From positions 2,656,001-2,720,000 of the forward strand of contig CBDDIJ010000003.1 of NCBI GenBank assembly GCA_965228855.1: a stretch of 64,000 nt of DNA. Reading direction: 5' to 3'. The notes beneath the pieces are model-generated. The model saw nothing but the letters and a program-made list of their open reading frames with translations, made no database searches and had not been told where the DNA came from. Each line of letters starts with the position of its first letter. Position 1 is the stretch's first letter. The DNA is from Candidatus Obscuribacterales bacterium. GTDB lineage: Bacteria > Cyanobacteriota > Vampirovibrionia > Obscuribacterales > Obscuribacteraceae. Shown here piece by piece: positions 1 through 64,000 of this stretch. Both the position numbers and the translations under genes were made by a program.

Positions 1-154
1 GATGATTCGGTCCCAAACGCCCCTCGGTCATGCCAACCAGGTACTGATAAATTGACGCAGCTTCCTCGAATCGCCCTTCCATGCAGAGCGCATCGGCTTG
101 AGCCAGCATTAGTCTCAAGTCTGTCCCCTGTTGTTGCGACTCGGTTTGGTTCAT
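1..154 (-). CDS. TPR-repeat protein, N-terminal part (runs off window start)
   Basis: Manual translation from ATG at 154: MNQTESQQQGTDLRLMLAQADALCMEGRFEEAASIYQYLVGMTEGRLGPNH, a kinesin-light-chain-type TPR pattern (G.F.EA...Y; LGPNH). Not in the ORF track. Confidence 0.65.
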   Translation of the reverse strand, partial: MNQTESQQQGTDLRLMLAQADALCMEGRFEEAASIYQYLVGMTEGRLGPNH

Positions 155-298
155 GTTGTCGGGCAAACTTTCTCAGTGGTCATTAAATCTTAAATACCCG
201 AAAAACGAATTTTGAACTTGATTAGTTACGCATAGCTTCCAATAAATCTATTTATTTATGTGATACTCTCTGAGTCCTCCGACCATTGAGGTGCTCAT

Positions 299-646
299 AT
301 GTCTCTAGATTGGGTTTATCACCGCCCCGGTTGAGTGTCCTGCACAAGGGCTCAAGAGTTTCTTGAGCGAAAGAAGATTGATACAGTCGAGCAGGTCAAC
401 GCCAAACAAACGAAATTCGGACTGGACGAAGCGGTCGAACTCGCTTCAAAGGTCAAAGAGTTGTATGTTTTGAAGGGAACGAAAGTTGTTCATGTCGACC
501 TCAAGAAAGAAAAGCCGAGTCGGGAAGAGCTCGGCAAGCTGCTGCTTGGTCCGACAGGCAATCTGCGTGCGCCCACGATTATTCAAGGCGATACTCTTCT
601 CGTAGGCTTCAACCAGGAGACCTACGAAAAGGTTTTGCACGAATAA
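299..646 (+). CDS. ArsC/Spx-family thioredoxin-fold selenoprotein (UxxC motif; TGA 332-334 read as Sec)
   Basis: RBS GAGGTG at 288-293 and ATG at 299 give MSLDWVYHRPG-(TGA)-VSCTRAQEFL, in frame with track ORF 335-646, which ends in the ArsC-like motif LLGPTGNLRAPTI..GDTLLVGFN. The TGA occupies the first Cys position of CxxC. Confidence 0.85.
350..368 (+). promoter_or_regulatory. Candidate bacterial SECIS hairpin
   Basis: GCTCAAGA-GTT-TCTTGAGC is a perfect 8-bp stem with a G,U-starting apical loop, 23 nt after the in-frame TGA. Confidence 0.7.
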
Positions 647-677
647 GTTCAAAAGACACTGATAGCAAATATGGTGC

Positions 678-2327
678 CTAGATAACGGCACCATCAAGAT
701 AGACCATCAGCTCTTCCATGCTGCGATAGCGTGTGTTGGCTTCTTTCCGCAACGCCTTCATCACGATGCCGTTGAGAATGGCGGGAAGATGCATGCCGAT
801 CGGTGTAGAGGCAATGTTCGGCACCTCGCAATTGACGTGCTGGAACATCACCTCCATGACGTCCTTTCCGACGAAGGGAGGGCGTCCGGTCAAAGTTTCG
901 TACATCAAGCATCCCATCGAATAAATATCGGCTCTTTTGTCGAGAACATGACCGCGACACTGTTCGGGGCTCATGTAGAGCGGACTTCCGATCACCAGAC
1001 CCATCTCGGTTTTAACCGCATTCGAATTGTCCGGACGCACCAGTTTAGCAACGCCGAAATCAGCAATCTTGACGCGCAGGTCCAGCGTACCATAGCCAGA
1101 AACCAGGACATTACTGGGTTTCAGATCACGATGCACGATTCCGGATCTGTGAGCAAATCCCAAACCGAGACATATCTGTTTAAACATCTCCACCGCCAGT
1201 GGTGCAGGCACAGCGCCCTCATGATCGATGATTTCGCGCAATGTAGGACCATCGACGAATTCCTGAATCATAAATGCAGTGCCATCACTGGCGACACCAA
1301 AATCAATGACTCGAATGACATTGGGATGTTCGAGCGAATTGGCAGCAGCTGCCTCCTGACGGAATCTTTGCAGCAGGTCCAGATCGGGCATGAGTTCCGG
1401 GTGCATTACCTTGATAGCGGCCAGTCTGTTCATGAATCGGTGGCGCGCTTTGTAGACCGTTCCACCAGAGCCGGAGCCGAGAACGGAGAGAATTTCGTAG
1501 CGCTCGGCAAATGTCGTGCCGACCATTTTGTCGTCTTTGGTTTCTGCTCCATCGAACGGACAGATGTCGGAATCCGGAGGCAATTTAGCTTTGCAGCGCG
1601 AGCAGATTCTTGCAAGTTGGTGATCCGTAGTAATCCGGCGCGGCCGGTCTTTGACCTTAGGCATAGACTCCGCGGCTTCGGAGGTATTTGCTATCTTGTG
1701 CAAAACTCGTCGCGTATAAGCGTGAACCTTGTTGATAGGAATGCCGAGTTGCTCTGAAATGTCCTCAATTGGCGAGCCTTCAAGGACACTGTAGAGCACG
1801 CTCATCTCGGTTCCACTAAGCTGATAATTTTGCGAAGTGACTTCCGGATCGACTCTTCGCAAGGTGCGCAAGAGGCGATTAGCCACAGTGTCGTCCAACC
1901 AGGTGTGACCGTCGCTGACGGTTTTCATAGCGGTTATCAGCGTCTCCCGCGACACATCCTTAAGACAATAGCCATCTGCACCAGCTTCGAGTGCTGGAAA
2001 GACATATTCGTCCTCGCCGTGGCTACTCAGGACGAGAATTCGGGTATTGGGAAGAGCCGCCTTAATCTTGCGGGTCGCAACTATGCCGTCGAATCCGGGC
2101 AAAGCGATATCCATCAATACGAGACTGGGCCTGGTAGCAATTGCCTGCTCAACTGCACTGGGACCATCGCCGGCCTCCGCTACCATCTCTATATCAGACA
2201 TTCCTTGAAAGGATAACTTAAGACCGAGGCGAAGAACCTCTTGATCCTCAACCAGCAGGACTCTCATCGGCGAGCCGTCACTCACGTCTGAACTCGGTGG
2301 AGCGAACCCTTGATGAATTATCGACAT
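678..2327 (-). CDS. Hybrid response regulator (REC + LuxR-like HTH) fused to zinc ribbon and Ser/Thr protein kinase
   Basis: REC: VLLVEDQ..LVLMDIALP..GYCLK. HTH: LSGTEMSVL..IEDISEQLGI. Zinc ribbon: CSRC..CPFD. Kinase: GSGSGGTVY, AIK, HRDLKPSN, DFG, GSPLYMSPE. Confidence 0.9.
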   Translation of the reverse strand: MSIIHQGFAPPSSDVSDGSPMRVLLVEDQEVLRLGLKLSFQGMSDIEMVAEAGDGPSAVEQAIATRPSLVLMDIALPGFDGIVATRKIKAALPNTRILVLSSHGEDEYVFPALEAGADGYCLKDVSRETLITAMKTVSDGHTWLDDTVANRLLRTLRRVDPEVTSQNYQLSGTEMSVLYSVLEGSPIEDISEQLGIPINKVHAYTRRVLHKIANTSEAAESMPKVKDRPRRITTDHQLARICSRCKAKLPPDSDICPFDGAETKDDKMVGTTFAERYEILSVLGSGSGGTVYKARHRFMNRLAAIKVMHPELMPDLDLLQRFRQEAAAANSLEHPNVIRVIDFGVASDGTAFMIQEFVDGPTLREIIDHEGAVPAPLAVEMFKQICLGLGFAHRSGIVHRDLKPSNVLVSGYGTLDLRVKIADFGVAKLVRPDNSNAVKTEMGLVIGSPLYMSPEQCRGHVLDKRADIYSMGCLMYETLTGRPPFVGKDVMEVMFQHVNCEVPNIASTPIGMHLPAILNGIVMKALRKEANTRYRSMEELMVYLDGAVI

Positions 2328-2444
2328 AGCTACTCCCGGCTTGCGGCGCGTTTTTCAGGATGCCGTCAGGTGATTCCAGCAAGCCTTACTCTATTAATAG
2401 CGGAAACACACGGCCGGGCACATCGCGCGAATGACTGACTTAAG

Positions 2445-2481
2445 AAAAATGACCCGGCCACCCATATGGGTGATCGAGCCA
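2445..2481 (-). terminator. Probable intrinsic terminator downstream of 2525-2791
   Basis: Minus strand TGGCTCGATCACCC-ATAT-GGGTGGCCGGGTCA followed by TTTTT. Confidence 0.6.
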
Positions 2482-2524
2482 CTTGAAGACCGATCTGTGC
2501 GCCGCTAGCGGCAATGCAACTTTC

Positions 2525-2791
2525 TTACTTAGCTGCTTCCGAAGCTTCGGGCTTGTCGAAGTGTTTGTCGTCCGTCAAAAATCCCAGGACGAAACCGAAG
2601 AACGCTCCGGCAACCCCACCCCAAATCGCGCCGCCCACAAAGTTATAGACAGGTTCAACACTCTGAGGCTGCGGCCAGAATTTTATAATCTCAAAAGACC
2701 CGCCCGTCACAAGGGCGCCGCCGATTGCCATTACGATCATCGCTGCGATCGGGAGAGTCAATCCTGACTGAGTCACGGTTTTCTTGGTCAT
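2525..2791 (-). CDS. Small two-TM membrane protein, hypothetical
   Basis: Two hydrophobic Gly-rich segments; GAGG RBS upstream; terminator downstream. Confidence 0.7.
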   Translation of the reverse strand: MTKKTVTQSGLTLPIAAMIVMAIGGALVTGGSFEIIKFWPQPQSVEPVYNFVGGAIWGGVAGAFFGFVLGFLTDDKHFDKPEASEAAK

Positions 2792-2892
2792 TGCTTCCTC
2801 AATATGCGGTCTCGCCGCGTTTCTTAGACAGACTTAACGCTGAAGAACACTTCAAACGACGCCAGTATAACACCCATGAAAACTGCGCTTCG

Positions 2893-3432
2893 TTAATCAG
2901 ATTTCGGAAGCAATAAAAGTGCAACGCCGGCAATCGTCTTGGCATCCCGAATTTTGCCACCCAGGACCAGTTGCCAGGCTTCTTTCAGACTGATGTCCAT
3001 CACGTCGGTGTGTTCATCGATGTCCAGATTTTTACCTACGAAAGTCAGGTCGCTCGCCCCGTACAAATAGAGAATTTCATTGCAAAACCCGGGAGCGGAG
3101 AACATTTTCGAAAGATCTTTCCATTCCTTCGCTTCGAACCCGGTTTCCTCTGTGAGCTCTCGACGGGCTGCCGGAAAGGGGTCTTCGCCCTTCTCAATGC
3201 GCCCGGCCGGCAATTCAATCAATTCTTCGTCGATAGAGTAGCGATACTGCCGGATGAGAAGAATGCGATCTTCCGCAGGCTGCGCCGCGATTACAACCCC
3301 TCCGTTGTGTTCGACCACTTCGCGCTCGACTTCGATTCCTTCATTAATTAGCTTGTCGATCCGGAGGTTGATTATGCCGCCCTCATGGACTCTTTCGGTG
3401 TCGATACAATGGTCTCGTGTAAACAGTGTCAC
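2893..3432 (-). CDS. NUDIX hydrolase (ADP-ribose pyrophosphatase-like)
   Basis: Nudix box GRIEKGEDPFPAARRELTEETG; IRQYRY, SAPGFCNE, DAKT motifs. Confidence 0.9.
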   Translation of the reverse strand: MTLFTRDHCIDTERVHEGGIINLRIDKLINEGIEVEREVVEHNGGVVIAAQPAEDRILLIRQYRYSIDEELIELPAGRIEKGEDPFPAARRELTEETGFEAKEWKDLSKMFSAPGFCNEILYLYGASDLTFVGKNLDIDEHTDVMDISLKEAWQLVLGGKIRDAKTIAGVALLLLPKSD

Positions 3433-3508
3433 GCAAAAATCTCCTCAATTGGACAATCAGTTTACATGCCGGAAGGCGACTGCGCTATCATGATCGCAGC
3501 AGATCGTT

Positions 3509-4846
3509 ATGAACTACAACGAATCAATTGCCTACATCGAAAGCCTGATACCGACGCTCGAGCGACCAACTCTTGCGCGCATGCAATCGTACATGCAGGA
3601 CGAAGGCGGTATCCAGGACAAGATCAAATGTTTTCACGTGGGCGGAACTAACGGTAAAGGTTCCACTGCCACCATACTTGATGCCGTTTTAAACTCCATG
3701 GGCTTGAAGGTTGGAAAGTTCACCGGACCGCACATCATGCGGTTCAACGAACGTTTCTCTATCAACGGTCAATCTATCTCGGACGACTCGTTTGCAAAAA
3801 CCGCCAGCAGCGTCCGCGAAAAATCAGAAGCTTTCGGCAGACGCCATGAGGATCTGGGAAGACTGACATGGTTTGAATTCTTGACGGCAATGGCTTTCTC
3901 GTTCTTCTGGGAAAACCATGTCGACTGCGCCGTTCTCGAAGTCGGATTGGGCGGGAGATTCGACGCTACGAATGTAGCAAACAACGTCCAGTCAACCGTA
4001 ATTACGAACGTAGATCTGGATCACATGCATATTTTGGGTGACACAGTTTCCAAAATCGCCTTTGAAAAGGCAGGCATAATGAGGAAAGGCGTTCCCGTGA
4101 TTACTACGGCCAGAGGAGACGCATTGCTCGAGCTGAAAGCCAGGGCTCGCGAAGTCGGTACGTATCTGGTAGAAGTCGAGCGGGAAAGGCCGGATTTCAT
4201 CAGCCTCGAAGAAGAAGCAAACATAGTTTCAGCACTTTCGGAACTGTCACTGACCGGACCGCACCAACAACGCAACGCTCGCATGGCCGTCACTGCAGCT
4301 TTAGCATCACCGCTTGGTGCCGGCAATCGAAGCTTTCTCGATAATCTCTCCGATTGTTTGCATCAAGTTTACTTTCCTGGACGCATGCAGGTTTTACCAG
4401 AGCAGAACATTCTTATGGATGGTGCCCATAACCCGGCGGGCGCAGCAGCTCTTCGACGAGCACTGGAGGAACGAGCGCCGGACAAAAACCATTGTTTCGT
4501 TCTCGGTTTATTCGGCAACAAAGACGCTCCAGCGTATCTGCAACAGTTGCTAAGGAAAGGTGATCGCGTCGTTGCCGTGGAAGCAGAGGGAAGACGAGCC
4601 ACGTATCCAAAGGAACAGATAGCCGCATGCTGCGAGGAACTCGGTATCCATGCAACCCAGGCAAAGTCGATGGACGAGGCGTTGAAGTGGGCTCGCGCTG
4701 AAAGGTTTTCAAACGAAATAATCGTCACTGGGTCGTTTGCAATCTTGAAAGAAATGATGTTGCATCTCGGCTGGAAGTCAGTCGAAGATGGTCGCGACTC
4801 GATGGTAATCCGGCAGGTCTCGAAACCCCGACCAATAACATCCTGA
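3509..4846 (+). CDS. folC: Bifunctional folylpolyglutamate synthase/dihydrofolate synthase
   Basis: HVGGTNGKGST, LEVGLGGRFDATN, DLDH, EKAGI, DGAHNP motifs. Confidence 0.95.
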   Translation: MNYNESIAYIESLIPTLERPTLARMQSYMQDEGGIQDKIKCFHVGGTNGKGSTATILDAVLNSMGLKVGKFTGPHIMRFNERFSINGQSISDDSFAKTASSVREKSEAFGRRHEDLGRLTWFEFLTAMAFSFFWENHVDCAVLEVGLGGRFDATNVANNVQSTVITNVDLDHMHILGDTVSKIAFEKAGIMRKGVPVITTARGDALLELKARAREVGTYLVEVERERPDFISLEEEANIVSALSELSLTGPHQQRNARMAVTAALASPLGAGNRSFLDNLSDCLHQVYFPGRMQVLPEQNILMDGAHNPAGAAALRRALEERAPDKNHCFVLGLFGNKDAPAYLQQLLRKGDRVVAVEAEGRRATYPKEQIAACCEELGIHATQAKSMDEALKWARAERFSNEIIVTGSFAILKEMMLHLGWKSVEDGRDSMVIRQVSKPRPITS

Positions 4847-4942
4847 CAGTCCTAAAAAGCTCAAAAAGCTCTGAACTTCTCTGAAACTCCGCATGTCTTT
4901 GGTAGAATGCGATGGCTATCGTTTAGACAGCGGTGATATATC

Positions 4943-6685
4943 TTGCCCGAAAAACAAACAACCCATGCTCTGCAAGGTCACGTAAAGCACCAGGGACTAC
5001 CGGTTTCCGGCGTCACGGTCCGAGTGTTTTCAGCCTACTCGGTCGCTATGTCAGGCTCAATGCGGTCTGACCCTCCAATTGCCGAGGCGACGACCGGCAG
5101 CAAGGGCGAATACTCGTTTCAGCTGCCGAACGGCAACTACGTCGTAGAATTCATTCCCAGCTCGCGCACCCGATTCTTGAAGGAGCGAGCAAGCGACGTT
5201 GAGCTTTACAACAATGTCACCTGCAACATCGCGCTTACAACCGGACAGCTGCTCACGGGCTCAGTCACGACAAATAACGGCAAGAAGCTCAAGGATAGCC
5301 AGGTTGTAGCTCTGGGTATCGAACCGACACCGTACTCGGCGACCAGCCCGATCGCTCAAGACGGTACGTTCACACTCGTTTTACCCAGAGGCAAATTTCA
5401 CATCGCATCTCGACACGAGTCGGACGACGCCGGAAACACTGAGTTCAAAGGAGAAAACGGCTCCTTCTCCTATCCATACATCTGCACACAAGTGCAGGTC
5501 GTTGACCTGGTGGTCGATGGCGAGCTGGATTTGACGCTTCCGGAACTCGTGTTGTTCAAAGGTGAAATTCATGATGTTTTCGGTCAGCCGATCCACGGTG
5601 CAACAATTAGGTTTCACCCCATAATCGGTTCTGAACAACTGGTCGTTCGTGAATTGAGTTTAAATGCTCAATGCAAGAGCGATCTGGACGGCTGCTTCAA
5701 GATCTGGCTAGAGCAGGGCACCTATGAGCTTGAAATTATTCCTGTTGCCTCCGCCACTCATTTCGGTTTGAAAGAAACAAACATTCGAGTTCAGAGCGAC
5801 ATCTCGCGAAAGTTTGTCCTTGAAGAAGGGCATAAACTGCAGGGACTCGTTACCTTCAAAGACGAACCGCTCGGTAGTTGTTTTGTTCACGTTCAGGATG
5901 TGGACGGCAATAAGGAGTTCATGGCGAAAACCGACGAAGATGGCAAGTTCCAGCTCGGAGTGCCGCGCGGCGACTATAAGATCGTGGTTGTGGCCAATCC
6001 GAAGAGCGCGCCGACTGTCACTATAGATGGTGCCGAACACGCCGGCATCGCACCCTGGGCAAAAATTATCACCGTAGAAGGCGATATGAAGATACCGGTC
6101 GATCTCCGCTCCGGGACTGCGTTACGAGGAAGAGTCCGCGATGACTCCGGTCAAGCTAGAGCGGGAATGAAAATTTCTGTTTTTCCTGACAACAAAAAAG
6201 CATTGAATGCTGATACCGCAAACTGGAATCTCGCTATCGCTCATTCTGTAACTGACGCGGACGGCAGATATTCTATTTTCTTATCGCCGGATTCCTATTT
6301 CATTGTGGTTCACAAAGATTTCGAAAACGCCACACGGATTGAAGTGGCAGCCGAGCCGGTAAACCTGGATATCACCTGGCATGGCTGGTGTCAGATCAAA
6401 TTCGAAGTGATAGGCGATGACGGAGCACGCGTGCCGCGCTGCAAAATGGAGTACTACCCTTACGGAGAGCGCGAAGACGACCTTGCAGAATCGGCGAATC
6501 TGCCTCGAGGCTATGTGTTGACGGATGAAGATGGACGCTGTCAGGTGACGATACCGCAAGGCGTTTATACCTTCAAATTCAACCCGCCAAGTTCAGGCTC
6601 ATATGAGCCAAAAGATATCCGCCAGCTTTCGATTAGCTCAGATATCAGCCGCAAACTCGTGCTCGGCTTGAAAAACCGGTCTTGA
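4943..6685 (+). CDS. Carboxypeptidase-regulatory-like (transthyretin-like beta-sandwich) repeat protein
   Basis: About six repeats of L.G.V....G.P.....V ... TD.DG.F/Y...LP.G.Y. Confidence 0.75.
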   Translation: MPEKQTTHALQGHVKHQGLPVSGVTVRVFSAYSVAMSGSMRSDPPIAEATTGSKGEYSFQLPNGNYVVEFIPSSRTRFLKERASDVELYNNVTCNIALTTGQLLTGSVTTNNGKKLKDSQVVALGIEPTPYSATSPIAQDGTFTLVLPRGKFHIASRHESDDAGNTEFKGENGSFSYPYICTQVQVVDLVVDGELDLTLPELVLFKGEIHDVFGQPIHGATIRFHPIIGSEQLVVRELSLNAQCKSDLDGCFKIWLEQGTYELEIIPVASATHFGLKETNIRVQSDISRKFVLEEGHKLQGLVTFKDEPLGSCFVHVQDVDGNKEFMAKTDEDGKFQLGVPRGDYKIVVVANPKSAPTVTIDGAEHAGIAPWAKIITVEGDMKIPVDLRSGTALRGRVRDDSGQARAGMKISVFPDNKKALNADTANWNLAIAHSVTDADGRYSIFLSPDSYFIVVHKDFENATRIEVAAEPVNLDITWHGWCQIKFEVIGDDGARVPRCKMEYYPYGEREDDLAESANLPRGYVLTDEDGRCQVTIPQGVYTFKFNPPSSGSYEPKDIRQLSISSDISRKLVLGLKNRS

Positions 6686-6854
6686 TTTGCGAAGACGGTT
6701 TGCGCGGGCCGCTTTACGAAATACTGTCCTAAGTTATAGAGTAGGATCGTAAGCTGATCGAACTTGCGATATTATTCAAGTCGGACAAACTTCATTTTTC
6801 GGAATCTCTCACTTAGTACACCAGTCCTATATACACCTCATAGAGGGCGCATCG

Positions 6855-7460
6855 GTGGTTGACAACTTCCAGAAGAGAAAGCGGCCCAAGGTACCTACAA
6901 GTCCCTGGGATATTCTGGTTGCGTCCGTTGAGCAGTCAATGGATCAGGGCAAGTGGGACGAGTCCGAGTACCTGGCGCTCTCAGCCCTGGAAGAAGCGGA
7001 GTGTTTTGAACCCGACGACCGGCGGCTCGGCATCACGCTAGAACTTCTTTCCGAAATTTACTACATGACCCAAGAGTATTATCGAGGCGCGCCCGTCATC
7101 AGGCGTTTGCTTCAGATGTATATTCGCTGTCTGGGTCCGGACCATCTGGATACAGGCACGGTCACGCACAACGCAGCCATGCTTTACCACTCCTGGGCGA
7201 AGTATGACGAAGCTGAACCGTTTTATGTTCAGGCGCTTCGCATCAAGAAAAACCGCTTGGGACGCGCCCACCCGCAAGTGATGACCCTTCTCGGTCATTA
7301 CATACAACTTCTGTACCAAACAAATCGCGTCAAAGAAGCCGAGGAACTGAAAGCGACAGCGATCGCAGTTTCCTCCGGACGCTTCACGCGTTCCGGTCAG
7401 TGGAAAGCAATGCCACCCCCGCAAGACGCAGCCCTCGCCGGCAAGAAAGACGAAGAGTAG
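6855..7460 (+). CDS. Tetratricopeptide repeat protein (kinesin-light-chain type)
   Basis: LGPDHLD, KYDEAEPFYVQALRI, LGRAHP motifs. Confidence 0.85.
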   Translation: MVDNFQKRKRPKVPTSPWDILVASVEQSMDQGKWDESEYLALSALEEAECFEPDDRRLGITLELLSEIYYMTQEYYRGAPVIRRLLQMYIRCLGPDHLDTGTVTHNAAMLYHSWAKYDEAEPFYVQALRIKKNRLGRAHPQVMTLLGHYIQLLYQTNRVKEAEELKATAIAVSSGRFTRSGQWKAMPPPQDAALAGKKDEE

Positions 7461-7473
7461 GAAGAAAAAAATG

Positions 7474-7784
7474 TCCTACTATAATTTCTAAGAGCTGACA
7501 AGCCCCGAGAGTGCCTCAGAACAAACGTTTCGGGCTCACCTTCTTTCTTCGAGGCCGCTCTTGTCTATCAGGCAATGACGGAATTTGGGAAATCCGGCAT
7601 TCTGTCGTAGACAGCCCCTCCTACTACATTTCCTAAACACCCCTTCCTACTATATTTCCTAAGAAGTAACGAATCCCGAGAGTGAATCAGGACAATCGTT
7701 TAAGGATTCTCTGACTTCCTCGACGGAGTTGTTGTCTATCAGGCGATGCCGGAATTTGGAAAATCCGGCATTCTGTCGTAGACA
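7474..7784. repeat. Degenerate 140-bp direct repeat (7474-7613 and 7645-7784) ending in a long hairpin
   Basis: Both copies begin TCCTACTATA..T.CTAAGA, share CCCGAGAGTG, and end TTGTCTATCAGGC.ATG.CGGAATTTGG.AAATCCGGCATTCTGTCGTAGACA. Confidence 0.85.
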
Positions 7785-8145
7785 CTTACGGATCCGACCT
7801 CCCAGCGGACTACGTTTGACTGGCAAGTGTGCAGGAGATGATCATCTTTGCATCGATTTCGGATCGGATTTCTGCACATTCGAACCTCAGTCACCGATTA
7901 GGCGAACCGCAGTCGCCGATTAAGCGAACCAAAGTCGCCAATTTCGGATTTCAGATGCCGGAATTTGCTAATCCGGCATTCTGACGTAGTCACTTACGAA
8001 TCCGACCTCTCAGCGGACTACGTTTGACTGGCAAGTGTGCAGGAGATGATCATCTTTGCATCGATTTCGGATCGGATTTCTGCACATTCGAACCTCAGTC
8101 GCCGATTAGGCGAACCAAAGTCGCCAATTAGTCGCCGATTAAGCG
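7745..8145. repeat. Near-identical ~200-bp direct repeat (7745-~7943 and 7954-~8129) with internal 22-bp tandem units
   Basis: Shared GATGCCGGAATTTG..AATCCGGCATTCTG.CGTAG.CACTTACG.ATCCGACCT..CAGCGGACTACGTTTGACTGGCAAGTGTGCAGGAGATGATCATCTTTGCATCG...; 22-bp unit CGAACCnnAGTCrCCGATTArG. Confidence 0.9.
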
Positions 8146-9491
8146 TTCACACCACGCTCGCGAGAGATGCGACGAACATCAGACTGAACTTTGCGGCGGT
8201 AATCGCCGTGGATGTTGCGCCTGTCTTTGCCCCATTTGCCTTCTTCGGGAATACTCTCGACTTGAAATTTCAAGTTCTTGACCGTGTGACCCATTCCGAT
8301 TGCATCCGATGCACCTTGCGAAAGATCAATGACGCGGCTGTGAACTTTCTCGCCGCTACCGTCCGGACGCTCAACTTTTCGGCCGGCGAAGGGACCATGA
8401 TCGGTAACGACCACGCGAATTTCTCTGCCGTTATCAGGGTTAGTCACTTTCAGCACTGTGCCGAAAGGGAATTCTCTGCTGGCTGCAGTCAACTCGTACT
8501 TGTTGAACGGCAGTCCTGATGCCGTTTCACGTCCACTCCTGTACATAGAGGTCGTCCCCTCGAATCGATCCCCTTCGTTGTATCTCTTCAGAAACGGGCT
8601 TTTGAAGGCGCCTTCGGGTTTCTCACGAGAGGGACTAGAGTCATCGCTTCTTGGTTCTGGATTGACAGTCGGCTCTGGATTTATATCCGGTCGCCGCTCA
8701 GGCTTAGGCGCAGGTTCCTCCCGACGACGCGGAGCCGGCTTTTCATCCCGCTCTCGGCGAGGACGCTTATGTTCGGGTTGAGCGCTTGGCTCGAATTCCG
8801 CCGAGATCAAACGCTCGCGAATGCGATTGCGAAGACCCTCGTCTTGAATTGAATTTAAAACCTTTTCGACGTTTTGTTGCGTCAAAAGCGCGTCTCCGCG
8901 GCTCAGAACGTTACCATCACCATGTTCAGGATTAGATTTCCATTCTGATTTCAGAGCATTCGTAAAAGCCTTCTTCTCCTCATGACTAAAACCGTCGCCG
9001 AGAAGACGCGATGCAACCTGGTGATAGCCTTCTTTTTTACGAACCTTCGCAGCATCGAGTGTGTTGGTCTTCAGTTCGGTTGCCACCGCTGCCGGTGCGT
9101 CCTCCGGCTTCACAACTTCCGGTGCGGCGGCCCGCGCATCTCCCGGATCGGCTTCTCTGGGCGGCGTGGCTTTCTTTCCGGGCTCATCGGTGGAACCGGC
9201 TATGACATTGCCTTTCTCATCAGTTACGGCGACATCCGGCAGCGTGATCCCATCTCTTTTCGCGAACGCACCCATGATGTCCACAGGTTTGCCAGCAGCA
9301 AGATCAGCGACCGAGTTCGAGTCGAATTCCGGCAGTTTTCCAGTCGGGCCGAGTTCGCAGCGAGGGTCGTATTTGAAAACATCTTTGACTTGAGCAGGGT
9401 CGGAAAGGTCGACTCCAAGATTGGTTGCGCCACTTTTGGGCGTGTTTACCTCAGCGACACCGTCGCTGTGCTTCTGCACTTCAGATCCCAT
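8139..9491 (-). CDS. RlpA-family (double-psi beta-barrel) lytic transglycosylase with LysM-like domain and disordered N-terminus
   Basis: C-terminal TASG..FNKYELTAASREFPFGTVLKVTN..VVVTDHGPF..RVIDLSQGA; central VRKKEGYHQVASRLLG...N..LSRGDAL is LysM-like; no signal peptide. Confidence 0.8.
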   Translation of the reverse strand: MGSEVQKHSDGVAEVNTPKSGATNLGVDLSDPAQVKDVFKYDPRCELGPTGKLPEFDSNSVADLAAGKPVDIMGAFAKRDGITLPDVAVTDEKGNVIAGSTDEPGKKATPPREADPGDARAAAPEVVKPEDAPAAVATELKTNTLDAAKVRKKEGYHQVASRLLGDGFSHEEKKAFTNALKSEWKSNPEHGDGNVLSRGDALLTQQNVEKVLNSIQDEGLRNRIRERLISAEFEPSAQPEHKRPRRERDEKPAPRRREEPAPKPERRPDINPEPTVNPEPRSDDSSPSREKPEGAFKSPFLKRYNEGDRFEGTTSMYRSGRETASGLPFNKYELTAASREFPFGTVLKVTNPDNGREIRVVVTDHGPFAGRKVERPDGSGEKVHSRVIDLSQGASDAIGMGHTVKNLKFQVESIPEEGKWGKDRRNIHGDYRRKVQSDVRRISRERGVNA

Positions 9492-9650
9492 AAGGGTGAG
9501 ACCTCAATATTCATGGTAAGGGGGGTCGGGCACCATTTAAGATACCAACCCATCGTTACGGCCCCGTGACATAAGCAGAGCGCAAGCTTCCTGAAACCAG
9601 AGCCTGTCCCTTTCTCCCCGTATTCTTACGGCTCCGACAGCTTGAACAAA

Positions 9651-9681
9651 CGAAAAACCCGGGCAACAGCCCAGGTTCTTC
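9651..9681 (-). terminator. Probable intrinsic terminator ending the rpoB-paralog operon
   Basis: Minus strand GAAGAACCTGGGC-TGTT-GCCCGGGTTTTTC followed by GTTTGTT. Confidence 0.65.
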
Positions 9682-9881
9682 TCTACCCCTCAGTGATTAA
9701 GTCTTCGATACCCCAACCATTTCGAATCGGTTTAAAACCGAATCGAATCTTGGTCCAGGTCCGCACACGCGACGAGTCCCTTACCTCATCGCATATGCAA
9801 ATTCCTTCAGGTGCGCTTTACTGCACATTTTTTACTGGTTCAAATCGAAATTCGCTTTGATATTTATTTGAGCCTGTTCTG

Positions 9882-10688
9882 CTACGCAGTGATTGCGTGC
9901 GGCGTAACCGGCACAACACCTGCTGCAGGAACGAACGTGCCTTCCGTAACATTGTCCGCCGTTTGTGGGAACAAGTTGAGAGTGCGACACTCGGCATTCT
10001 GCCATTGCGCGCTAATCATGCCCTTCTTGTAGAGTTCTTGGTGAGTTGCGAAGAAGCAATATTTTGCCAAACTCGAATTCGACATTTGAGCGATCTTCGC
10101 TTGCAGAGCGGCTTGCGACTCATCGTCTCTAGTGACGATTAGAAGCATTTCGCAGCCTGCCTCGACTATTGACTTTTCCAGACCTGCAAGAGTTGCATCA
10201 TCGCAATCAGGATTGTTCGCGATTCCGATATCATATGCGATACCATTGCATTGGAATGAAACCTTTGCGTCCAGGTGGAATTTCGCTTTGTCTTCGCCTT
10301 TCACCGTCGACCATTTGATGTCAGAGGCTTTGCCTTCGTTCTTCGCGATTAGATAAAGCATCCGGATGTTGGCGACTTCGAGGTGATGACGCTGCCAATT
10401 CGCATCGAAGCGATCGGTATCATCTTGCTCTTTGCCGGAGACGCTCTTAGCCATCGGAGACAGCATGTATACGAGCGGTTTGGTCGGCGTCGTCCACCAC
10501 GGCAACTTGGTTCCGTGACGGTGACAGAGAAGATAATCGAGATAAAAGAGTTTTCTGAGACGATCTCTGATCAAGACTGGTTTGTCTTCTTCAGTGATGA
10601 ACCACGAAATATGTTTTTCCAACAAAACTTCGTGCTCATCTATCAAATTGAAGATGAGATGGTCTCTGTCATTGAGCTGAATAGCCAT
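9882..10688 (-). CDS. Replication-relaxation (Replic_Relax)-like wHTH + degenerate PD-(D/E)xK protein
   Basis: Pattern LNDRD..IF.LI.EH..L...I ... RDRLRKL..L.YL ... P.VY.L ... RHHLEVANI resembles the family; the nuclease motif looks degenerate (HLDAKVSF..DIGI). Confidence 0.55.
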   Translation of the reverse strand: MAIQLNDRDHLIFNLIDEHEVLLEKHISWFITEEDKPVLIRDRLRKLFYLDYLLCHRHGTKLPWWTTPTKPLVYMLSPMAKSVSGKEQDDTDRFDANWQRHHLEVANIRMLYLIAKNEGKASDIKWSTVKGEDKAKFHLDAKVSFQCNGIAYDIGIANNPDCDDATLAGLEKSIVEAGCEMLLIVTRDDESQAALQAKIAQMSNSSLAKYCFFATHQELYKKGMISAQWQNAECRTLNLFPQTADNVTEGTFVPAAGVVPVTPHAITA

Positions 10689-10747
10689 TACTGCCTCGCT
10701 GGGGGTGTTTTTTTTCTGAAGGGTTTTACTGAGTGGTTTAAAAAAAA

Positions 10748-11515
10748 CTAGCGGGTAGGTACTTGTCCGCCAACGCGTTTGATTTCTTCGATAGAAGGAT
10801 TGCCTTTTACGTATTGCTGCAGAGCGTCTGTCTGCTGTCTCATGTGGACGTGATATTTCATTCTCAAATCAGTGTCCAGAGCATAAATCCGCTTGTTGAG
10901 TTCTTTCAAACCCTTCGCTCTGTTGTGAATCGAGTCCAACCCTTCTTCTAACTCCTCCATAGTTTTCGCTGCGGGTCTGGGTTTTATCAGGTCCTCGTAT
11001 ACCGATGCTGAGTCCGCGTACCAATCGGCTACTAAGTTGACATAGTCTCTTATGTCGGTGGTGCCGGGTGGGAACTCTAACTTTCGGAGAACACCAGCGA
11101 GATATCTGTACTTCACAGCAACTTTCTTCGCGGTGTCTGTCCACTGCTGAACGCGCTCTGCCTCTTGATTGAAACCGCGGGTGAGGATCGCGGATTCACC
11201 TTGAGTTTTGCTGTAGCAGAAAACTGTCTGGTCGAAATTTTCGAACCATCTAACTACAGGATCATTGGGATTTGACATCATCGCCAATGCGCCCTGTTTG
11301 CCGAGCGGGTTCTCGGGAACCTCGGTGGCTTTGCGAATTCTTTCTTTGGCGGCAGCCGCTTCGCGAGCACCGCTATCAGAGTTGAATTCATCGTGCATCG
11401 GCTGGGCAGCTACTGCTGCGAAACCGAATGAGCTTGCTGTCAGCACCACGGCTGCAACTAATGCTGCTGCCACCTTCTTAGTTTTGATGCTGTCGTTGCG
11501 TACGCTCATTTCCAC
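10748..11515 (-). CDS. Secreted helical hypothetical protein
   Basis: Signal peptide KTKKVAAALVAAVVLTASSFGFAAVAA; amphipathic helical body; co-oriented with the operon. Confidence 0.75.
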   Translation of the reverse strand: MEMSVRNDSIKTKKVAAALVAAVVLTASSFGFAAVAAQPMHDEFNSDSGAREAAAAKERIRKATEVPENPLGKQGALAMMSNPNDPVVRWFENFDQTVFCYSKTQGESAILTRGFNQEAERVQQWTDTAKKVAVKYRYLAGVLRKLEFPPGTTDIRDYVNLVADWYADSASVYEDLIKPRPAAKTMEELEEGLDSIHNRAKGLKELNKRIYALDTDLRMKYHVHMRQQTDALQQYVKGNPSIEEIKRVGGQVPTR

Positions 11516-11612
11516 TTTCCGTTTGTGCTTCCAGTCGACATACTTATTTGTATAACGAGTGTCGAACTTTATCTATGTTGTATTCACGTACTTGGCAGCG
11601 GTTTTCCGCTCT

Positions 11613-12578
11613 TTAATGTCCGTACAGTGGATCAACTGGTACGCCACTTCTGCCATTGCTACCGCTCGCTCCAGGTGTTGCCGGAGTATTCGGTCTCGAC
11701 ATGAATGCGTCTTGAACTTGTGATGGAGCCGGTCTCGATACGTTTTGCGCCGGCGTGTCGCTGTTGGCGTTATACGTATTCATTTGAACGATCTTCCAGA
11801 TAGTGTATGCGGAGAGGAGAAGCATCATCCCTGCGGCCGCGCCGAATACTCTGGAACCTCCATATGGATTACCCATGACCATCGAGTAGGCAGCCATCGA
11901 CATGAAGATCGTGGCACTGACTACACCGAGGATAACGAGATAACGCGAGAAGGTCCAAACCGTCGGAAGCGGATGGTCTGGAGTGTAGCCGTAAATGCTA
12001 TTGTGGTCCGGCTTCGGATAACCGTTGCCAGGCGCATCACTATCGATGAATTTGCGTCCGCCATTGTTGGTCGCTTGTGGATACGGAGCAAGAGCTTCGT
12101 TAATTTGTTCCATTTGCGCATCAGTCGCGGTAGCTTCAATTGTTTGTTCGCCCGAACGCATATTGACTCCGAGAATGCCCTCGATTTGACTGATGGCGTC
12201 GTTGCTCAAAGTGTCGGGACGAATTGTGGTGACCTGTCTTTCGCCGCGCGCTCCGTTGTGAAATACACGGACGGTGCTGCGGTCGCGACCTTCACCTGTT
12301 GGAAAACTGTGACCGGGAGTGGCATCAGAGGTTCCAGACGGAACATTCTGGGCGCCGCCCGCATCACCAGGGGTGACTGCAGGAGGCGCGGTGCCGTCGC
12401 CGACCGGTGGTGGCGCAGGTGGTGCGAACTGAGCATTAGCGGAGACCGAAAAACCGACGGAGAAGAGCACGGCAACCGCGAGGGCTAAAACGCTTCTCGT
12501 CAGGCTGTCCTTGTTTCTCATCTTCACTTGCATGTCCTTCGTGTCCTCGTAAAATAACTTGTTCGTTTCCTGTCTCAC
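11613..12578 (-). CDS. Secreted/membrane protein with C-terminal VirB2/TrbC-pilin-like two-helix hairpin (true start may be ATG 12533)
   Basis: Signal peptide, Pro-rich linker, then VWTFSRYLVILGVVSATIFMSMAAYSMVMGNPYGGSRVFGAAAGMMLLLSAYTIWKIV (TM-turn-TM, as in conjugative pilins). Confidence 0.6.
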   Translation of the reverse strand: MRQETNKLFYEDTKDMQVKMRNKDSLTRSVLALAVAVLFSVGFSVSANAQFAPPAPPPVGDGTAPPAVTPGDAGGAQNVPSGTSDATPGHSFPTGEGRDRSTVRVFHNGARGERQVTTIRPDTLSNDAISQIEGILGVNMRSGEQTIEATATDAQMEQINEALAPYPQATNNGGRKFIDSDAPGNGYPKPDHNSIYGYTPDHPLPTVWTFSRYLVILGVVSATIFMSMAAYSMVMGNPYGGSRVFGAAAGMMLLLSAYTIWKIVQMNTYNANSDTPAQNVSRPAPSQVQDAFMSRPNTPATPGASGSNGRSGVPVDPLYGH

Positions 12579-15500
12579 TTATCGGTCCGGAGTCGATCCA
12601 CCATCATTGCCGCTGGTGTCGGTTCCAACATGAACTTTTTGAGGTGCTCGTGTGATTGTCATCAGCTCTTGAGCGAGGTTCTGCAATTCACTCAGCGAAG
12701 GGAAGTCGAATAATGGATCTTCCTTGCTGTCGAGCTCCGGTGCTATCAGACTGGACAGCTCAGCAGACGGCGCCGGCTTGGTTTCTTCAACGATTGAGAT
12801 TTTAAGGTCATCATCGTCAGGTCCAAAGAAGCTGTCACCGAGGATGGTGTCAACGAAGTCGTCAACACTTTTTGTACCTGCGGGACTGACTTCTTGCTCA
12901 CTACCCTGGAGATTTGCTGGCTCATCAATGTCATCAATCAAAGACTCCTGTGTGCTGAGTTCGAACTGTGGTTTTCTTCCGTTTCTGCCATTTGTCATGG
13001 ATGTGATCATCGGCAGTCTAGGTGCTCGTACAACTGGCTCGTAGTCGCCACCCGGAATTTCGAGAATCTTCTGACCTTCCGCATTTTCGAGCATGTGAAC
13101 AGAGGACACTTGCAAGGTTTCTTCCAGTGTCGCGTCCTCCGGAAGCGCGATTCTCGAACAGGTTCTGTCGGGCACTGGTTCGAAACTGTCGACCACTCTT
13201 CCGAGCGTGACTTCAAGACCGAGACCGCGAATCTCGCAGCAGAGTCCGTCGAAAGCCGCGGTACGGCTGCCGTTTTGAACATTCTTGCCCTGCACCATAT
13301 CGGTGTAAGCCTGGTGTCTGCCCTGGATGTCGTCGGCTTTGATGGTCATCATCTCGTGAAGGATGTTTGCCGCACCATAAGCTTGAACAGCCCATACTTC
13401 CATTTCGCCCATGCGCTGACCGCCGTGGTTGGCTTTTCCGCCGACCGGCTGTTGAGTGACCGCGGCGTAAGGACCGCCGAGACCGCAACGAGCGTTGACT
13501 TTGTGGAGAACCAACTGGTTCAACTTGAGCATGTACTGGCGTCCGACAAGAACTGGTCTGTCGATTTTTTCACCGGTTCTGCCGTCGGTCAGAATGACTT
13601 TGCCGTCTTCGCCGAACCACTCGTAGCCTGGAGTCTTACGAACTTCAGCCAGTGCTTCCTTGACCAATCTATATGAAGCGTCATCACTGAGAGATTCATC
13701 GAATTGGTGAATGCGGTAATAGCGATTGAGAATATCGGAATAAAGTCCGAGCTGAGTGTCGAACACCTGACCGACGTTCATACGGGACGGTACGCCGAGG
13801 GAGTTGAGCACCAGGTCGACCGGAGTACCGTCGGGAAGGAAAGGCATATCTTCATCGGGAACAATGTTCGCGACGATACCTTTGTTTCCGTGACGTCCAG
13901 CCAGTTTGTCGCCAACTTCAACAGGGCACATTCTTGCGATCAGAACTTCGATTTCGCAGATCACACCAGCTTTCATTTCAGGTGTGGTTTCCGGCGTGAA
14001 GATGCGAACGTCGATTACGCGACCGCCCGAACCATGTGGAACTCTCAAGCTGCTATCGCCCATTTCTTCAGCGACCTTTCCGAAGATTGCCTGAAGCAAT
14101 TCTTCTTCGGAGCTCAATGCGCGATGCTCTTTAGGTGTCAGTTTCGAAACAAGCACATCGCCGGCTTCAACATAAGCGCCGATTTTTGCGATACCACGCT
14201 CATCGAGATGCTCGAGATCTTTGGATGAAACGTTGGGCAATTCCGGTGTGAGAATTTCAGGTCCTCTCAAAGTTTGATAAACGTTGAGCGAATGTTTCTC
14301 GATTTCGATGTGGGTGAGTTTTTGATCGCGAACGAGACCACGACGGACGACGATAGCATCCTCATAGTTGTATCCGCCCCACGGCATGAACGCGATTAAT
14401 AGGTTTCGGCCCAGAGCCAATTCACCTTTGTCGATGCCAGGTCCGTCTGCGATGATTTCGCCGGCTTCAACTTTTTGTCCGAGCGAAACCGATGGACGTT
14501 GGTCGAGAATCGTATTCTGGTTGGTGCGATCGAAACGAGTGAGATTGTAAGCGCGCTTCTCACCGGAAGCTTGCGTGATCTCAATGTTCTGTCCGCTCAC
14601 TTGAGTGACGGTGCCACCACGACGAGCAGTGATCGAATGTCCGGACGAACGAGCCACGATTTTTTCCATGCCCGTTCCAACACGTGGGCGCTCAGGGCGC
14701 ACCAGCGGTAGAGTTTGGCGCATCATCCCGCCACCCATCAGGGCGCGTCCCGTATCATCGTGCTCGAGGAATGGGATCAAACCTGAACCAACTGAGAGGA
14801 AACCTTGCGGCGTGATCCCCATCATGTCGACCTGCTCGGGAGTTACCTCGATGAGGCTTTCTCCGCGACGAGCTGCGACCAGCGGTCCGAGAATTTTGCC
14901 ATCAACACAACGAGTGTCAGGCGGTGCAAGAGTGTATTTCTTATCGTCGGATGGTGTGAGGAATTGCACTTCATCAAGCAAGTAGCCATTCTTCACTTTG
15001 CGATAAGGCACGGTCAAGAAACCATCATCATCGATACGGCAGTAGCTGGCGAGGTACGAAACCATACCGCAGTTCTTACCTTCAGGCGATTCTACGAGAC
15101 AGACCCGACCGATTTGCGACGGGTGAACGTCACGCATTTCGACAGGTGCTGCGTTCGGATCGATACCGCCAGGTCCGAAGGATGTGATTCTTCTTCTGTG
15201 CGAAAGTTCCGAAAGAGGATTTTGTTGATCGAGATACTGAACGAGCGGGTTGCCCGAGAAGTATTTAGTGATTGCGTTGGAGAAAGGTCTCGTGTCGATC
15301 AAATCGTTAGGACTGCCGATCTCTTCGTCTTCGTTGAGTTCGAGTTTCATCTTGATCGAACGGGTCATCTGACCGAGAGCCGGGCGAACAGCTTTGAGCA
15401 TTGTCTCGCCAACACCACGAAGGTGTCTGTTTTCCAGGGAGTCGATGTGATCGATAAAACCCATATCTGAAGGAAGACCGAGAAGATACTCGATTGCTGC

Positions 15501-16370
15501 CATCAAATCGGAAGGGCTGAGTTGCTTGTTCTCGCCATCCAAACCCAGTTTGCGGTTGAAACGGCTGCGTCCAAGTTTGCCGAGGCTATAACGACGCTTG
15601 TCGAACAGTTCACCAAGTGCGGTATTACCTGCACCGGAACCGCCGCCGCCGTCCGGCTTCCAGCCTCTGCCTACGACAGAGAGAGCTTCAGCCTGGGTGA
15701 TTTCTTTCCACTCGATGCGGCTGCGATCGAGAAGTTTTCCGAGACGTTTTTGGATATCTTGTGCGTCAAAGCCCATTGCGGTCAGAAGCGTGGTGCATGC
15801 AATCCACGAACGCTTCGGAAGTTTGACTCTGCACTTAGAACGGCTAGCTTTACCAGGAGTGACTTGCGGATCGATTACGAGTTCGAATGCGATAGGCGCG
15901 CCTTGCTCTGCAAGCATCAGACCTTTGTAGGTGTTGCCTGCCGGTTGGCTGAAGTAGATGCCGGGAGCGCGGACGAGTTGACCGAGGACAACGCGTTCCG
16001 ATCCGTTGATGACGAATGTACCGCGGTCGGTGATGACGGGCATGTCTGCGATGTAGCATTTCGACTTGCGCAGTTCACCAGTTACGGTATCACGCAACCA
16101 TGCTTCCATCATCAGACGACGAGCGTGAGTCATGTTGGTCTTTCGAGCTTGCTCTGCGGAATTCGGATATCCGGAATCCGGAGCATAGTCTTCGAACCAC
16201 CATTTGACTTTGCCATCTGGTCCGACAAAAGTAAGTTCAAATCTGGGGGAGAGGTCACTCGAGATGGGCGAGATTTCAGCGAAGAGATTACCAATTGTCT
16301 CTTCGAGGAAACGCCGATAAGAACGTCTCGGGAACTCTGCCAAATCTGGTGCTTGGAAAAAGAAACTCAT
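12579..16370 (-). CDS. rpoB: DNA-directed RNA polymerase subunit beta, divergent paralog with acidic C-terminal extension
   Basis: TDRGTFVINGSERV, DQQNPLSELSHRRR..GPGG, RDVHP..GRVC..ESPEG, LEHDD..RALMG, GYNYEDAI, GDKLAGRHGNKGIV, PSRMNVGQ, TQQPVGGKA..GGQRMGEMEVWA. Confidence 0.95.
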   Translation of the reverse strand: MSFFFQAPDLAEFPRRSYRRFLEETIGNLFAEISPISSDLSPRFELTFVGPDGKVKWWFEDYAPDSGYPNSAEQARKTNMTHARRLMMEAWLRDTVTGELRKSKCYIADMPVITDRGTFVINGSERVVLGQLVRAPGIYFSQPAGNTYKGLMLAEQGAPIAFELVIDPQVTPGKASRSKCRVKLPKRSWIACTTLLTAMGFDAQDIQKRLGKLLDRSRIEWKEITQAEALSVVGRGWKPDGGGGSGAGNTALGELFDKRRYSLGKLGRSRFNRKLGLDGENKQLSPSDLMAAIEYLLGLPSDMGFIDHIDSLENRHLRGVGETMLKAVRPALGQMTRSIKMKLELNEDEEIGSPNDLIDTRPFSNAITKYFSGNPLVQYLDQQNPLSELSHRRRITSFGPGGIDPNAAPVEMRDVHPSQIGRVCLVESPEGKNCGMVSYLASYCRIDDDGFLTVPYRKVKNGYLLDEVQFLTPSDDKKYTLAPPDTRCVDGKILGPLVAARRGESLIEVTPEQVDMMGITPQGFLSVGSGLIPFLEHDDTGRALMGGGMMRQTLPLVRPERPRVGTGMEKIVARSSGHSITARRGGTVTQVSGQNIEITQASGEKRAYNLTRFDRTNQNTILDQRPSVSLGQKVEAGEIIADGPGIDKGELALGRNLLIAFMPWGGYNYEDAIVVRRGLVRDQKLTHIEIEKHSLNVYQTLRGPEILTPELPNVSSKDLEHLDERGIAKIGAYVEAGDVLVSKLTPKEHRALSSEEELLQAIFGKVAEEMGDSSLRVPHGSGGRVIDVRIFTPETTPEMKAGVICEIEVLIARMCPVEVGDKLAGRHGNKGIVANIVPDEDMPFLPDGTPVDLVLNSLGVPSRMNVGQVFDTQLGLYSDILNRYYRIHQFDESLSDDASYRLVKEALAEVRKTPGYEWFGEDGKVILTDGRTGEKIDRPVLVGRQYMLKLNQLVLHKVNARCGLGGPYAAVTQQPVGGKANHGGQRMGEMEVWAVQAYGAANILHEMMTIKADDIQGRHQAYTDMVQGKNVQNGSRTAAFDGLCCEIRGLGLEVTLGRVVDSFEPVPDRTCSRIALPEDATLEETLQVSSVHMLENAEGQKILEIPGGDYEPVVRAPRLPMITSMTNGRNGRKPQFELSTQESLIDDIDEPANLQGSEQEVSPAGTKSVDDFVDTILGDSFFGPDDDDLKISIVEETKPAPSAELSSLIAPELDSKEDPLFDFPSLSELQNLAQELMTITRAPQKVHVGTDTSGNDGGSTPDR

Positions 16371-18808
16371 TAGTTGCCACCAGCCTTAGCGTCTTCCGTG
16401 TTGGTTGTAGTTCCGTCGTTATTAGACATTACTGACCTTTTGTGAGTAGCTAGAGCCCGCGCCAAGTCATCGGCGTAGGTCTTGATTCCTGGCTTCAATG
16501 CACTTGCTATTCTGAATTCGGTGACTGCTTCGCTTATTCTTCCTGCTGCCATCAGGTTGACGGCTAGTCGGTGGTGATTTGAAGCATTCTCCAGGTCTGT
16601 CGCTACCACATCTCTTAAAATTGCCACCGCCGCCATATGATCTTTTCGAGATTCGGCTTGGGTCACTTCGATGAGCTTTGGGTCTTCCTGAGTGGTTGCG
16701 GAACCCGTCCCAGTTGGAACATTTCCATTATCGTTACCGGGAGCCCCGCCGTAAATGGTGGAATCCACCTGTCCAGTGGGAATACTACGTACTCCATTTT
16801 CGGCTCCCATCGGCTGGGCATTTCCGGGTTGAACAGCTACCTGGTTCGGAGCAAAATTTTGTTGAGGTCGAAAACTGGCCGCAGTCGGAGCGACACCACC
16901 GCCAGGAGCTCCCTCGTAAACGCCTTTGTTCATCTGTGGCGGCACGCCGAAGTTGTTGGTCGCCATCTGCGACGCGCCGAAACTTTGCGGTGCAACACCA
17001 CCTTGCGGATTCACTCCAGTGGGCGCCATACCGTTTGGAACCATCCCGTTTGGAACCATACCGTTGGGAGCCACGCCTGTCATCATCGGAGATTGAACTG
17101 GTGCACGGTTCTGCATGTTCATGGGCGAACCCATCTGCATACCGGGTTGGGGCATCCCTTGCGGAGGCATACCCTGTTGCATCTGCTGCGGCATACCCAT
17201 GGGAGCGCCCATATGCATGCCTGGCGCCATGCCCTGCGACATGTTTTGAGGCATGCCCGTTGACATGTTTTGCGGCATTCCTTGTGGCATTTGCTGAGGT
17301 ATATGCTGCGGAGGACGCTGAGTCATTTGCGGCGGCATTGCGGCGCCGCCAGGTTTAGATCCTGAATTCTGCATCTCCTTCATACGGGCTGCAGCTTCTT
17401 TGTTTTTCTCCGGGTCTATCAGAACGCATGTGAGATAAGCCTGGTGTGCGCCTTTGTAATCGCCGACAGCTTCCAGACACTCTCCCAGAAGAAACTGATA
17501 ACGCGCATTGCGAGGCTCAATCATGACAGCCTGAGACACTTCAGCCAGTGCCTCTTTGCGCAGTCCTTGCGAGAACAAAGTCTCGGCGGCTTTCTTATGC
17601 TTCTCCGCTCGGCCGTGTTGATATGATTTTTGCAGACTGGCTCTGCCGTCGGCCAGTCCGGGATGGTTGGCATTTATGACTTCCAGTTTCTTATACTCAG
17701 CTTCGGCACCGGCATAGTCGCCAGTCAACTGGAGAGCGCCTGCGTACCCGAGGTGGAAGTCCGGGTTCAGCGGATTCTTCGCTACTTGCTTGCGCCATAT
17801 CTCAACCAGTTGAGAGCCGGCCAGAGCATCAGTGTCGTCGAGAATGACGGCTTTGCGAAGCAATGCAGCTGCGCCTGTTTCATCTTTCTGGAGTAGCTTC
17901 ATGATGCCGAGCTGACGTTGTGCCGGTCCGTAGTTGGGATCTTTGACTGCCGCCTGCTGGTAGCATTGCAACGCTTGCCCTGTCTGTCCCCAGCGGTACT
18001 GCAAGTCTCCGAATTTCACGTAAACTTTTGCCGACGGGTCAATCTCCATCGCCTGTTTGTACTCGACGTAAGCGCCTTCGAGGTCATTAGCGTTGATGAG
18101 CTGATCGCCTATGCCAAGTCGAGCATCTGCATCGACCGGGTCAATGCCTTGCTTCTCGAGCGCCGAAGAAAGTCCTTTGACCGCCCGAGCGTTGGAATAC
18201 TCAGCGAACAGCGCCTTTCTGTACATGGTTGCGGCGCCTGCCGAATCACCGACCTTCGCTTTGTAGTCGGCGAATGCTGTGCGCGCAGCGCTCAGATTCA
18301 GCTTGTACTGTTTGTTCGTGGGGTCGTACTGCACGGCTTTCTCGTGCATCGCGATGGCGTCGACCCATTTGCCTTGAGAACCAAAAGCGACACCCTGGTT
18401 GTTGAACTCAATGGCATCGGATTTGTATTTCGCATACGTCTCGGTACGCTTCTTGTCGGCTTTTTCACGAGCCGCTTCTGCCTCTTTCTTGGCGAGTTCA
18501 GCGTCTGCAGCCTTTTTGGCTTCGTCTTCTTTCTGCTGTTTCTCGAGATCACGATAATCAGGTCGTCTCTTGAAACGGCTGAGCGCAGGTGCATGGTACT
18601 GCGCGTCGTTTTCAAAATCTTTTTCACCGCGGCTCGACTGAGTGTCAGCGCTGGCGCGCGGTAGCGGTTTTGCGTTTAGCTTCGTAGCACTGGCTGCTTG
18701 AGAGCAAGAGAGTGAGAGAGTTAACGCCAGAAGAACGAGTGTGAGGGGTTTGCTATACATCAACATTGGAAAAAGAACGGGAGGTTTTGAGGGGTAGTTA
18801 GTCGGCAA
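16370..18808 (-). CDS. Secreted TPR-repeat protein with Gln/Met/Pro/Gly-rich low-complexity linker (start probably near ATG 18766)
   Basis: Signal peptide LTLVLLALTLSLSCSQAASA; multiple TPRs (AVQYDPTN, AMEIDPS, VKDPNYG, MIEPRNA); TAA overlaps the ATG of the rpoB paralog (TAATG). Confidence 0.85.
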   Translation of the reverse strand: MPTNYPSKPPVLFPMLMYSKPLTLVLLALTLSLSCSQAASATKLNAKPLPRASADTQSSRGEKDFENDAQYHAPALSRFKRRPDYRDLEKQQKEDEAKKAADAELAKKEAEAAREKADKKRTETYAKYKSDAIEFNNQGVAFGSQGKWVDAIAMHEKAVQYDPTNKQYKLNLSAARTAFADYKAKVGDSAGAATMYRKALFAEYSNARAVKGLSSALEKQGIDPVDADARLGIGDQLINANDLEGAYVEYKQAMEIDPSAKVYVKFGDLQYRWGQTGQALQCYQQAAVKDPNYGPAQRQLGIMKLLQKDETGAAALLRKAVILDDTDALAGSQLVEIWRKQVAKNPLNPDFHLGYAGALQLTGDYAGAEAEYKKLEVINANHPGLADGRASLQKSYQHGRAEKHKKAAETLFSQGLRKEALAEVSQAVMIEPRNARYQFLLGECLEAVGDYKGAHQAYLTCVLIDPEKNKEAAARMKEMQNSGSKPGGAAMPPQMTQRPPQHIPQQMPQGMPQNMSTGMPQNMSQGMAPGMHMGAPMGMPQQMQQGMPPQGMPQPGMQMGSPMNMQNRAPVQSPMMTGVAPNGMVPNGMVPNGMAPTGVNPQGGVAPQSFGASQMATNNFGVPPQMNKGVYEGAPGGGVAPTAASFRPQQNFAPNQVAVQPGNAQPMGAENGVRSIPTGQVDSTIYGGAPGNDNGNVPTGTGSATTQEDPKLIEVTQAESRKDHMAAVAILRDVVATDLENASNHHRLAVNLMAAGRISEAVTEFRIASALKPGIKTYADDLARALATHKRSVMSNNDGTTTNTEDAKAGGN

Positions 18809-19007
18809 ACTCGCAACCTCGCTCGGTTCGCCGAATGTGAGCCCAGCTTAAGGTTATACGACGGCATAGTCCATTGGGGGATATCCCACCCCCTTCGTAA
18901 ATCTCCCACAATTCACATTAAAATTGCGAAGCCGCAACGCAAGTGAATTCCGACAGACGTTTTCAAAACCGAAAAATTTTACGGACGATTCGCCCACCTT
19001 ATAAATG

Positions 19008-20198
19008 TTATTCATCGTCGCTTTCTTCTGAATCATAGTCATCGTCATCTTCACGATAGCCGCCCAGTCCGACGCCGACCAGTTTCGTCTCGCCTTTCAC
19101 CTTCTTGAGCTCTTGTGGCGGATAGCCGCAGTATTCTTCCATGTAGTTGGCGAGGTCAGTTGAATGCGTTGTCAGCCAAATCTGAGTGGTTTCAGAAGCG
19201 GTGGCTAGCAATCTGGCGAGTGGTTCATACAAACTTGGATGAATACTTGTTTCCGGTTCATTTATTGCAAGAAGAGACGGCGGTGTCTTGCTGAAGATAG
19301 CGGCCAGCAAACAGAGATACTGGAGGGTGCCGTCGGAAAGTTCGTGCGCGTCGAGCGGTCGTTCCAGACCGGGCATGGTCATTCGCAATTTCAAGCCCGC
19401 GTTGGATAAACCTATCTGCAAGTCGCTTTCGGGAAACGCATCTTTTAGTGCTTTAAAAAGCTTCGGTGCGTCGCCGTACTCGATGATGGTTGCAAGAGCT
19501 GAAACGAAATCGCTGCCGTCATGCGCCATAATGTCGGTGCGAACGGCAATTTGAGGTCGGCGCAATGGCGAACTCTTGTCTGTTCTGAAGTGATGGTAAA
19601 AACGCCAGTTGAGAAGTTCGAGCCGGAGCATCGACAACTCCGGGAATTTAAGCGGATCTCTGACGCCGGTAAAAATCGACTCGTTGGGCGCGACGCGCAT
19701 CGAGTAATCGCTGTTCTGTTTTTCAACAACATCGCGAACGCTTACCTCCATACCCTTGCGTTTCAAAAGCATTGACTTGGAGCCATTTTTCAAACGAAAC
19801 AGTTTCTCACTTTTAATTTCGACATCATTTCGAAATATCGTGTTGCCGGCGCCGTGAACTAAAACGCGACCCATCTCGGCATAACCCGTTCGATAATCGC
19901 CAGACACGTAGCCACACTCGAGATCGTATTGCAGGTCATCGACCTTTACCGAAAGTGTCATTGAAATTGGGTCTTTCTTGGAATAAGCGCCGCACCACAA
20001 TGACGAGTCCATGCCGCCTTCTTCACCTATAGAGCGTGCAAACTGACCGCTGGCGATGGTCGACATAAGATATAGTGCGCGATAGAGATTGCTTTTGCCG
20101 CAACCGTTCGGTCCGACAAAAACGTTGACTGGATTGAGTTTCAACCAGATGTCTTTGACCGAGCGATAGTGTTTGATTTGAAAATCTTTGAGCGCCAC
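19008..20198 (-). CDS. ABC/SMC-like AAA ATPase (AAA_21/COG4637-like), copy 2
   Basis: Walker A GPNGCGKSN, signature LSDGT, Walker B AINEPETSIHP, H-loop TTHS. Confidence 0.9.
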   Translation of the reverse strand: MALKDFQIKHYRSVKDIWLKLNPVNVFVGPNGCGKSNLYRALYLMSTIASGQFARSIGEEGGMDSSLWCGAYSKKDPISMTLSVKVDDLQYDLECGYVSGDYRTGYAEMGRVLVHGAGNTIFRNDVEIKSEKLFRLKNGSKSMLLKRKGMEVSVRDVVEKQNSDYSMRVAPNESIFTGVRDPLKFPELSMLRLELLNWRFYHHFRTDKSSPLRRPQIAVRTDIMAHDGSDFVSALATIIEYGDAPKLFKALKDAFPESDLQIGLSNAGLKLRMTMPGLERPLDAHELSDGTLQYLCLLAAIFSKTPPSLLAINEPETSIHPSLYEPLARLLATASETTQIWLTTHSTDLANYMEEYCGYPPQELKKVKGETKLVGVGLGGYREDDDDYDSEESDDE

Positions 20199-20201
20199 CG
20201 G

Positions 20202-21401
20202 CTAGTCCTCCGGCTCGTTTTTCTTCAACGCGGCACGATAAGCCCGTACCGCAGCCGCGTCGTCATCCTCGACTTCGGCTCTGGCACTGCGAACCTCTTC
20301 GCCCCTGATCACAGTTTCACCTGCAACTTTTTCCAGCTCGATAATTTTGCAATTGCCCTGCGCCTTAACGTGTTGAGCCAATTCGGAGGAATGAGTTGTG
20401 ATAAGCAGTTGCGAGCGCCTTGATGCTGCAACTATCAATTCAGCAAGCGGCTGAGCGAGGTCCACATGCATGCTGGTCTCCGGTTCGTTGAAAACCATAA
20501 AGGATGCGGGTCTCGGTGTCAGCAATGCAGCAAGCAAACACAGGTATTGCAAAGTTCCATCGGACAATTCCCGAGCGTGAAGAGGACGAGCAAGTCCGGG
20601 ATATTCCATGTATAAGCACAATTCACCATCATCTTCAACGATTGAAACAGACGCACCCGGAAATGCCCGGTCGACAAATTGATCGAACTCTTGCGCACTG
20701 CCTATGGTGCGAATCGTGGCTACCACAGCAGCAAGATCGCTGGCATCATGGCTCAAAATCGGCGTCATCGAGGCGAGTTGGTTTCTCCTCACAGGTGATT
20801 GCAAGTCGGTTCTAAAATCGTGGTAGAAGCGCCAGTCGGCAAAAAGCATGCGAAGAGAAGAGAGCTCAGGAAATTTTTCTGGCTCTCGAAGTTCAGACAA
20901 GACGCTTTCGTTCTTCAACAACTTCACCGGGTAGTCGACAGTACGTCCCTCCAGATTCTTTGCTCGAACAGAATTTCCTTTCCTGCTAAACAGTGCGATT
21001 GGTTTTTCTCCAGTCAACTCAACGGTCTCGACTTTGATATCCGGGTCGTCTTTGAACAGGCGCAGCCCCTCGCCGAATTGACCGTCGCTCGGACGCTCGC
21101 TAATAGCGATTCTTCCAAATTCCATTTCGTATTGGAGCTTATCAAATTTGATCGCGAGACGCGTTCTATGGTCATCTGAAACATGGCGATGTCCCGCCCA
21201 TGAAAGTGAGGGGACGCCCCCTTCCTCGGCGACTCTTCGAGCAAATTGCCCATGAGCAGCGCTTCCTAGAAGTTGAATAGCTTGGTAGATGTTGCTTTTG
21301 CCACAACCGTTCGGCCCGACCAGAATAGTTATGCCGCCGAGTTTCAGTTGAAACTCCCGCAAAGAGCGATAACCGCTGATTTCAATTTCGCGAATTTGCA
21401 T
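20202..21401 (-). CDS. ABC/SMC-like AAA ATPase (AAA_21/COG4637-like), copy 1
   Basis: GPNGCGKSN, WRFYHDFRTD, LSDGTLQYLCLLAA, FNEPETSMH, TTHS. Confidence 0.9.
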   Translation of the reverse strand: MQIREIEISGYRSLREFQLKLGGITILVGPNGCGKSNIYQAIQLLGSAAHGQFARRVAEEGGVPSLSWAGHRHVSDDHRTRLAIKFDKLQYEMEFGRIAISERPSDGQFGEGLRLFKDDPDIKVETVELTGEKPIALFSRKGNSVRAKNLEGRTVDYPVKLLKNESVLSELREPEKFPELSSLRMLFADWRFYHDFRTDLQSPVRRNQLASMTPILSHDASDLAAVVATIRTIGSAQEFDQFVDRAFPGASVSIVEDDGELCLYMEYPGLARPLHARELSDGTLQYLCLLAALLTPRPASFMVFNEPETSMHVDLAQPLAELIVAASRRSQLLITTHSSELAQHVKAQGNCKIIELEKVAGETVIRGEEVRSARAEVEDDDAAAVRAYRAALKKNEPED

Positions 21402-21439
21402 CCAAGATACTCGCAGTTGTCGGCTTTGTGGAACAGAAC

Positions 21440-22870
21440 CTAGGTCCCGTCGTGTTCGGCGGGTCCGGTAATCATGTTGAATCGCGGCGTGTATAGGTGA
21501 TTGTCACTCACGATACACGCGGACAAATTATTATGCACTCCCGGATTGGCTAGAGCCATGAGACCGAACGCGAAAAGCAGGATGGATACAAGCGATACGA
21601 AAGCCTTAAACATTACTCCGATATCACTATAAGTCACAAAGAAAATTGATGCGAAAAAAACAACCATCATCGAACAAGGAATTACTTTCATCAGGTGCCG
21701 AATTGAAGATCGACGAAACGACACGCGCGCGCCGTCAACATCGGTGACTCGAAGCCTGAACACGCTCTTTCCGAGCGTAGACTCCTTAGGCGAGCTCTCC
21801 ATGAGTGCGTGATACATCCAGTTAATCGTCACCACTACTAGTACCGCAAGGGTAAAGCCAAGTTCCGGATTCGACAGAGGCGCAGCCAGAAGGCTGGTTG
21901 AAAACGGCTGAGTCGTAAGTTTCGCAACTATCAGCGGAATGCTCAAGATTGCCAATGCAGGGGCAAAGCAGACGAACAGAGCGTCCAGAAATCCGATACC
22001 GAACGTCGCTAAAATGAGCGGTTGCCATTGACTCATCTCGAACGGCGCGTGCGAAGCGTTTGCACCAGATGCGATATCAATGGCATTGGCTACGACGAAC
22101 AGAAAAAACGCGCTTAAACAGCCTACTACAAAGCCATCGATTACCTGAGCTATTATTCGTTGAGGCGGCCGCGCAGGCAACCACTCGCTCATTTGCGCGC
22201 GGTGAGCCTGCAACTGGAGCGAGGTCATTCGATCCTTTTCGGACATATCGTCCAGACGAAGTTTTTCATAGACCTTGCTACGCTCAGCGAAAAGCTCGAT
22301 CATCTCGGATTTAGATGCCATGCCGATCGCCGTCGTGTAATCGATGATCGCCTTGTCGTCTTGCCCGATCAAATGATAGGCGCGCGCCCTGCGTCGCACT
22401 AGTTCAACTAACAACCCACGATCTAATTTCGGTCCGATGGTTGCAGTGGCAAACTCGATAATCTTGTCGTAGTCGCCCAACTCACGGTAGGCTTCGACGA
22501 GTCGAAAACAATCGTAGTAATACCAGCGCCGAGACGGATCGATTTCGATGGCTCGCTCAATATCGGCGGCCACTCCAGTGAAGTTTCCTAACTCGAAAAA
22601 TGCCCAGGCGCGAAGAGCAAAAGCGCCGGAATCGGCCGGAGCCAGATCGATTTTCGCGCTGCAATCGTCGACGGCACCATCAAGGTCTTCCATGCACAGT
22701 CTTGCGTATGCTCGCAATCCGTAGTTGAACGCTTCGCCAGGGTCCATCTCAATTCCGCGCGTCATGCACTTCTCCGCTTCCTTGAAACGCAAAAGCACGA
22801 CGTTGATCAAACCGCCAACTCCGTATAAGTATGCTCGTAAACTTCGTAACCCCTGCCGCATAAAATCCAC
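21440..22870 (-). CDS. TPR + RDD-family membrane protein
   Basis: N-terminal TPRs; RDD motifs RIIAQVID, TLGKSVFRLRVTDVDGAR..RH, HNNLS. Confidence 0.8.
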   Translation of the reverse strand: MDFMRQGLRSLRAYLYGVGGLINVVLLRFKEAEKCMTRGIEMDPGEAFNYGLRAYARLCMEDLDGAVDDCSAKIDLAPADSGAFALRAWAFFELGNFTGVAADIERAIEIDPSRRWYYYDCFRLVEAYRELGDYDKIIEFATATIGPKLDRGLLVELVRRRARAYHLIGQDDKAIIDYTTAIGMASKSEMIELFAERSKVYEKLRLDDMSEKDRMTSLQLQAHRAQMSEWLPARPPQRIIAQVIDGFVVGCLSAFFLFVVANAIDIASGANASHAPFEMSQWQPLILATFGIGFLDALFVCFAPALAILSIPLIVAKLTTQPFSTSLLAAPLSNPELGFTLAVLVVVTINWMYHALMESSPKESTLGKSVFRLRVTDVDGARVSFRRSSIRHLMKVIPCSMMVVFFASIFFVTYSDIGVMFKAFVSLVSILLFAFGLMALANPGVHNNLSACIVSDNHLYTPRFNMITGPAEHDGT

Positions 22871-23236
22871 AACCGGACATGCCTGCAGTTTATATGCACC
22901 GATCGTCGGCTTGGTTAACCGAGAGGCCAGTCAAGTGCAAAGGTCGAAAGGCGGTCTGCTCACAATTGCAGATGTTTATAGTTTTATCTGCCTGTTAATT
23001 TCGGGAGACTAAGTGGGTATGGCGGAAGAGTGAAATATCATGCGCCTGTTGACGTTCGGGCAACTAACCATTAACCTTGCATAATAAAGCTCTTCTGGTT
23101 AGGGGTTCGCTCTTTTCTCTACCATTGCTAAAATGAAAGCGAACCGGTTGGCAGTTTAACGCTAGTTATCCACTTCAACTCCAATCGTATATAACTTAGT
23201 ACGGAACGGCACTTTAGAAAAAAATCGGAGAGGGCT

Positions 23237-24100
23237 TTGGACCCAGGATTACAACCAATGTCAAGCGGACCACCTCAGAGACCTCCTTCAGTCTTTAGAC
23301 CACGAACGGTCCTGTGTGAGCGGCACGAACTCATCCGATTCGGCTTGAGACGCGTGGTATCAGAAGTAGTTGAGATCGTCGGTGAAGCATCGGACGGAAT
23401 GGCCGCGACAGAACTGATTCGTCGCATGCGCCCGGATTTCATCATAATGGACGTCGACCTCGACGTTCTCAACGGCGTAGAAGTCTGCCGCAGAGTAGCG
23501 CAAGAATTGCCGAACTCACACGTCCTGGTTCTCACAGATTCGTATCACGCCACCAAGTATCACAACCAGCTGATTCGCGCAGGCTCGCGGGGATTCTGCC
23601 TTAAGAGTTCAGGTCCGAGAACCTTGTTCGAAGCGATTGAACAGGTCACGCGCGGATTGCCCTACTGTGATCCCAAGATTACGCAACTGGTCAAGCAACA
23701 ACCGACGACCAGTATGCCGAACAGCAATCTCACCGATCGCGAAATCGAAGTTCTCATTCGTCTTGACTTGAGAAACAAGGAAATTGCAGAGGAGCTTGAC
23801 ATGAAGCTCCGCACTGTAGAAAAACACATCGAGTGCATCCTGGCAAAGCTCAAGGTTCCGACTAGAACGGCAGCAGCACTTAAAGCCGTGCAATTGGGAT
23901 ACGTTCTATTACCCAAGATGCCGGGTCGCGATCCGGTCACAGGCATCAGCCACGAGCAAACAGTGGCAGAGCTGCAAGCGGAGCTGGCAATTGCCAACGA
24001 GCACCTGAAGGCACTCTTGAGACAGAATGAACTTCTGAAAGAAGCTTTGAACGACAAATTAAGACGTCCTCAGCAGCCACCGCGACCGGAAAACGAGTAA
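23237..24100 (+). CDS. NarL/LuxR-family response regulator with C-terminal coiled coil
   Basis: REC (IIMDVDL, GFCLK), LuxR HTH (LTDREIEVL..NKEIAEEL..RTVEKHI..KL), heptad tail. Confidence 0.9.
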   Translation: MDPGLQPMSSGPPQRPPSVFRPRTVLCERHELIRFGLRRVVSEVVEIVGEASDGMAATELIRRMRPDFIIMDVDLDVLNGVEVCRRVAQELPNSHVLVLTDSYHATKYHNQLIRAGSRGFCLKSSGPRTLFEAIEQVTRGLPYCDPKITQLVKQQPTTSMPNSNLTDREIEVLIRLDLRNKEIAEELDMKLRTVEKHIECILAKLKVPTRTAAALKAVQLGYVLLPKMPGRDPVTGISHEQTVAELQAELAIANEHLKALLRQNELLKEALNDKLRRPQQPPRPENE

Positions 24101-24150
24101 GTTCGTTTAAGTCGGAATGAAACGCTTCAGTCAGACTCACTCATCACGTT

Positions 24151-24642
24151 TCATTCGCACTCGCTCAGAAGCGCCTGTTGTTGGCGCTCTATCTCAGCGC
24201 TCATTTCTTCGGATACGAGCATGTCGTTCATTGAATATCCATCAACTTGCCCACTCACCTCGTAATCGATCAAATTGACCATGTTCAAACCGATTGCACT
24301 GATATAAGCCGGATTTGAAGTTTTTCGATAATCGATATAGTGTGCAAGAGCGCACATGAACTCCATCAGACTGGGGATGTAGCGAATTTTTCGAGTTGGG
24401 TCCCGATAGAGTAAACCGTCAAGCTCTTCCAGCTGCTCATCCAGCTGATCGGTGTCTTCATCCAGGCTATCGAGGATGTGCAAAACCAGCTCGCGCTCTT
24501 GCTCTGTGCATTCGTTCTGGATCGCACCTCTCGCCTCGAGGTGCAGACCGCGAAGCGTATTTAAAGCGAACTGAGAACGCGCCTCAGCGGAAGCAGCTTC
24601 CGCAGCTTGTTTTATCCACTCTTCGTACTCGGTGTAATTCAT
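24151..24642 (-). CDS. Acidic helical hypothetical protein (weak immunity-protein/DUF416-like look)
   Basis: Open frame from ATG 24642 (MNYTEYEEW); Glu-rich helices ending EIERQQ. Confidence 0.55.
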   Translation of the reverse strand: MNYTEYEEWIKQAAEAASAEARSQFALNTLRGLHLEARGAIQNECTEQERELVLHILDSLDEDTDQLDEQLEELDGLLYRDPTRKIRYIPSLMEFMCALAHYIDYRKTSNPAYISAIGLNMVNLIDYEVSGQVDGYSMNDMLVSEEMSAEIERQQQALLSECE

Positions 24643-24861
24643 TACTTTCAGACAACGGAAACGCACTCAAGACGCCGCAGATTCGTGAACTTCTGGTTTT
24701 CTTTGTACCGTTTCATCGCGTTGTTTAAACGGATAAGCCCGCAGGGTCCGGTAATTCGCGCTTGCAAGTCTCCTGGCGCAGACAGGCTTAAACAAACCCC
24801 CTTTGCGCCTACTGACATTTCTGATAAGCTCACGGGCTTTGCTCTATACCGGTCAACTCCC

Positions 24862-25821
24862 GTGCAAAACCCAGCAGAGAAAACTTTTGTCGCAATCGCT
24901 CTCGCCATGACTCTGGCGATGACACCACTTGCGGTGCAGGCTCACGCCACCGACTCCGGTTCGGACAAAAACACCGCAGCGCAGGCGAAGAAGAAAGAAA
25001 CTCCGCCATTTCCGATTGGAAACAAAGTAAGTCGCACGGTTCAAACCGTGACCGGTGTCAACTGGCTAACCGGCGTCGTTGCGGGCAAAGTGGCTGGGGC
25101 TGTAATTCGCCATAAAGTCGGCGGCAAAGTGAAAGTCAAAGTGAAGACGTATTCGTTCACTGACCTGTGTGCCGGAAAGATCAAAGCGGTCGATGTGAAA
25201 CTCGCAAACCCGCAGGTGGAAGGCATAGAGCTGGGCAACATAGATGTCTCGGCACAAAATCCCGTATGGTTCAGCCCCTGGAAGGGGAAGAACAAAAAGC
25301 GAGGTTTGAATAATCCGGTCAACATTGTCGTAAAAGGTGATCTAAGCCAAGATGAAGTGGCCAAGGCACTTGCGAGTCAGGAAATTACAAAGGCTATTCG
25401 AGGTTTCAAACTCGATCTGCCAGGTCTGGGCGACCAGGAGTTGGAAGTTTTAGATCCGAAAGTAGACATCGAAAATCGAGTAGTAAAAATCAACGGGACT
25501 CTCGTAACACGAGGCGCAAACAAAGACACCGGGGTTCCGATAACAATTTCGGCGACTCCAAAGCTGGTGGCAAACAACGAAGTATTTCTGGAGAACATGA
25601 AGGTCGATTCGCCTTACATAGTCGAGCCGGAAAAATTCGCACAGTTTATGTCAGACCTGCTCAATCCTATCGTCCGCTTCTCTAGATACGATCGGAAAAC
25701 CCATGCCTTCAGGCTCTTTGCGCTCAACGTCGAAGACGACGTCGTTAAGGGCGAAGGAAATCTGTTACTGGTACCCAAAGACTATAAGCCACAAGTGGCA
25801 AAGACGGCGCCGTCGCTGTAG
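24862..25821 (+). CDS. DUF2993/LmeA-like secreted protein (start uncertain; ORF opens at 24607)
   Basis: Signal peptide FVAIALAMTLAMTPLAVQA; KVKVK..S..DL..GKI..V.V pattern of DUF2993. Confidence 0.65.
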   Translation: MQNPAEKTFVAIALAMTLAMTPLAVQAHATDSGSDKNTAAQAKKKETPPFPIGNKVSRTVQTVTGVNWLTGVVAGKVAGAVIRHKVGGKVKVKVKTYSFTDLCAGKIKAVDVKLANPQVEGIELGNIDVSAQNPVWFSPWKGKNKKRGLNNPVNIVVKGDLSQDEVAKALASQEITKAIRGFKLDLPGLGDQELEVLDPKVDIENRVVKINGTLVTRGANKDTGVPITISATPKLVANNEVFLENMKVDSPYIVEPEKFAQFMSDLLNPIVRFSRYDRKTHAFRLFALNVEDDVVKGEGNLLLVPKDYKPQVAKTAPSL

Positions 25822-25958
25822 TCTTGAAGCGTTAGATAACAGCCGGTTAAATCGAGTTGCCAAGACAAACAAGATTCGATAAATAGGCTACAGAAAGCAG
25901 ATATGATGAGTTCATGCATCATCTGGTTGGATTATTGAACTAGAAACTGGAGCAACAG

Positions 25959-26555
25959 ATGAATAAATCGAGATCAGGATTAAAGGTGGCCCAGTCCAGC
26001 CTGTCAAAAGGAATCGCCACGTGCCTGACACTTGCAATTGCAGCGTCGTCGCTCAGCTCATGCGGTTTCTTTCCACTGGGAAATGGCGGTGGACCGCGCG
26101 CGATGAAGAGCGTAACGGCAGAACCCTATGTTCCACGCGGTAAGGATTTGAAGGTATTTTTCGTTCGCGAAGCAAACAACCAACTAGATATTGTTCCTAT
26201 CTCCCGCCCGAAGTACAGCAGCGACGCGCTCACGGGAGCTATCGAGGAATTGCTTCAGGGACCGGATAACAGCGAGGTATCTAAGGGAGTCGGCACCGAA
26301 ATTCCGAGAGGAACGATTCTGCTTGGTATCAAACGTAGTGGCGACAATATTGAACTGAATCTGTCGAAGAGATTTGCTGCCAGTGCCGGTCCAACATCGA
26401 TGGAGACTCGGCTGGAGCAGCTCTCGCGCACAGTAAAGGCAGTTGAAGGCGACGTTGATGTCTACGTTAACATTGAAGGCGAACGCCTTACAGCGACCAG
26501 CGCTGACGGTTTAGAGATCGCACAACCGATCAATCAGCAACCGGAGTTCAACTAA
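25959..26555 (+). CDS. GerMN-domain lipoprotein
   Basis: Lipobox-like LSSC; AIEELLQGP..TEIPRGT.LL..LNLS..F..RLEQL..T..V.V.IEG. Confidence 0.85.
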   Translation: MNKSRSGLKVAQSSLSKGIATCLTLAIAASSLSSCGFFPLGNGGGPRAMKSVTAEPYVPRGKDLKVFFVREANNQLDIVPISRPKYSSDALTGAIEELLQGPDNSEVSKGVGTEIPRGTILLGIKRSGDNIELNLSKRFAASAGPTSMETRLEQLSRTVKAVEGDVDVYVNIEGERLTATSADGLEIAQPINQQPEFN

Positions 26556-26662
26556 AAGCGACAAATCGCCGACTTATGGGTTATTCTATAAGTCAGGGGA
26601 TGAAACCCCGCGTAAAGGTCCGTAACACGAAGCGCTCTCGACGGCTCCGGAGGCGACCCCTC

Positions 26663-26671
26663 TGGTATGAT
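26663..26671 (+). promoter_or_regulatory. Candidate extended -10 promoter for rpmE
   Basis: TGgTATGAT about 40 nt upstream of the rpmE ATG. Confidence 0.4.
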
Positions 26672-26712
26672 CAGTGATTCGTGTGCCAAAGTTATCAATT
26701 GGAAGTTCAGTC

Positions 26713-26937
26713 ATGAAAGAAGGCATTCATCCTAAATACTTTGACGTCGTAGCAACTTGCGTCTGCGGCGGGGAAGTTCAGTTGGGCTCGACCCAACAGA
26801 ACATCAGAGTAGAAATCTGCAGCTCCTGCCACCCGTTCTACACCGGTCAGCAAAAGATTGTTGACACGGAAGGACGCGTTGATAGATTCGTCAAGCGCTA
26901 CTCCAAAGTCAAAAAAGAAGAAGCAAAAGTTAAATAA
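26713..26937 (+). CDS. rpmE: 50S ribosomal protein L31 (zinc-binding, four-Cys type)
   Basis: MKEGIHPKY..CVCG..EICSSCHPFYTGQQKIVDTEGRVDRF. Confidence 0.97.
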   Translation: MKEGIHPKYFDVVATCVCGGEVQLGSTQQNIRVEICSSCHPFYTGQQKIVDTEGRVDRFVKRYSKVKKEEAKVK

Positions 26938-26970
26938 GCTCCGTCTTATTTACACTGCATTCAGGCTTCT

Positions 26971-27011
26971 GAAACCTGGCAAGCTACCTTGCCGGGTTTC
27001 TGTTCTTTTTT
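26971..27011 (+). terminator. Intrinsic terminator after rpmE
   Basis: GAAACCTGGCAAG-CTAC-CTTGCCGGGTTTC followed by TGTTCTTTTTT. Confidence 0.8.
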
Positions 27012-27119
27012 AAAACAACGACAAACGCCAATCGCGGGCTATACTTGTTCGGATAGGATGCCGGAAAATCCTCGCCCTCGGTGCGGCGGATTCGCCGGAA
27101 GATAAGGACGAGGTGCCGA

Positions 27120-27863
27120 ATGCTCGCACAACGAAATAAGCTTGAAGTCAAAGACCGCCTAATTGTTGCTCTCGATGTTTCTTCAGTCGATGAAGCCAAA
27201 AAAATAGTCACCGATCTTAAAGACCATGTAGGCATGTTCAAAATGGGTTTGGAACTCTATACTCACGCGGGTCTGGAGCTGTTTGAACTTATGCGATCGG
27301 AGGGCATCAAGGTCTTCTTCGACGGCAAATTCCACGATATTCCGAACACCGCAGCCCAGGCGTCGCGCAACATTACCCGTCAGGGTGTCTCAATGTTCAA
27401 TGTTCATGCCACCGGCGGCAGTGCGATGATGAAAGCGGCAGTTGAAGCCAGCGCGGAGGCTGCAAAAGAGAAAGACTTCGAACGACCCTATCTAATAGCA
27501 GTTACGGTTTTGACAAGCATGGGTCCTGAAACCGTTCGCGACGAACTCAAAGTGAACGATGAGGTTTTGAACTACGTCACCCATCTAGCCAAGTTGACTA
27601 AGCAGAGTGGCCTCGATGGAGTGGTGGCATCAGCAAGAGAAGCGGCATCGATTCGCAAAGCGTGCGGCGATGACTTCTTAATAGTAACTCCAGGAATCCG
27701 CCCGCAATGGGCGGCGACGAACGATCAGAATCGTATCGTCACGCCGGCACAAGCACTGAAAGATGGTGCGGACTTCCTGGTAATCGGAAGACCGATCACC
27801 GCAGCAAGTGACAGAAAGTCTGCGGCGCAAAAGGTTCTCGAAGAGATGAGCAGCGCATTCTAA
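27120..27863 (+). CDS. pyrF: Orotidine-5'-phosphate decarboxylase
   Basis: LIVALD, DGKFHDIPNT, AVTVLTS, VTPGIRP, VIGRPIT; RBS GAGGTG before ATG 27120. Confidence 0.95.
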   Translation: MLAQRNKLEVKDRLIVALDVSSVDEAKKIVTDLKDHVGMFKMGLELYTHAGLELFELMRSEGIKVFFDGKFHDIPNTAAQASRNITRQGVSMFNVHATGGSAMMKAAVEASAEAAKEKDFERPYLIAVTVLTSMGPETVRDELKVNDEVLNYVTHLAKLTKQSGLDGVVASAREAASIRKACGDDFLIVTPGIRPQWAATNDQNRIVTPAQALKDGADFLVIGRPITAASDRKSAAQKVLEEMSSAF

Positions 27864-27876
27864 AAGGCTAACCGGT

Positions 27877-30324
27877 TCAAACTAGTTCCGAACTGCCTTC
27901 GTCGAAGAAATCGTTTATCTCATTGCGAAGCTCTTCCACATTCTGGTGCCTGGCCTCAAGCGACATCGCAGTGGCGCGAGCGACCAGCAAATCCATATTG
28001 TCGGAAACAGCCTCGTTGATTCGCTTCGGATGAGAGACGCTGATAGGCTCAGGCTCCGTCGCCGTCAACAGATAATGCAACGTTGCTCCGAGTGAATACA
28101 AATCGCTTTGTGCAACGGGAGTTCCGCGAAATTGTTCCGGAGGGAGATAGGCGTGCTTGCCGACGACGGTGCCAGTCGCAGTCGAGTCGGTTTGCTGCGC
28201 CACATTAAAGTCGACAAGTTTCAACTTACCATCAGGACGCAAAATTAGATTATCAGGTGTAAAGTCTCGATGCACCACCGGCGGTTCTAAGCCATGCAAG
28301 TATTTGAGCATAGTGCACATCTGTTTAGCAAGCCCTAAGACCTGTTTCTCCGACAGGGCACCCTGCTCTTCAACAATCTGCTTGAGAGATTTTCCTTCGA
28401 TATGCTCAAGCACCAGATAACTTCGATGGTCCTCAACGAAAAAATCGAGAAGTTTTACAATTTGATCGTGATCGAGTTGCTTGAGAATCCGTGCCTCGTT
28501 CTCAAAGCGCTCCAGTGCCTGTCTTCGTACAGATACTTCGACGTAGACGGGCAGGATAAACTCTTTTAAAACGACAGTGCCTTTGGCATGCAAATCGTTG
28601 GCGAGATAAGCAGTTCCCTGACCACCAACGCCGAGCTGACCGAGAACTTCAAATCGCTTATCCTGCAGAGAAGCGCCATCCGACAGCGGTTTAAACCTCT
28701 CACGCTTTGGAGGAGCGGCCAGCGCCTGCAACCACAATTCCGTATAGCTATGGTCAGCCGGTCGCTGTAGTATTTGCAAAACGGAGGCATCTCGTTCAAC
28801 GCCTGGTGCGTAGCGCTCGATGGCTTTCAAAATCCGCTCCCTATCATCGACTTGCATGACGGACGAAAGCTTAATTTTGACGTTTCGATCTGCACCTTTA
28901 TCACCGCCTGCATCGAACAGCAAACACTGATCCGCAGGAGATGTTTTTCCTTTTGGCATGAACAACCGGATTTTGTGGAACGCACTCCACTTGATGTAGT
29001 CTCCGTTTACATCGATAATCGAATGGCGCCAGAGATACCGAATTCCTTTTGCGCTGAATCCGATATGAGTAGGTTTCAGCAAGTAAAGGAACCCACCAAT
29101 TCCGCAAATTCCAAGTAGGAATGTTTGAAAAACGTTCAAGAAGTTGATAGTAGGTCCGGAGCTGGCAGCAGTGGCCGCTGCTGTTGCGACTCCTGGAACA
29201 TGAGTCAGATTATCGAGACACCACTGTGGCGCTCCGACAAGAAAAAATATCGCCACCGTAGCAATCAAAAACATCAATTTCTTATTACTGCGCTCTTTCA
29301 TTCTATGCTTAAACCAGCGCTCCCAATCTGCAAAGGCGCGGTAACGAACGATCATGTCGTCGTCTGAAACCTTTGGAGGAGAATTTTTCGCTCGTTCGGA
29401 ATAAATACGAAAATCTCGGTCGAGCATCGCAGCTGCGACTATTCGTCGTTTCAACAAATAGAAACCAAGGTACTGGGCGACGATAAATACGAGGGCGAAA
29501 ACCACCGAATATACGTTCGGATCGACCAGAAATGTACTTCGAGTGAGAGCGCCATTAAAACGGGAAAGAGTAAACGTGATGATACTCGAGCCGATGACTA
29601 CAATCGGACTGAGATTGAACAATAGACCGATTCCAAAATGCTTAATCCAGGCGGGAACACCACTGTCGACGCCATGCCGTTTTTCAATTTGACTCAAAGT
29701 AATCGACGAGGAAATCGGCCACTTCCACTGGTAAATCGTATACGCGACCAGCAAGAGGGCCCAAACAGCAAGCGGAAAGTATCCGAGTGACGGAGGCATG
29801 TTGAACATTCTAATCGGAAGCATCACGAGAGCGAATATCAACATCGCGTAAACAGGCACAGGAGCCATGTTCAAAATCCTGAGCGGTTTGATATTGGTCG
29901 CACCATGAACATCGACCATCGCCCGCGCCGTCCGATAGCTAGCAAACGTCCAGTAGAAGTACGAAAAGATGATCATAGCAAAGGGGTCATTGCAACCTGC
30001 GATGAAAAAGATGATTGCTGGTAGAAGCGTCGGCAGCCTTTTCAGAGCCTTAAACTTTGACTCATTTGGGTCGACCTTATTTTCCCCTGATTTCTCGCTC
30101 ACCAAACCCAGCAGTTCATCGCCGGTCGCGTCCGTCGTCTGTTCTTTTGCACTGACGTTCGAAACTGCAGCTAACGGTTCAGTAATCGATGATACCGCTG
30201 ATGATATCAAACGCTCTTCTTCCGGGTCGGAAACCTTGAGCTTAATCCCTGGTTCTGCATTGGCAATCAGTTCTGGATTCAATCCCTCACGAGCCTTCTC
30301 CGGTTCGTGATTAAAATCACTCAT
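27877..30324 (-). CDS. Multi-pass membrane Ser/Thr protein kinase (kinase C-terminal)
   Basis: About 8 TM segments, then GVGGQG, VVLKE, HRDFTPDN, DFN, GKHAYLPPEQ. Confidence 0.9.
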   Translation of the reverse strand: MSDFNHEPEKAREGLNPELIANAEPGIKLKVSDPEEERLISSAVSSITEPLAAVSNVSAKEQTTDATGDELLGLVSEKSGENKVDPNESKFKALKRLPTLLPAIIFFIAGCNDPFAMIIFSYFYWTFASYRTARAMVDVHGATNIKPLRILNMAPVPVYAMLIFALVMLPIRMFNMPPSLGYFPLAVWALLLVAYTIYQWKWPISSSITLSQIEKRHGVDSGVPAWIKHFGIGLLFNLSPIVVIGSSIITFTLSRFNGALTRSTFLVDPNVYSVVFALVFIVAQYLGFYLLKRRIVAAAMLDRDFRIYSERAKNSPPKVSDDDMIVRYRAFADWERWFKHRMKERSNKKLMFLIATVAIFFLVGAPQWCLDNLTHVPGVATAAATAASSGPTINFLNVFQTFLLGICGIGGFLYLLKPTHIGFSAKGIRYLWRHSIIDVNGDYIKWSAFHKIRLFMPKGKTSPADQCLLFDAGGDKGADRNVKIKLSSVMQVDDRERILKAIERYAPGVERDASVLQILQRPADHSYTELWLQALAAPPKRERFKPLSDGASLQDKRFEVLGQLGVGGQGTAYLANDLHAKGTVVLKEFILPVYVEVSVRRQALERFENEARILKQLDHDQIVKLLDFFVEDHRSYLVLEHIEGKSLKQIVEEQGALSEKQVLGLAKQMCTMLKYLHGLEPPVVHRDFTPDNLILRPDGKLKLVDFNVAQQTDSTATGTVVGKHAYLPPEQFRGTPVAQSDLYSLGATLHYLLTATEPEPISVSHPKRINEAVSDNMDLLVARATAMSLEARHQNVEELRNEINDFFDEGSSELV

Positions 30325-31795
30325 GCGGAGCACCTCCTGAAACCAGGTCTCCGGCATCATCAGCGGACACCGAACCCGGAGACGACTCAGGCTCCTCGAT
30401 CTTTAAATTTTGGAGTTGCTCCAGAAGCGCGGTTGCCGATTCAAAACGATCTTCCGGTTCAAATTCCGTGAGTTTGGCGACAAGGTTGTCGAAGCTTTGA
30501 GAAACTTCGGGTAAAGCCTTCTTCGGATGCGCCACCGAAAGTGGTGTCGGGTCACGACCGACCAGCATATAAAAAAGCGAGCAACCAAGAGAATACAAGT
30601 CACTTTGCTGAGTAGCTTTTCCTCTCAACTGCTCTGGCGGCATATAAGCCTGCTTTCCGACCAGTGTGCCGGTAGCCTGACCTATAAACTCATTAGCGAC
30701 GCCGAAGTCGATTAAGACAACTTCTCCGTCGTTACGCAGTACCAAGTTATCCGGCGTCAAATCTCGGTGAATAATTGGCGGTTCTTGCGCATGCAAGTAT
30801 TCAACGATGCTAGATATCTGCTCCGCCCATGTGAGAACCTGGTCCTGCTTCTGAGGACCATTCTGTTTCACATACTGGCGCAAGTCCTGACCGTGAACGT
30901 ATTCCAAAAGCAAGTAATGCCGCCCGGCTTCAACGAAGTGGTCGAGCACGCGAGCAATATTGCCGTGCTGGAGGCGCATCAGAAGTTTCGCCTCTCGAAC
31001 GATTCTATCCTCAGCACGCTTCTTCGACTCTTCATCTGCATTCGGCGGAATCACCGCTTCCTTTACCACAACGATATCCAGATTGTTCAGTTGGGCTTGA
31101 TAGATCGCGGAGAGACCGCCAAAAGCAAGCTGCTTCGTAATTTTGAGTGCACCATCACGAAGCACCGCATCCGGTTCTAGAGGAACAAACGACGTAGCGT
31201 TGAAACGCCTGCTCAATTCCTCTTCCCACATCTGGGTGTGACTGAGTTGATTGACGCCTCGAATCTCATTCTGCAAGCGGGTTTGATAATCTATGAGCAG
31301 AGGCGAACGATTGCAGTTAGTCCCCCAAAGTTCAATCGCCAACAAAAGTTGCTCTCTATCACCGGTATCGATGCCACCAAGATTAATACCAACGTTTCCA
31401 GAGTCAAAGGTCAAAAACAGTTTGCCTTCAGGGTCAGAATTGTCAGAAAGCAGTGTTGCGTCCTTGAGCTCAGCCCACGAGCGGTTTCGTCGCATATTCA
31501 AGAACGGCATGAAGAACAACGGAAAAATTATGCCGTCTTTTGAAACGTAGAGCTTATCATCCTCAGTAACGGCAGTTAAAATCAAGCCCAGAAGATTGAC
31601 AGTGAGCAAGCCGAAACAGATTATCAGCGTAGCGACGGATGTAGCAATATGAGGGTTTCGATAAACGTAACCAATGAAGAGCCCAAGAAGAATCGGTGCG
31701 AGCAAGCCCCACACGGGGAACAACGCGCACATAACACCGAAGCCAGCGCGCGTGGGTGCGGTCTTGTACCGGACAGAAAGCTCAAGCTCCGCCAT
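30317..31795 (-). CDS. Two-TM membrane Ser/Thr protein kinase
   Basis: Two N-terminal TMs; AFGGLS, VVVKE, HRDLTPDN, DFG, GKQAYMPPEQ; overlaps the downstream kinase start. Confidence 0.9.
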   Translation of the reverse strand: MAELELSVRYKTAPTRAGFGVMCALFPVWGLLAPILLGLFIGYVYRNPHIATSVATLIICFGLLTVNLLGLILTAVTEDDKLYVSKDGIIFPLFFMPFLNMRRNRSWAELKDATLLSDNSDPEGKLFLTFDSGNVGINLGGIDTGDREQLLLAIELWGTNCNRSPLLIDYQTRLQNEIRGVNQLSHTQMWEEELSRRFNATSFVPLEPDAVLRDGALKITKQLAFGGLSAIYQAQLNNLDIVVVKEAVIPPNADEESKKRAEDRIVREAKLLMRLQHGNIARVLDHFVEAGRHYLLLEYVHGQDLRQYVKQNGPQKQDQVLTWAEQISSIVEYLHAQEPPIIHRDLTPDNLVLRNDGEVVLIDFGVANEFIGQATGTLVGKQAYMPPEQLRGKATQQSDLYSLGCSLFYMLVGRDPTPLSVAHPKKALPEVSQSFDNLVAKLTEFEPEDRFESATALLEQLQNLKIEEPESSPGSVSADDAGDLVSGGAPHE

Positions 31796-31962
31796 TTACT
31801 CTAAAGCCTACAACCAGATGATGATCACGTTTCCACTGATCGAATACCCGTCCGGTTGCTCATTTAACCCCACTGGAGGCGCCTTCAGTAATAAATCTCC
31901 AAGTCCGTGTAGCTTGCAGGAAACCTGTGGAACGTTAACAGAACAGGTTTACACGTTCAAAC

Positions 31963-33213
31963 CTACTTTGCGGATCCAACATGGCTGAGATAATCATCGA
32001 CATCCTCAGCTTTATTGTTTCCATCGCCATTATCAGAATCGCTGGAAGATGCTGTTTCCACCTCAATGACAGGCGGAGTCAAGCGTGTGCTCGATTCAAT
32101 ACTTTTCTTGCGAGCGCGCTCGGATTTCCGCTCGGAATCGAGAAGCTTCCGTTCTTCCTCAGCGATGCGCTCGCTCTTTTCAGTCTGCGAACGGCGCTTC
32201 TTATCGGTGTCCGCAAGCACTATCGGCTCGACTTTGATTATGCGCTCGAGACGAGCGTGAGAACCTGTGTTGCGCAGTTCTTTGTCCGACCCAGAGGACT
32301 TTTCTTCGTGAAGTGTCTCATGCATCTCGGTCGTGGAGTTGAGCGTAATCGGGTCGCGCCTGCCCATGCTGAACAATGAAAGAAAATTGCTCATGGTGTT
32401 GGTGCTGGTCGAATCTCCGCCTTGCGTGTACAAGTACAGAATCGGTTCGCGCAGATCGTCTGCATTTTTGTAGCGCGCCAGCATTCCACGACTGGCAGCC
32501 GAAACTGCTCCGGTTTCTTCAGAGACGACGATGCACAAGCCGTCGTATGTTTCAGATAGACCAATCGCAGCTCTGTGTCGCGTTCCATAACGATAACTGA
32601 GCTGAGGATCGTCCGTCATCGGCAAAATCACACCTGCTGCAATTATCTTGTCCTGCCTTATTACTACGGCTCCATCATGAAGGGGAGAATTCGGGAAAAA
32701 GATGCTCAACAACAATGTCGATGATATGTTGGCATTAACTGTGGTGCCCGGGCTGACGTAGTCGCGTTCGCCTTGCGACGGCTCGATGACAATCAACGCG
32801 CCAGTTTTCGAGCGGGAAAGTTCACGAACAGCGGAGATTATTTGTTCGATCTCTCGCTTGGTTTTCTCCATCTCTGCGTCTGTCAAAGACCAGTCGATCT
32901 TAAGACTTTGCATTCGGCCAAGGTGACTCAAGCCGCGCCGCAACTCAGGTTGGAAGATGATAACGAGTGCGATTAATACAACAGGAACGAATGTATGGAG
33001 AAGCGAAGTGATAAGTGTAAAGTGAAGAACATACGCGAGTCCCCAGATCGCAGCAATCACGAGAACACCCTTGACGAGCCGTTCTGCATTACTGCCGATT
33101 ATGCGTTGCCAACTCCAGGCAATCAAATAACTGATCATGAGAACCTGAATGACAAGCGGAATCAGGATTTCCCATTTTGGTGGATTAATGATGCCGAGCA
33201 GATCTTCCATCAA
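31963..33213 (-). CDS. cdaA: Diadenylate cyclase CdaA with charged C-terminal extension
   Basis: Three TMs, FQPELRR, GALIVIE, PLHDGAV, GTRHRAAIG, VSEETG. Confidence 0.92.
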   Translation of the reverse strand: MMEDLLGIINPPKWEILIPLVIQVLMISYLIAWSWQRIIGSNAERLVKGVLVIAAIWGLAYVLHFTLITSLLHTFVPVVLIALVIIFQPELRRGLSHLGRMQSLKIDWSLTDAEMEKTKREIEQIISAVRELSRSKTGALIVIEPSQGERDYVSPGTTVNANISSTLLLSIFFPNSPLHDGAVVIRQDKIIAAGVILPMTDDPQLSYRYGTRHRAAIGLSETYDGLCIVVSEETGAVSAASRGMLARYKNADDLREPILYLYTQGGDSTSTNTMSNFLSLFSMGRRDPITLNSTTEMHETLHEEKSSGSDKELRNTGSHARLERIIKVEPIVLADTDKKRRSQTEKSERIAEEERKLLDSERKSERARKKSIESSTRLTPPVIEVETASSSDSDNGDGNNKAEDVDDYLSHVGSAK

Positions 33214-33235
33214 TTACTTCCACGTGAGCCCAACA

Positions 33236-34564
33236 CTAGCGTAACCAATCCGGCAATCGATCTTGCCGCAGCAAGTCATCATTACTTTCGCGCTCGACAA
33301 TCACCTCCGCGGTTCCATCTTTTATGAGCACGCAGGCTGGTCGTCCAGTCCTGTTGTAATTCGACGCCATACTGTAGTTGTAGGCGCCGGTTCCGAAAAC
33401 GGCTATTAAGTCACCCATTTCGGCGGCAATATCCGCATCTTTTATGATTATATCGCCTGATTCGCAATACCTGCCGACCAGAGTCACCGGCGCATCCGAC
33501 GGAGGCGCGTCCATGCGGCTCGCGATTGCGGCTGTGTATCTCGCGTTATAAGTTGACGGGCGCGGATTATCAGCCATCCCTCCGTCGACAGACACATAGA
33601 AACCACCGTTTGCAAGCGGCTTCACGTCGCCAGCGGTGTAAAGTGTGACACCCGCCGATCCCACAATTGACCGCCCAGGTTCGACTAACAGCTTCGGAAG
33701 CGGCAACAATCGCTTTTGAAACGCTTCGGAAACCGCATCAGCGAGACCTTTCGCCCAATCGTACAGCGATAACGGCTTGTCTTCGAGGGTGTAGGCAATC
33801 CCCAAGCCACCGCCGACATCAACAACTTCGAGGGTCATGCCGTAAGTCTGTTGAAGTCCGACAATAGTGTCGGCAAGGATTTCAACAATCTCGACGTAAT
33901 CTTCCATCTCATGAGTCTGGCTACCTATGTGGGCATGAACGCCCACCAGCTTCACCCAGGGGCTCAGTGCCAGGCCCGCGAATTCTTCGACTTCGTTAAG
34001 AGGAATACCGAATTTGCTTCCATGCTGCCCGGTTTTGATGTGTTCGTGAGTATCCGGTTCAACCCCTGGTACCACGCGAACCAGTATGCGAGCCTGTTTC
34101 CCGATGACACCAGCGATCTCATTTAACCGACTCAGTTCGGAGAAGCTGTCTACAACAACGTGAACATCATTGTTCACAGCCATCTTCAATTCCTGGTCAG
34201 TTTTATTATTGCCGTGAAGGTACATGGAGGGTCCATCTAGACCAGCTTTAAGCGCAGTGTACAGTTCTCCCTCGGATACAACATCGAGTCCCAGTCCCAG
34301 TCGCTTGACGATCTTGCACATCGCTAAGTTGAGGAAAGCCTTTCCGGCATACAGCACCTGCGAATTCGGATAGTCCTTGAGTCCAGCCCTGACAGCCTCT
34401 ACTGCGGTTTCAATGGTTTGGTAATCCATCAACCAGAGGGGCGTCCCGAAGTGCTCTGCCAGATCTACGGTATCGCACTTTCCAATCTCTAAGTGACCGT
34501 AAGAATTGGTTTCAGCGGAAACAGGCATGAGCCTTGTATTTGGCGAGATAACGGTTTTGTTCAT
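33236..34564 (-). CDS. lysA: Diaminopimelate decarboxylase
   Basis: YAGKAF, HGNNK, SKFG, HAHIGSQ, GGG, EPGRS, CESGD, GAYNYSMASNYN. Confidence 0.95.
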   Translation of the reverse strand: MNKTVISPNTRLMPVSAETNSYGHLEIGKCDTVDLAEHFGTPLWLMDYQTIETAVEAVRAGLKDYPNSQVLYAGKAFLNLAMCKIVKRLGLGLDVVSEGELYTALKAGLDGPSMYLHGNNKTDQELKMAVNNDVHVVVDSFSELSRLNEIAGVIGKQARILVRVVPGVEPDTHEHIKTGQHGSKFGIPLNEVEEFAGLALSPWVKLVGVHAHIGSQTHEMEDYVEIVEILADTIVGLQQTYGMTLEVVDVGGGLGIAYTLEDKPLSLYDWAKGLADAVSEAFQKRLLPLPKLLVEPGRSIVGSAGVTLYTAGDVKPLANGGFYVSVDGGMADNPRPSTYNARYTAAIASRMDAPPSDAPVTLVGRYCESGDIIIKDADIAAEMGDLIAVFGTGAYNYSMASNYNRTGRPACVLIKDGTAEVIVERESNDDLLRQDRLPDWLR

Positions 34565-34705
34565 CAACAAGCCTTTCGTAGCACAGCAATCAAACGACCA
34601 GCGTAAACCAATACGAATTGGTGACGCGAACGACTTCACTCAGCAATTGTCGCAGAGCTACTATTTTACAGATTTCAGCCGGAGTTCGCTACACGAAGAA
34701 GCCCG

Positions 34706-36622
34706 TCACCGGGGCATGATCAACCTTTCCACAATCGGCACGGGGAGCGGTCCCTGGTCCAGTACGAGGTTGTGAAACTCCAGCAAATCGAATTTGTCGC
34801 CCTTTGCTTTTTGATACTTTTCGCGAAGTGCCAGCCAGTCAACAAGCCCGGCATAATAAGTCGGCAATTGCGTCGAGCTGAGCTTCGCTCGCTTCAACTT
34901 TGCCTCAGCCTCGGCTTGTGTTTGGAAACATTCTTCGGTCATCAACCTCATGGCTTCCTCATCCGTCATATCTTTTGTGTGCATGCGAACATCAAGGATG
35001 GTGTTCGCGAGCAGACGAAGACGAATCTTACGCATGGTAAGACGAAACTTGGGCTCATCACCCATGAAGCCCTCGTCCATCATCACTTGAGCGATGTATT
35101 CAGCCCAACCTTCCACATAGGGACCGTTTGCGAAAAGCGAGCGCAGCAGCCTTCTTCTCTCTGGCTGGATATTATTCAAATGTTCAAACTGAATATAGTG
35201 CCCCGGCAAAGCTTCATGAATCGTCAACCACTTGAGAGTGTAATTGTTGTTCTCACGCAACCGCGATTCAGCCTTGGTCTCAGGCGTTTTCGGATCGATT
35301 GGCGTTACCCAGTATTGCGCTTCAGACTTCGGCTCCAGGGGCGGTGCACTGTGGAAGCCGGCACCTGAGTAAATTCCCCGCATGAACATTGGCGTTTCAA
35401 TGACTTTGAGGTTATCCCGTGGGCTGAGAGAAACGATTTTCTTCTCGCGAATAAATTGCTTGATTCCCTCCAGATCGTTCTCGATCGTCTTCAACAGCTG
35501 GTCTCGATGCGGATGCTCCTCACCGATTTTGTTTAAAACCTCGCCAACAATTCTGGTTTGCTTCTCATGCTCACTTTCGCCTTCCGGATTCTTCGCTTCG
35601 GGAAACATTTTCTCGTGCATGGGAAGCGCTATTCTGAGCATGTCGGCCCGCACGTCTGTGAGCGTCCTCTCTGCATTGCTCAGAAGCTGTTCTGCATTCA
35701 AATCGGTTTCCATAACCAGTTTAAACTTTTCCGGATACAGCTCCTTTCCCAGGCGCCAACTGCGCGTGCATGGTTTCTTACCCAAATCATTCTCAAGCCA
35801 TGTTGAAAACTCTTTGAGCGCTGATATCGCCACTGGTGCCACCTTATTGTAGCGATCATTCAACGGTCCGCTAGCCGGAACCTCTTTCTTCACGGTTGTT
35901 TCTATAAGATCAACATTTCCAGCGTTCTCTTCAATTGCTGTTGAAACGAAAATTGGATCGGCGTCAGTCAAATATTCCTTTGCCTGATTGAGCGCTCGCG
36001 GTATTTGCTCGATCCGGTCGAGAACGTGACCTACTCTGGTTTCCTTAGAAGCATACTCGGATGTTAGCGGCTGAAAGAGCGCGCTTCCAATCATTTCGAC
36101 TACAGCAGTCGGATTATGTTTATAATTCTGAATCTTTTCCAATTCGAGCAAATTCAAGGCGATCTGATCGTTTAAAAGCTCAGCATCAGCAGCATTCTGA
36201 GCCGTCATGTCTTTTGGATCACATTCGATTTTAAACCGATTTTGCCACTTCTTGAAGAAGGCAATTTGCTCTTCCATAAAATCAGCGCTGACATCATCGA
36301 GCATGGCATCGAGCACTAGAGCTTTCCCAGTCTTCGAGCTGGAACCTGTTTCCTTGTGAACGTGATAGCCGACCTGAGAAGCCGCACTAGGAGAGCGCGA
36401 AAGCGCCTCTTTCACAAACTGGTCGCTAATATCTGCAAACTTCTTGTCGGTGCTCGACTCGCTAGAATTATTTTTTGATGAACTCATGCGACTGACCTTC
36501 TTCTTCTCAATTTCGCCGGTATTATTCGCAGCCGGAGCACTTACCACCACAGAAGAAGACACAGTAAAACTACTGAATGCGGCGACAAAAAGTGCGGCTC
36601 GCGACTTGAGTTTCGAATCCAT
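34706..36622 (-). CDS. DUF885 family secreted protein (zincin-like)
   Basis: Signal peptide; TIHEALPGH, YVEGWAEY, D.RMH, QLPTYYAG, FDLLEFHN.VL.QGPLP. Confidence 0.85.
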   Translation of the reverse strand: MDSKLKSRAALFVAAFSSFTVSSSVVVSAPAANNTGEIEKKKVSRMSSSKNNSSESSTDKKFADISDQFVKEALSRSPSAASQVGYHVHKETGSSSKTGKALVLDAMLDDVSADFMEEQIAFFKKWQNRFKIECDPKDMTAQNAADAELLNDQIALNLLELEKIQNYKHNPTAVVEMIGSALFQPLTSEYASKETRVGHVLDRIEQIPRALNQAKEYLTDADPIFVSTAIEENAGNVDLIETTVKKEVPASGPLNDRYNKVAPVAISALKEFSTWLENDLGKKPCTRSWRLGKELYPEKFKLVMETDLNAEQLLSNAERTLTDVRADMLRIALPMHEKMFPEAKNPEGESEHEKQTRIVGEVLNKIGEEHPHRDQLLKTIENDLEGIKQFIREKKIVSLSPRDNLKVIETPMFMRGIYSGAGFHSAPPLEPKSEAQYWVTPIDPKTPETKAESRLRENNNYTLKWLTIHEALPGHYIQFEHLNNIQPERRRLLRSLFANGPYVEGWAEYIAQVMMDEGFMGDEPKFRLTMRKIRLRLLANTILDVRMHTKDMTDEEAMRLMTEECFQTQAEAEAKLKRAKLSSTQLPTYYAGLVDWLALREKYQKAKGDKFDLLEFHNLVLDQGPLPVPIVERLIMPR

Positions 36623-36700
36623 AATTAAATCCCGTAAAACAATTGAGCCAGTATATCCCATCGGCTCGCAAAATAAAGGAACGCGATGTTCAAGCGCTTT

Positions 36701-37384
36701 TTATCGCGCAGCCAACAACATCTCCAGGTGTTCTTTTACCGTTTTCCATTCTTTGTCCAGAATGCGATACCAGGCAGTATCACGATTGCGTCCTTTGATA
36801 ATGAAGTGCTGCTCCTGAATGCCTTCGAATTTGAATCCCATTCGTAACGCTGCTCTGCGCGATCGCTCGTTCAACGAGTCACATTTCCACTCTACGCGAC
36901 GGTACCCGAGGTCGAACGCGTGACTCAACATCAAGTAGGTCGCTTCCAGATTCGCCTTCGTTCTTTGAGCCAGAGGACTGTACCAGACGTTTCCGAGTTC
37001 AACCTTCAAGTGAAAGGGATAGTTGTTCATATAGGTCGAGACTCCGAGTTGATGCTCGGAAGCAGTATCGAAGACGCAGTAACACAATCCGTTCTCGACC
37101 TCAACCTGTGGTTGTAAAAACGCACGCAATGCCGCTTCGTTTTCAAACGGTCCAGCGGACATGTAGCGCCAGATGACCGAATCCGGATCGTAATCCTCGA
37201 CTGATTTTTCACCCAGATGAACGGCGTTGCCGTTCGATATTTTGAAGAGTGTGGGCACATCTCTTTCAAGCTCTAACGGAACGAGTTTCACAAACTGTCC
37301 CGTGAGTGTCACCGCCGACGGTTTCACAGGCAATGACTTACAGCTCGCAAGATTGTTTATAGACAGAGGTTCTCCAGTGATCAT
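36701..37384 (-). CDS. GNAT (RimJ/RimL-type) N-acetyltransferase
   Basis: VELGNVWYSP..QRT, GYRRVEWKCDSLNERSRRAALRMGFKFEG, KGRNRDTAWY. Confidence 0.9.
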   Translation of the reverse strand: MITGEPLSINNLASCKSLPVKPSAVTLTGQFVKLVPLELERDVPTLFKISNGNAVHLGEKSVEDYDPDSVIWRYMSAGPFENEAALRAFLQPQVEVENGLCYCVFDTASEHQLGVSTYMNNYPFHLKVELGNVWYSPLAQRTKANLEATYLMLSHAFDLGYRRVEWKCDSLNERSRRAALRMGFKFEGIQEQHFIIKGRNRDTAWYRILDKEWKTVKEHLEMLLAAR

Positions 37385-37431
37385 AACTACCTGAGGGGTG
37401 ATGAGGAAGGATACAGATTTGGTTTGGCACC

Positions 37432-38412
37432 TTAGAATAGGTGGGTTTCAATTTTACAGTCAGGGCGAACCTGTGAAAAACGCTTTGTCCCAGCAGTGGT
37501 AATTCCTCGACATTCACCGACCCGAACTGATTTCAACGAGAGCAGTCTGGCTAATTGCATCAAACCAGCATCCGTGATCTTCGTATTACCGGCGCTGAGA
37601 ACCTGCAGTCCAGGCGCTGCCGCCATGATTGCGGGAACATCACTGTCACCGATGTTGCAATGATCTAAACCAAGTTTTCGAAGTTTAGTATCTTTCAAGT
37701 ATTTCCTAATGCCATCGCCGGTAACGGCAGTATTTTCACAATAGATTGCAAACAAATCCATTGGCGCAGCATATCTGAAAAACTCATTTGTCACTCGCGT
37801 GCTTCCCACATAGATCCGCTTCATACTCTTACAACTCTGCATACTTTTGACGCCTTCATCGCTAATGGCAGTGCCGTTCACGACTATGATGCCGAGAACC
37901 GGAAGAATCGCAAGCTTTTTCATACCGGCATCAGTCACTTTAGTACTGCTCAGATCCAGCTTAAACATGGTGGGTATTTTTGTTATCGATTCCAGCCCGG
38001 CGTCAGAGACTGCTGTTCCGGAAAGATCGAGCTTGGAAAGCGGCATGTGCTCGATGTACTTCAGTCCCGCATCGGTCACCTTCGAGTGTGATAGGTTGAG
38101 TTCCTTGAGCAGTTTCAGTTTGGCGACCTTGGGCATCAACGCATCGGTTACCGTGACGGCGGAAAGATCGCAGTTTGTAGCATTCGGGTTTCGATCGACG
38201 ATACTATTGACGGTATCACTGTCGTAGTCGCTGCCCATCAAATCTTCTGAGAAGTCTTCAGAGATACGGACCTTTTCCACATCGCGAACGTGCTTGTCTT
38301 CTTGATCTATGAGTTTAAACGTTAAAGCGATGAAACCACCGATCAGCAAAACTCCAACTATTCCAAGAACCAAGAAATCGCGATTCTTCGGTGCTCCGTC
38401 TTTTTTCGACAA
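37432..38412 (-). CDS. Membrane-anchored leucine-rich repeat protein
   Basis: N-terminal TM; repeats L..L.LS.T.VTDAG. Confidence 0.85.
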   Translation of the reverse strand: MSKKDGAPKNRDFLVLGIVGVLLIGGFIALTFKLIDQEDKHVRDVEKVRISEDFSEDLMGSDYDSDTVNSIVDRNPNATNCDLSAVTVTDALMPKVAKLKLLKELNLSHSKVTDAGLKYIEHMPLSKLDLSGTAVSDAGLESITKIPTMFKLDLSSTKVTDAGMKKLAILPVLGIIVVNGTAISDEGVKSMQSCKSMKRIYVGSTRVTNEFFRYAAPMDLFAIYCENTAVTGDGIRKYLKDTKLRKLGLDHCNIGDSDVPAIMAAAPGLQVLSAGNTKITDAGLMQLARLLSLKSVRVGECRGITTAGTKRFSQVRPDCKIETHLF

Positions 38413-38517
38413 AGTCTGCCACCCCTCAATGTCACCAAAATATGGTACAAGCCGGGAGCGGCATCAATCAATATCAAAAGTATTCGAATACTCGCCACTT
38501 TTCAAGAAAGTGGCTAT

Positions 38518-39312
38518 TTAGTATAAGTCCATAGGGCGGAGTCGCGGTACGTAGGCGGTCGGACGATCCATTCCAGTCAGGCTAAACGATAAATTGAGGA
38601 CTTCATCAACGTTACAAGCATTCAACTTACTTGCGCTAACCATCATGGCGACGTTTGTTTCAACGAGTTCGAGTGCTTGCTGGAGTGTAGGCTCCAACCA
38701 ACCATTCGCAAAAGTAAAAACACCGACTATCTCACCATCAAACATGTAGATGAACGCGAGGACTTCGTCGGTAGCAAAACGCTTCAACACTATGCAGCCA
38801 GGCATGCGGGTTCGCAAAAGGTTTTGAAAAACAAAATGGAGCGTTTCCGGAGCGCCTTTACCGAGAGGTTGATGGAATACCTCGCCGTGAAACAAACTGG
38901 TGGCAGAAAGAGCAAGGTTTTCCGGAAGGATGTAGGTATCTACGATGCTGTCAGGAATCGAGATATCATCAAGGAAGCACTCAAATGCCTCCTGTCCAAA
39001 CAGTTGCGAATCCAGGTCTTTCTGACCGTATATACACCCGAGTGCGCGTCCGCGATAACATAGAAGTGCCGCTCGCGACTTTTTCTTTGGTGATACCACC
39101 TTCAAACAGCACGTACTTTGCTTTCCTTCAATCGAGATCAATAGCTGTTTATATCTGACCTTCTCAGCAATTGAAACGTCACGCTCCAGCTCGGACAGTG
39201 GGAACGGAACAAGTCCGACCGCTCTGCGATTCGATCCTCTAGCTGTCGATTCGAATGCAGTGACCTTTTCGATTTCTTCACGGGCAGTGAGTTTTTCTTT
39301 CCAAACAAACAC
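38518..39312 (-). CDS. Hypothetical protein with two PATAN/DUF2226-like modules
   Basis: Repeated pattern L....(T/P)(C/G)C(L/I).(V/L)...A.(L/I)...G..(L/V)G; first copy followed by GQEA. Confidence 0.55.
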   Translation of the reverse strand: MFVWKEKLTAREEIEKVTAFESTARGSNRRAVGLVPFPLSELERDVSIAEKVRYKQLLISIEGKQSTCCLKVVSPKKKSRAALLCYRGRALGCIYGQKDLDSQLFGQEAFECFLDDISIPDSIVDTYILPENLALSATSLFHGEVFHQPLGKGAPETLHFVFQNLLRTRMPGCIVLKRFATDEVLAFIYMFDGEIVGVFTFANGWLEPTLQQALELVETNVAMMVSASKLNACNVDEVLNLSFSLTGMDRPTAYVPRLRPMDLY

Positions 39313-39465
39313 GACATGCGCCTCCGGGGGGAGAAACTGGGCCCGCGATGGGGCAGTTGTAAGGGGATGCGAACATGGTAAGGTTTCCTGACATTATCAC
39401 TCAGGTCAGACTGGGACACTGGGGAAACTACGTAGTGCACACCAAAATTGTTGCCAGAAATCTGA

Positions 39466-40368
39466 TTAAGACGTCATTGCCTCTTCCGGCACCTCTGGAA
39501 TTTCAGGAACTTCCGGAAGCTCCTTCTGACCGGATGTCAGAGTGCTGCCAATTGACGCGACAATGATACTTCCAACAGCGAACCACTGGCTGGTTGAAAG
39601 CATTTCATGCAAGATTAAAAGCGCGGAGAATGCGCCAACGACAGGTTCCAAACTTAGGAGAATCGCGAATGTTTGTTTCGGCAAGTGGCGTAAGGCATAC
39701 ATTTCCAGAGAGTAGGGGAGCGCACTGGACAGTAGCGCCACGACAAATCCAAAGATCATAAGATTTGGCTCGAGCAAAGCTGTACCACCACGGGCGATAC
39801 CGAATGGCAGCACCACCAGTGATGCAGTCGACATACTTAAAGCGGTCGATAGGCCGATGTGCATCTTGCCGGCTTGCTTGCCATAGATGATGTACATCGC
39901 CCAACAAGCGGCGGCTCCAAGCACGAAAAGAACGCCAATCGGATCAAGGCTGTCACTGCCCTGGTTCCAGGGAAGCAGCAAAGCTAAACCGAAAACCACG
40001 AAAGCAATCCAGAGGAAATCCAGTTTACGCCGCGAAGAGAACATCGCAACGGCGAGCGGACCAGTAAATTCAATTGCAATTGCTATGCCCAACGGTATCG
40101 TGCTGATCGCTTTGTAGAACATCAGGTTCATCGCACCGAGAATTATTCCAAAGCGCGCAATCGCGAATGCATTTTCCTTTGTTAACGGAAAACGCCATGG
40201 TCTCCAGATTCCCAGAAGAATGAGAGAAGCGAAGCAGACTCGATAGGTGGTAGCCCCCTCGGGGCCGACTTGAGCAAAAATCTGTTTAGCGAAAGAAGCG
40301 CCGACGCACAGAGATACGATTGCGCCGATTACTGCCAGAGCAGGTATAAATCTAGCCGGTGTGTTCAT
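39466..40368 (-). CDS. EamA/DMT family transporter (RhtA-like)
   Basis: GASFAK, MNLMFY, IPLGIAIAIEFTGPL, SSALPYSLE, LLSLEP. Confidence 0.9.
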   Translation of the reverse strand: MNTPARFIPALAVIGAIVSLCVGASFAKQIFAQVGPEGATTYRVCFASLILLGIWRPWRFPLTKENAFAIARFGIILGAMNLMFYKAISTIPLGIAIAIEFTGPLAVAMFSSRRKLDFLWIAFVVFGLALLLPWNQGSDSLDPIGVLFVLGAAACWAMYIIYGKQAGKMHIGLSTALSMSTASLVVLPFGIARGGTALLEPNLMIFGFVVALLSSALPYSLEMYALRHLPKQTFAILLSLEPVVGAFSALLILHEMLSTSQWFAVGSIIVASIGSTLTSGQKELPEVPEIPEVPEEAMTS

Positions 40369-40488
40369 AGGGTTTCCAGTGCACCGATACACTGCATCGA
40401 CAAACCTTTATCATCGAAAACTCACGATCTCGGTGCCTTAAAAACATAACCGTGAGAGGCTCTTTTAGCGCGATTATGTTTTCGCCAT

Positions 40489-40998
40489 TCAGAAATTCGT
40501 TACAAACACACTCTCACAGTGAATCAAGGTTACCTGCTCATACTCTGTGGAAGCAAACATCTTTGAGGCCTCAGTGTTTATACACTCTGACTCCTGCAAC
40601 AAGTCCGACTCTCCAACCGTGCGCACGAGTTCTCCAGCCAGCGAAGAAGACAGTCCAAGCATGACCACGTCAAATCTGTATTCTGAACTATGATCAGCTG
40701 TTTCAACTTTGTAGGCACGTGCAGCGGACAGTATCTTTCTTTGCTTACGCCAGTTAAGCGTGTGGGAAACGGACTCATACCAGTCATGATTGTTGATTTG
40801 TGACAGCGCTCTTGTCTTCACCTCAATGAAAACAGTTACTCCATCAGGATTTCGCATTACAAGATCGATCTCAGACGAGCGTCCTATGCGAAACTTGGTC
40901 CGCAACAAATGCCATCCGCAGTGCATCAAGTAGCGCATCACCAGCGCCTCTCCAATGTCACCCAGTCTCTTCCGCCACAATCGCTTATCGTCGTTCAT
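40489..40998 (-). CDS. YraN family (UPF0102) nuclease-like protein
   Basis: LGDIGE, EIDLV, VFIEVKTR, YRFDVV. Confidence 0.85.
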   Translation of the reverse strand: MNDDKRLWRKRLGDIGEALVMRYLMHCGWHLLRTKFRIGRSSEIDLVMRNPDGVTVFIEVKTRALSQINNHDWYESVSHTLNWRKQRKILSAARAYKVETADHSSEYRFDVVMLGLSSSLAGELVRTVGESDLLQESECINTEASKMFASTEYEQVTLIHCESVFVTNF

Positions 40999-41123
40999 TC
41001 TGCGAACTCCCTCAAGTAACAGTACGCAACGCTCGCCCTGTAGGACGACAAACATAAGTGCTGCTTGGATATAATGCTTAATCCACATATGTAGATTCTG
41101 GAAAAGCGGCACCTACTATGTAA

Positions 41124-42437
<1,314 letters not shown>

Positions 42438-42448
42438 AGGACATCGAG

Positions 42449-43246
42449 ATGGCAGAAGGCATGCGCGGTTCGGATAAACGAATATCTGAATCCGGTATGC
42501 ACGAGATTCAGCATCTGGCGGATCCTGCCGACCAGGTGCGCTATCGTCATGTTCAATGGGTCGCGGCTGGCTCCGCTTTGACTCACGTGATAGCTGTCTT
42601 TCTTGCTATCTATGCCTTTCGCGCCGGCGATTTGCAAGAACTATCTCTCATCAATCTGATGCACTTCGTGCCGAACAACGTAGCGCTATGGCAAGTGTGC
42701 TGCTTCGCTATCGGGATATCCAGCCTCTCATTTCTGGCACTCTACATAGCAGTTAAACAGATTCTGCGACTGCGCCACAGCGTTTGGATTAATACCGCGA
42801 CGTTCTTAGTCGTCATCGCAATCGCTCTGGACATGCAATCCTACGGCAACCTCATGGTATTTTTCAGCGATATCTGCGTGCAACTCACGCGTTCATCCGG
42901 ATACAAACAGCTGCTGATGCTGGAAGGATGGAGAAGTGTAAACCAGGGACTGACGCAATCCGTTCTTATTGGAAACACTTTGTACTCATTGGCTGGGTTG
43001 GTAATGGCTGGTGCGATTGTCGCCGGGAAAGGTCTGCCAAACTGGCTGGGCTGGACATCCGTGCCGATCTGGCTAGTCGGATTGGCTGCATCAGGCTTGA
43101 CCTTTGCCGGACAACTTTCATGGGCGCTTGTCCTGATGTTCGCAATGACCATCGCTTTCATAATCTGGACAATCGCCCTGGCCGTCGCTGTTGACCCCTA
43201 TACGACCAGCCACAAATTCCCGATCGATCACAACCCAGCCAACTAA
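42449..43246 (+). CDS. Integral membrane protein (DUF4386-like), hypothetical
   Basis: About 6 TM segments; LPNWLGW motif; 11 bp after serS. Confidence 0.65.
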   Translation: MAEGMRGSDKRISESGMHEIQHLADPADQVRYRHVQWVAAGSALTHVIAVFLAIYAFRAGDLQELSLINLMHFVPNNVALWQVCCFAIGISSLSFLALYIAVKQILRLRHSVWINTATFLVVIAIALDMQSYGNLMVFFSDICVQLTRSSGYKQLLMLEGWRSVNQGLTQSVLIGNTLYSLAGLVMAGAIVAGKGLPNWLGWTSVPIWLVGLAASGLTFAGQLSWALVLMFAMTIAFIIWTIALAVAVDPYTTSHKFPIDHNPAN

Positions 43247-43402
43247 TCCGATTTAATAAATTGGCTGGTTGCTAATACCTACCAATCGAGTTATATTCCA
43301 AGTCAGGAGGTCCCACAAGACCGCCTCTTGCGATATTACAGCTGGTTTAAACAAAACCAGACAATTGATTTACGTGGCAGACAATGTCCCAAAATTGGCT
43401 GG
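43235..43402. promoter_or_regulatory. Candidate MocR/PdxR operator repeats
   Basis: AATTGGCTGG at 43259-43268 and 43393-43402; inverted copies CCAGCCAACT at 43235-43244 and CCAGACAATT at 43357-43366. Confidence 0.45.
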
Positions 43403-45006
43403 ATCTGATAGGTGACATAAATAAGGACAGGGGAACCTCGCCCCTGTATTCCGTAATTTACGAACGCGTAAAGCAAGCCATCGACGCCGGCAAACTGCAG
43501 GTCAACTCGAAACTTCCCACCAATCGCGAATTGGCCCTGCTTTTAAACATAGATCGCTCAACCGCCTCCCGAGCATATTCCGAATTAGCGGCAAACGGCT
43601 ACATCGAGAGTTTCGTAGGGCGCGGCACCTTCGTCAAAGCCGGCAGTCGCAACGGTTTAAAAAATGGAACGAGCAGCAACCAAGCCACTCTAGAGCCGGT
43701 AGTTGAAACCGTAGATCCGGTAGTTTGGGCAGAGAGATTTTCAAAGGCAAGCCAAACGGCGCACGACATGCTGCGTTTGGAGTATGCCAATTATGGCAGA
43801 CAATCGGAAGTTATCTCGTTCGCAGGCGGTATTCCAACCGATGAGTCCTATCCACACAAGGATTTCGAGAGCATCTTGCAAAAGATGATCGCCGATGGTC
43901 GGTCGCACGAATTGTTTCAATACAGCCCGGGCGAAGGAATGCCTTTGTTGCGTCAGGAAGTTTTAAAACATCTTCGCTCGCAAGACATTGATGCTAATGA
44001 TGAGAAACTGCTGATCCTATGCGGTTCTCAGCAAGGACTGGATGTGGTGAGCAGCGTACTTCTAGATCCGGGAGACCTGGTCGTCGTGGAAGATCCTACG
44101 TATCTTTGGGCTACCTGCAATTTTAGAAGCAGACAAGCGCGCTGCCTGCCTGTTCCACTCGACGATGAGGGAATTCGGCTCGACATGCTCGAATCGGTAC
44201 TCACTCGACACCGACCGAAATTTATTTACGTGATACCGAACTTCCAAAATCCGACCGGTATCACAATGTCGCTCCGACGCAGGCAGCAACTTCTGCAACT
44301 GGCGATCGAATATCAAATTCCGATCGTTGAAGATAATTTCGTTGGCGACCTCCGTTATGAGGGAGCACCACTTCCCTCACTCAGAGCGCTTCCCGGCGCG
44401 GAAAACATTGTCATTCACCTGGGCACCTTTTCAAAAGCACTCTGCCCAGCGCTTAGACTTGGCTGGCTGGTTGCGCCACCAGAGACGATGTCACGTCTGG
44501 TCATCGCCAAACGCGCATCGAACCTTTCCACCAATTCAATCTCGCAACTGATTCTCGCCGAATTTCTCAAAGAAGGGCTCTACGAGCAGCATCTCGTGAC
44601 AGTCAGAAATTTGTATCGCAATCGACGCGATGCGATGCTAAAAACTTTGCAGAAAGAGCTGGGATTTATCACGGATAAAAACGGCAGACGCGCTGAGATT
44701 TCCTGGTCAAAACCGGAAGGTGGAATGTTTATCTGGTTGAAGCTGCCAGACGGCTTGTCCAGTCGCGAGATGCTCAGTTACGCCCAGCAGGAAGGCGTTG
44801 TCTACGCGCCAGGCGATCTCTGTTTTCTTTCTGCTGAACACACAGAATATATGCGACTCTGCTTCATTCAACTTGACGAGGCAACCATTATTAAAGGAGT
44901 TCGACAACTCGCTAAAGCTGTTAAAACCTACATCGATGATGTGTCGACCACTTCGGCAAACGACCGTTCGCACTTAATGGGGACAGGTGCGCACGCGTTT
45001 ATATAA
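43384..45006 (+). CDS. MocR/GntR PLP-dependent transcriptional regulator (PdxR-like by context)
   Basis: GntR HTH (KLPTNRELA..RAYSEL..GRGTFV) plus aminotransferase domain (PNFQNPTG, GTFSK, RLGW); directly upstream of pdxST. Confidence 0.9.
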   Translation: MSQNWLDLIGDINKDRGTSPLYSVIYERVKQAIDAGKLQVNSKLPTNRELALLLNIDRSTASRAYSELAANGYIESFVGRGTFVKAGSRNGLKNGTSSNQATLEPVVETVDPVVWAERFSKASQTAHDMLRLEYANYGRQSEVISFAGGIPTDESYPHKDFESILQKMIADGRSHELFQYSPGEGMPLLRQEVLKHLRSQDIDANDEKLLILCGSQQGLDVVSSVLLDPGDLVVVEDPTYLWATCNFRSRQARCLPVPLDDEGIRLDMLESVLTRHRPKFIYVIPNFQNPTGITMSLRRRQQLLQLAIEYQIPIVEDNFVGDLRYEGAPLPSLRALPGAENIVIHLGTFSKALCPALRLGWLVAPPETMSRLVIAKRASNLSTNSISQLILAEFLKEGLYEQHLVTVRNLYRNRRDAMLKTLQKELGFITDKNGRRAEISWSKPEGGMFIWLKLPDGLSSREMLSYAQQEGVVYAPGDLCFLSAEHTEYMRLCFIQLDEATIIKGVRQLAKAVKTYIDDVSTTSANDRSHLMGTGAHAFI

Positions 45007-45081
45007 CAGTCTCTCACTCGAAATTTTTTCATCGCAAAACCAAAACACTACACTATTAAAATAGAAACACTGGAGGTTACA

Positions 45082-45999
45082 ATGGCAACTAAGCAAGCAG
45101 AGAAGAAGCAAGACGGCGCCCAAGTCGGCACAGAGCGCGTCAAGAAGGCTCTTCCGCAAATGTTGAAAGGCGGCGTCATCATGGACGTCGTCAACGCTGA
45201 GCAAGCCAAAATTGCTGAAGAATCCGGCGCTTGCGCAGTGATGGCTTTGGAACGCGTCCCAGCCGATATCCGCGCTGACGGCGGCGTCGCGAGAATGAGC
45301 GACCCGGAATTGGTTTCAAAAATTATCGAATCTGTTTCTATTCCCGTCATGGCAAAAGCGAGAATCGGTCACTTCGTAGAAGCGCAAATTCTCGAATCGC
45401 TCGGCGTAGACTGTATTGACGAAAGTGAAGTTTTGACACCTGCGGACGAAGAATTTCACATCGACAAACACAAATTCACCATTCCGTTTGTATGCGGCGC
45501 TCGCAACCTCGGCGAAGCACTGCGGCGCATCGGCGAAGGCGCAGCGATGATGCGCACCAAGGGCGAAGCCGGCACCGGCGACGTAGTAGAAGCGGTTCGT
45601 CATGCTCGCGCAATCCTGGGCGCAATCAAAAAACTTCAAGTCATGCCGGATGAGGAGCTGATGACTTACGCACGTGACCTAGGAGCGCCGTACGAACTCG
45701 TGAAGAAAGTCAAAGAAGACGGCAAACTTCCCGTCGTAAACTTCGCGGCAGGCGGAATCGCGACACCCGCTGACGCAGCGCTTCTCATGCAGCTTGGCGT
45801 AGATGGCGTCTTCGTCGGTTCCGGTATCTTCAAGTCCGGCAACCCATTGAAACGCGCACAGGCAATCGTCAAAGCAACAACCTACTTCAACGATCCTGAA
45901 GTCCTTGCAGACGTGAGCAGAAACCTCGGCGAACCGATGGTTGGCCGCACCGCTCAGTCGCTCTCACCTGAGGAAACCCTTGCAGTCAGAGGCTGGTAA
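45082..45999 (+). CDS. pdxS: Pyridoxal 5'-phosphate synthase lyase subunit
   Basis: [43 protein letters not shown]. Confidence 0.98.
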
Positions 46000-46001
46000 C
46001 A

Positions 46002-46631
46002 ATGTCTAATCCACTCGTTGGCGTATTAGCTATTCAGGGTGATTTCGCCGAACACCGGCATGCCATTGAGCAAGCCGGTGCGCGGTCGGCGGAGATTCGC
46101 CATCTGCGCGACCTTGAAAAGATCGATGCCTTGATCATTCCGGGCGGAGAGTCGACAACAATCAACAAGTTCGACGACAACTTCGGCGGGCAAGTCTTTG
46201 CTACGTTGAACGATTGCGCAAAGACCGGCATGCCCATTTACGGAACGTGCATGGGCTCGATTGTTCTCGCCACTCATATCGAGGGGCGCGAACAACGTTC
46301 GACCGGGCTCATGGATATCACGGTCCGAAGAAACGCATACGGACCGCAGAAGAAAAGTTTCGAGACTTACCTTGACATCAAGGAGCTCGGTGCCGAGCCA
46401 TTCCTCGCAATCTTTATCAGAGCACCTCAGATTGTTAGCGTCGGCAGCGGTGTCACGGTAATGGCCACCGTCAACGATACCATCGCAATGGCGAGACAGA
46501 ACAACATACTCGTCACGACCTTCCACCCTGAAATTACTTCGGACATGAGAGTACATGAGTACTTTCTGTCTATGATAAAAAAGCCTGAAACCCCGGCTGT
46601 CGCAACACCGGCTCTGGCATTATCGAAGTAA
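46002..46631 (+). CDS. pdxT: Pyridoxal 5'-phosphate synthase glutaminase subunit
   Basis: GVLAIQG, PGGEST, GTC, RNAYG, FIRAP, FHPE. Confidence 0.97.
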   Translation: MSNPLVGVLAIQGDFAEHRHAIEQAGARSAEIRHLRDLEKIDALIIPGGESTTINKFDDNFGGQVFATLNDCAKTGMPIYGTCMGSIVLATHIEGREQRSTGLMDITVRRNAYGPQKKSFETYLDIKELGAEPFLAIFIRAPQIVSVGSGVTVMATVNDTIAMARQNNILVTTFHPEITSDMRVHEYFLSMIKKPETPAVATPALALSK

Positions 46632-46658
46632 ACTGTTGCGTCAATCACGCTAAAGTTC

Positions 46659-46690
46659 GAGCCAGGCATCATATGTGGTGCCTGGCTTTT
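46659..46690 (+). terminator. Intrinsic terminator after pdxT
   Basis: GAGCCAGGCATCA-TATG-TGGTGCCTGGCTT followed by TT. Confidence 0.75.
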
Positions 46691-46734
46691 ACTCTCGATA
46701 CCTTACGCCTTCAGCTTCATTCACAGTCGAGAAA

Positions 46735-47583
46735 CTACTGCCTGTGGTGCTTCTTCCAATTCTTCAATTTCTCCAGATACGGGACAATTGACTCATCGTA
46801 GTACTTTCCCCAGTAATCATACGGATAGTAATCTTCATCCGTGTATTGTGAGATCCATTCCTCGTAGGTCTCTTTTTCACCATTTTTCCAATACGAGGAG
46901 TCAGACTCGATACCGCGTATCTTCATTGCAGGCAGCCAGATTCCACGATAGAACACAATCATTTTTTGCATCGCCAAAAATTCGAGTTTAGTATTCTCCG
47001 TCAACCATTCTTCTTTGGAAACGGTACCTGTGAGCGATTTATCGTATATTGCGTTAAAGCCGTTGTGGTTGGCCAGATTGAACAGTTCAAAAAACAGGCA
47101 CGACCATAAGTACTCACCGTCGTAAGGTCCATCCGGTCCGGCAGCGCGTATTCGAATGAAGGCTTTGTAGTCGGGCGGATGCGGAAACGCGTGATCGCTG
47201 GCATAGATTAGCGGCTTGTCGAGGTCGTGTGTATTCCAGCTGACGCGGTAGCCGCAAGTTTCACCAGCCAGTCCGCGAACGGCCTTGGTCCAAACAGGAT
47301 CGCCCGGAAAAGCATAACCTTTCATAGCCGGACGATCGCTGAGTAACCTTCTGAGCTGAGCCTCTCCGAAAGCAAGATCCGCCTCAGTAGGTTCCTGGTT
47401 GCGAACAGGTAACGGGGTGATCGCCGAATTCCGAGTGACCGGAGGCACTGTTCCAGGCGCATGCGACGGACGACCGCGAATGACGGTTTGCGCAGCATTC
47501 GATGATGACGTCACTGTCAAAAGTAACATCATACAAACAGTTACTAGTACTCGGTTTCCCGATTCGACAAATCGCGATTTCAT
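46735..47583 (-). CDS. Secreted hypothetical protein
   Basis: Signal peptide; aromatic-rich body with FFELFN motif. Confidence 0.7.
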   Translation of the reverse strand: MKSRFVESGNRVLVTVCMMLLLTVTSSSNAAQTVIRGRPSHAPGTVPPVTRNSAITPLPVRNQEPTEADLAFGEAQLRRLLSDRPAMKGYAFPGDPVWTKAVRGLAGETCGYRVSWNTHDLDKPLIYASDHAFPHPPDYKAFIRIRAAGPDGPYDGEYLWSCLFFELFNLANHNGFNAIYDKSLTGTVSKEEWLTENTKLEFLAMQKMIVFYRGIWLPAMKIRGIESDSSYWKNGEKETYEEWISQYTDEDYYPYDYWGKYYDESIVPYLEKLKNWKKHHRQ

Positions 47584-47591
47584 CTATTGTG

Positions 47592-48512
47592 CTACCAGCG
47601 CCCAGCAGCACTCGCTGCACTCTGCGCACTGCTCTGCGCTTGATTGGCGACGTTTCGAATTTGACTTACCAATCCACTTAATTCAGGCATGCCTCCTGCC
47701 CGCGACGCCGCACGGCCGGCAGCAGCCATGGCAGACGCGGCATGCGATCTCGCCTCACTAGCAGCCGACTCTCTTTCGGAATCGTCGCCGGCGTTGCGTG
47801 CTCGTTGCATACATGAAGCCGCCTGGGACGCCTGAGAACGGGCGTAGCTGAGTTCGTAATTAACCGCATCCCGAGCAGACGAGACCGCACTAGAATCCTG
47901 ATTGGAATTCATTTGACTCATCATCTCTGAGAGCTTATTGCTGGTTGCCGGACCGGGTTGTTGAAATCCTTGCTGCATCTGCTGCGGAAACCCCTGGCCA
48001 AAACCGCGAGGTTGAAACCCTTGCTGCGAAAATCCTCTTTGACCAAATCCGTGAGAGGCGAAACCACGCTGGCCGCCGGCTGGGAAGCGGCGCTGCTGCG
48101 GTGGCGCTTGCATGCGCTGCATCGTATTCGATTGCGAATTCGCCTGGGGAGTTTTCCAGGCCGAGTCAAGATATGCCTCCGCGCTAGAAAGACTAGAACC
48201 GCCACCTGAAGACGACTGCGCACCGGATCCGCTCGGCAACATAGGCATGTTTACGCGCATCGGCATGGGATTACCGTCTAGACGCCCCTCCGGCGCCAGC
48301 GTCTGCATTGAATCAGTCGGCATTGCCGGTGTCGATGACATAGGCGGTGCGCTCGGCGCAGGAGGTTTCGCAAGATCAGCAGCTGACTGCTGAACCTGCT
48401 GCATAATCTTTCCGCCCTGACTGGGATCGGACATGATCAATACAAAAGACCCAGCTAGAGCGGCGAAGCCTAGCAGGATAGAGATGGCGGTGCTTTTGTC
48501 TTTGGACTTCAT
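47592..48512 (-). CDS. Membrane-anchored low-complexity protein
   Basis: N-terminal TM; Pro/Met/Ser- and GFxQ-rich middle; Ala-rich helical C-terminus. Confidence 0.7.
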   Translation of the reverse strand: MKSKDKSTAISILLGFAALAGSFVLIMSDPSQGGKIMQQVQQSAADLAKPPAPSAPPMSSTPAMPTDSMQTLAPEGRLDGNPMPMRVNMPMLPSGSGAQSSSGGGSSLSSAEAYLDSAWKTPQANSQSNTMQRMQAPPQQRRFPAGGQRGFASHGFGQRGFSQQGFQPRGFGQGFPQQMQQGFQQPGPATSNKLSEMMSQMNSNQDSSAVSSARDAVNYELSYARSQASQAASCMQRARNAGDDSERESAASEARSHAASAMAAAGRAASRAGGMPELSGLVSQIRNVANQAQSSAQSAASAAGRW

Positions 48513-48737
48513 CCAGTTGCGGCAAACAGAAGTAATAAATAGAGCTTACTACGAGTCCTTAATTCTCGCAGGTCAAAATAGCGTGTCAAGCAGAATTCCG
48601 CTGACTTTTCTCGTTCTAGAACGGCAATTTATTTCGCTTTGTTTCCCTTCTAACATTTTTCGAAACAAAACGCATGCGCATCAAGCGCGATTTCAAAACA
48701 CGCGCTAACAATGGAATAACTTCGGGAGCGAGTTGCG

Positions 48738-49829
48738 ATGGCAGAAAGGGACGTCCTCTATCTCCTGGCTATGTCAGCCTACTGTGTAGCCGCCTACTTC
48801 TTTGTAAAAACATTTGCGCACCATATATGGAGCTACTTCCTCGCAGGTGTTTTGTTCATTCCATATTTTCTTTACGTCGGCCTGGAGATGTGCTACGGAC
48901 CGTTTTTAGACTTTTTGTGCCTGATTGCGTACGCCATATTCGTAGGCGGCGTCGCACTTTTGCTCATCTGCGCAAAAGTATCATGGAACCACTTCAAAGT
49001 CTTGAGAGCGTTTTTCCTGCTATTTGCGCTGACACTAACCGCGGTGTCAGTTGACGCCTTTTTGATAGAACCTCACTGGCTATCCGTTCGGCGAGAACAA
49101 ATGGCCACCACAAAGTTGTCGGAACCACTGAAAATCGCAGTAGTCGCGGACATTCAGACCGACAAGATAACAAATTATGAGCGCGATGTGTTCAAACGCA
49201 TCAAAGAATACGAACCTGATCTGCTGCTATTCGCCGGCGACTACATTCAAATTTATAATGAGAAACGCGACGAGCAGCTGGCAGCCTTTAACACCCTGCT
49301 AAAGGAGTCCGGAGTCAAACCTAGAATCGGAACCTTCGTCGCTCGCGGCGATGCCGATGCTCCTGACGATTGGGCGAAGTGGTCGGAGGGTCTGCCGTTC
49401 ATAGTTCGCGACAAAACTACAACGTTCAATGCGACGAAGGATATTACAGTTTCAATCCTGAGCTTGTTCGATTCTCGCTTTCCGCCGTACGTTCCTCCCA
49501 GAAAGGAAAATTTCCACATTGTCCTCGGACACGCGCCGGACTTCGCATTGAGAAACCCCTCTGCAGACCTGCTTATCGCAGGTCATACTCACGGTGGACA
49601 AGTAAAACTTCCATTTTTCGGAGCTTTGTATACTCTCAGCCGCGTGCCTCGTGACTGGGGAGGCGGGTGCTGGGCAAACATCGGAAGCGGCGCCATGCTT
49701 TGTGTCTCACGTGGTGTGGGGATGGAACGAGAATGCGCTCCAAGGCTGCGTTTTCTTTGCCGACCGGAAATTGTTTTTATCGACGTGACACCGGTGGAGA
49801 AGAGGCAACTTACCTCGTTCACAAAATAA
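48738..49829 (+). CDS. Membrane metallophosphoesterase (YkuE/YaeI-like)
   Basis: ADIQ, AGDY, RGDAD, GHAPD, AGHTHGGQ, VSRGVG, RPEI. Confidence 0.85.
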   Translation: MAERDVLYLLAMSAYCVAAYFFVKTFAHHIWSYFLAGVLFIPYFLYVGLEMCYGPFLDFLCLIAYAIFVGGVALLLICAKVSWNHFKVLRAFFLLFALTLTAVSVDAFLIEPHWLSVRREQMATTKLSEPLKIAVVADIQTDKITNYERDVFKRIKEYEPDLLLFAGDYIQIYNEKRDEQLAAFNTLLKESGVKPRIGTFVARGDADAPDDWAKWSEGLPFIVRDKTTTFNATKDITVSILSLFDSRFPPYVPPRKENFHIVLGHAPDFALRNPSADLLIAGHTHGGQVKLPFFGALYTLSRVPRDWGGGCWANIGSGAMLCVSRGVGMERECAPRLRFLCRPEIVFIDVTPVEKRQLTSFTK

Positions 49830-49843
49830 GTAGAGCAACTACC

Positions 49844-50860
49844 TCACTCCGAATCACCAAATCCGATTTTATCCACAAAAGCATTCAAAGCCTTTGTCGC
49901 TTTCGCGTTCTTGACGCCGACGTATCTGTCCTTGCGCCGCTGAAATGGAATCAAAAAACGTCGCTTTTCAGTCGAGATAATCTTGTCAGACAACTCGGGA
50001 TCAAATCGTTCGCAAGTTATATCGACGGCAAACGATAGTGGCAAAAGCGCTGATTTATCTGGCTTCCCCGTGACAAATTTTCCCATCTGAGACATTTGCG
50101 CCGTGCCGTTTCTAACACCATAAAGAAGAGGAACATCTTTGCAGAGTTCGGTCAGCTTGTTATCTATTAAAGCTACCGGACTGAGAATGCAGAAGTTCTC
50201 GCCGGAGTTAAAATGTGTATTCGCGATCACGATGGCATCAGTTCCAGCCTTATAACGCAACAATGGATTCGTTGCGATACTGCAGAATCGGTCCTGACTC
50301 ACGTCTACCGCATCAATCAAAACAGGCTTACCAGCCCTGATTTGAAAGTACGCGAGAACATTTACTTCGTTTCCAATCGCTGAGCTTTCCTCAAGAGTTC
50401 GATATGTTCCGAGAAACGCTATAACCGGTTTTCCGTCCACTAGAATTTGCTTCACGCTGGTCATGGACAGTTCGACCTTGCCTGTGTAGCCAGTCCCCGG
50501 AGCATCTTCCGGAAAGAAAAGTTGGCGAAACGGCTCGTTCAAATTACCGAGCTTGTCATCACCAATATCGGGAGTGACGCATTTAACCAGCTCAGAAGTA
50601 GGTATCTCACCACGGCCTTTCACCCTTCCGGATCTGGCGAAAACCTTCCCTGATTTAGCCGAATCCGGTCGCAATTTGACAGACTGAACATGAGGCTTGA
50701 CCGACGCTACGCGTGGGCTGACAGACACAGCCTGTGCCTTAGAAGACAAAACCTCCGGCTTAGCAGACACCGCCTGTGGTGCGCTAGTAAACAGCACAGC
50801 AAATGGGATCAGCAAAAACGAAAATCCGGACCCTTTTCTTTGTCGCACTTTCAAAGTCAC
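49844..50860 (-). CDS. Secreted hypothetical protein
   Basis: Signal-peptide-like N-terminus; beta-rich body with HFNSGE motif. Confidence 0.7.
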   Translation of the reverse strand: MTLKVRQRKGSGFSFLLIPFAVLFTSAPQAVSAKPEVLSSKAQAVSVSPRVASVKPHVQSVKLRPDSAKSGKVFARSGRVKGRGEIPTSELVKCVTPDIGDDKLGNLNEPFRQLFFPEDAPGTGYTGKVELSMTSVKQILVDGKPVIAFLGTYRTLEESSAIGNEVNVLAYFQIRAGKPVLIDAVDVSQDRFCSIATNPLLRYKAGTDAIVIANTHFNSGENFCILSPVALIDNKLTELCKDVPLLYGVRNGTAQMSQMGKFVTGKPDKSALLPLSFAVDITCERFDPELSDKIISTEKRRFLIPFQRRKDRYVGVKNAKATKALNAFVDKIGFGDSE

Positions 50861-50937
50861 CGAGAACCAGTACAGCGAGTTATTCTAGCGGATCAGAGAA
50901 GTTTGCGTGTGAGAAGGGATAGTGCGACAATTGGAAT

Positions 50938-52113
50938 ATGAAAAGCGTACTGATATCGGGAGCGGGAATCGCCGGGCCGACCCTCGCATACTGGCTTCTG
51001 CAGCATGGCTTCCAGCCAACGATCGTTGAACAAGCCCCATCACTGAGAACAGGCGGTTACGTCATTGACTTCTGGGGAGTAGGGTATGACGTGGCCGAAA
51101 AAATGAACGTGCTCGCAGACTTAAACAAGAAAGGCTATCATGCCAAAGAGGTGCTTCTGGTTGACAAGCATGGTCGGCGCGCGGGCGGTTTTTCAACGGA
51201 TATATTTAGCTCGAATTTGGATGGCAGATTTGTCAGCCTGCTCCGCGGAGATTTAGCAGAGACGCTTTACAGAAGTATAGAAGGAAAAGTCGAGGTAATC
51301 TTTGGCGACAGTATCAAATCTCTTCGAATGACGGAAGAAGCCGCAGAAGTTGAATTCTACGGCGGAGCGAAACGTGACTTTGATCTGGTGGCCGGAGCGG
51401 ACGGATTGCACTCGGTGGTACGTAGTATCGCATTCGGTGCGGAAGGGCAGTTTGAAAAGAAACTTGGCTATTCGGTAGCCGCATTCAGTGTGGAAGGATA
51501 TGAACCGCGAGACGAGGGAGTATATGTATGTTACTCATCGCCTGGGAAACAGATAGCTCGATTCGCGTTGCGAGACAACATCACGGTATTCTTCCTGATT
51601 TTCCGGGACTCTAACCCTGAGTCGCATGGACGCGACCAGGCAACCAGCAAAGTTGAAACGATATTGAACGACGATAACTGGGAATGCAAAAAAATCTTGC
51701 GAGCTTTGCACAATGCAAACGATCTCTATTTCGATTCGGTAAGTCAGATCATAATGCCGAGTTGGTCGAGGGAGCGAGCGGTTCTCATTGGCGATGCAGC
51801 CTTCTGTCCTTCACTTTTAGCAGGACAAGGTTCGGCTCTTGCGATGGCAGGCAGCTACGTACTTGCCGGTGAGCTAAAGCGTGCGTCGGGCGATCATAGA
51901 ATTGCCTTTACCGCTTACGAAAGGCGCCTCAGAGCTTTCATCGAGAAGAAGCAAAAAGGTGCCGAGAATTTTGGCAAATGGTTTGCACCTGATACCCAAT
52001 TCGCAGTATTTCTCCGGAATCAAATCACGAAGCTTTTCGCTATTCCGCTTTTCGCGGACAAATTTGTGACTGAAACCATCGCAGACGAACTCAGGTTGCC
52101 TGACTACTCTTGA
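50938..52113 (+). CDS. FAD-dependent monooxygenase (FAD_binding_3 family)
   Basis: GAGIAG, GADGLHS, LIGDAAFCPS..GQGS. Confidence 0.92.
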   Translation: MKSVLISGAGIAGPTLAYWLLQHGFQPTIVEQAPSLRTGGYVIDFWGVGYDVAEKMNVLADLNKKGYHAKEVLLVDKHGRRAGGFSTDIFSSNLDGRFVSLLRGDLAETLYRSIEGKVEVIFGDSIKSLRMTEEAAEVEFYGGAKRDFDLVAGADGLHSVVRSIAFGAEGQFEKKLGYSVAAFSVEGYEPRDEGVYVCYSSPGKQIARFALRDNITVFFLIFRDSNPESHGRDQATSKVETILNDDNWECKKILRALHNANDLYFDSVSQIIMPSWSRERAVLIGDAAFCPSLLAGQGSALAMAGSYVLAGELKRASGDHRIAFTAYERRLRAFIEKKQKGAENFGKWFAPDTQFAVFLRNQITKLFAIPLFADKFVTETIADELRLPDYS

Positions 52114-52184
52114 GCGATCTATGTTAACCGGTTCGCGACGCAATTCTAGAAATCGCCAACAGCTCGCAAGATCCTGGGGTCCGA

Positions 52185-53045
52185 CTAGCCGCGGTATTGA
52201 AGGGCAAATTCGCGCGGCGTCATGCCCTTTAGTCTCTTAAATTCTTTGTTGAACTGCGCGAGGCTGGCATAGCCAACAGTCGATGCGATAGCGTTGATGC
52301 GGAGTTCACCCTCGATAAGCAGCGCGCTCGCTCTACCGAGTTTCAAGCGAGACACGTAACCAAACGGAGTCGTTTTTGTGTGGCGGCGAAAGTTGCGGTG
52401 GAAAGCAGCCGGACTCATAAATGCCATCTCCGCGAGTTCTTCAATTGAAATCGGCTCAGTATAAAACTTATGCAGATAGTCGAAAACAGCTGCAAGTCGT
52501 GGCTCCGGCTCAATATCCTGTTTGCGATCCGACACAATTAAAGTACGGTAGTTGGTATCCAAACTCAAACACCGCAGTATGGTCAAAAGCGAGATGAGCC
52601 TCTCATCCTCACGCTGTGATTTCAGCTTCTCCATGAGCGGTCGAACGGTGGTCGCAGTTTTTGCACTGAATACGATACCGCTGCGGGCTTTCTTCATGAG
52701 TGGTTTTAACCTGCGCAATTCTGGGAAAAGGCGCAGAAGGTCACCGATCCAAGTTTCACTAAACCAGCAAACTCGAACCATGAATGGCAGCTCAGGATCG
52801 ATTTTCTCATTCGAGCACCATGTATGGGGAACGTTGGCACCAAGCAGAACCAGGTCACCGTCTTCATAACGTTCGATGCTATCACCAACATATCGGTGCC
52901 CGCGGCTATTAATAGTAAGAGTAAGTTCGAGTTCCGGATGGTGATGCCACTCGAAGGGCAGGTTATCGACTCGATCTTCGAGATGCAGCGCCCATGAGTT
53001 ATTTGCGTCGATGACGATCTTTTCGAGATAGGGCTTCATAACCAT
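52185..53045 (-). CDS. AraC family transcriptional regulator
   Basis: Cupin WHHHPELEL; C-terminal double HTH ..FNKEFKRLKGMTPREF. Confidence 0.92.
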   Translation of the reverse strand: MVMKPYLEKIVIDANNSWALHLEDRVDNLPFEWHHHPELELTLTINSRGHRYVGDSIERYEDGDLVLLGANVPHTWCSNEKIDPELPFMVRVCWFSETWIGDLLRLFPELRRLKPLMKKARSGIVFSAKTATTVRPLMEKLKSQREDERLISLLTILRCLSLDTNYRTLIVSDRKQDIEPEPRLAAVFDYLHKFYTEPISIEELAEMAFMSPAAFHRNFRRHTKTTPFGYVSRLKLGRASALLIEGELRINAIASTVGYASLAQFNKEFKRLKGMTPREFALQYRG

Positions 53046-53223
53046 TTGACCGGGCGTTTACGTCCAATGAGAGGATAACATCAGAATTGGATTTTTTTCG
53101 ATTACTTCGTAAGCGTTGTAAATGCTAAATTTCGCATTGTTGGAGCCCTCAGAGCCTTTCGGCTTGTTCGATGAGGATTGTGGGCACCCGAAGGTGTTTT
53201 CTTAACTTTAGAACTGGAATCCC

Positions 53224-54450
53224 ATGGAATCGAAAATTAAACAGACGCCGCCAGCGAGCGGCATATCGGAGTTCGTCCGAGACAAACGCATCTGGGTCTA
53301 CTACGCGCTCGTAGGACTGAATTGCTATGCAATGTCTGCGCTGGGACCGCTTATGCCGTTTCTCCGCGGAGAGTTGAATCTGGACTACAAAGTCGCCGGT
53401 CTACACTTCAGTGCCTATGCGTTTGGAACTATTCTCGCCGGCAGCTTCGGCGACTGGGTAGTGAAACGACTCGGCCGCGTAACGACATTGGGCGGGACGG
53501 TCGCGGGGACAATCATAGGCGCGCTCATGCTGATCGGGGCACAGTCTTCGGCAATTTCAATTTCGGGCGTCTTGCTCTGTGGATTCTGTACAAGTGTTTC
53601 CTACCAAATTTTAGCGACCATCATCTCCGACTATTTGGAGGATTTAAGAACGATCGCATACATGGAAGCAGAGGTGGTCGCAATGCTTGTCGCAGGCATA
53701 GCGCCTTTCGCCGTGAGTGCATCAGTATGGTCCGGGTTGGGATGGCGTGCAGCAATGGTATTGATGGTGGTGCTCTTCGTCTCGACGGTTCCATCGCTTA
53801 AGTCGTACAGCAGTGTCAAAGAATCGGTTGTGAAAACGGGCTTGAGGACAGGGAAACTACCCAGAGCGTTCTGGGGTTATGGCGCCGTGATCCTGCTCAG
53901 TGTAGCGGCGGAATGGTCCACTGCGTTCTGGAGCGCGGACTATCTATGCCAACGGGTCGGCATGACTAAAGCCGCAGCCGCTGCGGCGGTGGGAGTTTTC
54001 TTCCTAGGGATGGTAGTAGGGAGATTTGCCGGAAGCCGACTGGTGCGGACCGTGGAATCACATTACCTGCTGGCAGCGTCAGGAATAATTAGCATAATCG
54101 GGTTCGCAATGTTCTGGCTCGGGACGACGGCGGCGATCAGCGTTCTCGGTCTGTTTGGAACCGGTCTCGGCATCGCTGCCATGTACCCGCTTTCGTTCGC
54201 CGCGATTGTCGCGGCAAGTCCGTCAATGAGAAGCACAGCAATTGCGCGCATAAGCTTGATTTGCGGGAGTTCGATTCTAGTAGTTCCCTTTCTTCTCAGT
54301 CTGGTTGCAGACAGATCAGGTTTGTTTACAGCCTATTCAATAATTGCTGCTGCGCTTGTGCTCTGCTTCGCGTCGATGTTTGTCGCAAAGAGACTGGAGA
54401 AGGAGGACGAAACGACGCAATGCGTGCCAACCGAATGTGCAGTTGTTTAA
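53224..54450 (+). CDS. MFS transporter
   Basis: About 12 TMs; G...DWVVKRLGR motif A; divergent from AraC. Confidence 0.88.
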   Translation: MESKIKQTPPASGISEFVRDKRIWVYYALVGLNCYAMSALGPLMPFLRGELNLDYKVAGLHFSAYAFGTILAGSFGDWVVKRLGRVTTLGGTVAGTIIGALMLIGAQSSAISISGVLLCGFCTSVSYQILATIISDYLEDLRTIAYMEAEVVAMLVAGIAPFAVSASVWSGLGWRAAMVLMVVLFVSTVPSLKSYSSVKESVVKTGLRTGKLPRAFWGYGAVILLSVAAEWSTAFWSADYLCQRVGMTKAAAAAAVGVFFLGMVVGRFAGSRLVRTVESHYLLAASGIISIIGFAMFWLGTTAAISVLGLFGTGLGIAAMYPLSFAAIVAASPSMRSTAIARISLICGSSILVVPFLLSLVADRSGLFTAYSIIAAALVLCFASMFVAKRLEKEDETTQCVPTECAVV

Positions 54451-54454
54451 TACA

Positions 54455-54970
54455 CTACTTCAGCGAGCGAAGGAACGAACGGGCTGACGCAAGCTTCGCT
54501 TGATCCTTCTGGTCCAATTCTTCATGTCCTTCCAAGCCTTGAATCGAGAACTCCAATGCTTCCTTCAGCGATTTCAGTTCCGGACCGAGGATGCGACAGC
54601 CGGCACCGTCTTTGAAGACTCGTTGCACCGATGCCACTTTGCCATCTTGAAACGTGACATGGAAACCAGCCACTGGCCATCCGCCCTCGGGGCCACTGGG
54701 TTTTATAGATGCTTCAGACTTCTCCGCATCGAACTGCAAGCCGAGCCTGGACTCCAGCTCATCTCTCGTTAAGCCGAACAGCTCGAATTCATCCACGCCC
54801 CAAGAGATATAACCGGTCTGGTAGTGGTCGGGGGGCATTTTTGCTTTGGCTGCAACGGCTCTCAGGTCATCAGGCGATGGCTCTTTTGGTGCGTGGCACG
54901 ATGAAAGCACGCCAATCACCAAAGGCGCGACAACTAACACGGAGACAAATTTCTTTCGCATTTTAACCAT
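54455..54970 (-). CDS. Putative lipoprotein
   Basis: Signal peptide ending in lipobox-like LSSC. Confidence 0.65.
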   Translation of the reverse strand: MVKMRKKFVSVLVVAPLVIGVLSSCHAPKEPSPDDLRAVAAKAKMPPDHYQTGYISWGVDEFELFGLTRDELESRLGLQFDAEKSEASIKPSGPEGGWPVAGFHVTFQDGKVASVQRVFKDGAGCRILGPELKSLKEALEFSIQGLEGHEELDQKDQAKLASARSFLRSLK

Positions 54971-55053
54971 TGTAGCCTACAACTGTCGGGTGAACTGTTT
55001 TCTCAAAAAGTCTCTTTGAGATACAATTGCTATCAACCCTTTGAGACGAAACA

Positions 55054-55422
55054 TTGCTCGGCTTCTATATTTTTCAATTCGTCCCGATCGTCCTTGTCGA
55101 AGGATTCGTTTTGTGGCGAATGAAGTGGGGGAGCTTTGGGCGGTCGATGTTTGATTCGCTGATGATGAACTTCGCGTCGTTCCTGGGGCTGTGCATTGGT
55201 TTGGGTCCGGTAATTGAGGGTTCGGGACCTTGGGGACTGACGCTGTTCGGGACCTACTCGATTATGGTGGAAGGCACAGTTCTGATGCTACTGGAACGTC
55301 ATCCTCCAAAGCTGGCATGGTCAACCGTTCTCATAGCAAATCTTCTTGGTTGTATCGTGCTGGACTGCGAGGTATTTTTCACGCAAATTCCGTGGAATGA
55401 TCTCCTCGGAACCGCAAAATAA
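55054..55422 (+). CDS. Small integral membrane protein
   Basis: Four TMs with internal repeat (VEG.VL twice, N in both halves). Confidence 0.65.
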   Translation: MLGFYIFQFVPIVLVEGFVLWRMKWGSFGRSMFDSLMMNFASFLGLCIGLGPVIEGSGPWGLTLFGTYSIMVEGTVLMLLERHPPKLAWSTVLIANLLGCIVLDCEVFFTQIPWNDLLGTAK

Positions 55423-55497
55423 TGGCACCGCTTTCGGTGCCCGCCAATTCTTCCATTGCCCTACCGTATCAGTAAATGCTTCGCAGGAAAGGCTCCT

Positions 55498-56115
55498 ATG
55501 AATGACTCTGAGCAGAAAAGAAAGATAACCATCGAAGAATATTTGGCGTTTGAGGAAAATTCCAAAGTGCGCCATGAGTTTGTCGATGGGCAAATTTTTG
55601 CGATGACTGGTGCATCAAACGCGCATACGGTGATCGCACTTAACATCGCCTCAGCTCTCAAAACAAAGTTAAGCGGAAGTGGTTGTACAACCTTCATCCT
55701 TGACACAAAGGTGCACATCGAAAAGCGCAATTCCTTTTACTACCCTGACGTCGTCGTAGATTGCGGAAGGTTTGCCCCAGACGGAACACATGCTGACAAT
55801 CCATCTCTAATTTTTGAAGTTCTTTCCTCTTCGACCGCAGCTACCGATCGCCGTGAAAAGCGCATGGTCTACCAGTCCATCGAGACGTTACAAGCATATG
55901 TAATTGTCCACCAAACGAAAAGGCGATTGGAAGTTTATCAGCGAGACGGAGCCGATTGGACTAAAGCGGAGATTGTCGGTGACGGTCACATTCAGCTGGC
56001 AGTCGGCATGCCTTGCGGGTTGCTCTTGACCATTGACGAGATTTACGAAGGTCTCGACTTCGAGCAGACACAGCCGATGCAGGTGCAGGAGTCAGAGGAA
56101 GTCTACAGTTGGTAA
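55498..56115 (+). CDS. Uma2 (DUF820) family endonuclease
   Basis: EEYLAFE..RHEFVDGQIFAM.G.S..H, YYPDVVV, FEVLSSST...DR.EK. Confidence 0.92.
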   Translation: MNDSEQKRKITIEEYLAFEENSKVRHEFVDGQIFAMTGASNAHTVIALNIASALKTKLSGSGCTTFILDTKVHIEKRNSFYYPDVVVDCGRFAPDGTHADNPSLIFEVLSSSTAATDRREKRMVYQSIETLQAYVIVHQTKRRLEVYQRDGADWTKAEIVGDGHIQLAVGMPCGLLLTIDEIYEGLDFEQTQPMQVQESEEVYSW

Positions 56116-56370
56116 TCGAGCCTGACGCGCCGACGAGGAGCCGAGCAACTCTTTGCAACGCCGACTCACAGGTGCGATTTCCCCTGAGAAACCTTAGAAT
56201 TCTATATGGATCAGATCAAATTCATGTAAAACATTCGATACTATTCAGGTCCGCGCCGCAGTGGCGCTGACCACTGCCACTCGCCCACCGATTTCGGGCG
56301 GAGTGCTTGCTCTTCGCGGCTTGCTGCGGCGAGGCGTGCTGTGACTGTAAAACCCCGCGAGGTCGGTTCG

Positions 56371-58344
56371 ATGAGTACAACGATGACGGATGTAATTTGG
56401 AAACCCACTGGTGAATACCTCAAATGCCGCGCTAACGACTTCATAACCCAGCATGGGCTAAAGGACTGGCGCCACCTCATCAAAAAATCGACAGAAGACA
56501 CGAATTGGTTTTGGAAAGAAGGCTTGGAGTTCATGGGCTTCAAGTGGCACAAGCCCTACACCCAGCTCATGGACGACAGCAAGGGCTTCGAGTGGACAAA
56601 GTGGTTCGTCGGCGGTCAGCTAAACATCGTCGATAACGTTCTCGATTGGCATCAAACCGAAGGTCAAAAGCTCGGTTCGAGAACCAGTGTGGGAGCCAAA
56701 CATCCTGCGCTTGTTTGGGAAAGCGAAAACGGCAAAAGCAGAAAGTTCACCTACGGCGAGATGAATGAGTTGGTCGGCAAAATTGCCGCGCTGCTTCTGA
56801 AGCTTGATGTAAAGCCAGGCGAAGCCGTTGGCATGTACATGCCGATGATACCGGAAACGGTGGCAACGCTTCTCGCTTGTTTCAAAATCGGAGCAGTCGC
56901 GGTTCCCGTATTCAGCGGATTTGGCTCGCAAGCGCTTTCGGCAAGACTTAACGATTGCGATGCTCGCGTGTTGCTCACCGCCGATGGTGGCACTCGCAAA
57001 GGTAAGCTTATCGAGATCAAGAAAGACGCGGACGCGGCAGCGCTCGATTCACCAAGCCTGAAGCACGTTGTCGTCGTCAAACACATGGAAAACAAAATCG
57101 ACTGGCATGAAAGTCGCGACATGTGGTTCCAAGACGCCATCAAAGATTTGGAACCTGCCGAGACCAAGCTGGATCTCGAAGCAGAGCATCCTTCTATGTA
57201 TCTGTACACATCGGGAACCACCGGCAAGCCCAAAGGCACAGTTCACACGCATGCCGGTGCGATGGCACAAATCGCGAAAGAGCATGGATTTGGTTTCGAC
57301 GTTCGTCCTGATGACGTGTTCTTCTGGGTCTCCGACATCGGTTGGATGATGGGCCCCTGGGAAATCATCGGCGCCTACTATTGGGGCGCGACAATTGTTA
57401 TCTTTGAAGGTCAGCCGATGTATCCGGATCCGGACATCGTTTGGCAAATAGTCGAGCGCCATAAAGTCACCACGCTTGGTATCAGCCCTACGCTCATCCG
57501 CGCTCTACGAGCCTTCGGCGATGAGTGGGTACAGAAACGCGACTTGTCGAGCTTGAGACTTCTCGGTTCCACCGGTGAGCCGTGGGATGAAGACAGTTAC
57601 ATGTGGTTCTTCAAAAACGTGGGCAAAGAAAAGTGCCCTGTCATCAACATCTCAGGTGGAACTGAAATTGTCGGTGGCCTACTCATGCCACTACCACTGA
57701 TGCCATTGAAGCCTTGCTCTCTCGGCGGTCCCGGGCTCGCGATGGACATTGACGTTTTTAGCGAAGATGGCAAACCGTTGCACAACGAAATCGGACACCT
57801 CGTCTGCAAGAAGCCGGGACCATCGATGACCAAAGGATTTTTGAAAGATCCAAACCGCTACGTAGAAACCTACTTCGATAAATTCCCGGGGGTTTGGTAT
57901 CACGGCGATTGGGCGAAAGTCGACGACGACGGCTCGTGGTTCCTCTTCGGTCGCTCCGACGACACCATAAAAGTTTCCGGCAAACGCGTCGGACCGGGCG
58001 AAGTTGAGTCGGTGCTCGTCGAACACGCAGATGTTGCCGAAGCAGCTGTCATCGGCGTTCCGCATGAACTGAAAGGCGAAGGTCTGGTTTGCTTCGTGGT
58101 CCTGATGCCTGGCAAACAGGAGACACCGGAACTCTCGAAACAGTTGAAAGCGCTCGTCGGAGAAAAACTCGGCTCTGTAATGAAGCCCGAGATCATCCAT
58201 ACCGTGCAGATGTTGCCGAAAACACGCTCCGGAAAGATTGTGAGAAGAACCATTCGCGCGAAATATCTCGGCGAAAACACCGGCGACCTTTCATCGGTCG
58301 AAAACCCGGATGCACTCGAGCCCATCGGGAAGCTCAAAGCGTAG
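56371..58344 (+). CDS. Acetyl-CoA synthetase-like AMP-forming acyl-CoA ligase
   Basis: YTSGTTGKPKG, GSTGEPW, SGGTE, WYHGD, GRSDD, PKTRSGKI. Confidence 0.93.
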   Translation: MSTTMTDVIWKPTGEYLKCRANDFITQHGLKDWRHLIKKSTEDTNWFWKEGLEFMGFKWHKPYTQLMDDSKGFEWTKWFVGGQLNIVDNVLDWHQTEGQKLGSRTSVGAKHPALVWESENGKSRKFTYGEMNELVGKIAALLLKLDVKPGEAVGMYMPMIPETVATLLACFKIGAVAVPVFSGFGSQALSARLNDCDARVLLTADGGTRKGKLIEIKKDADAAALDSPSLKHVVVVKHMENKIDWHESRDMWFQDAIKDLEPAETKLDLEAEHPSMYLYTSGTTGKPKGTVHTHAGAMAQIAKEHGFGFDVRPDDVFFWVSDIGWMMGPWEIIGAYYWGATIVIFEGQPMYPDPDIVWQIVERHKVTTLGISPTLIRALRAFGDEWVQKRDLSSLRLLGSTGEPWDEDSYMWFFKNVGKEKCPVINISGGTEIVGGLLMPLPLMPLKPCSLGGPGLAMDIDVFSEDGKPLHNEIGHLVCKKPGPSMTKGFLKDPNRYVETYFDKFPGVWYHGDWAKVDDDGSWFLFGRSDDTIKVSGKRVGPGEVESVLVEHADVAEAAVIGVPHELKGEGLVCFVVLMPGKQETPELSKQLKALVGEKLGSVMKPEIIHTVQMLPKTRSGKIVRRTIRAKYLGENTGDLSSVENPDALEPIGKLKA

Positions 58345-58353
58345 GCATCGTTC

Positions 58354-59067
58354 ATGACTTATTCATTCATGATAATGGCTGCCCCTGATTGTCCTCGCGG
58401 ATACCTTGGGCAGCTGCCGGAGCACATTCCAGAAAGGGCTGATCGACTGATTCAAACTTTGGATTATCCCAAGTTCAACGCTCGATGCGCGGATAGTGTT
58501 CAATTACACCCAAAGGTGAAACATCCCATCCCCCGCCCTTTCAACTTTACTGATATGCTTAACGCTAGGTTGTATCCACCAGCCTCAACTCTACTCGGAG
58601 CTTACGAAAAAGCTTACATCCTTGTCGACGAATATCTGCTGCGAGCGTGCTTGCGCCTTAGTGCGGACAGCCAGTTTGGAAACATTCTCAAAGTTTATCC
58701 AGACGGGACAATCTTTATGATGCACACACAGAATTCGTCGAACAGCTATCACTACGCGCTTTACGAAAGCGGACAGCTAGTCCGAGAGCATGCTGGCGAC
58801 ATCGACAATTTTTCAAGCATCGAAATGGGAGATCCAGCTCCTGAAGAACAAGAGGACTATGCAAGGTCGAAAGTAATCGACGGCGAGCGAATTTTCTACA
58901 AAGAGATGATGTTCCGAAATAAACCACAAATAGAAGAATTTACTGTCGATTGCTACGGTGAAACGTTAGCATTCGCAATTGCAAGTCGCTTCTTCGGAGA
59001 AGTTGATTCTGTCAACCATCCACAATGCCTGAAGGGCGACAAACTTATGGGTGAGCTTTTCACCTAA
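58354..59067 (+). CDS. Hypothetical protein (DUF6928-like)
   Basis: LYPP...GAY, YALYESGQLVR, EMGDP.PEE pattern; 9 bp after the acyl-CoA ligase. Confidence 0.55.
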   Translation: MTYSFMIMAAPDCPRGYLGQLPEHIPERADRLIQTLDYPKFNARCADSVQLHPKVKHPIPRPFNFTDMLNARLYPPASTLLGAYEKAYILVDEYLLRACLRLSADSQFGNILKVYPDGTIFMMHTQNSSNSYHYALYESGQLVREHAGDIDNFSSIEMGDPAPEEQEDYARSKVIDGERIFYKEMMFRNKPQIEEFTVDCYGETLAFAIASRFFGEVDSVNHPQCLKGDKLMGELFT

Positions 59068-59218
59068 GCCAGTAGCGCCACTTAATATGGTGCCACACAC
59101 TCGTTGCCTAAAACTGAAAGTCCGCTGCCGTTCAGCAATCAATTTTGAAACTGATCCCTGCGCGCAGTTCGCGGCTGAAGATCGGCTCTAATTGTCGAAC
59201 AGCGCGGAGGACAATTAG

Positions 59219-59545
59219 ATGTACAATTTTTTCAGCCTCATCCATGAGCTTCGAAAGCCACTCATAGCAGTTTTCGCAGTTTTGGGATTGATCGTTTTTC
59301 AACAAGAATATAAGCGCGCTAATACCACAGGCGTAGAACAGCCAATTGGTATCCTGGGAATCCTAGAATACGAATTTCGGCACATAGACGAGCATCTCGG
59401 ACCCAATCTCAAAGATAGCGTGAAATTTCCCACGAGTTCGGTCGGACTGGATAGGTGTCGGCGAAACCTCTTAGGGTCTTGTCCGCTAATGAGGGACATA
59501 CATGCACCTGAAAAGAAGACCGTTTCTAGGCGCATCGAGCTTTGA
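59219..59545 (+). CDS. Small membrane-anchored hypothetical protein
   Basis: RBS GGAGG upstream; N-terminal TM; two Cys near the C-terminus. Confidence 0.6.
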   Translation: MYNFFSLIHELRKPLIAVFAVLGLIVFQQEYKRANTTGVEQPIGILGILEYEFRHIDEHLGPNLKDSVKFPTSSVGLDRCRRNLLGSCPLMRDIHAPEKKTVSRRIEL

Positions 59546-60050
59546 CACTCTTGAACCAAGTTTCTTGCAAATCCGCTCATCCCAGCTCAAACCTCGATAA
59601 TATCTAGGTTTCAGGACCTGAGATTAGAGGTCGCCACCGCCAAATCAAATGTCCACCATTAGACGACAAGACCCTAAGAGGATTAGATGAGGCAAGTTAG
59701 GTCCTGGCGTCTAACCTTCGAAACCTGCCGACTCACTCACTGACAAGGGAGGCTCAGGAGCGCGCCGCGCAAACTCGTTCGGTCGTCACCAAGCTCTCAA
59801 TCGGCCGTCACCCAGTTCCCACTCCGCCGTAACGTTCCTCCTTCTATATTTAAGCCAACTCCGCGTGAAGATCCGCCCGCAGGCGGGTAAGTATCTTATG
59901 CGCACGTACGCAATCCGATGCGCCGCCGCGATGGCGTAAATGCAATGAGATTCGGGCAGACAGGACAATCCTGGGCTCGCTCGCAAACTGGGAAACTGGC
60001 TGGCTTAGGCGCAATCGGAAAACCTGAAAGCGCTATCTGGGAATCTGAGC

Positions 60051-61106
60051 GTGAATTTCGACGAGAATCGATCAGCAGAAGAAAAAGCCTGGGCGGTCGC
60101 ATGCGATCCATCTGCTTCTGAAAAGCAGTGGGTGGCAGCTTGCACGCTTCTGGACGGAAAACAGCCAATAACTACCCACCGAAAAAAACTACCGCAATCC
60201 GTCGGTCTCCCGTGGTCGCTCTGTGTCAGCGGTCTCAGCGGGCTCGGTGCCTTCATGATATTCGGCTTGATGTCCTTTGGCGCCTGTGAGGGCATCTCCA
60301 CCCTGACAGGAGTGTTCCATACACTCTCGACGCCACATGCCTTCTCGCTCCTGAGCGCCGCCTTCATAGCATTCAGTGCCGTCTTCACTTACCAGCAACA
60401 CATCTGGGGCGGCGGCCGAGCCTGGACTGCTTTGCACTACGGTCTGGTCGCTGGCGGCGCCATTCTGCCACTGACCGAACTTATGACCGCCCCCGCCGCA
60501 CTCGGCACCACAGGACTGCTACTCTGGAGCATCGGCTTCATGGGAGTCTCAGCGATTTCTTCCAAAATGACTCAACATTCGATCAAAGCACTGGAATCAA
60601 CCGTGGGTGCCAACCGTGTCGTGCCGTATAGCCGCGGAATTTTTGCCACAGCCGGAGCCCTCCTCTTAACTTTTACAGCCGTGCCCATCATGTTCGTCAT
60701 TTTCTCATCGATATGGGTAATCATTCCAGGAATTCTGCTGCTCTCCGGCTATGGAATCGCCAGAGCCAATAACGCCTACAACCCGCAGACAGCGGGAACT
60801 CTAGCACTCGCCGCCTGGAACCCGGTAATTCTCGCCAATGTCATCCTGATTCCGACGTTGCTCGCCTACTCAATTCTCTCGCTGTTTTTGCCACTCATGC
60901 CGATTTCATTGACCGATTTCGCCGTCGGTCTATTGACGCTGGCAGCATTCGGAGCAGGTCCGTTCGTCGGAGCACAAATTGGCGCGTTCGTTCAACGACG
61001 AGCCCGCGAACTGGAATTGCATAGAACGCCGATAGATTTGATTGCCCAAACGTCGCCACCGTCGCATCAAATAAATGCGGACGACTCGCTATGTGAGCCG
61101 ACCTAG
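60051..61106 (+). CDS. Multi-pass membrane protein, paralog A
   Basis: About 8 TMs; N-terminal AWAVACDPSASEKQWVAACTLLDGK shared with the next gene. Confidence 0.75.
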   Translation: MNFDENRSAEEKAWAVACDPSASEKQWVAACTLLDGKQPITTHRKKLPQSVGLPWSLCVSGLSGLGAFMIFGLMSFGACEGISTLTGVFHTLSTPHAFSLLSAAFIAFSAVFTYQQHIWGGGRAWTALHYGLVAGGAILPLTELMTAPAALGTTGLLLWSIGFMGVSAISSKMTQHSIKALESTVGANRVVPYSRGIFATAGALLLTFTAVPIMFVIFSSIWVIIPGILLLSGYGIARANNAYNPQTAGTLALAAWNPVILANVILIPTLLAYSILSLFLPLMPISLTDFAVGLLTLAAFGAGPFVGAQIGAFVQRRARELELHRTPIDLIAQTSPPSHQINADDSLCEPT

Positions 61107-61134
61107 TCGGGAGATGCGAAAAGGAAGGTACAGG

Positions 61135-62328
61135 ATGTCCAACCTCAGCCCGAAAACACATCAGCACGCTTGGGCCATCGCGAGCGATCCTGCCGCGTCG
61201 GAGGAGAAATGGATTGCAGCGGTGACGTTGCTCGACGGGAAGACGTCACTTTCACCTGTCGACAGTCGGGTTCCAGGTTGGCTGAGATTGCCATGGGCAC
61301 TGACGATCGCGTCTTGTGGAACAAGCGGAGCTGTCTTCCTCCTGGTGCTCTCGCAGTTGCTGATATGTTCGCGAATTGCGGAGATGCTTCCTTTCGCCTC
61401 ATCCGCATCTCACACTGCTGCGGCCGTCCTGGTATGGATGGTGCCCAGCCTGGTGTTCAGTATGTTGTTCACCTACCAGCGCATGCTGTTCAATGGTGGC
61501 AGAACCTGGCCGTTGATTCAATGGGGTGTAGTTCTCGGCTACATCACCTCGATCTCACTCGTCGCTATAGACGGTCAGCCAGTTCAGTTGATGGACGGCA
61601 TTCTCCTCGGTTTGTGGAACCTCACGTGCATCGGCGTCGCAGCCGGCGGCACAAAAATGGCAAAGACCTCGTACAAATGCCTGGAGAGCACAATCGGAGC
61701 CCGAAAAGTTGTCGTTCCGATGACAAACATCTTCGCCGGCGTGCCGCTGTTTCTGGGCGGTTCAATAATAGTTCTCCATGCAACCGGCGTATTTTTGCTC
61801 TCACCTCACTTCATTTGCGCGCTTGTCGCAATGGTGGTTGGAGGCTCGTGTTATGCAGTTTATAAGCTGAATGCGAGCAATGCCAATAGCGCTCGCGCCA
61901 TTGCAATGTTCCTATGGAGTCCGATGATCATGTCGAACTTGCTGCTGCTCCCTGCTCTTGCAGGCACGCACGCGTGGCTGGCACTGACGGGAACGCGGAT
62001 GGTCTCCTGGGTCGACTATCTCGGCGCAGTCACCGGATTGGTTCTATCGATAGCAACACCGCTCATCGGAGCGACTCTAGCAAGCAAACATCTTCAAGCG
62101 CGAGCAGCGCTCGGCCTGTCGAACAACAACAGTCTGTTAAACAGCAACAGCCTTGCAAACAACTCAAGCCTGTCAAATGTGGATAGCCTGGCAATCAGTA
62201 ATAGCCACGAAAACAGCGCCTCCGAGAACTTGCTGAATAACGCTCCATTGCCTGCCGAACCAAGTTTAGCGGGCACCACGAGTGATACCAGCATCGCCGC
62301 CCTGGGTGTTAACTCCAGTCCAGCCTGA
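61135..62328 (+). CDS. Multi-pass membrane protein, paralog B
   Basis: AWAIASDPAASEEKWIAAVTLLDGK; shares FTYQ, GGR.W and LESTxGA with paralog A; Asn/Ser/Leu-rich tail. Confidence 0.75.
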   Translation: MSNLSPKTHQHAWAIASDPAASEEKWIAAVTLLDGKTSLSPVDSRVPGWLRLPWALTIASCGTSGAVFLLVLSQLLICSRIAEMLPFASSASHTAAAVLVWMVPSLVFSMLFTYQRMLFNGGRTWPLIQWGVVLGYITSISLVAIDGQPVQLMDGILLGLWNLTCIGVAAGGTKMAKTSYKCLESTIGARKVVVPMTNIFAGVPLFLGGSIIVLHATGVFLLSPHFICALVAMVVGGSCYAVYKLNASNANSARAIAMFLWSPMIMSNLLLLPALAGTHAWLALTGTRMVSWVDYLGAVTGLVLSIATPLIGATLASKHLQARAALGLSNNNSLLNSNSLANNSSLSNVDSLAISNSHENSASENLLNNAPLPAEPSLAGTTSDTSIAALGVNSSPA

Positions 62329-62345
62329 AATCCACTACCGTCCCC

Positions 62346-63524
62346 TTAGAACAGCGCTTCCACGAACAGATCCGGCTCGAAGTCACGAAGCTCGTCAATC
62401 TTCTCACCCAGTCCTATAAGCTTAACGGGGATCTTCAGATCCTTTGCGATACTGAATACGACACCACCTTTCGCGGTGCCATCGAGCTTAGTCAAAATAA
62501 CACCTGTAAGCCTGCAAACTTCGGTGAACAATTTCGCTTGTTGCAAACCGTTTTGTCCGGTCGATGCATCGAGCACAAGCAGGCACTCAAGCGGCAAGTC
62601 TTTGCCGTGCTTTTCCACAACTCCGCGAATTTTCGAGAGTTCTGCCATCAAATTGGATTTATTGTGCAGCCGACCGGCTGTGTCGATCAGCAAACAGTCG
62701 TAATTTTCTTTTTTAGCCTTATCGATAGCAGTGAAAACGACCGCTCCTGGATCAGCATTGTCGCCGAGTCTTACGATATCAACGCCGCTGCGCTCAGACC
62801 AGATTTCCAGTTGGGATTCAGCCGCCGCGCGGAAAGTGTCGCCTGCAGCAAGAAGCACTTTCTTTCCTTCTTGCTTGAAACGCCATGCAACTTTTCCAAT
62901 GCTGGTCGTCTTTCCAACACCGTTAACGCCAACGATCAAATAGATGTTGACCGTTCCCGGAGTGTTCTTTAACTCAGCCGATGGAGCAGCTTTCAGAATA
63001 CTTTGAAATTCGGATTTGAGAAATTGAACAACGTCTTTGCGACTCCACGATTTGCCTCTCGCTTCCTTGCGAAGGTGGGCGATCATTTCCTGAACGTTGG
63101 TCAACCCGATATCAGCTTTGATAAGCTTTTCTTCGAGGTCCTCGAGGTAATCTTCATCAATGGCGATGGTTGCACCGGATGAACCAGCTTCTGACTTCGG
63201 CACCAGGGGCGGTGCTTCCTGTACGCTCGTTGCGGCGCCTCCGTGAACAGAGCCCGGATTTACACCTCCGTTACCAGCCTCGTCTTCACCGGCTTGGGTG
63301 CGTGTCGGATAACCGGAATCGTCGGCTTCAACCTGAGTTGGATCCTGCGCTGTGTGTGATTGATAAACGGGTGGCTCAGTCGAAGTCTGGCTTGGCGGCA
63401 GGTCCGCTGCGATTTCATCATCTACGGAGCCAGTAATTTGAGTTTTGGTTTTCGACAGAGCTGTTTTCAGCTTAGAAAGAGTCGAGCCCCAAAAGCCTTT
63501 CCGTTCGCCGGATTCGTCTACCAT
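62346..63524 (-). CDS. ftsY: Signal recognition particle receptor FtsY
   Basis: GVNGVGKTT, DTFRAAA, DTAGR, TKLDGTAKGG; RBS GAGG before ATG 63524. Confidence 0.97.
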   Translation of the reverse strand: MVDESGERKGFWGSTLSKLKTALSKTKTQITGSVDDEIAADLPPSQTSTEPPVYQSHTAQDPTQVEADDSGYPTRTQAGEDEAGNGGVNPGSVHGGAATSVQEAPPLVPKSEAGSSGATIAIDEDYLEDLEEKLIKADIGLTNVQEMIAHLRKEARGKSWSRKDVVQFLKSEFQSILKAAPSAELKNTPGTVNIYLIVGVNGVGKTTSIGKVAWRFKQEGKKVLLAAGDTFRAAAESQLEIWSERSGVDIVRLGDNADPGAVVFTAIDKAKKENYDCLLIDTAGRLHNKSNLMAELSKIRGVVEKHGKDLPLECLLVLDASTGQNGLQQAKLFTEVCRLTGVILTKLDGTAKGGVVFSIAKDLKIPVKLIGLGEKIDELRDFEPDLFVEALF

Positions 63525-63574
63525 CCTGTCCTCACTTACGTTTAAACTGCGCCGCGTCGAAAACAAAATCGCGA

Positions 63575-64000
63575 CTAACGAACTTTTTCACCATTAGAAT
63601 CACTAATGGTCGGAATTCTCAATTCGCCGGTCTCCCGGAAATATTCAGCTTCTTCAACCAGATCTGCAAGAATCCCATTGATTAACTTGGCCGCTTTCTT
63701 ATCGGCAAAGCGATGGCATAGCTCGACAGCTTCGTTGATGGCAACTTTCACCGGAATCTCCGGCATGAAAAATGCCTCAGCGCAAGCCAATCGAAGAATG
63801 TCTCTGTCGATACTGACCATGCGTTCCATCTTCCATTTTGAACGCGCAGACTTAATAAATTCATCGATCAAATTTCTGTTTTGAGCGTACGCGGAAACAA
63901 GCTGGATTAGAAAATTTCTCACTTCAGACTTGTCATTGCGGTCAAGAACGACTGTTTGAACGTGTTTGCACTTTGAGCAAGGAATTTCGATTCTTCCACG
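63575..64000 (-). CDS. nusB: Transcription antitermination factor NusB, 3' part (frame open to window end)
   Basis: WKMERM..IDRDILRLA, VAINEAVEL, INGILA; frame continues upstream as RGRIEIPCSKCKHVQTVVLDRNDKSEV. Confidence 0.9.
   Translation of the reverse strand, partial: RGRIEIPCSKCKHVQTVVLDRNDKSEVRNFLIQLVSAYAQNRNLIDEFIKSARSKWKMERMVSIDRDILRLACAEAFFMPEIPVKVAINEAVELCHRFADKKAAKLINGILADLVEEAEYFRETGELRIPTISDSNGEKVR

Follow-up and report, generated by a model that had tools for sequence, protein, structure and literature searches.

The 64-kb window, the whole stretch of DNA analysed here, comes from a Candidatus Obscuribacterales genome and contains five open reading frames whose minus-strand placement was verified for each, together with a promoter, a possible terminator and a divergent regulatory gene. 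In order along the window they are:

9652..9681, minus strand: hairpin of 13 pairs followed by a short T-rich tail, roughly 200 nt 3' of g5; possible operon terminator
9882..10688, minus strand: g5, with a winged-helix-like N-terminus and a PD-(D/E)xK-like fold; probable paralog of Replic_Relax (MOB_C-type) relaxases
10748..11515, minus strand: g4, a helical-bundle protein with a signal-like segment and without assigned family; 64/64 loci
11613..12578, minus strand: g3, with a signal-like segment, a Pro/Gly motif and a C-terminal hydrophobic hairpin; 63/64 loci
12579..16370, minus strand: rpoB*, a full-length, diverged RNA polymerase beta paralog (1263 aa)
16370..18808, minus strand: TPR-repeat protein (812 aa) with TPR Pfam domains and a hydrophobic, signal-like N-terminal segment; 64/64 long loci
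18845..18909, minus strand: conserved promoter with two dyads (18874-18909), a -35-like hexamer, 17 bp and a -10-like TAAGCT
23237..24100, plus strand: NarL/LuxR-type response regulator (Response_reg and GerE domains), divergent from the operon

The TAATG overlap between the stop of the TPR gene and the start of rpoB*, described in the original prediction, is present in the sequence, and the two genes overlap by 1 or 4 nt in 58/63 loci. The five-gene order is kept in 63 of the 64 long loci, so that the proposed neighbourhood is indeed a conserved one, and the gene at 8139-9491 could be rejected as a further member because it is present at 2/64 loci. The predicted terminator exists as a hairpin, but a crude test without a control recovered a hairpin with a T-run after g5 in just 17 of 58 relatives, and terminator-like sites are not enriched in the region (12 versus 11.2 in shuffled sequences). 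Several operon genes have split ORFs in one genome (G040). Contamination or mis-assembly was ruled out by the family-wide presence of the operon, including in two single-contig genomes (G004 and G037).

The rpoB* product shares 42.6% identity with the canonical RpoB of the same genome, which is encoded in a normal rpoB-rpoC1-rpoC2 locus elsewhere, on contig C5. The only rpoC1 and rpoC2 follow this canonical gene, and neither rpoC nor a ribosomal protein operon lies beside rpoB*, as had been noticed from the window. It was anticipated that the idea of a second beta subunit would fail if this were the sole rpoB and branched with vertically inherited RpoB at normal length, or if its surroundings varied among relatives and the flanking proteins lacked pilin or relaxase similarity; the genome has two copies and the surroundings are conserved. 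rpoB* matches six Rpb2 Pfam domains (five above the cut-off), scores 1008 bits against a cut-off of 801 with the rpoB equivalog model TIGR02013, and finds a beta subunit (8syi_C) as its best PDB match. Its architecture comprises a cyanobacterial-type core of about 1060 aa and a long, variable acidic tail, and a similar tail is also found on the canonical beta subunit of Obscuribacterales. It does not resemble a housekeeping rpoB in being single copy, in having an adjacent rpoC or in branch length, its stem amounting to 1.24 (FastTree) to 3.4 (C20 model) changes per site.

The Obscuribacterales are relatives of cyanobacteria that do not photosynthesise. rpoB* was listed in 73 of 78 genomes of their main family and in 0 of 173 other genomes in the same search, and a separate search detected it in one genome of a sister family. 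Its dN/dS values range from 0.01 to 0.09 and, in four genome pairs, are only 1.4-1.9 times the canonical values; across 15 genomes, its distances track the canonical ones (Mantel r 0.90). A pseudogene or relaxed relic was ruled out, considering that the family-wide matches contain no internal stops and that dN/dS is below 0.1. In free trees, the paralogs fall outside the whole of canonical Cyanobacteriota RpoB; however, we do not assign a donor, because AU tests reject neither a grouping with Obscuribacterales RpoB (p 0.22) nor, as a control, one with oxygenic cyanobacteria (p 0.235), and site counts are indecisive as well.

We then compared 68 rpoB* paralogs at positions given in E. coli numbering. 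Among 315 otherwise invariant RpoB positions, 64 are switched and fixed in rpoB*, including non-template-strand, fork-loop and flap-tip residues, while 40 are relaxed. Fixed switches are least frequent in 1040-1235 (fraction 0.11-0.17) and most frequent in 446-575 and 1296-1342 (0.39-0.42). Residues R678, Q688, E813, D814, K1065, K1073, R1106, R1269 and E1272, as well as D1084 and G1215, are retained in 68/68 paralogs; we take R678, Q688, R1106, R1269, E1272, D1084 and G1215 to have catalytic-side roles. Roles have been described for E813/D814-type Metal B pairs (PMC2605557) and for K1065 and K1073 (bioRxiv 2021.04.06.438613). Within the set E813, D814, K1065, K1073, R1106 and H1237, five residues are invariant and H1237, which contacts the primer phosphate, is Q in 68/68. 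Nine non-template contacts have been published, and five of them are switched in rpoB* (W183P, D199P, R371K, R470Q and R542A). All 68 paralogs retain R151, D446 and R451, which form the CRE pocket for the non-template +2 base; R394 and R473 are kept too. In the flap tip, L901, L902 and F906 are retained and K900E, R903Q, E908K, K909V and R911E are changed. Further switches include N684G and R540P, and in the C-terminal segment, which is presumably the part packing on beta-prime, P1320T, E1321A, S1322A, K1324D, V1325G and R1328C. Taken together with the canonical copy, such a heavily remodelled and yet intact paralog agrees with the earlier proposal of a second, specialised beta subunit.

Considering that H1237Q, N684G, R540P and W183P could cripple initiation and that there is a single set of partner subunits to compete for, a catalytically poor beta* might act as a competitor which sequesters alpha or beta-prime and thereby halts housekeeping transcription during mating or dormancy. 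We regard this as quite improbable, since the Metal B and phosphate-binding residues listed above are all invariant, the switched residues are fixed rather than drifting, and H1237Q is also seen, together with R542S, in two outgroup RpoBs, one of them from a cluster named Armatimonadota RpoB. More generally, the decoy or transferred subunit suggested in the original prediction appears disfavoured, judging from the kept catalytic residues and purifying selection of near-housekeeping strength.

The rifamycin-pocket region is also changed in 68/68 paralogs (Q510P, S512V, F514Y, S531T, L533F and I572V). It may be envisaged that production of beta* alongside a secretion machine keeps transcription going when a toxin, an antibiotic or a phage factor hits the normal beta subunit; such self-protection would fit co-regulation with a secretion system, and rpoB duplicates of actinomycetes are tied to resistance (PMC5431353). 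However, H526, D516, Q513 and R529 are retained, the 64 fixed switches span the whole protein, well past one inhibitor pocket, and the near-universal retention and strict synteny are unlike patchy resistance alleles, which makes an immunity function rather unlikely.

With regard to possible partners, rpoC1, rpoA and nusG are each single in 5/5 genomes, and the searches gave no second copy of beta-prime, alpha or NusG. A hidden beta-prime partner was likewise not detected by phmmer --max over 20,630 ORFs, a DxDGD scan or family searches. The genome has 19 sigma region-2 matches, among which two odd candidates for a dedicated sigma factor were checked and are not family-wide (1/22 and 7/22).

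The remaining operon genes were examined for similarity to transfer functions. The 'secreted' labels of the original prediction rest on N-terminal hydrophobic segments, and g5 is the only operon partner of rpoB* without such an export segment. For g3, a pilin-like identity is only a lead: sub-threshold similarities and a conserved C-terminal hydrophobic hairpin in the alignment speak for it, but none of 16 members has a significant Pfam match and its length (300-570 aa) exceeds that of pilins. Its Atlas scores to TrbC/T4SS_pilin and ICE membrane clusters are 0.78-0.81, all below 0.9. The g3 Pro/Gly motif is common to two secreted proteins of a separate T4SS-like cluster, the g3 profile matches C3:3063701 (E 2.5e-4) and C3:3064757 (E 5e-5), and its match to the 138-aa pilin-like protein of that cluster is weak (E 0.073). 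The g4 model consists entirely of helices (pLDDT 76), with no Foldseek match and no known family, and g4 has two distant paralogs in the genome. In the case of g5, the proposed Replic_Relax similarity is supported, since its profile reaches two PF13814 proteins among 1.8 billion (E 1e-5 and 3e-4) and hhalign aligns it with the chromosomal relaxase over 241 columns (probability 82%, E 1e-5); we take Pfam Replic_Relax (PF13814) to correspond to MOB_C. It lies below the Pfam cut-off for Replic_Relax, and its fold matches to restriction-like nucleases reach Z 6.8 only. The winged-helix-like N-terminus is nearly invariant. In the acidic motif, the first D is present in 13/18 sequences and E-x-D is replaced by G-I-I-N-type residues in 18/18. 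On the basis of these alignments, g5 is likely an inactive (nuclease-dead) paralog of the Replic_Relax (MOB_C-type) relaxase of the order. The description of the five genes as a secretion or conjugation operon could not be upheld, as they include neither an ATPase nor a coupling protein and the relaxase-like g5 lacks the nuclease motif.

A link to type-IV-secretion-like genes is nevertheless provided by the promoter. Upstream of the operon lies a tandem TGGGA-N4-TCCCA motif, with dyads TGGGA-N4-(T/C)(A/C)C(G/C)A placed 20 bp apart, which scores above 45 bits in 46 of 52 distinct upstream regions. The same conserved tandem motif precedes genes of the T4SS-like cluster (3.043-3.066 Mb of contig C3) in the source genome and in 7 of 8 relatives. 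Across 160 kb of T4SS-cluster loci there are 19 tandem sites, against none in 543 kb; the 8.2 Mb source genome has seven other motif sites, two of which are inside the 23 kb cluster. This cluster contains a VirB4 ATPase, a VirD4-type coupling protein and a relaxase (domains P-loop_TraG, T4SS-DNA_transf and Replic_Relax), and the relaxase motif D...E-x-D is found in 12/15 loci. It is chromosomal, mostly single-copy and near-universal across the order, the relaxase being detached in some genera. The relaxase occurs in 38/40 genomes of family f1 and 0/128 outside the order, and VirD4 in 34/35 of f1 and 0/113 other class genomes; searches of the other class genomes gave no ortholog of either. Two f2 genomes (88% and 94% complete) have VirD4 and a relaxase homolog without a match to rpoB* or g5. 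Related genomes have genes in common anyway, so that co-distribution of this kind inside a single order is weak evidence.

At 19/21 loci, the operon is preceded by a divergently oriented gene of the response-regulator family; three inserted genes separate the NarL-type regulator from the operon in the source genome. The regulator is present in 35/35 genomes of f1, 1/2 of f2 and 0/113 other class genomes, and its HTH is almost invariant in 12 aligned copies, making it a candidate activator that would bind the tandem motif. The NreC site, described as a 'GC-rich palindromic sequence', is presumably a look-alike of this motif.

Apparently sharing a regulon with a VirB4/VirD4 system and having a long, variable acidic tail, beta* might pass through the T4SS and take effect in a recipient or prey cell. 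This is very improbable in our view: the canonical beta of the order carries a similar tail, a 1263-aa subunit must fit a foreign core, and conservation by vertical descent with dN/dS <0.1 indicates no arms race.

Our preferred reading, offered tentatively and with somewhat less than even confidence, is that beta* replaces the housekeeping beta subunit in the shared alpha2-gamma-beta-prime core, giving a second, probably active polymerase which is made together with a chromosomal conjugation-like machine and serves its programme. The adjacent NarL-type regulator would bind the tandem motif and activate both operon and cluster through ordinary sigma-70-type promoters, and beta* would assemble with the single alpha and beta-prime subunits detected. 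We infer that the altered flap tip, protrusion, fork loop and non-template contacts may lead to the use of a different initiation factor or promoter, and that the beta* enzyme may transcribe genes of the transfer programme that are expressed later or form a set apart. More speculatively, g5 could be a DNA-binding factor targeting the beta* polymerase. Assembly is not assured, because the C-terminal segment packing on beta-prime has changed without a matching beta-prime paralog, and the enzyme could be weak, considering H1237Q in 68/68 and the five-fold destabilisation of E. coli open complexes by W183A. The cluster itself needs no special polymerase, because its promoters resemble ordinary activator-dependent sigma-70 promoters.

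It is also conceivable, if unlikely, that a sigma-independent beta* polymerase transcribes or primes single-stranded DNA of the transfer machine, recruited by the dead relaxase g5. Contacts to a double-stranded bubble and to sigma region 4 are lost through the changes in the flap tip and at W183, D199, R470 and R542, a relaxase paralog is encoded in the same operon, and the cluster holds VirD4 and a relaxase with an intact motif in most loci; plant Pol IV/V subunits, for which alternative templates have been suggested, diverged similarly (PMC2605557). However, the kept CRE pocket, R394 and R473 indicate a bubble template, and a physical association between g5 and beta* is conjecture. An extended form, in which the cell would have two core polymerases, like plants with Pol IV/V, and a g5-guided, sigma-free beta* would transcribe or prime DNA of a domesticated conjugation programme activated by the NarL-type regulator, seems similarly unlikely.

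Bacteria are taught as having one core polymerase and changing programmes by sigma swapping, and to our knowledge the exceptions are confined to some actinomycetes, which have near-identical, resistant copies of rpoB. If the preferred reading of an exchanged core subunit is true, an ancient, family-wide second beta subunit would represent programme control by core-subunit swap, and the 64 switched positions, otherwise invariant in RpoB, would amount to a natural experiment. The linked cluster suggests that a domesticated DNA-transfer system is maintained on the chromosome throughout the order. In practice, rpoB* can disturb marker use because both copies pass the rpoB marker model, and the paralog may inflate contamination estimates or enter marker trees of these genomes.

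No description of an rpoB* system was found in the literature searched, and comparisons are with its parts. Like conjugative T4SSs of ICEs and plasmids, the linked cluster unites a VirB4-like ATPase, a VirD4-like coupling protein and a relaxase, but it is chromosomal and near-universal in the order; the T4SS of Vampirovibrio chlorellavorus differs in being T-type, in lying partly on a plasmid and in having been flagged as alien (PMC4451040). g5 shares a winged helix and a PD-(D/E)xK domain with MOB_C relaxases such as TraX of pAD1 and MobC of CloDF13 (PMC12857230), whereas it has G-I-I-N for E-x-D, falls below the Pfam cut-off and adjoins a polymerase gene rather than VirD4. By analogy, the NRPD2/NRPE2 subunits of plant Pol IV/Pol V are also duplicated core subunits which keep the Metal B glutamate-aspartate pair and have replaced many otherwise invariant residues near nucleic-acid contacts (PMC2605557); they are eukaryotic, act in RNA silencing and are accompanied by duplicated largest subunits, whereas here beta alone is duplicated and the process is conjugation-like. 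The actinomycete duplicates, namely rpoB(R) of Nonomuraea gerenzanensis and rpoB2 of Nocardia farcinica, likewise combine two rpoB genes with a single complement of the remaining subunits. Relative to rpoB(S), rpoB(R) carries five substitutions, H526N and S531Y among them, as well as a deletion of six residues, and the second rpoB form shifts global gene expression (PMC5431353). rpoB* differs from these duplicates in its 43% identity, in keeping H526 with T at S531 (68/68), in its 64 fixed switches, and in having its own five-gene operon that is nearly universal in the family. The operon and its presumed shared regulon match no system that we found, and the subunit alone would rank as comparable to duplicated rpoB.

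The rpoB paralog locus, which encodes a second, diverged RNA polymerase beta subunit, is real, conserved and surprising. All five ORFs of the predicted operon were recovered on the minus strand as ORF calls:

16370-18808, minus: TPR gene
12579-16370, minus: rpoB paralog
11613-12578, minus: g3
10748-11515, minus: g4
9882-10688, minus: g5

The TPR stop codon overlaps the ATG of the rpoB paralog, as originally noted, and the product is indeed a full-length RpoB homolog, with six Rpb2 Pfam domains matched and the beta chain 8syi_C as its best solved relative. A canonical rpoB, whose existence elsewhere had been proposed as a check, is present on contig C5, upstream of rpoC1 and rpoC2; the two RpoB proteins of this genome (8.2 Mb in 6 contigs, 95% complete, 5.8% contamination) are 42.6% identical. 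Both (P0001 and P0002) pass TIGR02013 and have long acidic C-terminal tails, and the paralog could raise marker-based contamination values for Obscuribacterales genomes. Databases label it simply as beta subunit. The GC contents of the large contigs are 0.529 (C2), 0.504 (C3) and 0.507 (C5), both rpoB genes being on the 0.50 contigs. Between the regulator and the operon (19008-22870, minus) lie a TPR/RDD gene and a tandem pair of AAA_21 ATPase genes; the ATPase pair occurs in the window's genome alone among 21 loci, and the RDD gene in 4 of 21. Beyond the hairpin, an RlpA-like DPBB_1 gene (8139-9491, minus) is shared by only 2 of 64 related loci.

Among 251 genomes of the class, each at least 85% complete, the rpoB paralog was matched in at least 73 of 78 from f1, the family to which the window belongs (the window's genome counted), at 69-100% identity among the matches listed; the five f1 genomes lacking a listed match are fragmented assemblies. 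The 173 class genomes outside f1 gave one match in 167, two in one and none in five, and no match listed for them exceeded 46% identity to the paralog. In the sister family f2 of the same order, the paralog and g5 were found in one of three genomes, on short contigs with a low GC content in keeping with f2, and the other two had no match to either gene. Of 301 genomes sampled across the phylum, 291 had a match (single in 288, two in three), and in a protein-database search identity dropped from 62-92% directly to 33-43%. Two paralog matches were seen in genome G019 (8% contamination) and three NusA_N matches in G040. Most of the 80 records found through g5 bear the names Ca. Obscuribacterales, Obscuribacter or Melainabacteria. 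Conservation of the five-gene order, another proposed check, was confirmed in 63 of 64 loci, these being the ones with at least 9 kb upstream among 80 fetched through g5, g3 being missing in one, and the stop/start overlap was retained in 58 of 63 loci. Genus g16 (L014, L021, L092) has the operon without g3 and a relaxase without the E-x-D motif.

The dN/dS of the rpoB paralog is 0.01-0.09 in unsaturated pairs and, for four pairs of genomes, exceeds the canonical value by a factor of 1.4-1.9, and pairwise distances of the two genes are correlated (Mantel r 0.90, 15 genomes), as expected under vertical descent. In RpoB trees the paralogs form a single clade on a very long stem, far from the normal branch length that would have spoken against the original prediction. 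Origin by duplication within the order was not rejected by the AU test (p 0.22), and neither was a control placement (p 0.235); a shared insertion near E. coli position 70-80 weakly favours an origin within Vampirovibrionia.

Our alignment combined 68 paralogs and 72 other RpoBs, obtained from sets of 92 and 60 ORFs once duplicates and ORFs shorter than 1050 aa had been removed and 14 outgroup sequences added (among them E. coli, whose numbering is used). The other RpoBs have 315 columns with at least 97% invariance; in the paralogs 211 of these are kept, 64 have switched to another fixed residue and 40 are relaxed. R678, Q688, E813, D814, K1065, K1073, R1106, R1269 and E1272 are kept in 68/68 paralogs, as are D1084 and G1215, which act in alpha binding. 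Five of nine non-template contacts named in an excerpt of bioRxiv 2023.06.26.546588 have switched (W183P, D199P, R371K, R470Q and R542A); in E. coli, W183A lowers open-complex half-life five-fold and does not slow elongation (PMC4499132, excerpt). Switches were also found in the fork loop (R540P, G544P), in the rifamycin-pocket region (Q510P, S512V, F514Y, S531T, L533F), at N684G and H1237Q, and in the C-terminal 1320-1328 stretch. H1237, K1065 and K1073 contact the primer phosphate (bioRxiv 2021.04.06.438613, excerpt). The flap tip, contacted by sigma region 4 (PMC5101437, excerpt), has altered charges (K900E, R903Q, E908K, K909V, R911E) and retains L901, L902 and F906. Since H1237Q and R542S also occur in two outgroup RpoBs, one from a cluster named Armatimonadota RpoB, single changes prove little and the overall pattern counts. 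A sigma-free enzyme for single-stranded transfer DNA is an unlikely explanation, against which speaks the CRE pocket, kept at R151, D446 and R451; a role as an immunity subunit appears improbable.

The proposed search for a divergent rpoC paralog came out negative, no second beta-prime being found in the window's genome, and rpoC1, rpoA and nusG are single copy in 5/5 genomes. With one set of partner subunits, the second beta, if working, must share them; that it serves as a shut-off competitor is about as improbable as an immunity role. No dedicated sigma was found among 2 of 19 candidates tested. A sigma-70-type protein (G000:C3:444439-445389, L189), which seemingly ends without region 4, was found in 1/22 other family genomes at the threshold used.

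As for the neighbours, g5 has no Pfam match of its own, and its profile reached only 29 clusters among 1.8 billion, the last two being Replic_Relax proteins. It aligned with a true Replic_Relax gene of the same genome over 241 columns (probability 82%, E 1e-5), which bears out its predicted Replic_Relax likeness. Its predicted model resembles restriction-like nucleases with modest scores, and MOB_C relaxases are PD-(D/E)xK enzymes with an N-terminal winged helix (PMC12857230, excerpt). The relaxase D...E-x-D motif is present in 12/15 loci, and g5 has G-I-I-N-type residues there in 18/18 aligned; the two f2 relaxases also look degenerate. For g3, the hydrophobic hairpin makes the pilin-like label no more than a lead, and an N-terminal Pro/Gly motif is common to g3 and two secreted proteins of the relaxase's cluster. 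The modelled helical bundle of g4 found no match. N-terminal hydrophobic segments occur in TPR, g3 and g4 and are lacking in g5. That the second beta is itself an exported effector seems very improbable.

The relaxase belongs to a linked conjugation-like cluster of the window's genome:

G000:C3:3.043-3.066 Mb: secreted proteins, 138-aa pilin-like gene, 1899-aa protein, DUF2225-like gene
G000:C3:3.043-3.066 Mb, further genes: small membrane protein, VirB4-like ATPase, 215-aa protein, VirD4-like coupling protein, relaxase

VirB2, B3, B6 and B8 labels for cluster genes are our own interpretation and found no support from Pfam or NCBIfam. Searches detected the relaxase in 38/40 f1, 2/2 f2 and 0/128 other genomes and VirD4 in 34/35, 2/2 and 0/113, respectively; the VirB4-to-relaxase order is kept in 8/14 relatives fetched at the relaxase, which is detached in the others. 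The cluster is thus placed in the core chromosome and is no mobile element of recent date. The 138-aa gene has two near-identical copies (G000:C3:3060042-3060458 and 3063138-3063560), and relatives have orthologs of 81-96% identity, a degree of conservation uncommon in a surface protein. At G000:C2:1.99-2.01 Mb (L172) lies a second VirB4-like cluster, which includes a giant protein and a DUF2225-like gene and showed no tandem motif in the genome scan, and a third TraG P-loop match lies near 56 kb of the 182 kb contig C4.

Upstream of the TPR gene, 46/52 distinct sequences have two TGGGA-N4-TCCCA-type dyads 20 bp apart ahead of a -35-like hexamer, which a 17-bp spacer separates from a TAAGCT-like -10 (window 18845-18909). 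When a matrix was trained on 44 such sites, all from relatives, it detected 8 tandem sites across the 8.2 Mb genome: the one at the operon, two within the 23 kb cluster and five elsewhere (11 raw matches, versus 3 and 0 in block-shuffled genomes); a lone strong dyad also precedes the 1899-aa gene. In relatives, the matrix detected 19 tandem sites across the 160 kb that make up the cluster loci (7/8 loci) and none across 95 kb of relaxase-only loci or the 543 kb that lie downstream of g5. Other loci, totalling 260 kb, had 2: the same cluster site again and a match that had been selected in advance. Sites precede the same genes across genera, followed by similar -35/-10 elements. Strong copies at G000:C5:110583 and C5:380248 precede a GAF histidine kinase gene (~390 nt away) and a 530-aa gene that lacks annotation, both of which may also belong to the regulon. 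A highly conserved, divergently encoded NarL/LuxR-type regulator beside the operon (35/35 f1, 1/2 f2 and 0/113 other genomes) is the likely candidate binder of the motif, with g5 as the alternative.

In short, the second beta is intact, conserved and remodelled, there is one set of partner subunits, and a motif is common to the operon and the transfer cluster. Our best reading of these sequences, held at somewhat less than an even chance, is that the regulator would turn on cluster and operon, and the second beta would join the common core, where its altered surfaces may lead it to use another initiation factor or another set of promoters as part of a transfer programme. However, the beta-prime-facing C-terminus is also changed, the limited sigma search gave no partner, the promoters that carry the motif could apparently be used by the normal enzyme, and transfer genes are present in two f2 genomes where no rpoB paralog was detected.

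Literature searches on rpoB or T4SS in Obscuribacterales and rpoB paralogs in Melainabacteria (subscription journals and supplements outside the search) found no description, and those on rpoB duplication returned none on Obscuribacterales/Melainabacteria as judged by title or abstract start. The T4SS of Vampirovibrio is T-type and partly plasmid-borne in the excerpt of PMC4451040, whereas the linked cluster is chromosomal. Five substitutions and a single short deletion set actinomycete rpoB(R) apart from the housekeeping copy (PMC5431353, excerpt), and the present paralog falls outside that group both by its identity and by its H526. As an analogy only, the closest pattern is that of the plant Pol IV/V subunit NRPD2 (PMC2605557, excerpt).

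Follow-up and report, generated by a model that had tools for sequence, protein, structure and literature searches.

A far-diverged second RNA polymerase beta subunit in Obscuribacterales with rewritten nucleic-acid contacts and a promoter motif in common with a T4SS cluster

In the textbook view, a bacterium has one core RNA polymerase, which is specialised by sigma factors, and the known exceptions are close actinomycete duplicates. A stretch of 64,000 nt from Candidatus Obscuribacterales bacterium, analyzed here and called the window, contains an RNA polymerase beta gene that shares only 42–44% identity with the housekeeping copy. This raises the question whether the gene encodes a working second beta subunit and, if so, what such a subunit would be used for. 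All coordinates refer to the window.

12579..16370, minus strand: rpoB2, divergent RNA polymerase beta paralogue (beta2) of 1263 aa (NCBIfam cut-offs, alignments)

The gene consists of one uninterrupted frame of 1263 codons. Its product exceeds the NCBIfam rpoB cut-offs (NF001616/TIGR02013) with scores of 1054.9 (cut-off 896) and 1008.2 (cut-off 801), and the Rpb2 domain series is present, Pfam Rpb2_1 being absent from the reported matches. The core ranges from residue 1 to about 1060 and is followed by a partly conserved extension of about 90 aa and an acidic tail. The second, canonical rpoB (rpoB1, encoding beta1) was found on another contig of the 8.2 Mb host genome in an rpoB-rpoC1-rpoC2 operon, whereas rpoB2 is not located upstream of rpoC. 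Besides the two rpoB genes, the genome has single copies of rpoC1 (NADFDGD intact), rpoC2 and rpoA. No divergent beta' or alpha partner for beta2 could be identified in the genome by tblastn, phmmer, motif scan or Pfam. Since the partner subunits are all single-copy and known, beta2 can be tested in vitro.

Residues were numbered according to E. coli K-12 RpoB and scored across 41 aligned housekeeping copies and 29 aligned paralogues. A second scoring used 27 beta2 and 68 housekeeping sequences, with G007, G004 and G010 left out of the beta2 set as near-identical, frameshifted or truncated; the residue classes, such as the active-site positions, are in part those which we take to be the accepted ones.

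14352..14375, minus strand: E813/D814 motif, kept in 27/27 beta2 (alignment)
13776..13913, minus strand: K1065/K1073 (GDKLAGRHGNKG) and R1106 (GVPSRMN) motifs, each conserved in 80/80 sequences
14715..14759, minus strand: link region with R678, M681, R687 and Q688 kept, N684G and Q686M fixed (alignment)

The metal-B/NTP residues E813, D814, K1065, K1073, R1106 and R678 are kept in 27/27 beta2 sequences. The same frequency was determined for M681, R687, Q688, E565, S1105, Q513, D516, H526 and R529 as well as for R1269, M1273, D1084, M1085, G1215, G1218, L902 and F906, and 12 of the 14 scored active-site positions are unchanged, each in 27/27. An earlier note on this DNA had listed E813/D814, K1065/K1073, R1106, R678/R687/Q688 and D446 as retained. 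All of them were recovered in 29/29 paralogues except D446, which was found in 28, the lone exception being a frameshifted row. The alpha-assembly residues and the hydrophobic core of the flap tip are retained as well.

13467..13526, minus strand: KLNQLVLHK..NAR.GLGG with H1237Q (13515-13517), D1240L, D1241H, H1244N and a 2-aa insertion in switch 3 (alignment)
15144..15167, minus strand: fork loop 2 GIDPNAAP with R540P, R542A and G544P (alignment)
15894..15896, minus strand: W183P, loss of the residue stacking at non-template +1 (alignment; beyond the earlier note)
15636..15662, minus strand: gate loop turned into a Gly-rich loop, WKPDGGGGS replacing LRPGDPPS (alignment)

The codon at 13515-13517 is CAG and encodes Gln952, which corresponds to E. 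coli H1237. This substitution, first noticed in the single gene, is present in 29/29 paralogues and in 0/41 housekeeping copies. The identical distribution was found for the 2-aa insertion in switch 3, which had also been pointed out, and for D1240L, D1241H, H1244N, N684G, Q686M, G544P, P560L, R452H and Q510P. For fork loop 2, where the loss of R540 and R542 had been described, R540P and R542A were identified in 28/29 paralogues and 0/41 housekeeping copies; in the 27-sequence set, R540P, R542A and R371K each occur in 26. In the second scoring, H1237Q, N684G, Q686M, W183P and the changed fork loop 2, gate loop and switch 3 occur in all or nearly all beta2 sequences and in none of the 68 housekeeping betas. 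Further fixed changes are Q510P, S509N, L533F, D199P, R470Q, N494D, E374G, L538I, V547M and H1244N, and the flap tip, with its hydrophobic core kept, has the fixed charge swaps K900E, R903Q, E908K and K909V.

Not all of the motif changes read from the single gene are typical of the family. DDTG (A676T/N677G) is not family-wide, as EHDDANRALMG is kept in 55/80 paralogues. In the change from DIDHLGNRR to HIDSLENRH, R452H is fixed (29/29), whereas position 444 is variable and mostly N across the paralogues. In the change from HPTHYGRVCP to HPSQIGRVCL, P560L separates the two groups (29/29 versus 0/41), but H554Q also occurs in 2/41 housekeeping copies. The description of the affected sites as normally invariant holds for H1237, H1244, N684 and Q686, found in 148, 145, 142 and 140 of 148 divergent RpoB cluster representatives, respectively, and only loosely for R542 (91/148), Q510 (95/148) and G544 (89/148). 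No representative has more than 6 of the 25 beta2 states. The substitutions are also absent from the lineage's own housekeeping RpoB, where the earlier note had proposed to look for them. Of 419 columns without variation among the housekeeping copies and E. coli, beta2 keeps 243, while 96 are fixed-different and 80 variable. In the alignments, beta2 thus departs from the housekeeping RpoB consensus at H1237, N684, W183, the gate loop and fork loop 2.

In E. coli, W183A was reported to cut the open-complex half-life to 0.19 with an unchanged elongation rate, and deletion of fork loop 2 (533–546) severely impairs elongation and open-complex life (PMC4499132). Most of this loop is rewritten in beta2. 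The primer phosphate was described to be held by H1237, K1065 and K1073 (bioRxiv 2021.04.06.438613), the non-template strand to be contacted by R371 and the gate loop, and the template strand by R470 and K496 (bioRxiv 2021.09.08.459427). R542A was found to be viable in vitro with altered pausing (PMC11001881). The altered initiation or bubble handling proposed in the earlier note fits this pattern of changes, its basis being inference from such E. coli structure-function data. With W183, the gate loop, R540/R542, R470, Q510 and H1237 lost, the enzyme would hold the initiating RNA and a bubble opened by itself less firmly. It would therefore be poor at ordinary promoters and dependent on pre-opened, single-stranded or factor-brought DNA.

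The same changes could also point to a decoy or pseudo-subunit, as had been suggested before. Such a beta2 would assemble, be poorly active and sequester alpha, beta' or sigma, and housekeeping transcription would go down as the T4SS treated below starts. RNA contacts are indeed removed by H1237Q, N684G, Q510P and R540P, one of the three primer-phosphate contacts among them, and the assembly residues are retained; because H1237 is kept in 148/148 other divergent RpoBs, its loss could cripple the enzyme. A decoy would have no need, however, to keep E813/D814, K1065/K1073, R1106, R678, M681, R687 and Q688 at 27/27 over the history of the order. With the active site preserved to this extent, the pseudo-subunit is less favoured and was judged unlikely.

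The NG86 dN/dS was 0.052–0.096 in 8 of 13 beta2 pairs, compared to 0.031–0.056 for rpoB1 in the same pairs. Of the other five beta2 pairs, one gave 0.029, one that includes a frameshifted row gave 0.168, and three were saturated. Since dN/dS is about 0.06–0.10, beta2 is not decaying. The purifying selection suggested from the intact frame is borne out by these values, by the fixed-different sites and by a long stem with slow evolution thereafter; a dN/dS near 1, named earlier as a sign of decay, was not observed, dN/dS being far below 1. A function of beta2 distinct from that of the housekeeping beta is supported by these comparisons. The divergence rate of beta2 is 1.8 times that of beta1, and the distances of both correlate (Spearman 0.71 for 253 non-independent pairs).

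Among 60 relatives, a beta2 match (at least 69% identity) was found in 33 of 36 genomes of the same family, in one of the three sister-family genomes and in none of the 21 from other orders; the same-family genomes without a match are G006, G008 and G020. Another 110 genomes sampled across the phylum gave no beta2-like match. Rows with two rpoB entries in this sample were split pieces of one gene, except for a short extra fragment in G117. The DNA pattern for KLNQLVLHK matched 86 loci among 185,579 species genomes, and among the 80 matches listed of these, the titles were mostly Obscuribacterales, Obscuribacter and Melainabacteria, a few having other submitter labels. Of the best 150 RpoB clusters at 50% identity, two were beta2-like and the remainder at most 46% identical. 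An artefact, contamination or a decaying duplicate might be suspected from the estimated contamination of the genome (5.78%) and from two relatives, G004 and G018, which carry the gene in two frames. Against this stand the presence of the gene in 34 other genomes, the same operon in 19/19 loci, the low dN/dS and a composition like that of the rest of the window. As beta2 is conserved across genera, this explanation is refuted and we regard it as barely credible.

In a 38-row tree, beta2 was placed inside the Cyanobacteriota (support 99), and in a 17-row tree inside the class (support 100). The beta2 stem amounts to 4.1–4.9 substitutions per site compared to 0.14–0.31 for the tips, and FastTree and the 38-row tree drew beta2 to the phylum's base, which is probably an effect of long-branch attraction. 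A clade of beta2 and the beta1 of its own order was not rejected (p-AU 0.11, 17 rows). In addition, beta2 and the beta1 of its order have approximately the same insertion close to E. coli residue 75, which also occurs in the beta1 of three related families but in none of the 27 sequences outside the class. The simplest reading of these data is a duplication within this branch, followed by a burst of change and then stasis. Cyanobacteriota housekeeping RpoB (best PDB sequence match 8syi_C), whose full domain set and catalytic and assembly residues recur in beta2, is on sequence grounds the source of the duplicate; beta2 differs from it by its position outside the rpoB-rpoC1-rpoC2 operon, by the rewritten contacts and by its own C-terminal extension. 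A phage or plasmid origin was considered and rejected: there is no close relative there, all matches being below 60%, and no own beta' was found.

A second beta without its own beta' has been described for actinomycetes, namely rpoB(R)/rpoB(S) of Nonomuraea gerenzanensis and rpoB2 of Nocardia farcinica, where two RNAP forms share the other subunits, the rifamycin pocket is altered and a role in a regulatory programme was proposed (PMC5431353). Beta2 may work in an analogous way in giving two cores. It could also be a resistance copy of this kind, by which transcription continues when rifamycins, other inhibitors or own effectors block beta1. The rifamycin pocket of beta2 is changed at V146, S512, S531, L533, T563, I572 and S574 (27/27), of which S531, L533 and I572 are key positions for resistance, and S574Y/L533I was reported to be resistant in E. 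coli (PMC7073797). Accordingly changed in sequence, a beta2 core may be insensitive to rifamycin. However, H526, D516 and Q513 are retained, most of the 96 fixed changes are located outside the pocket, and resistance leaves the operon and the promoter motif described below unexplained. The Nocardia pair, the sole actinomycete pair compared, is 85.9% identical, which is far more than the identity of the two betas here, and keeps W183, the gate loop and the switch regions. In beta2, by contrast, 96 otherwise invariant columns have a new fixed residue, and throughout the family its gene belongs to an operon linked to the T4SS. Because of the high identity of the Nocardia pair and the absence of the actinomycete hallmark H526N (H526 in 27/27), beta2 is not a member of the actinomycete rpoB(R)/rpoB2 group, and a resistance copy is highly improbable.

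The surroundings of rpoB2 were analyzed next to its sequence and yielded an operon, a relaxase-derived gene and a promoter motif common to the T4SS cluster, all of which go beyond the earlier note.

16370..18808, minus strand: TPR protein with predicted signal peptide, operon gene 1 (ORF and domain search)
11613..12578, minus strand: predicted secreted/membrane protein (N-terminal motif common to two secreted T4SS-cluster proteins)
10748..11515, minus strand: conserved predicted secreted protein, no known family (family and Pfam searches)
9882..10688, minus strand: ExD-less paralogue of the Replic_Relax/MOB_C relaxase of the T4SS cluster (full-length alignment)
23237..24100, plus strand: NarL/LuxR-type response regulator, putative activator (adjacency)

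The gene order TPR - rpoB2 - membrane protein - secreted protein - 268-aa protein was preserved at each of the 19 loci for which flanks were available. The stop codon of the TPR gene, whose actual start may be the ATG at 18766, overlaps the ATG of rpoB2. The protein encoded at 11613-12578 has no Pfam match. Its N-terminal motif, common to two secreted proteins of the T4SS cluster, gave Prob 93 in 38 columns, and its hydrophobic hairpin may be weakly VirB2/TrbC-like (feature score 0.80, a lead only; E 0.02 against pilins). Since three of the four partners of rpoB2 look extracytoplasmic, the co-location may mean co-regulation only. The NarL-type regulator is 82–94% identical across the family and lies upstream of and divergent to the operon in 17/19 loci.

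The 268-aa protein can be aligned over its full length with the genome's PF13814 protein (Prob 96, E 4e-9, 230 columns) and reached a feature score of 0.94 against Replic_Relax. In this alignment, LLEIDTG of the PF13814 protein faces IGIANNP, whereby the first Asp is kept and ExD is replaced. The acidic D...ExD is presumably the catalytic motif of the relaxase, and as ExD is replaced, the paralogue is predicted to be nuclease-dead. PF13814 has been matched to the MOB_C relaxases and to a PD-(D/E)XK fold that is fused to an HTH, and MOB_C/Replic_Relax proteins have been described with VirD4 (PMC5357655, PMC3424549). The 268-aa protein resembles them in its end-to-end alignment and differs in the replaced ExD, in the lack of a Pfam match in 48 members and in adjoining rpoB2 instead of VirD4. 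Its N-terminal 76 residues are near-invariant. A Foldseek search with its model gave nothing at E<=0.001 and only weak matches to restriction enzymes (E 0.02).

The PF13814 protein closes a chromosomal cluster of pilin, VirB6-like, VirB3-like, VirB4, VirB8-like and VirD4 genes, in which labels without a Pfam match were assigned by position and hydropathy. The 268-aa protein was found in 34/36 same-family, 1/3 sister-family and 0/21 other-order genomes, and VirB4 matches in 36/36, 3/3 and 0/21, respectively, G020 having a distant paralogue only. By its gene content and distribution, the T4SS cluster is chromosomal, of the conjugation type and order-wide. T4SS genes are present and rpoB2 was not found in G037 (94% complete) and G038 (88% complete). 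In G038 the regulator is present without the operon alongside, whereas in G037 it is missing as well, which suggests an assembly gap there.

18842..18908, minus strand: operon promoter element with two TGGGA-N4 repeats 20 bp apart, a -35-like element and the -10-like hexamer TAAGCT (conserved upstream regions)

The repeats are located at 18896-18908 and 18873-18888 on the minus strand. The conserved element reads TGGGA-N4-TACG, TGGGA-N4-CCCCAAT and, 20–21 nt further on, TAAGCT, and 20 of 21 upstream regions of the rpoB2 operon passed the site filter. It is predicted to be an activator-dependent promoter of the sigma70 type. A generic promoter/terminator scan gave output at chance level and missed the operon motif. 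With a matrix trained only on rpoB2-operon promoters, two T4SS promoters rank third and fifth genome-wide. The T4SS cluster holds 3 of the 36 genome matches in 25 kb compared to 0.11 expected, the third being number 36 of 36. In relatives, nine matches above 14 bits, a threshold of our own choice, were found at matching positions in 4 of 5 T4SS loci (100 kb), and two in 275 kb of control sequence. A strict pattern, which is not independent since it was designed after both promoter sets had been seen, matched 30 times, in 21 of 61 genomes, and neither in other orders nor with the reversed control. Of the 29 matches that were assigned to a gene, 19 are located at most 10 kb upstream of VirB4, two before the VirB6-like gene (separate contigs), six before a conserved gene for a 78-aa protein and two at the rpoB2 operon. 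The 78-aa protein has no match in Pfam or the PDB. A refined model identified 17 sites in the host genome, none inside long same-strand frames, which precede, among others, genes for LysM and TPR proteins and for three effector-like proteins. From its adjacency and the geometry of the motif, we infer that the NarL-type regulator is the motif binder.

An active beta2 might instead serve an ordinary-style alternative core, which uses one of many sigmas at second-tier promoters without involvement of the relaxase paralogue or single-stranded DNA. The host genome has 19 sigma70-family (region-2) matches, the flap tip of beta2 keeps its hydrophobic core with the charges swapped, and the actinomycete rpoB(R) alters global expression (PMC5431353). 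But no sigma factor specific to beta2 carriers was seen in five genomes, none of the 17 best motif sites is immediately followed by a sigma gene, and this reading offers no explanation for the relaxase paralogue; we consider it decidedly unlikely. Still less probable is that beta2 is cargo of the T4SS, exported to a recipient or prey, where it joins the alpha and beta' present and either expresses the transferred DNA or poisons transcription. The motif is common to the T4SS and to three proteins resembling polymorphic effectors, and a related predator was proposed to use a T4SS (PMC4451040). With 1263 aa, beta2 is large, it is single-copy and its distances track those of rpoB1. Effectors usually evolve fast and are patchy, unlike beta2.

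Since the conserved, rewritten beta2 has its promoter motif in common with the T4SS, a second specialised RNA polymerase is likely. We give an even chance to beta2 forming a predicted-active second core that is induced with the T4SS programme and acts on factor-delivered or pre-opened DNA. The adjacent NarL-type regulator would bind TGGGA-N4-(T/C)CCC repeats and turn on rpoB2, the T4SS units and a few other genes together. Beta2 would then join the single alpha, RpoC1 and RpoC2, displacing beta1 in a fraction of the cores, because the alpha-assembly residues and the hydrophobic core of the flap tip are kept. The ExD-less relaxase paralogue is a candidate DNA-targeting factor, which would steer the enzyme to T4SS-related DNA for transcripts or primers. 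The fuller version, in which a nuclease-dead relaxase brings the beta2 core to the DNA of a domesticated conjugation machine and the core primes or transcribes single-stranded or pre-opened DNA, is put forward as a tentative possibility. Such a system would be a bacterial counterpart of the specialised eukaryotic polymerases, made by exchanging a single core subunit.

As judged from these comparisons, beta2 is a real, well conserved and far-diverged form of the duplicated-rpoB theme with an unexpected link to a T4SS. No description of it was found among the openly accessible literature matches listed for Obscuribacterales/Melainabacteria, rpoB paralogues and T4SS. If the preferred reading is true, a strongly selected, 43%-identical beta wired to a conjugation-type machine throughout a family would represent a second route to polymerase specialisation. 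Independent of this, beta2 is a natural experiment on supposedly indispensable residues (H1237, W183, gate loop, fork loop 2), and the promoter motif defines a regulon that offers an initial way into the T4SS-based lifestyle of these uncultured, non-photosynthetic relatives of Cyanobacteria. In it, the three co-regulated effector-like proteins have a hydrophobic N-terminal domain in common and variable C-termini.

Two more distant systems are comparable. In plant Pol IV/Pol V, the duplicated subunit NRPD2/NRPE2 has rewritten conserved sites and forms a specialised enzyme that shares other subunits. This is an analogy only, as these enzymes are eukaryotic, have duplicated largest subunits too and are not directly related to beta2. 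Jumbo-phage multisubunit RNAPs encode their own beta'-like chains. The beta-like gp206 of Salmonella phage Arash is phage-encoded and 25% identical to beta2, which branches inside the Cyanobacteriota housekeeping RpoB. Like beta2, gp206 keeps E813/D814/K1065/K1073/R1106 and is changed at H1237, N684, Q686 and R540; at position 1237 it has a Lys.

The double TGGGA-N4 promoter element described for the rpoB2 operon was also found upstream of a conserved 78-aa gene in the source genome.

C5:110698-110931 (L281:1199-1435, + strand), conserved 78-aa gene

This gene was detected in 5 of 5 and 2 of 2 genomes of the two families and in none of 33 others, and a search for a protein family match to its product returned none. 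The product is a candidate partner or regulator.

The motif also precedes three genes for long proteins.

C5:1263288-1267337 (L263), long protein
C2:797817-800237 (L269), long protein
C5:1490118-1492373 (L272), long protein

These share a hydrophobic N-terminal domain, differ in their C-termini and have no match in Pfam; they look like polymorphic T4SS substrates. Two clusters with VirB4 were located in the same genome.

C3:3042918-3065593 (L219, L220), chromosomal conjugation-type cluster, found order-wide
C2:~1990000-2007000 (L221), second VirB4 cluster, with matches across the order

The first encodes VirB4, VirD4, a MOB_C relaxase and two near-identical pilin-like genes. The second lacks VirD4 within the stretch read. 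Further VirD4-like genes lie on contig C4 (182 kb) and at C2:1836046.

In the window, the operon is flanked by the following genes.

19008-22870, a tandem pair of AAA_21 ATPase genes plus a TPR-RDD gene, between regulator and operon
8139-9491, RlpA-like (DPBB_1) gene, a short way downstream of the operon

Across the loci read from 20 relatives, the ATPase pair is missing from the corresponding place and no RlpA-like gene was seen. The NarL-type regulator (23237-24100) is conserved far above its neighbours and carries CERH at the receiver position usually occupied by an acidic pair.

The source genome has 19 sigma70-family matches, roughly twelve of which have the size of group 1/2 members, compared to 6-7 in four small-genome relatives. 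Its housekeeping RpoB (L001:12267-16151) ends in a Gly/acidic C-terminal tail of 244 residues, which is longer than in the compared cyanobacterial and sister-lineage sequences. Among the relatives, G013 contains two full beta2 copies (contigs C21 and C50), possibly a binning artefact given that the genome has 8% contamination, and beta2 is split over two frames in G004 and G018.
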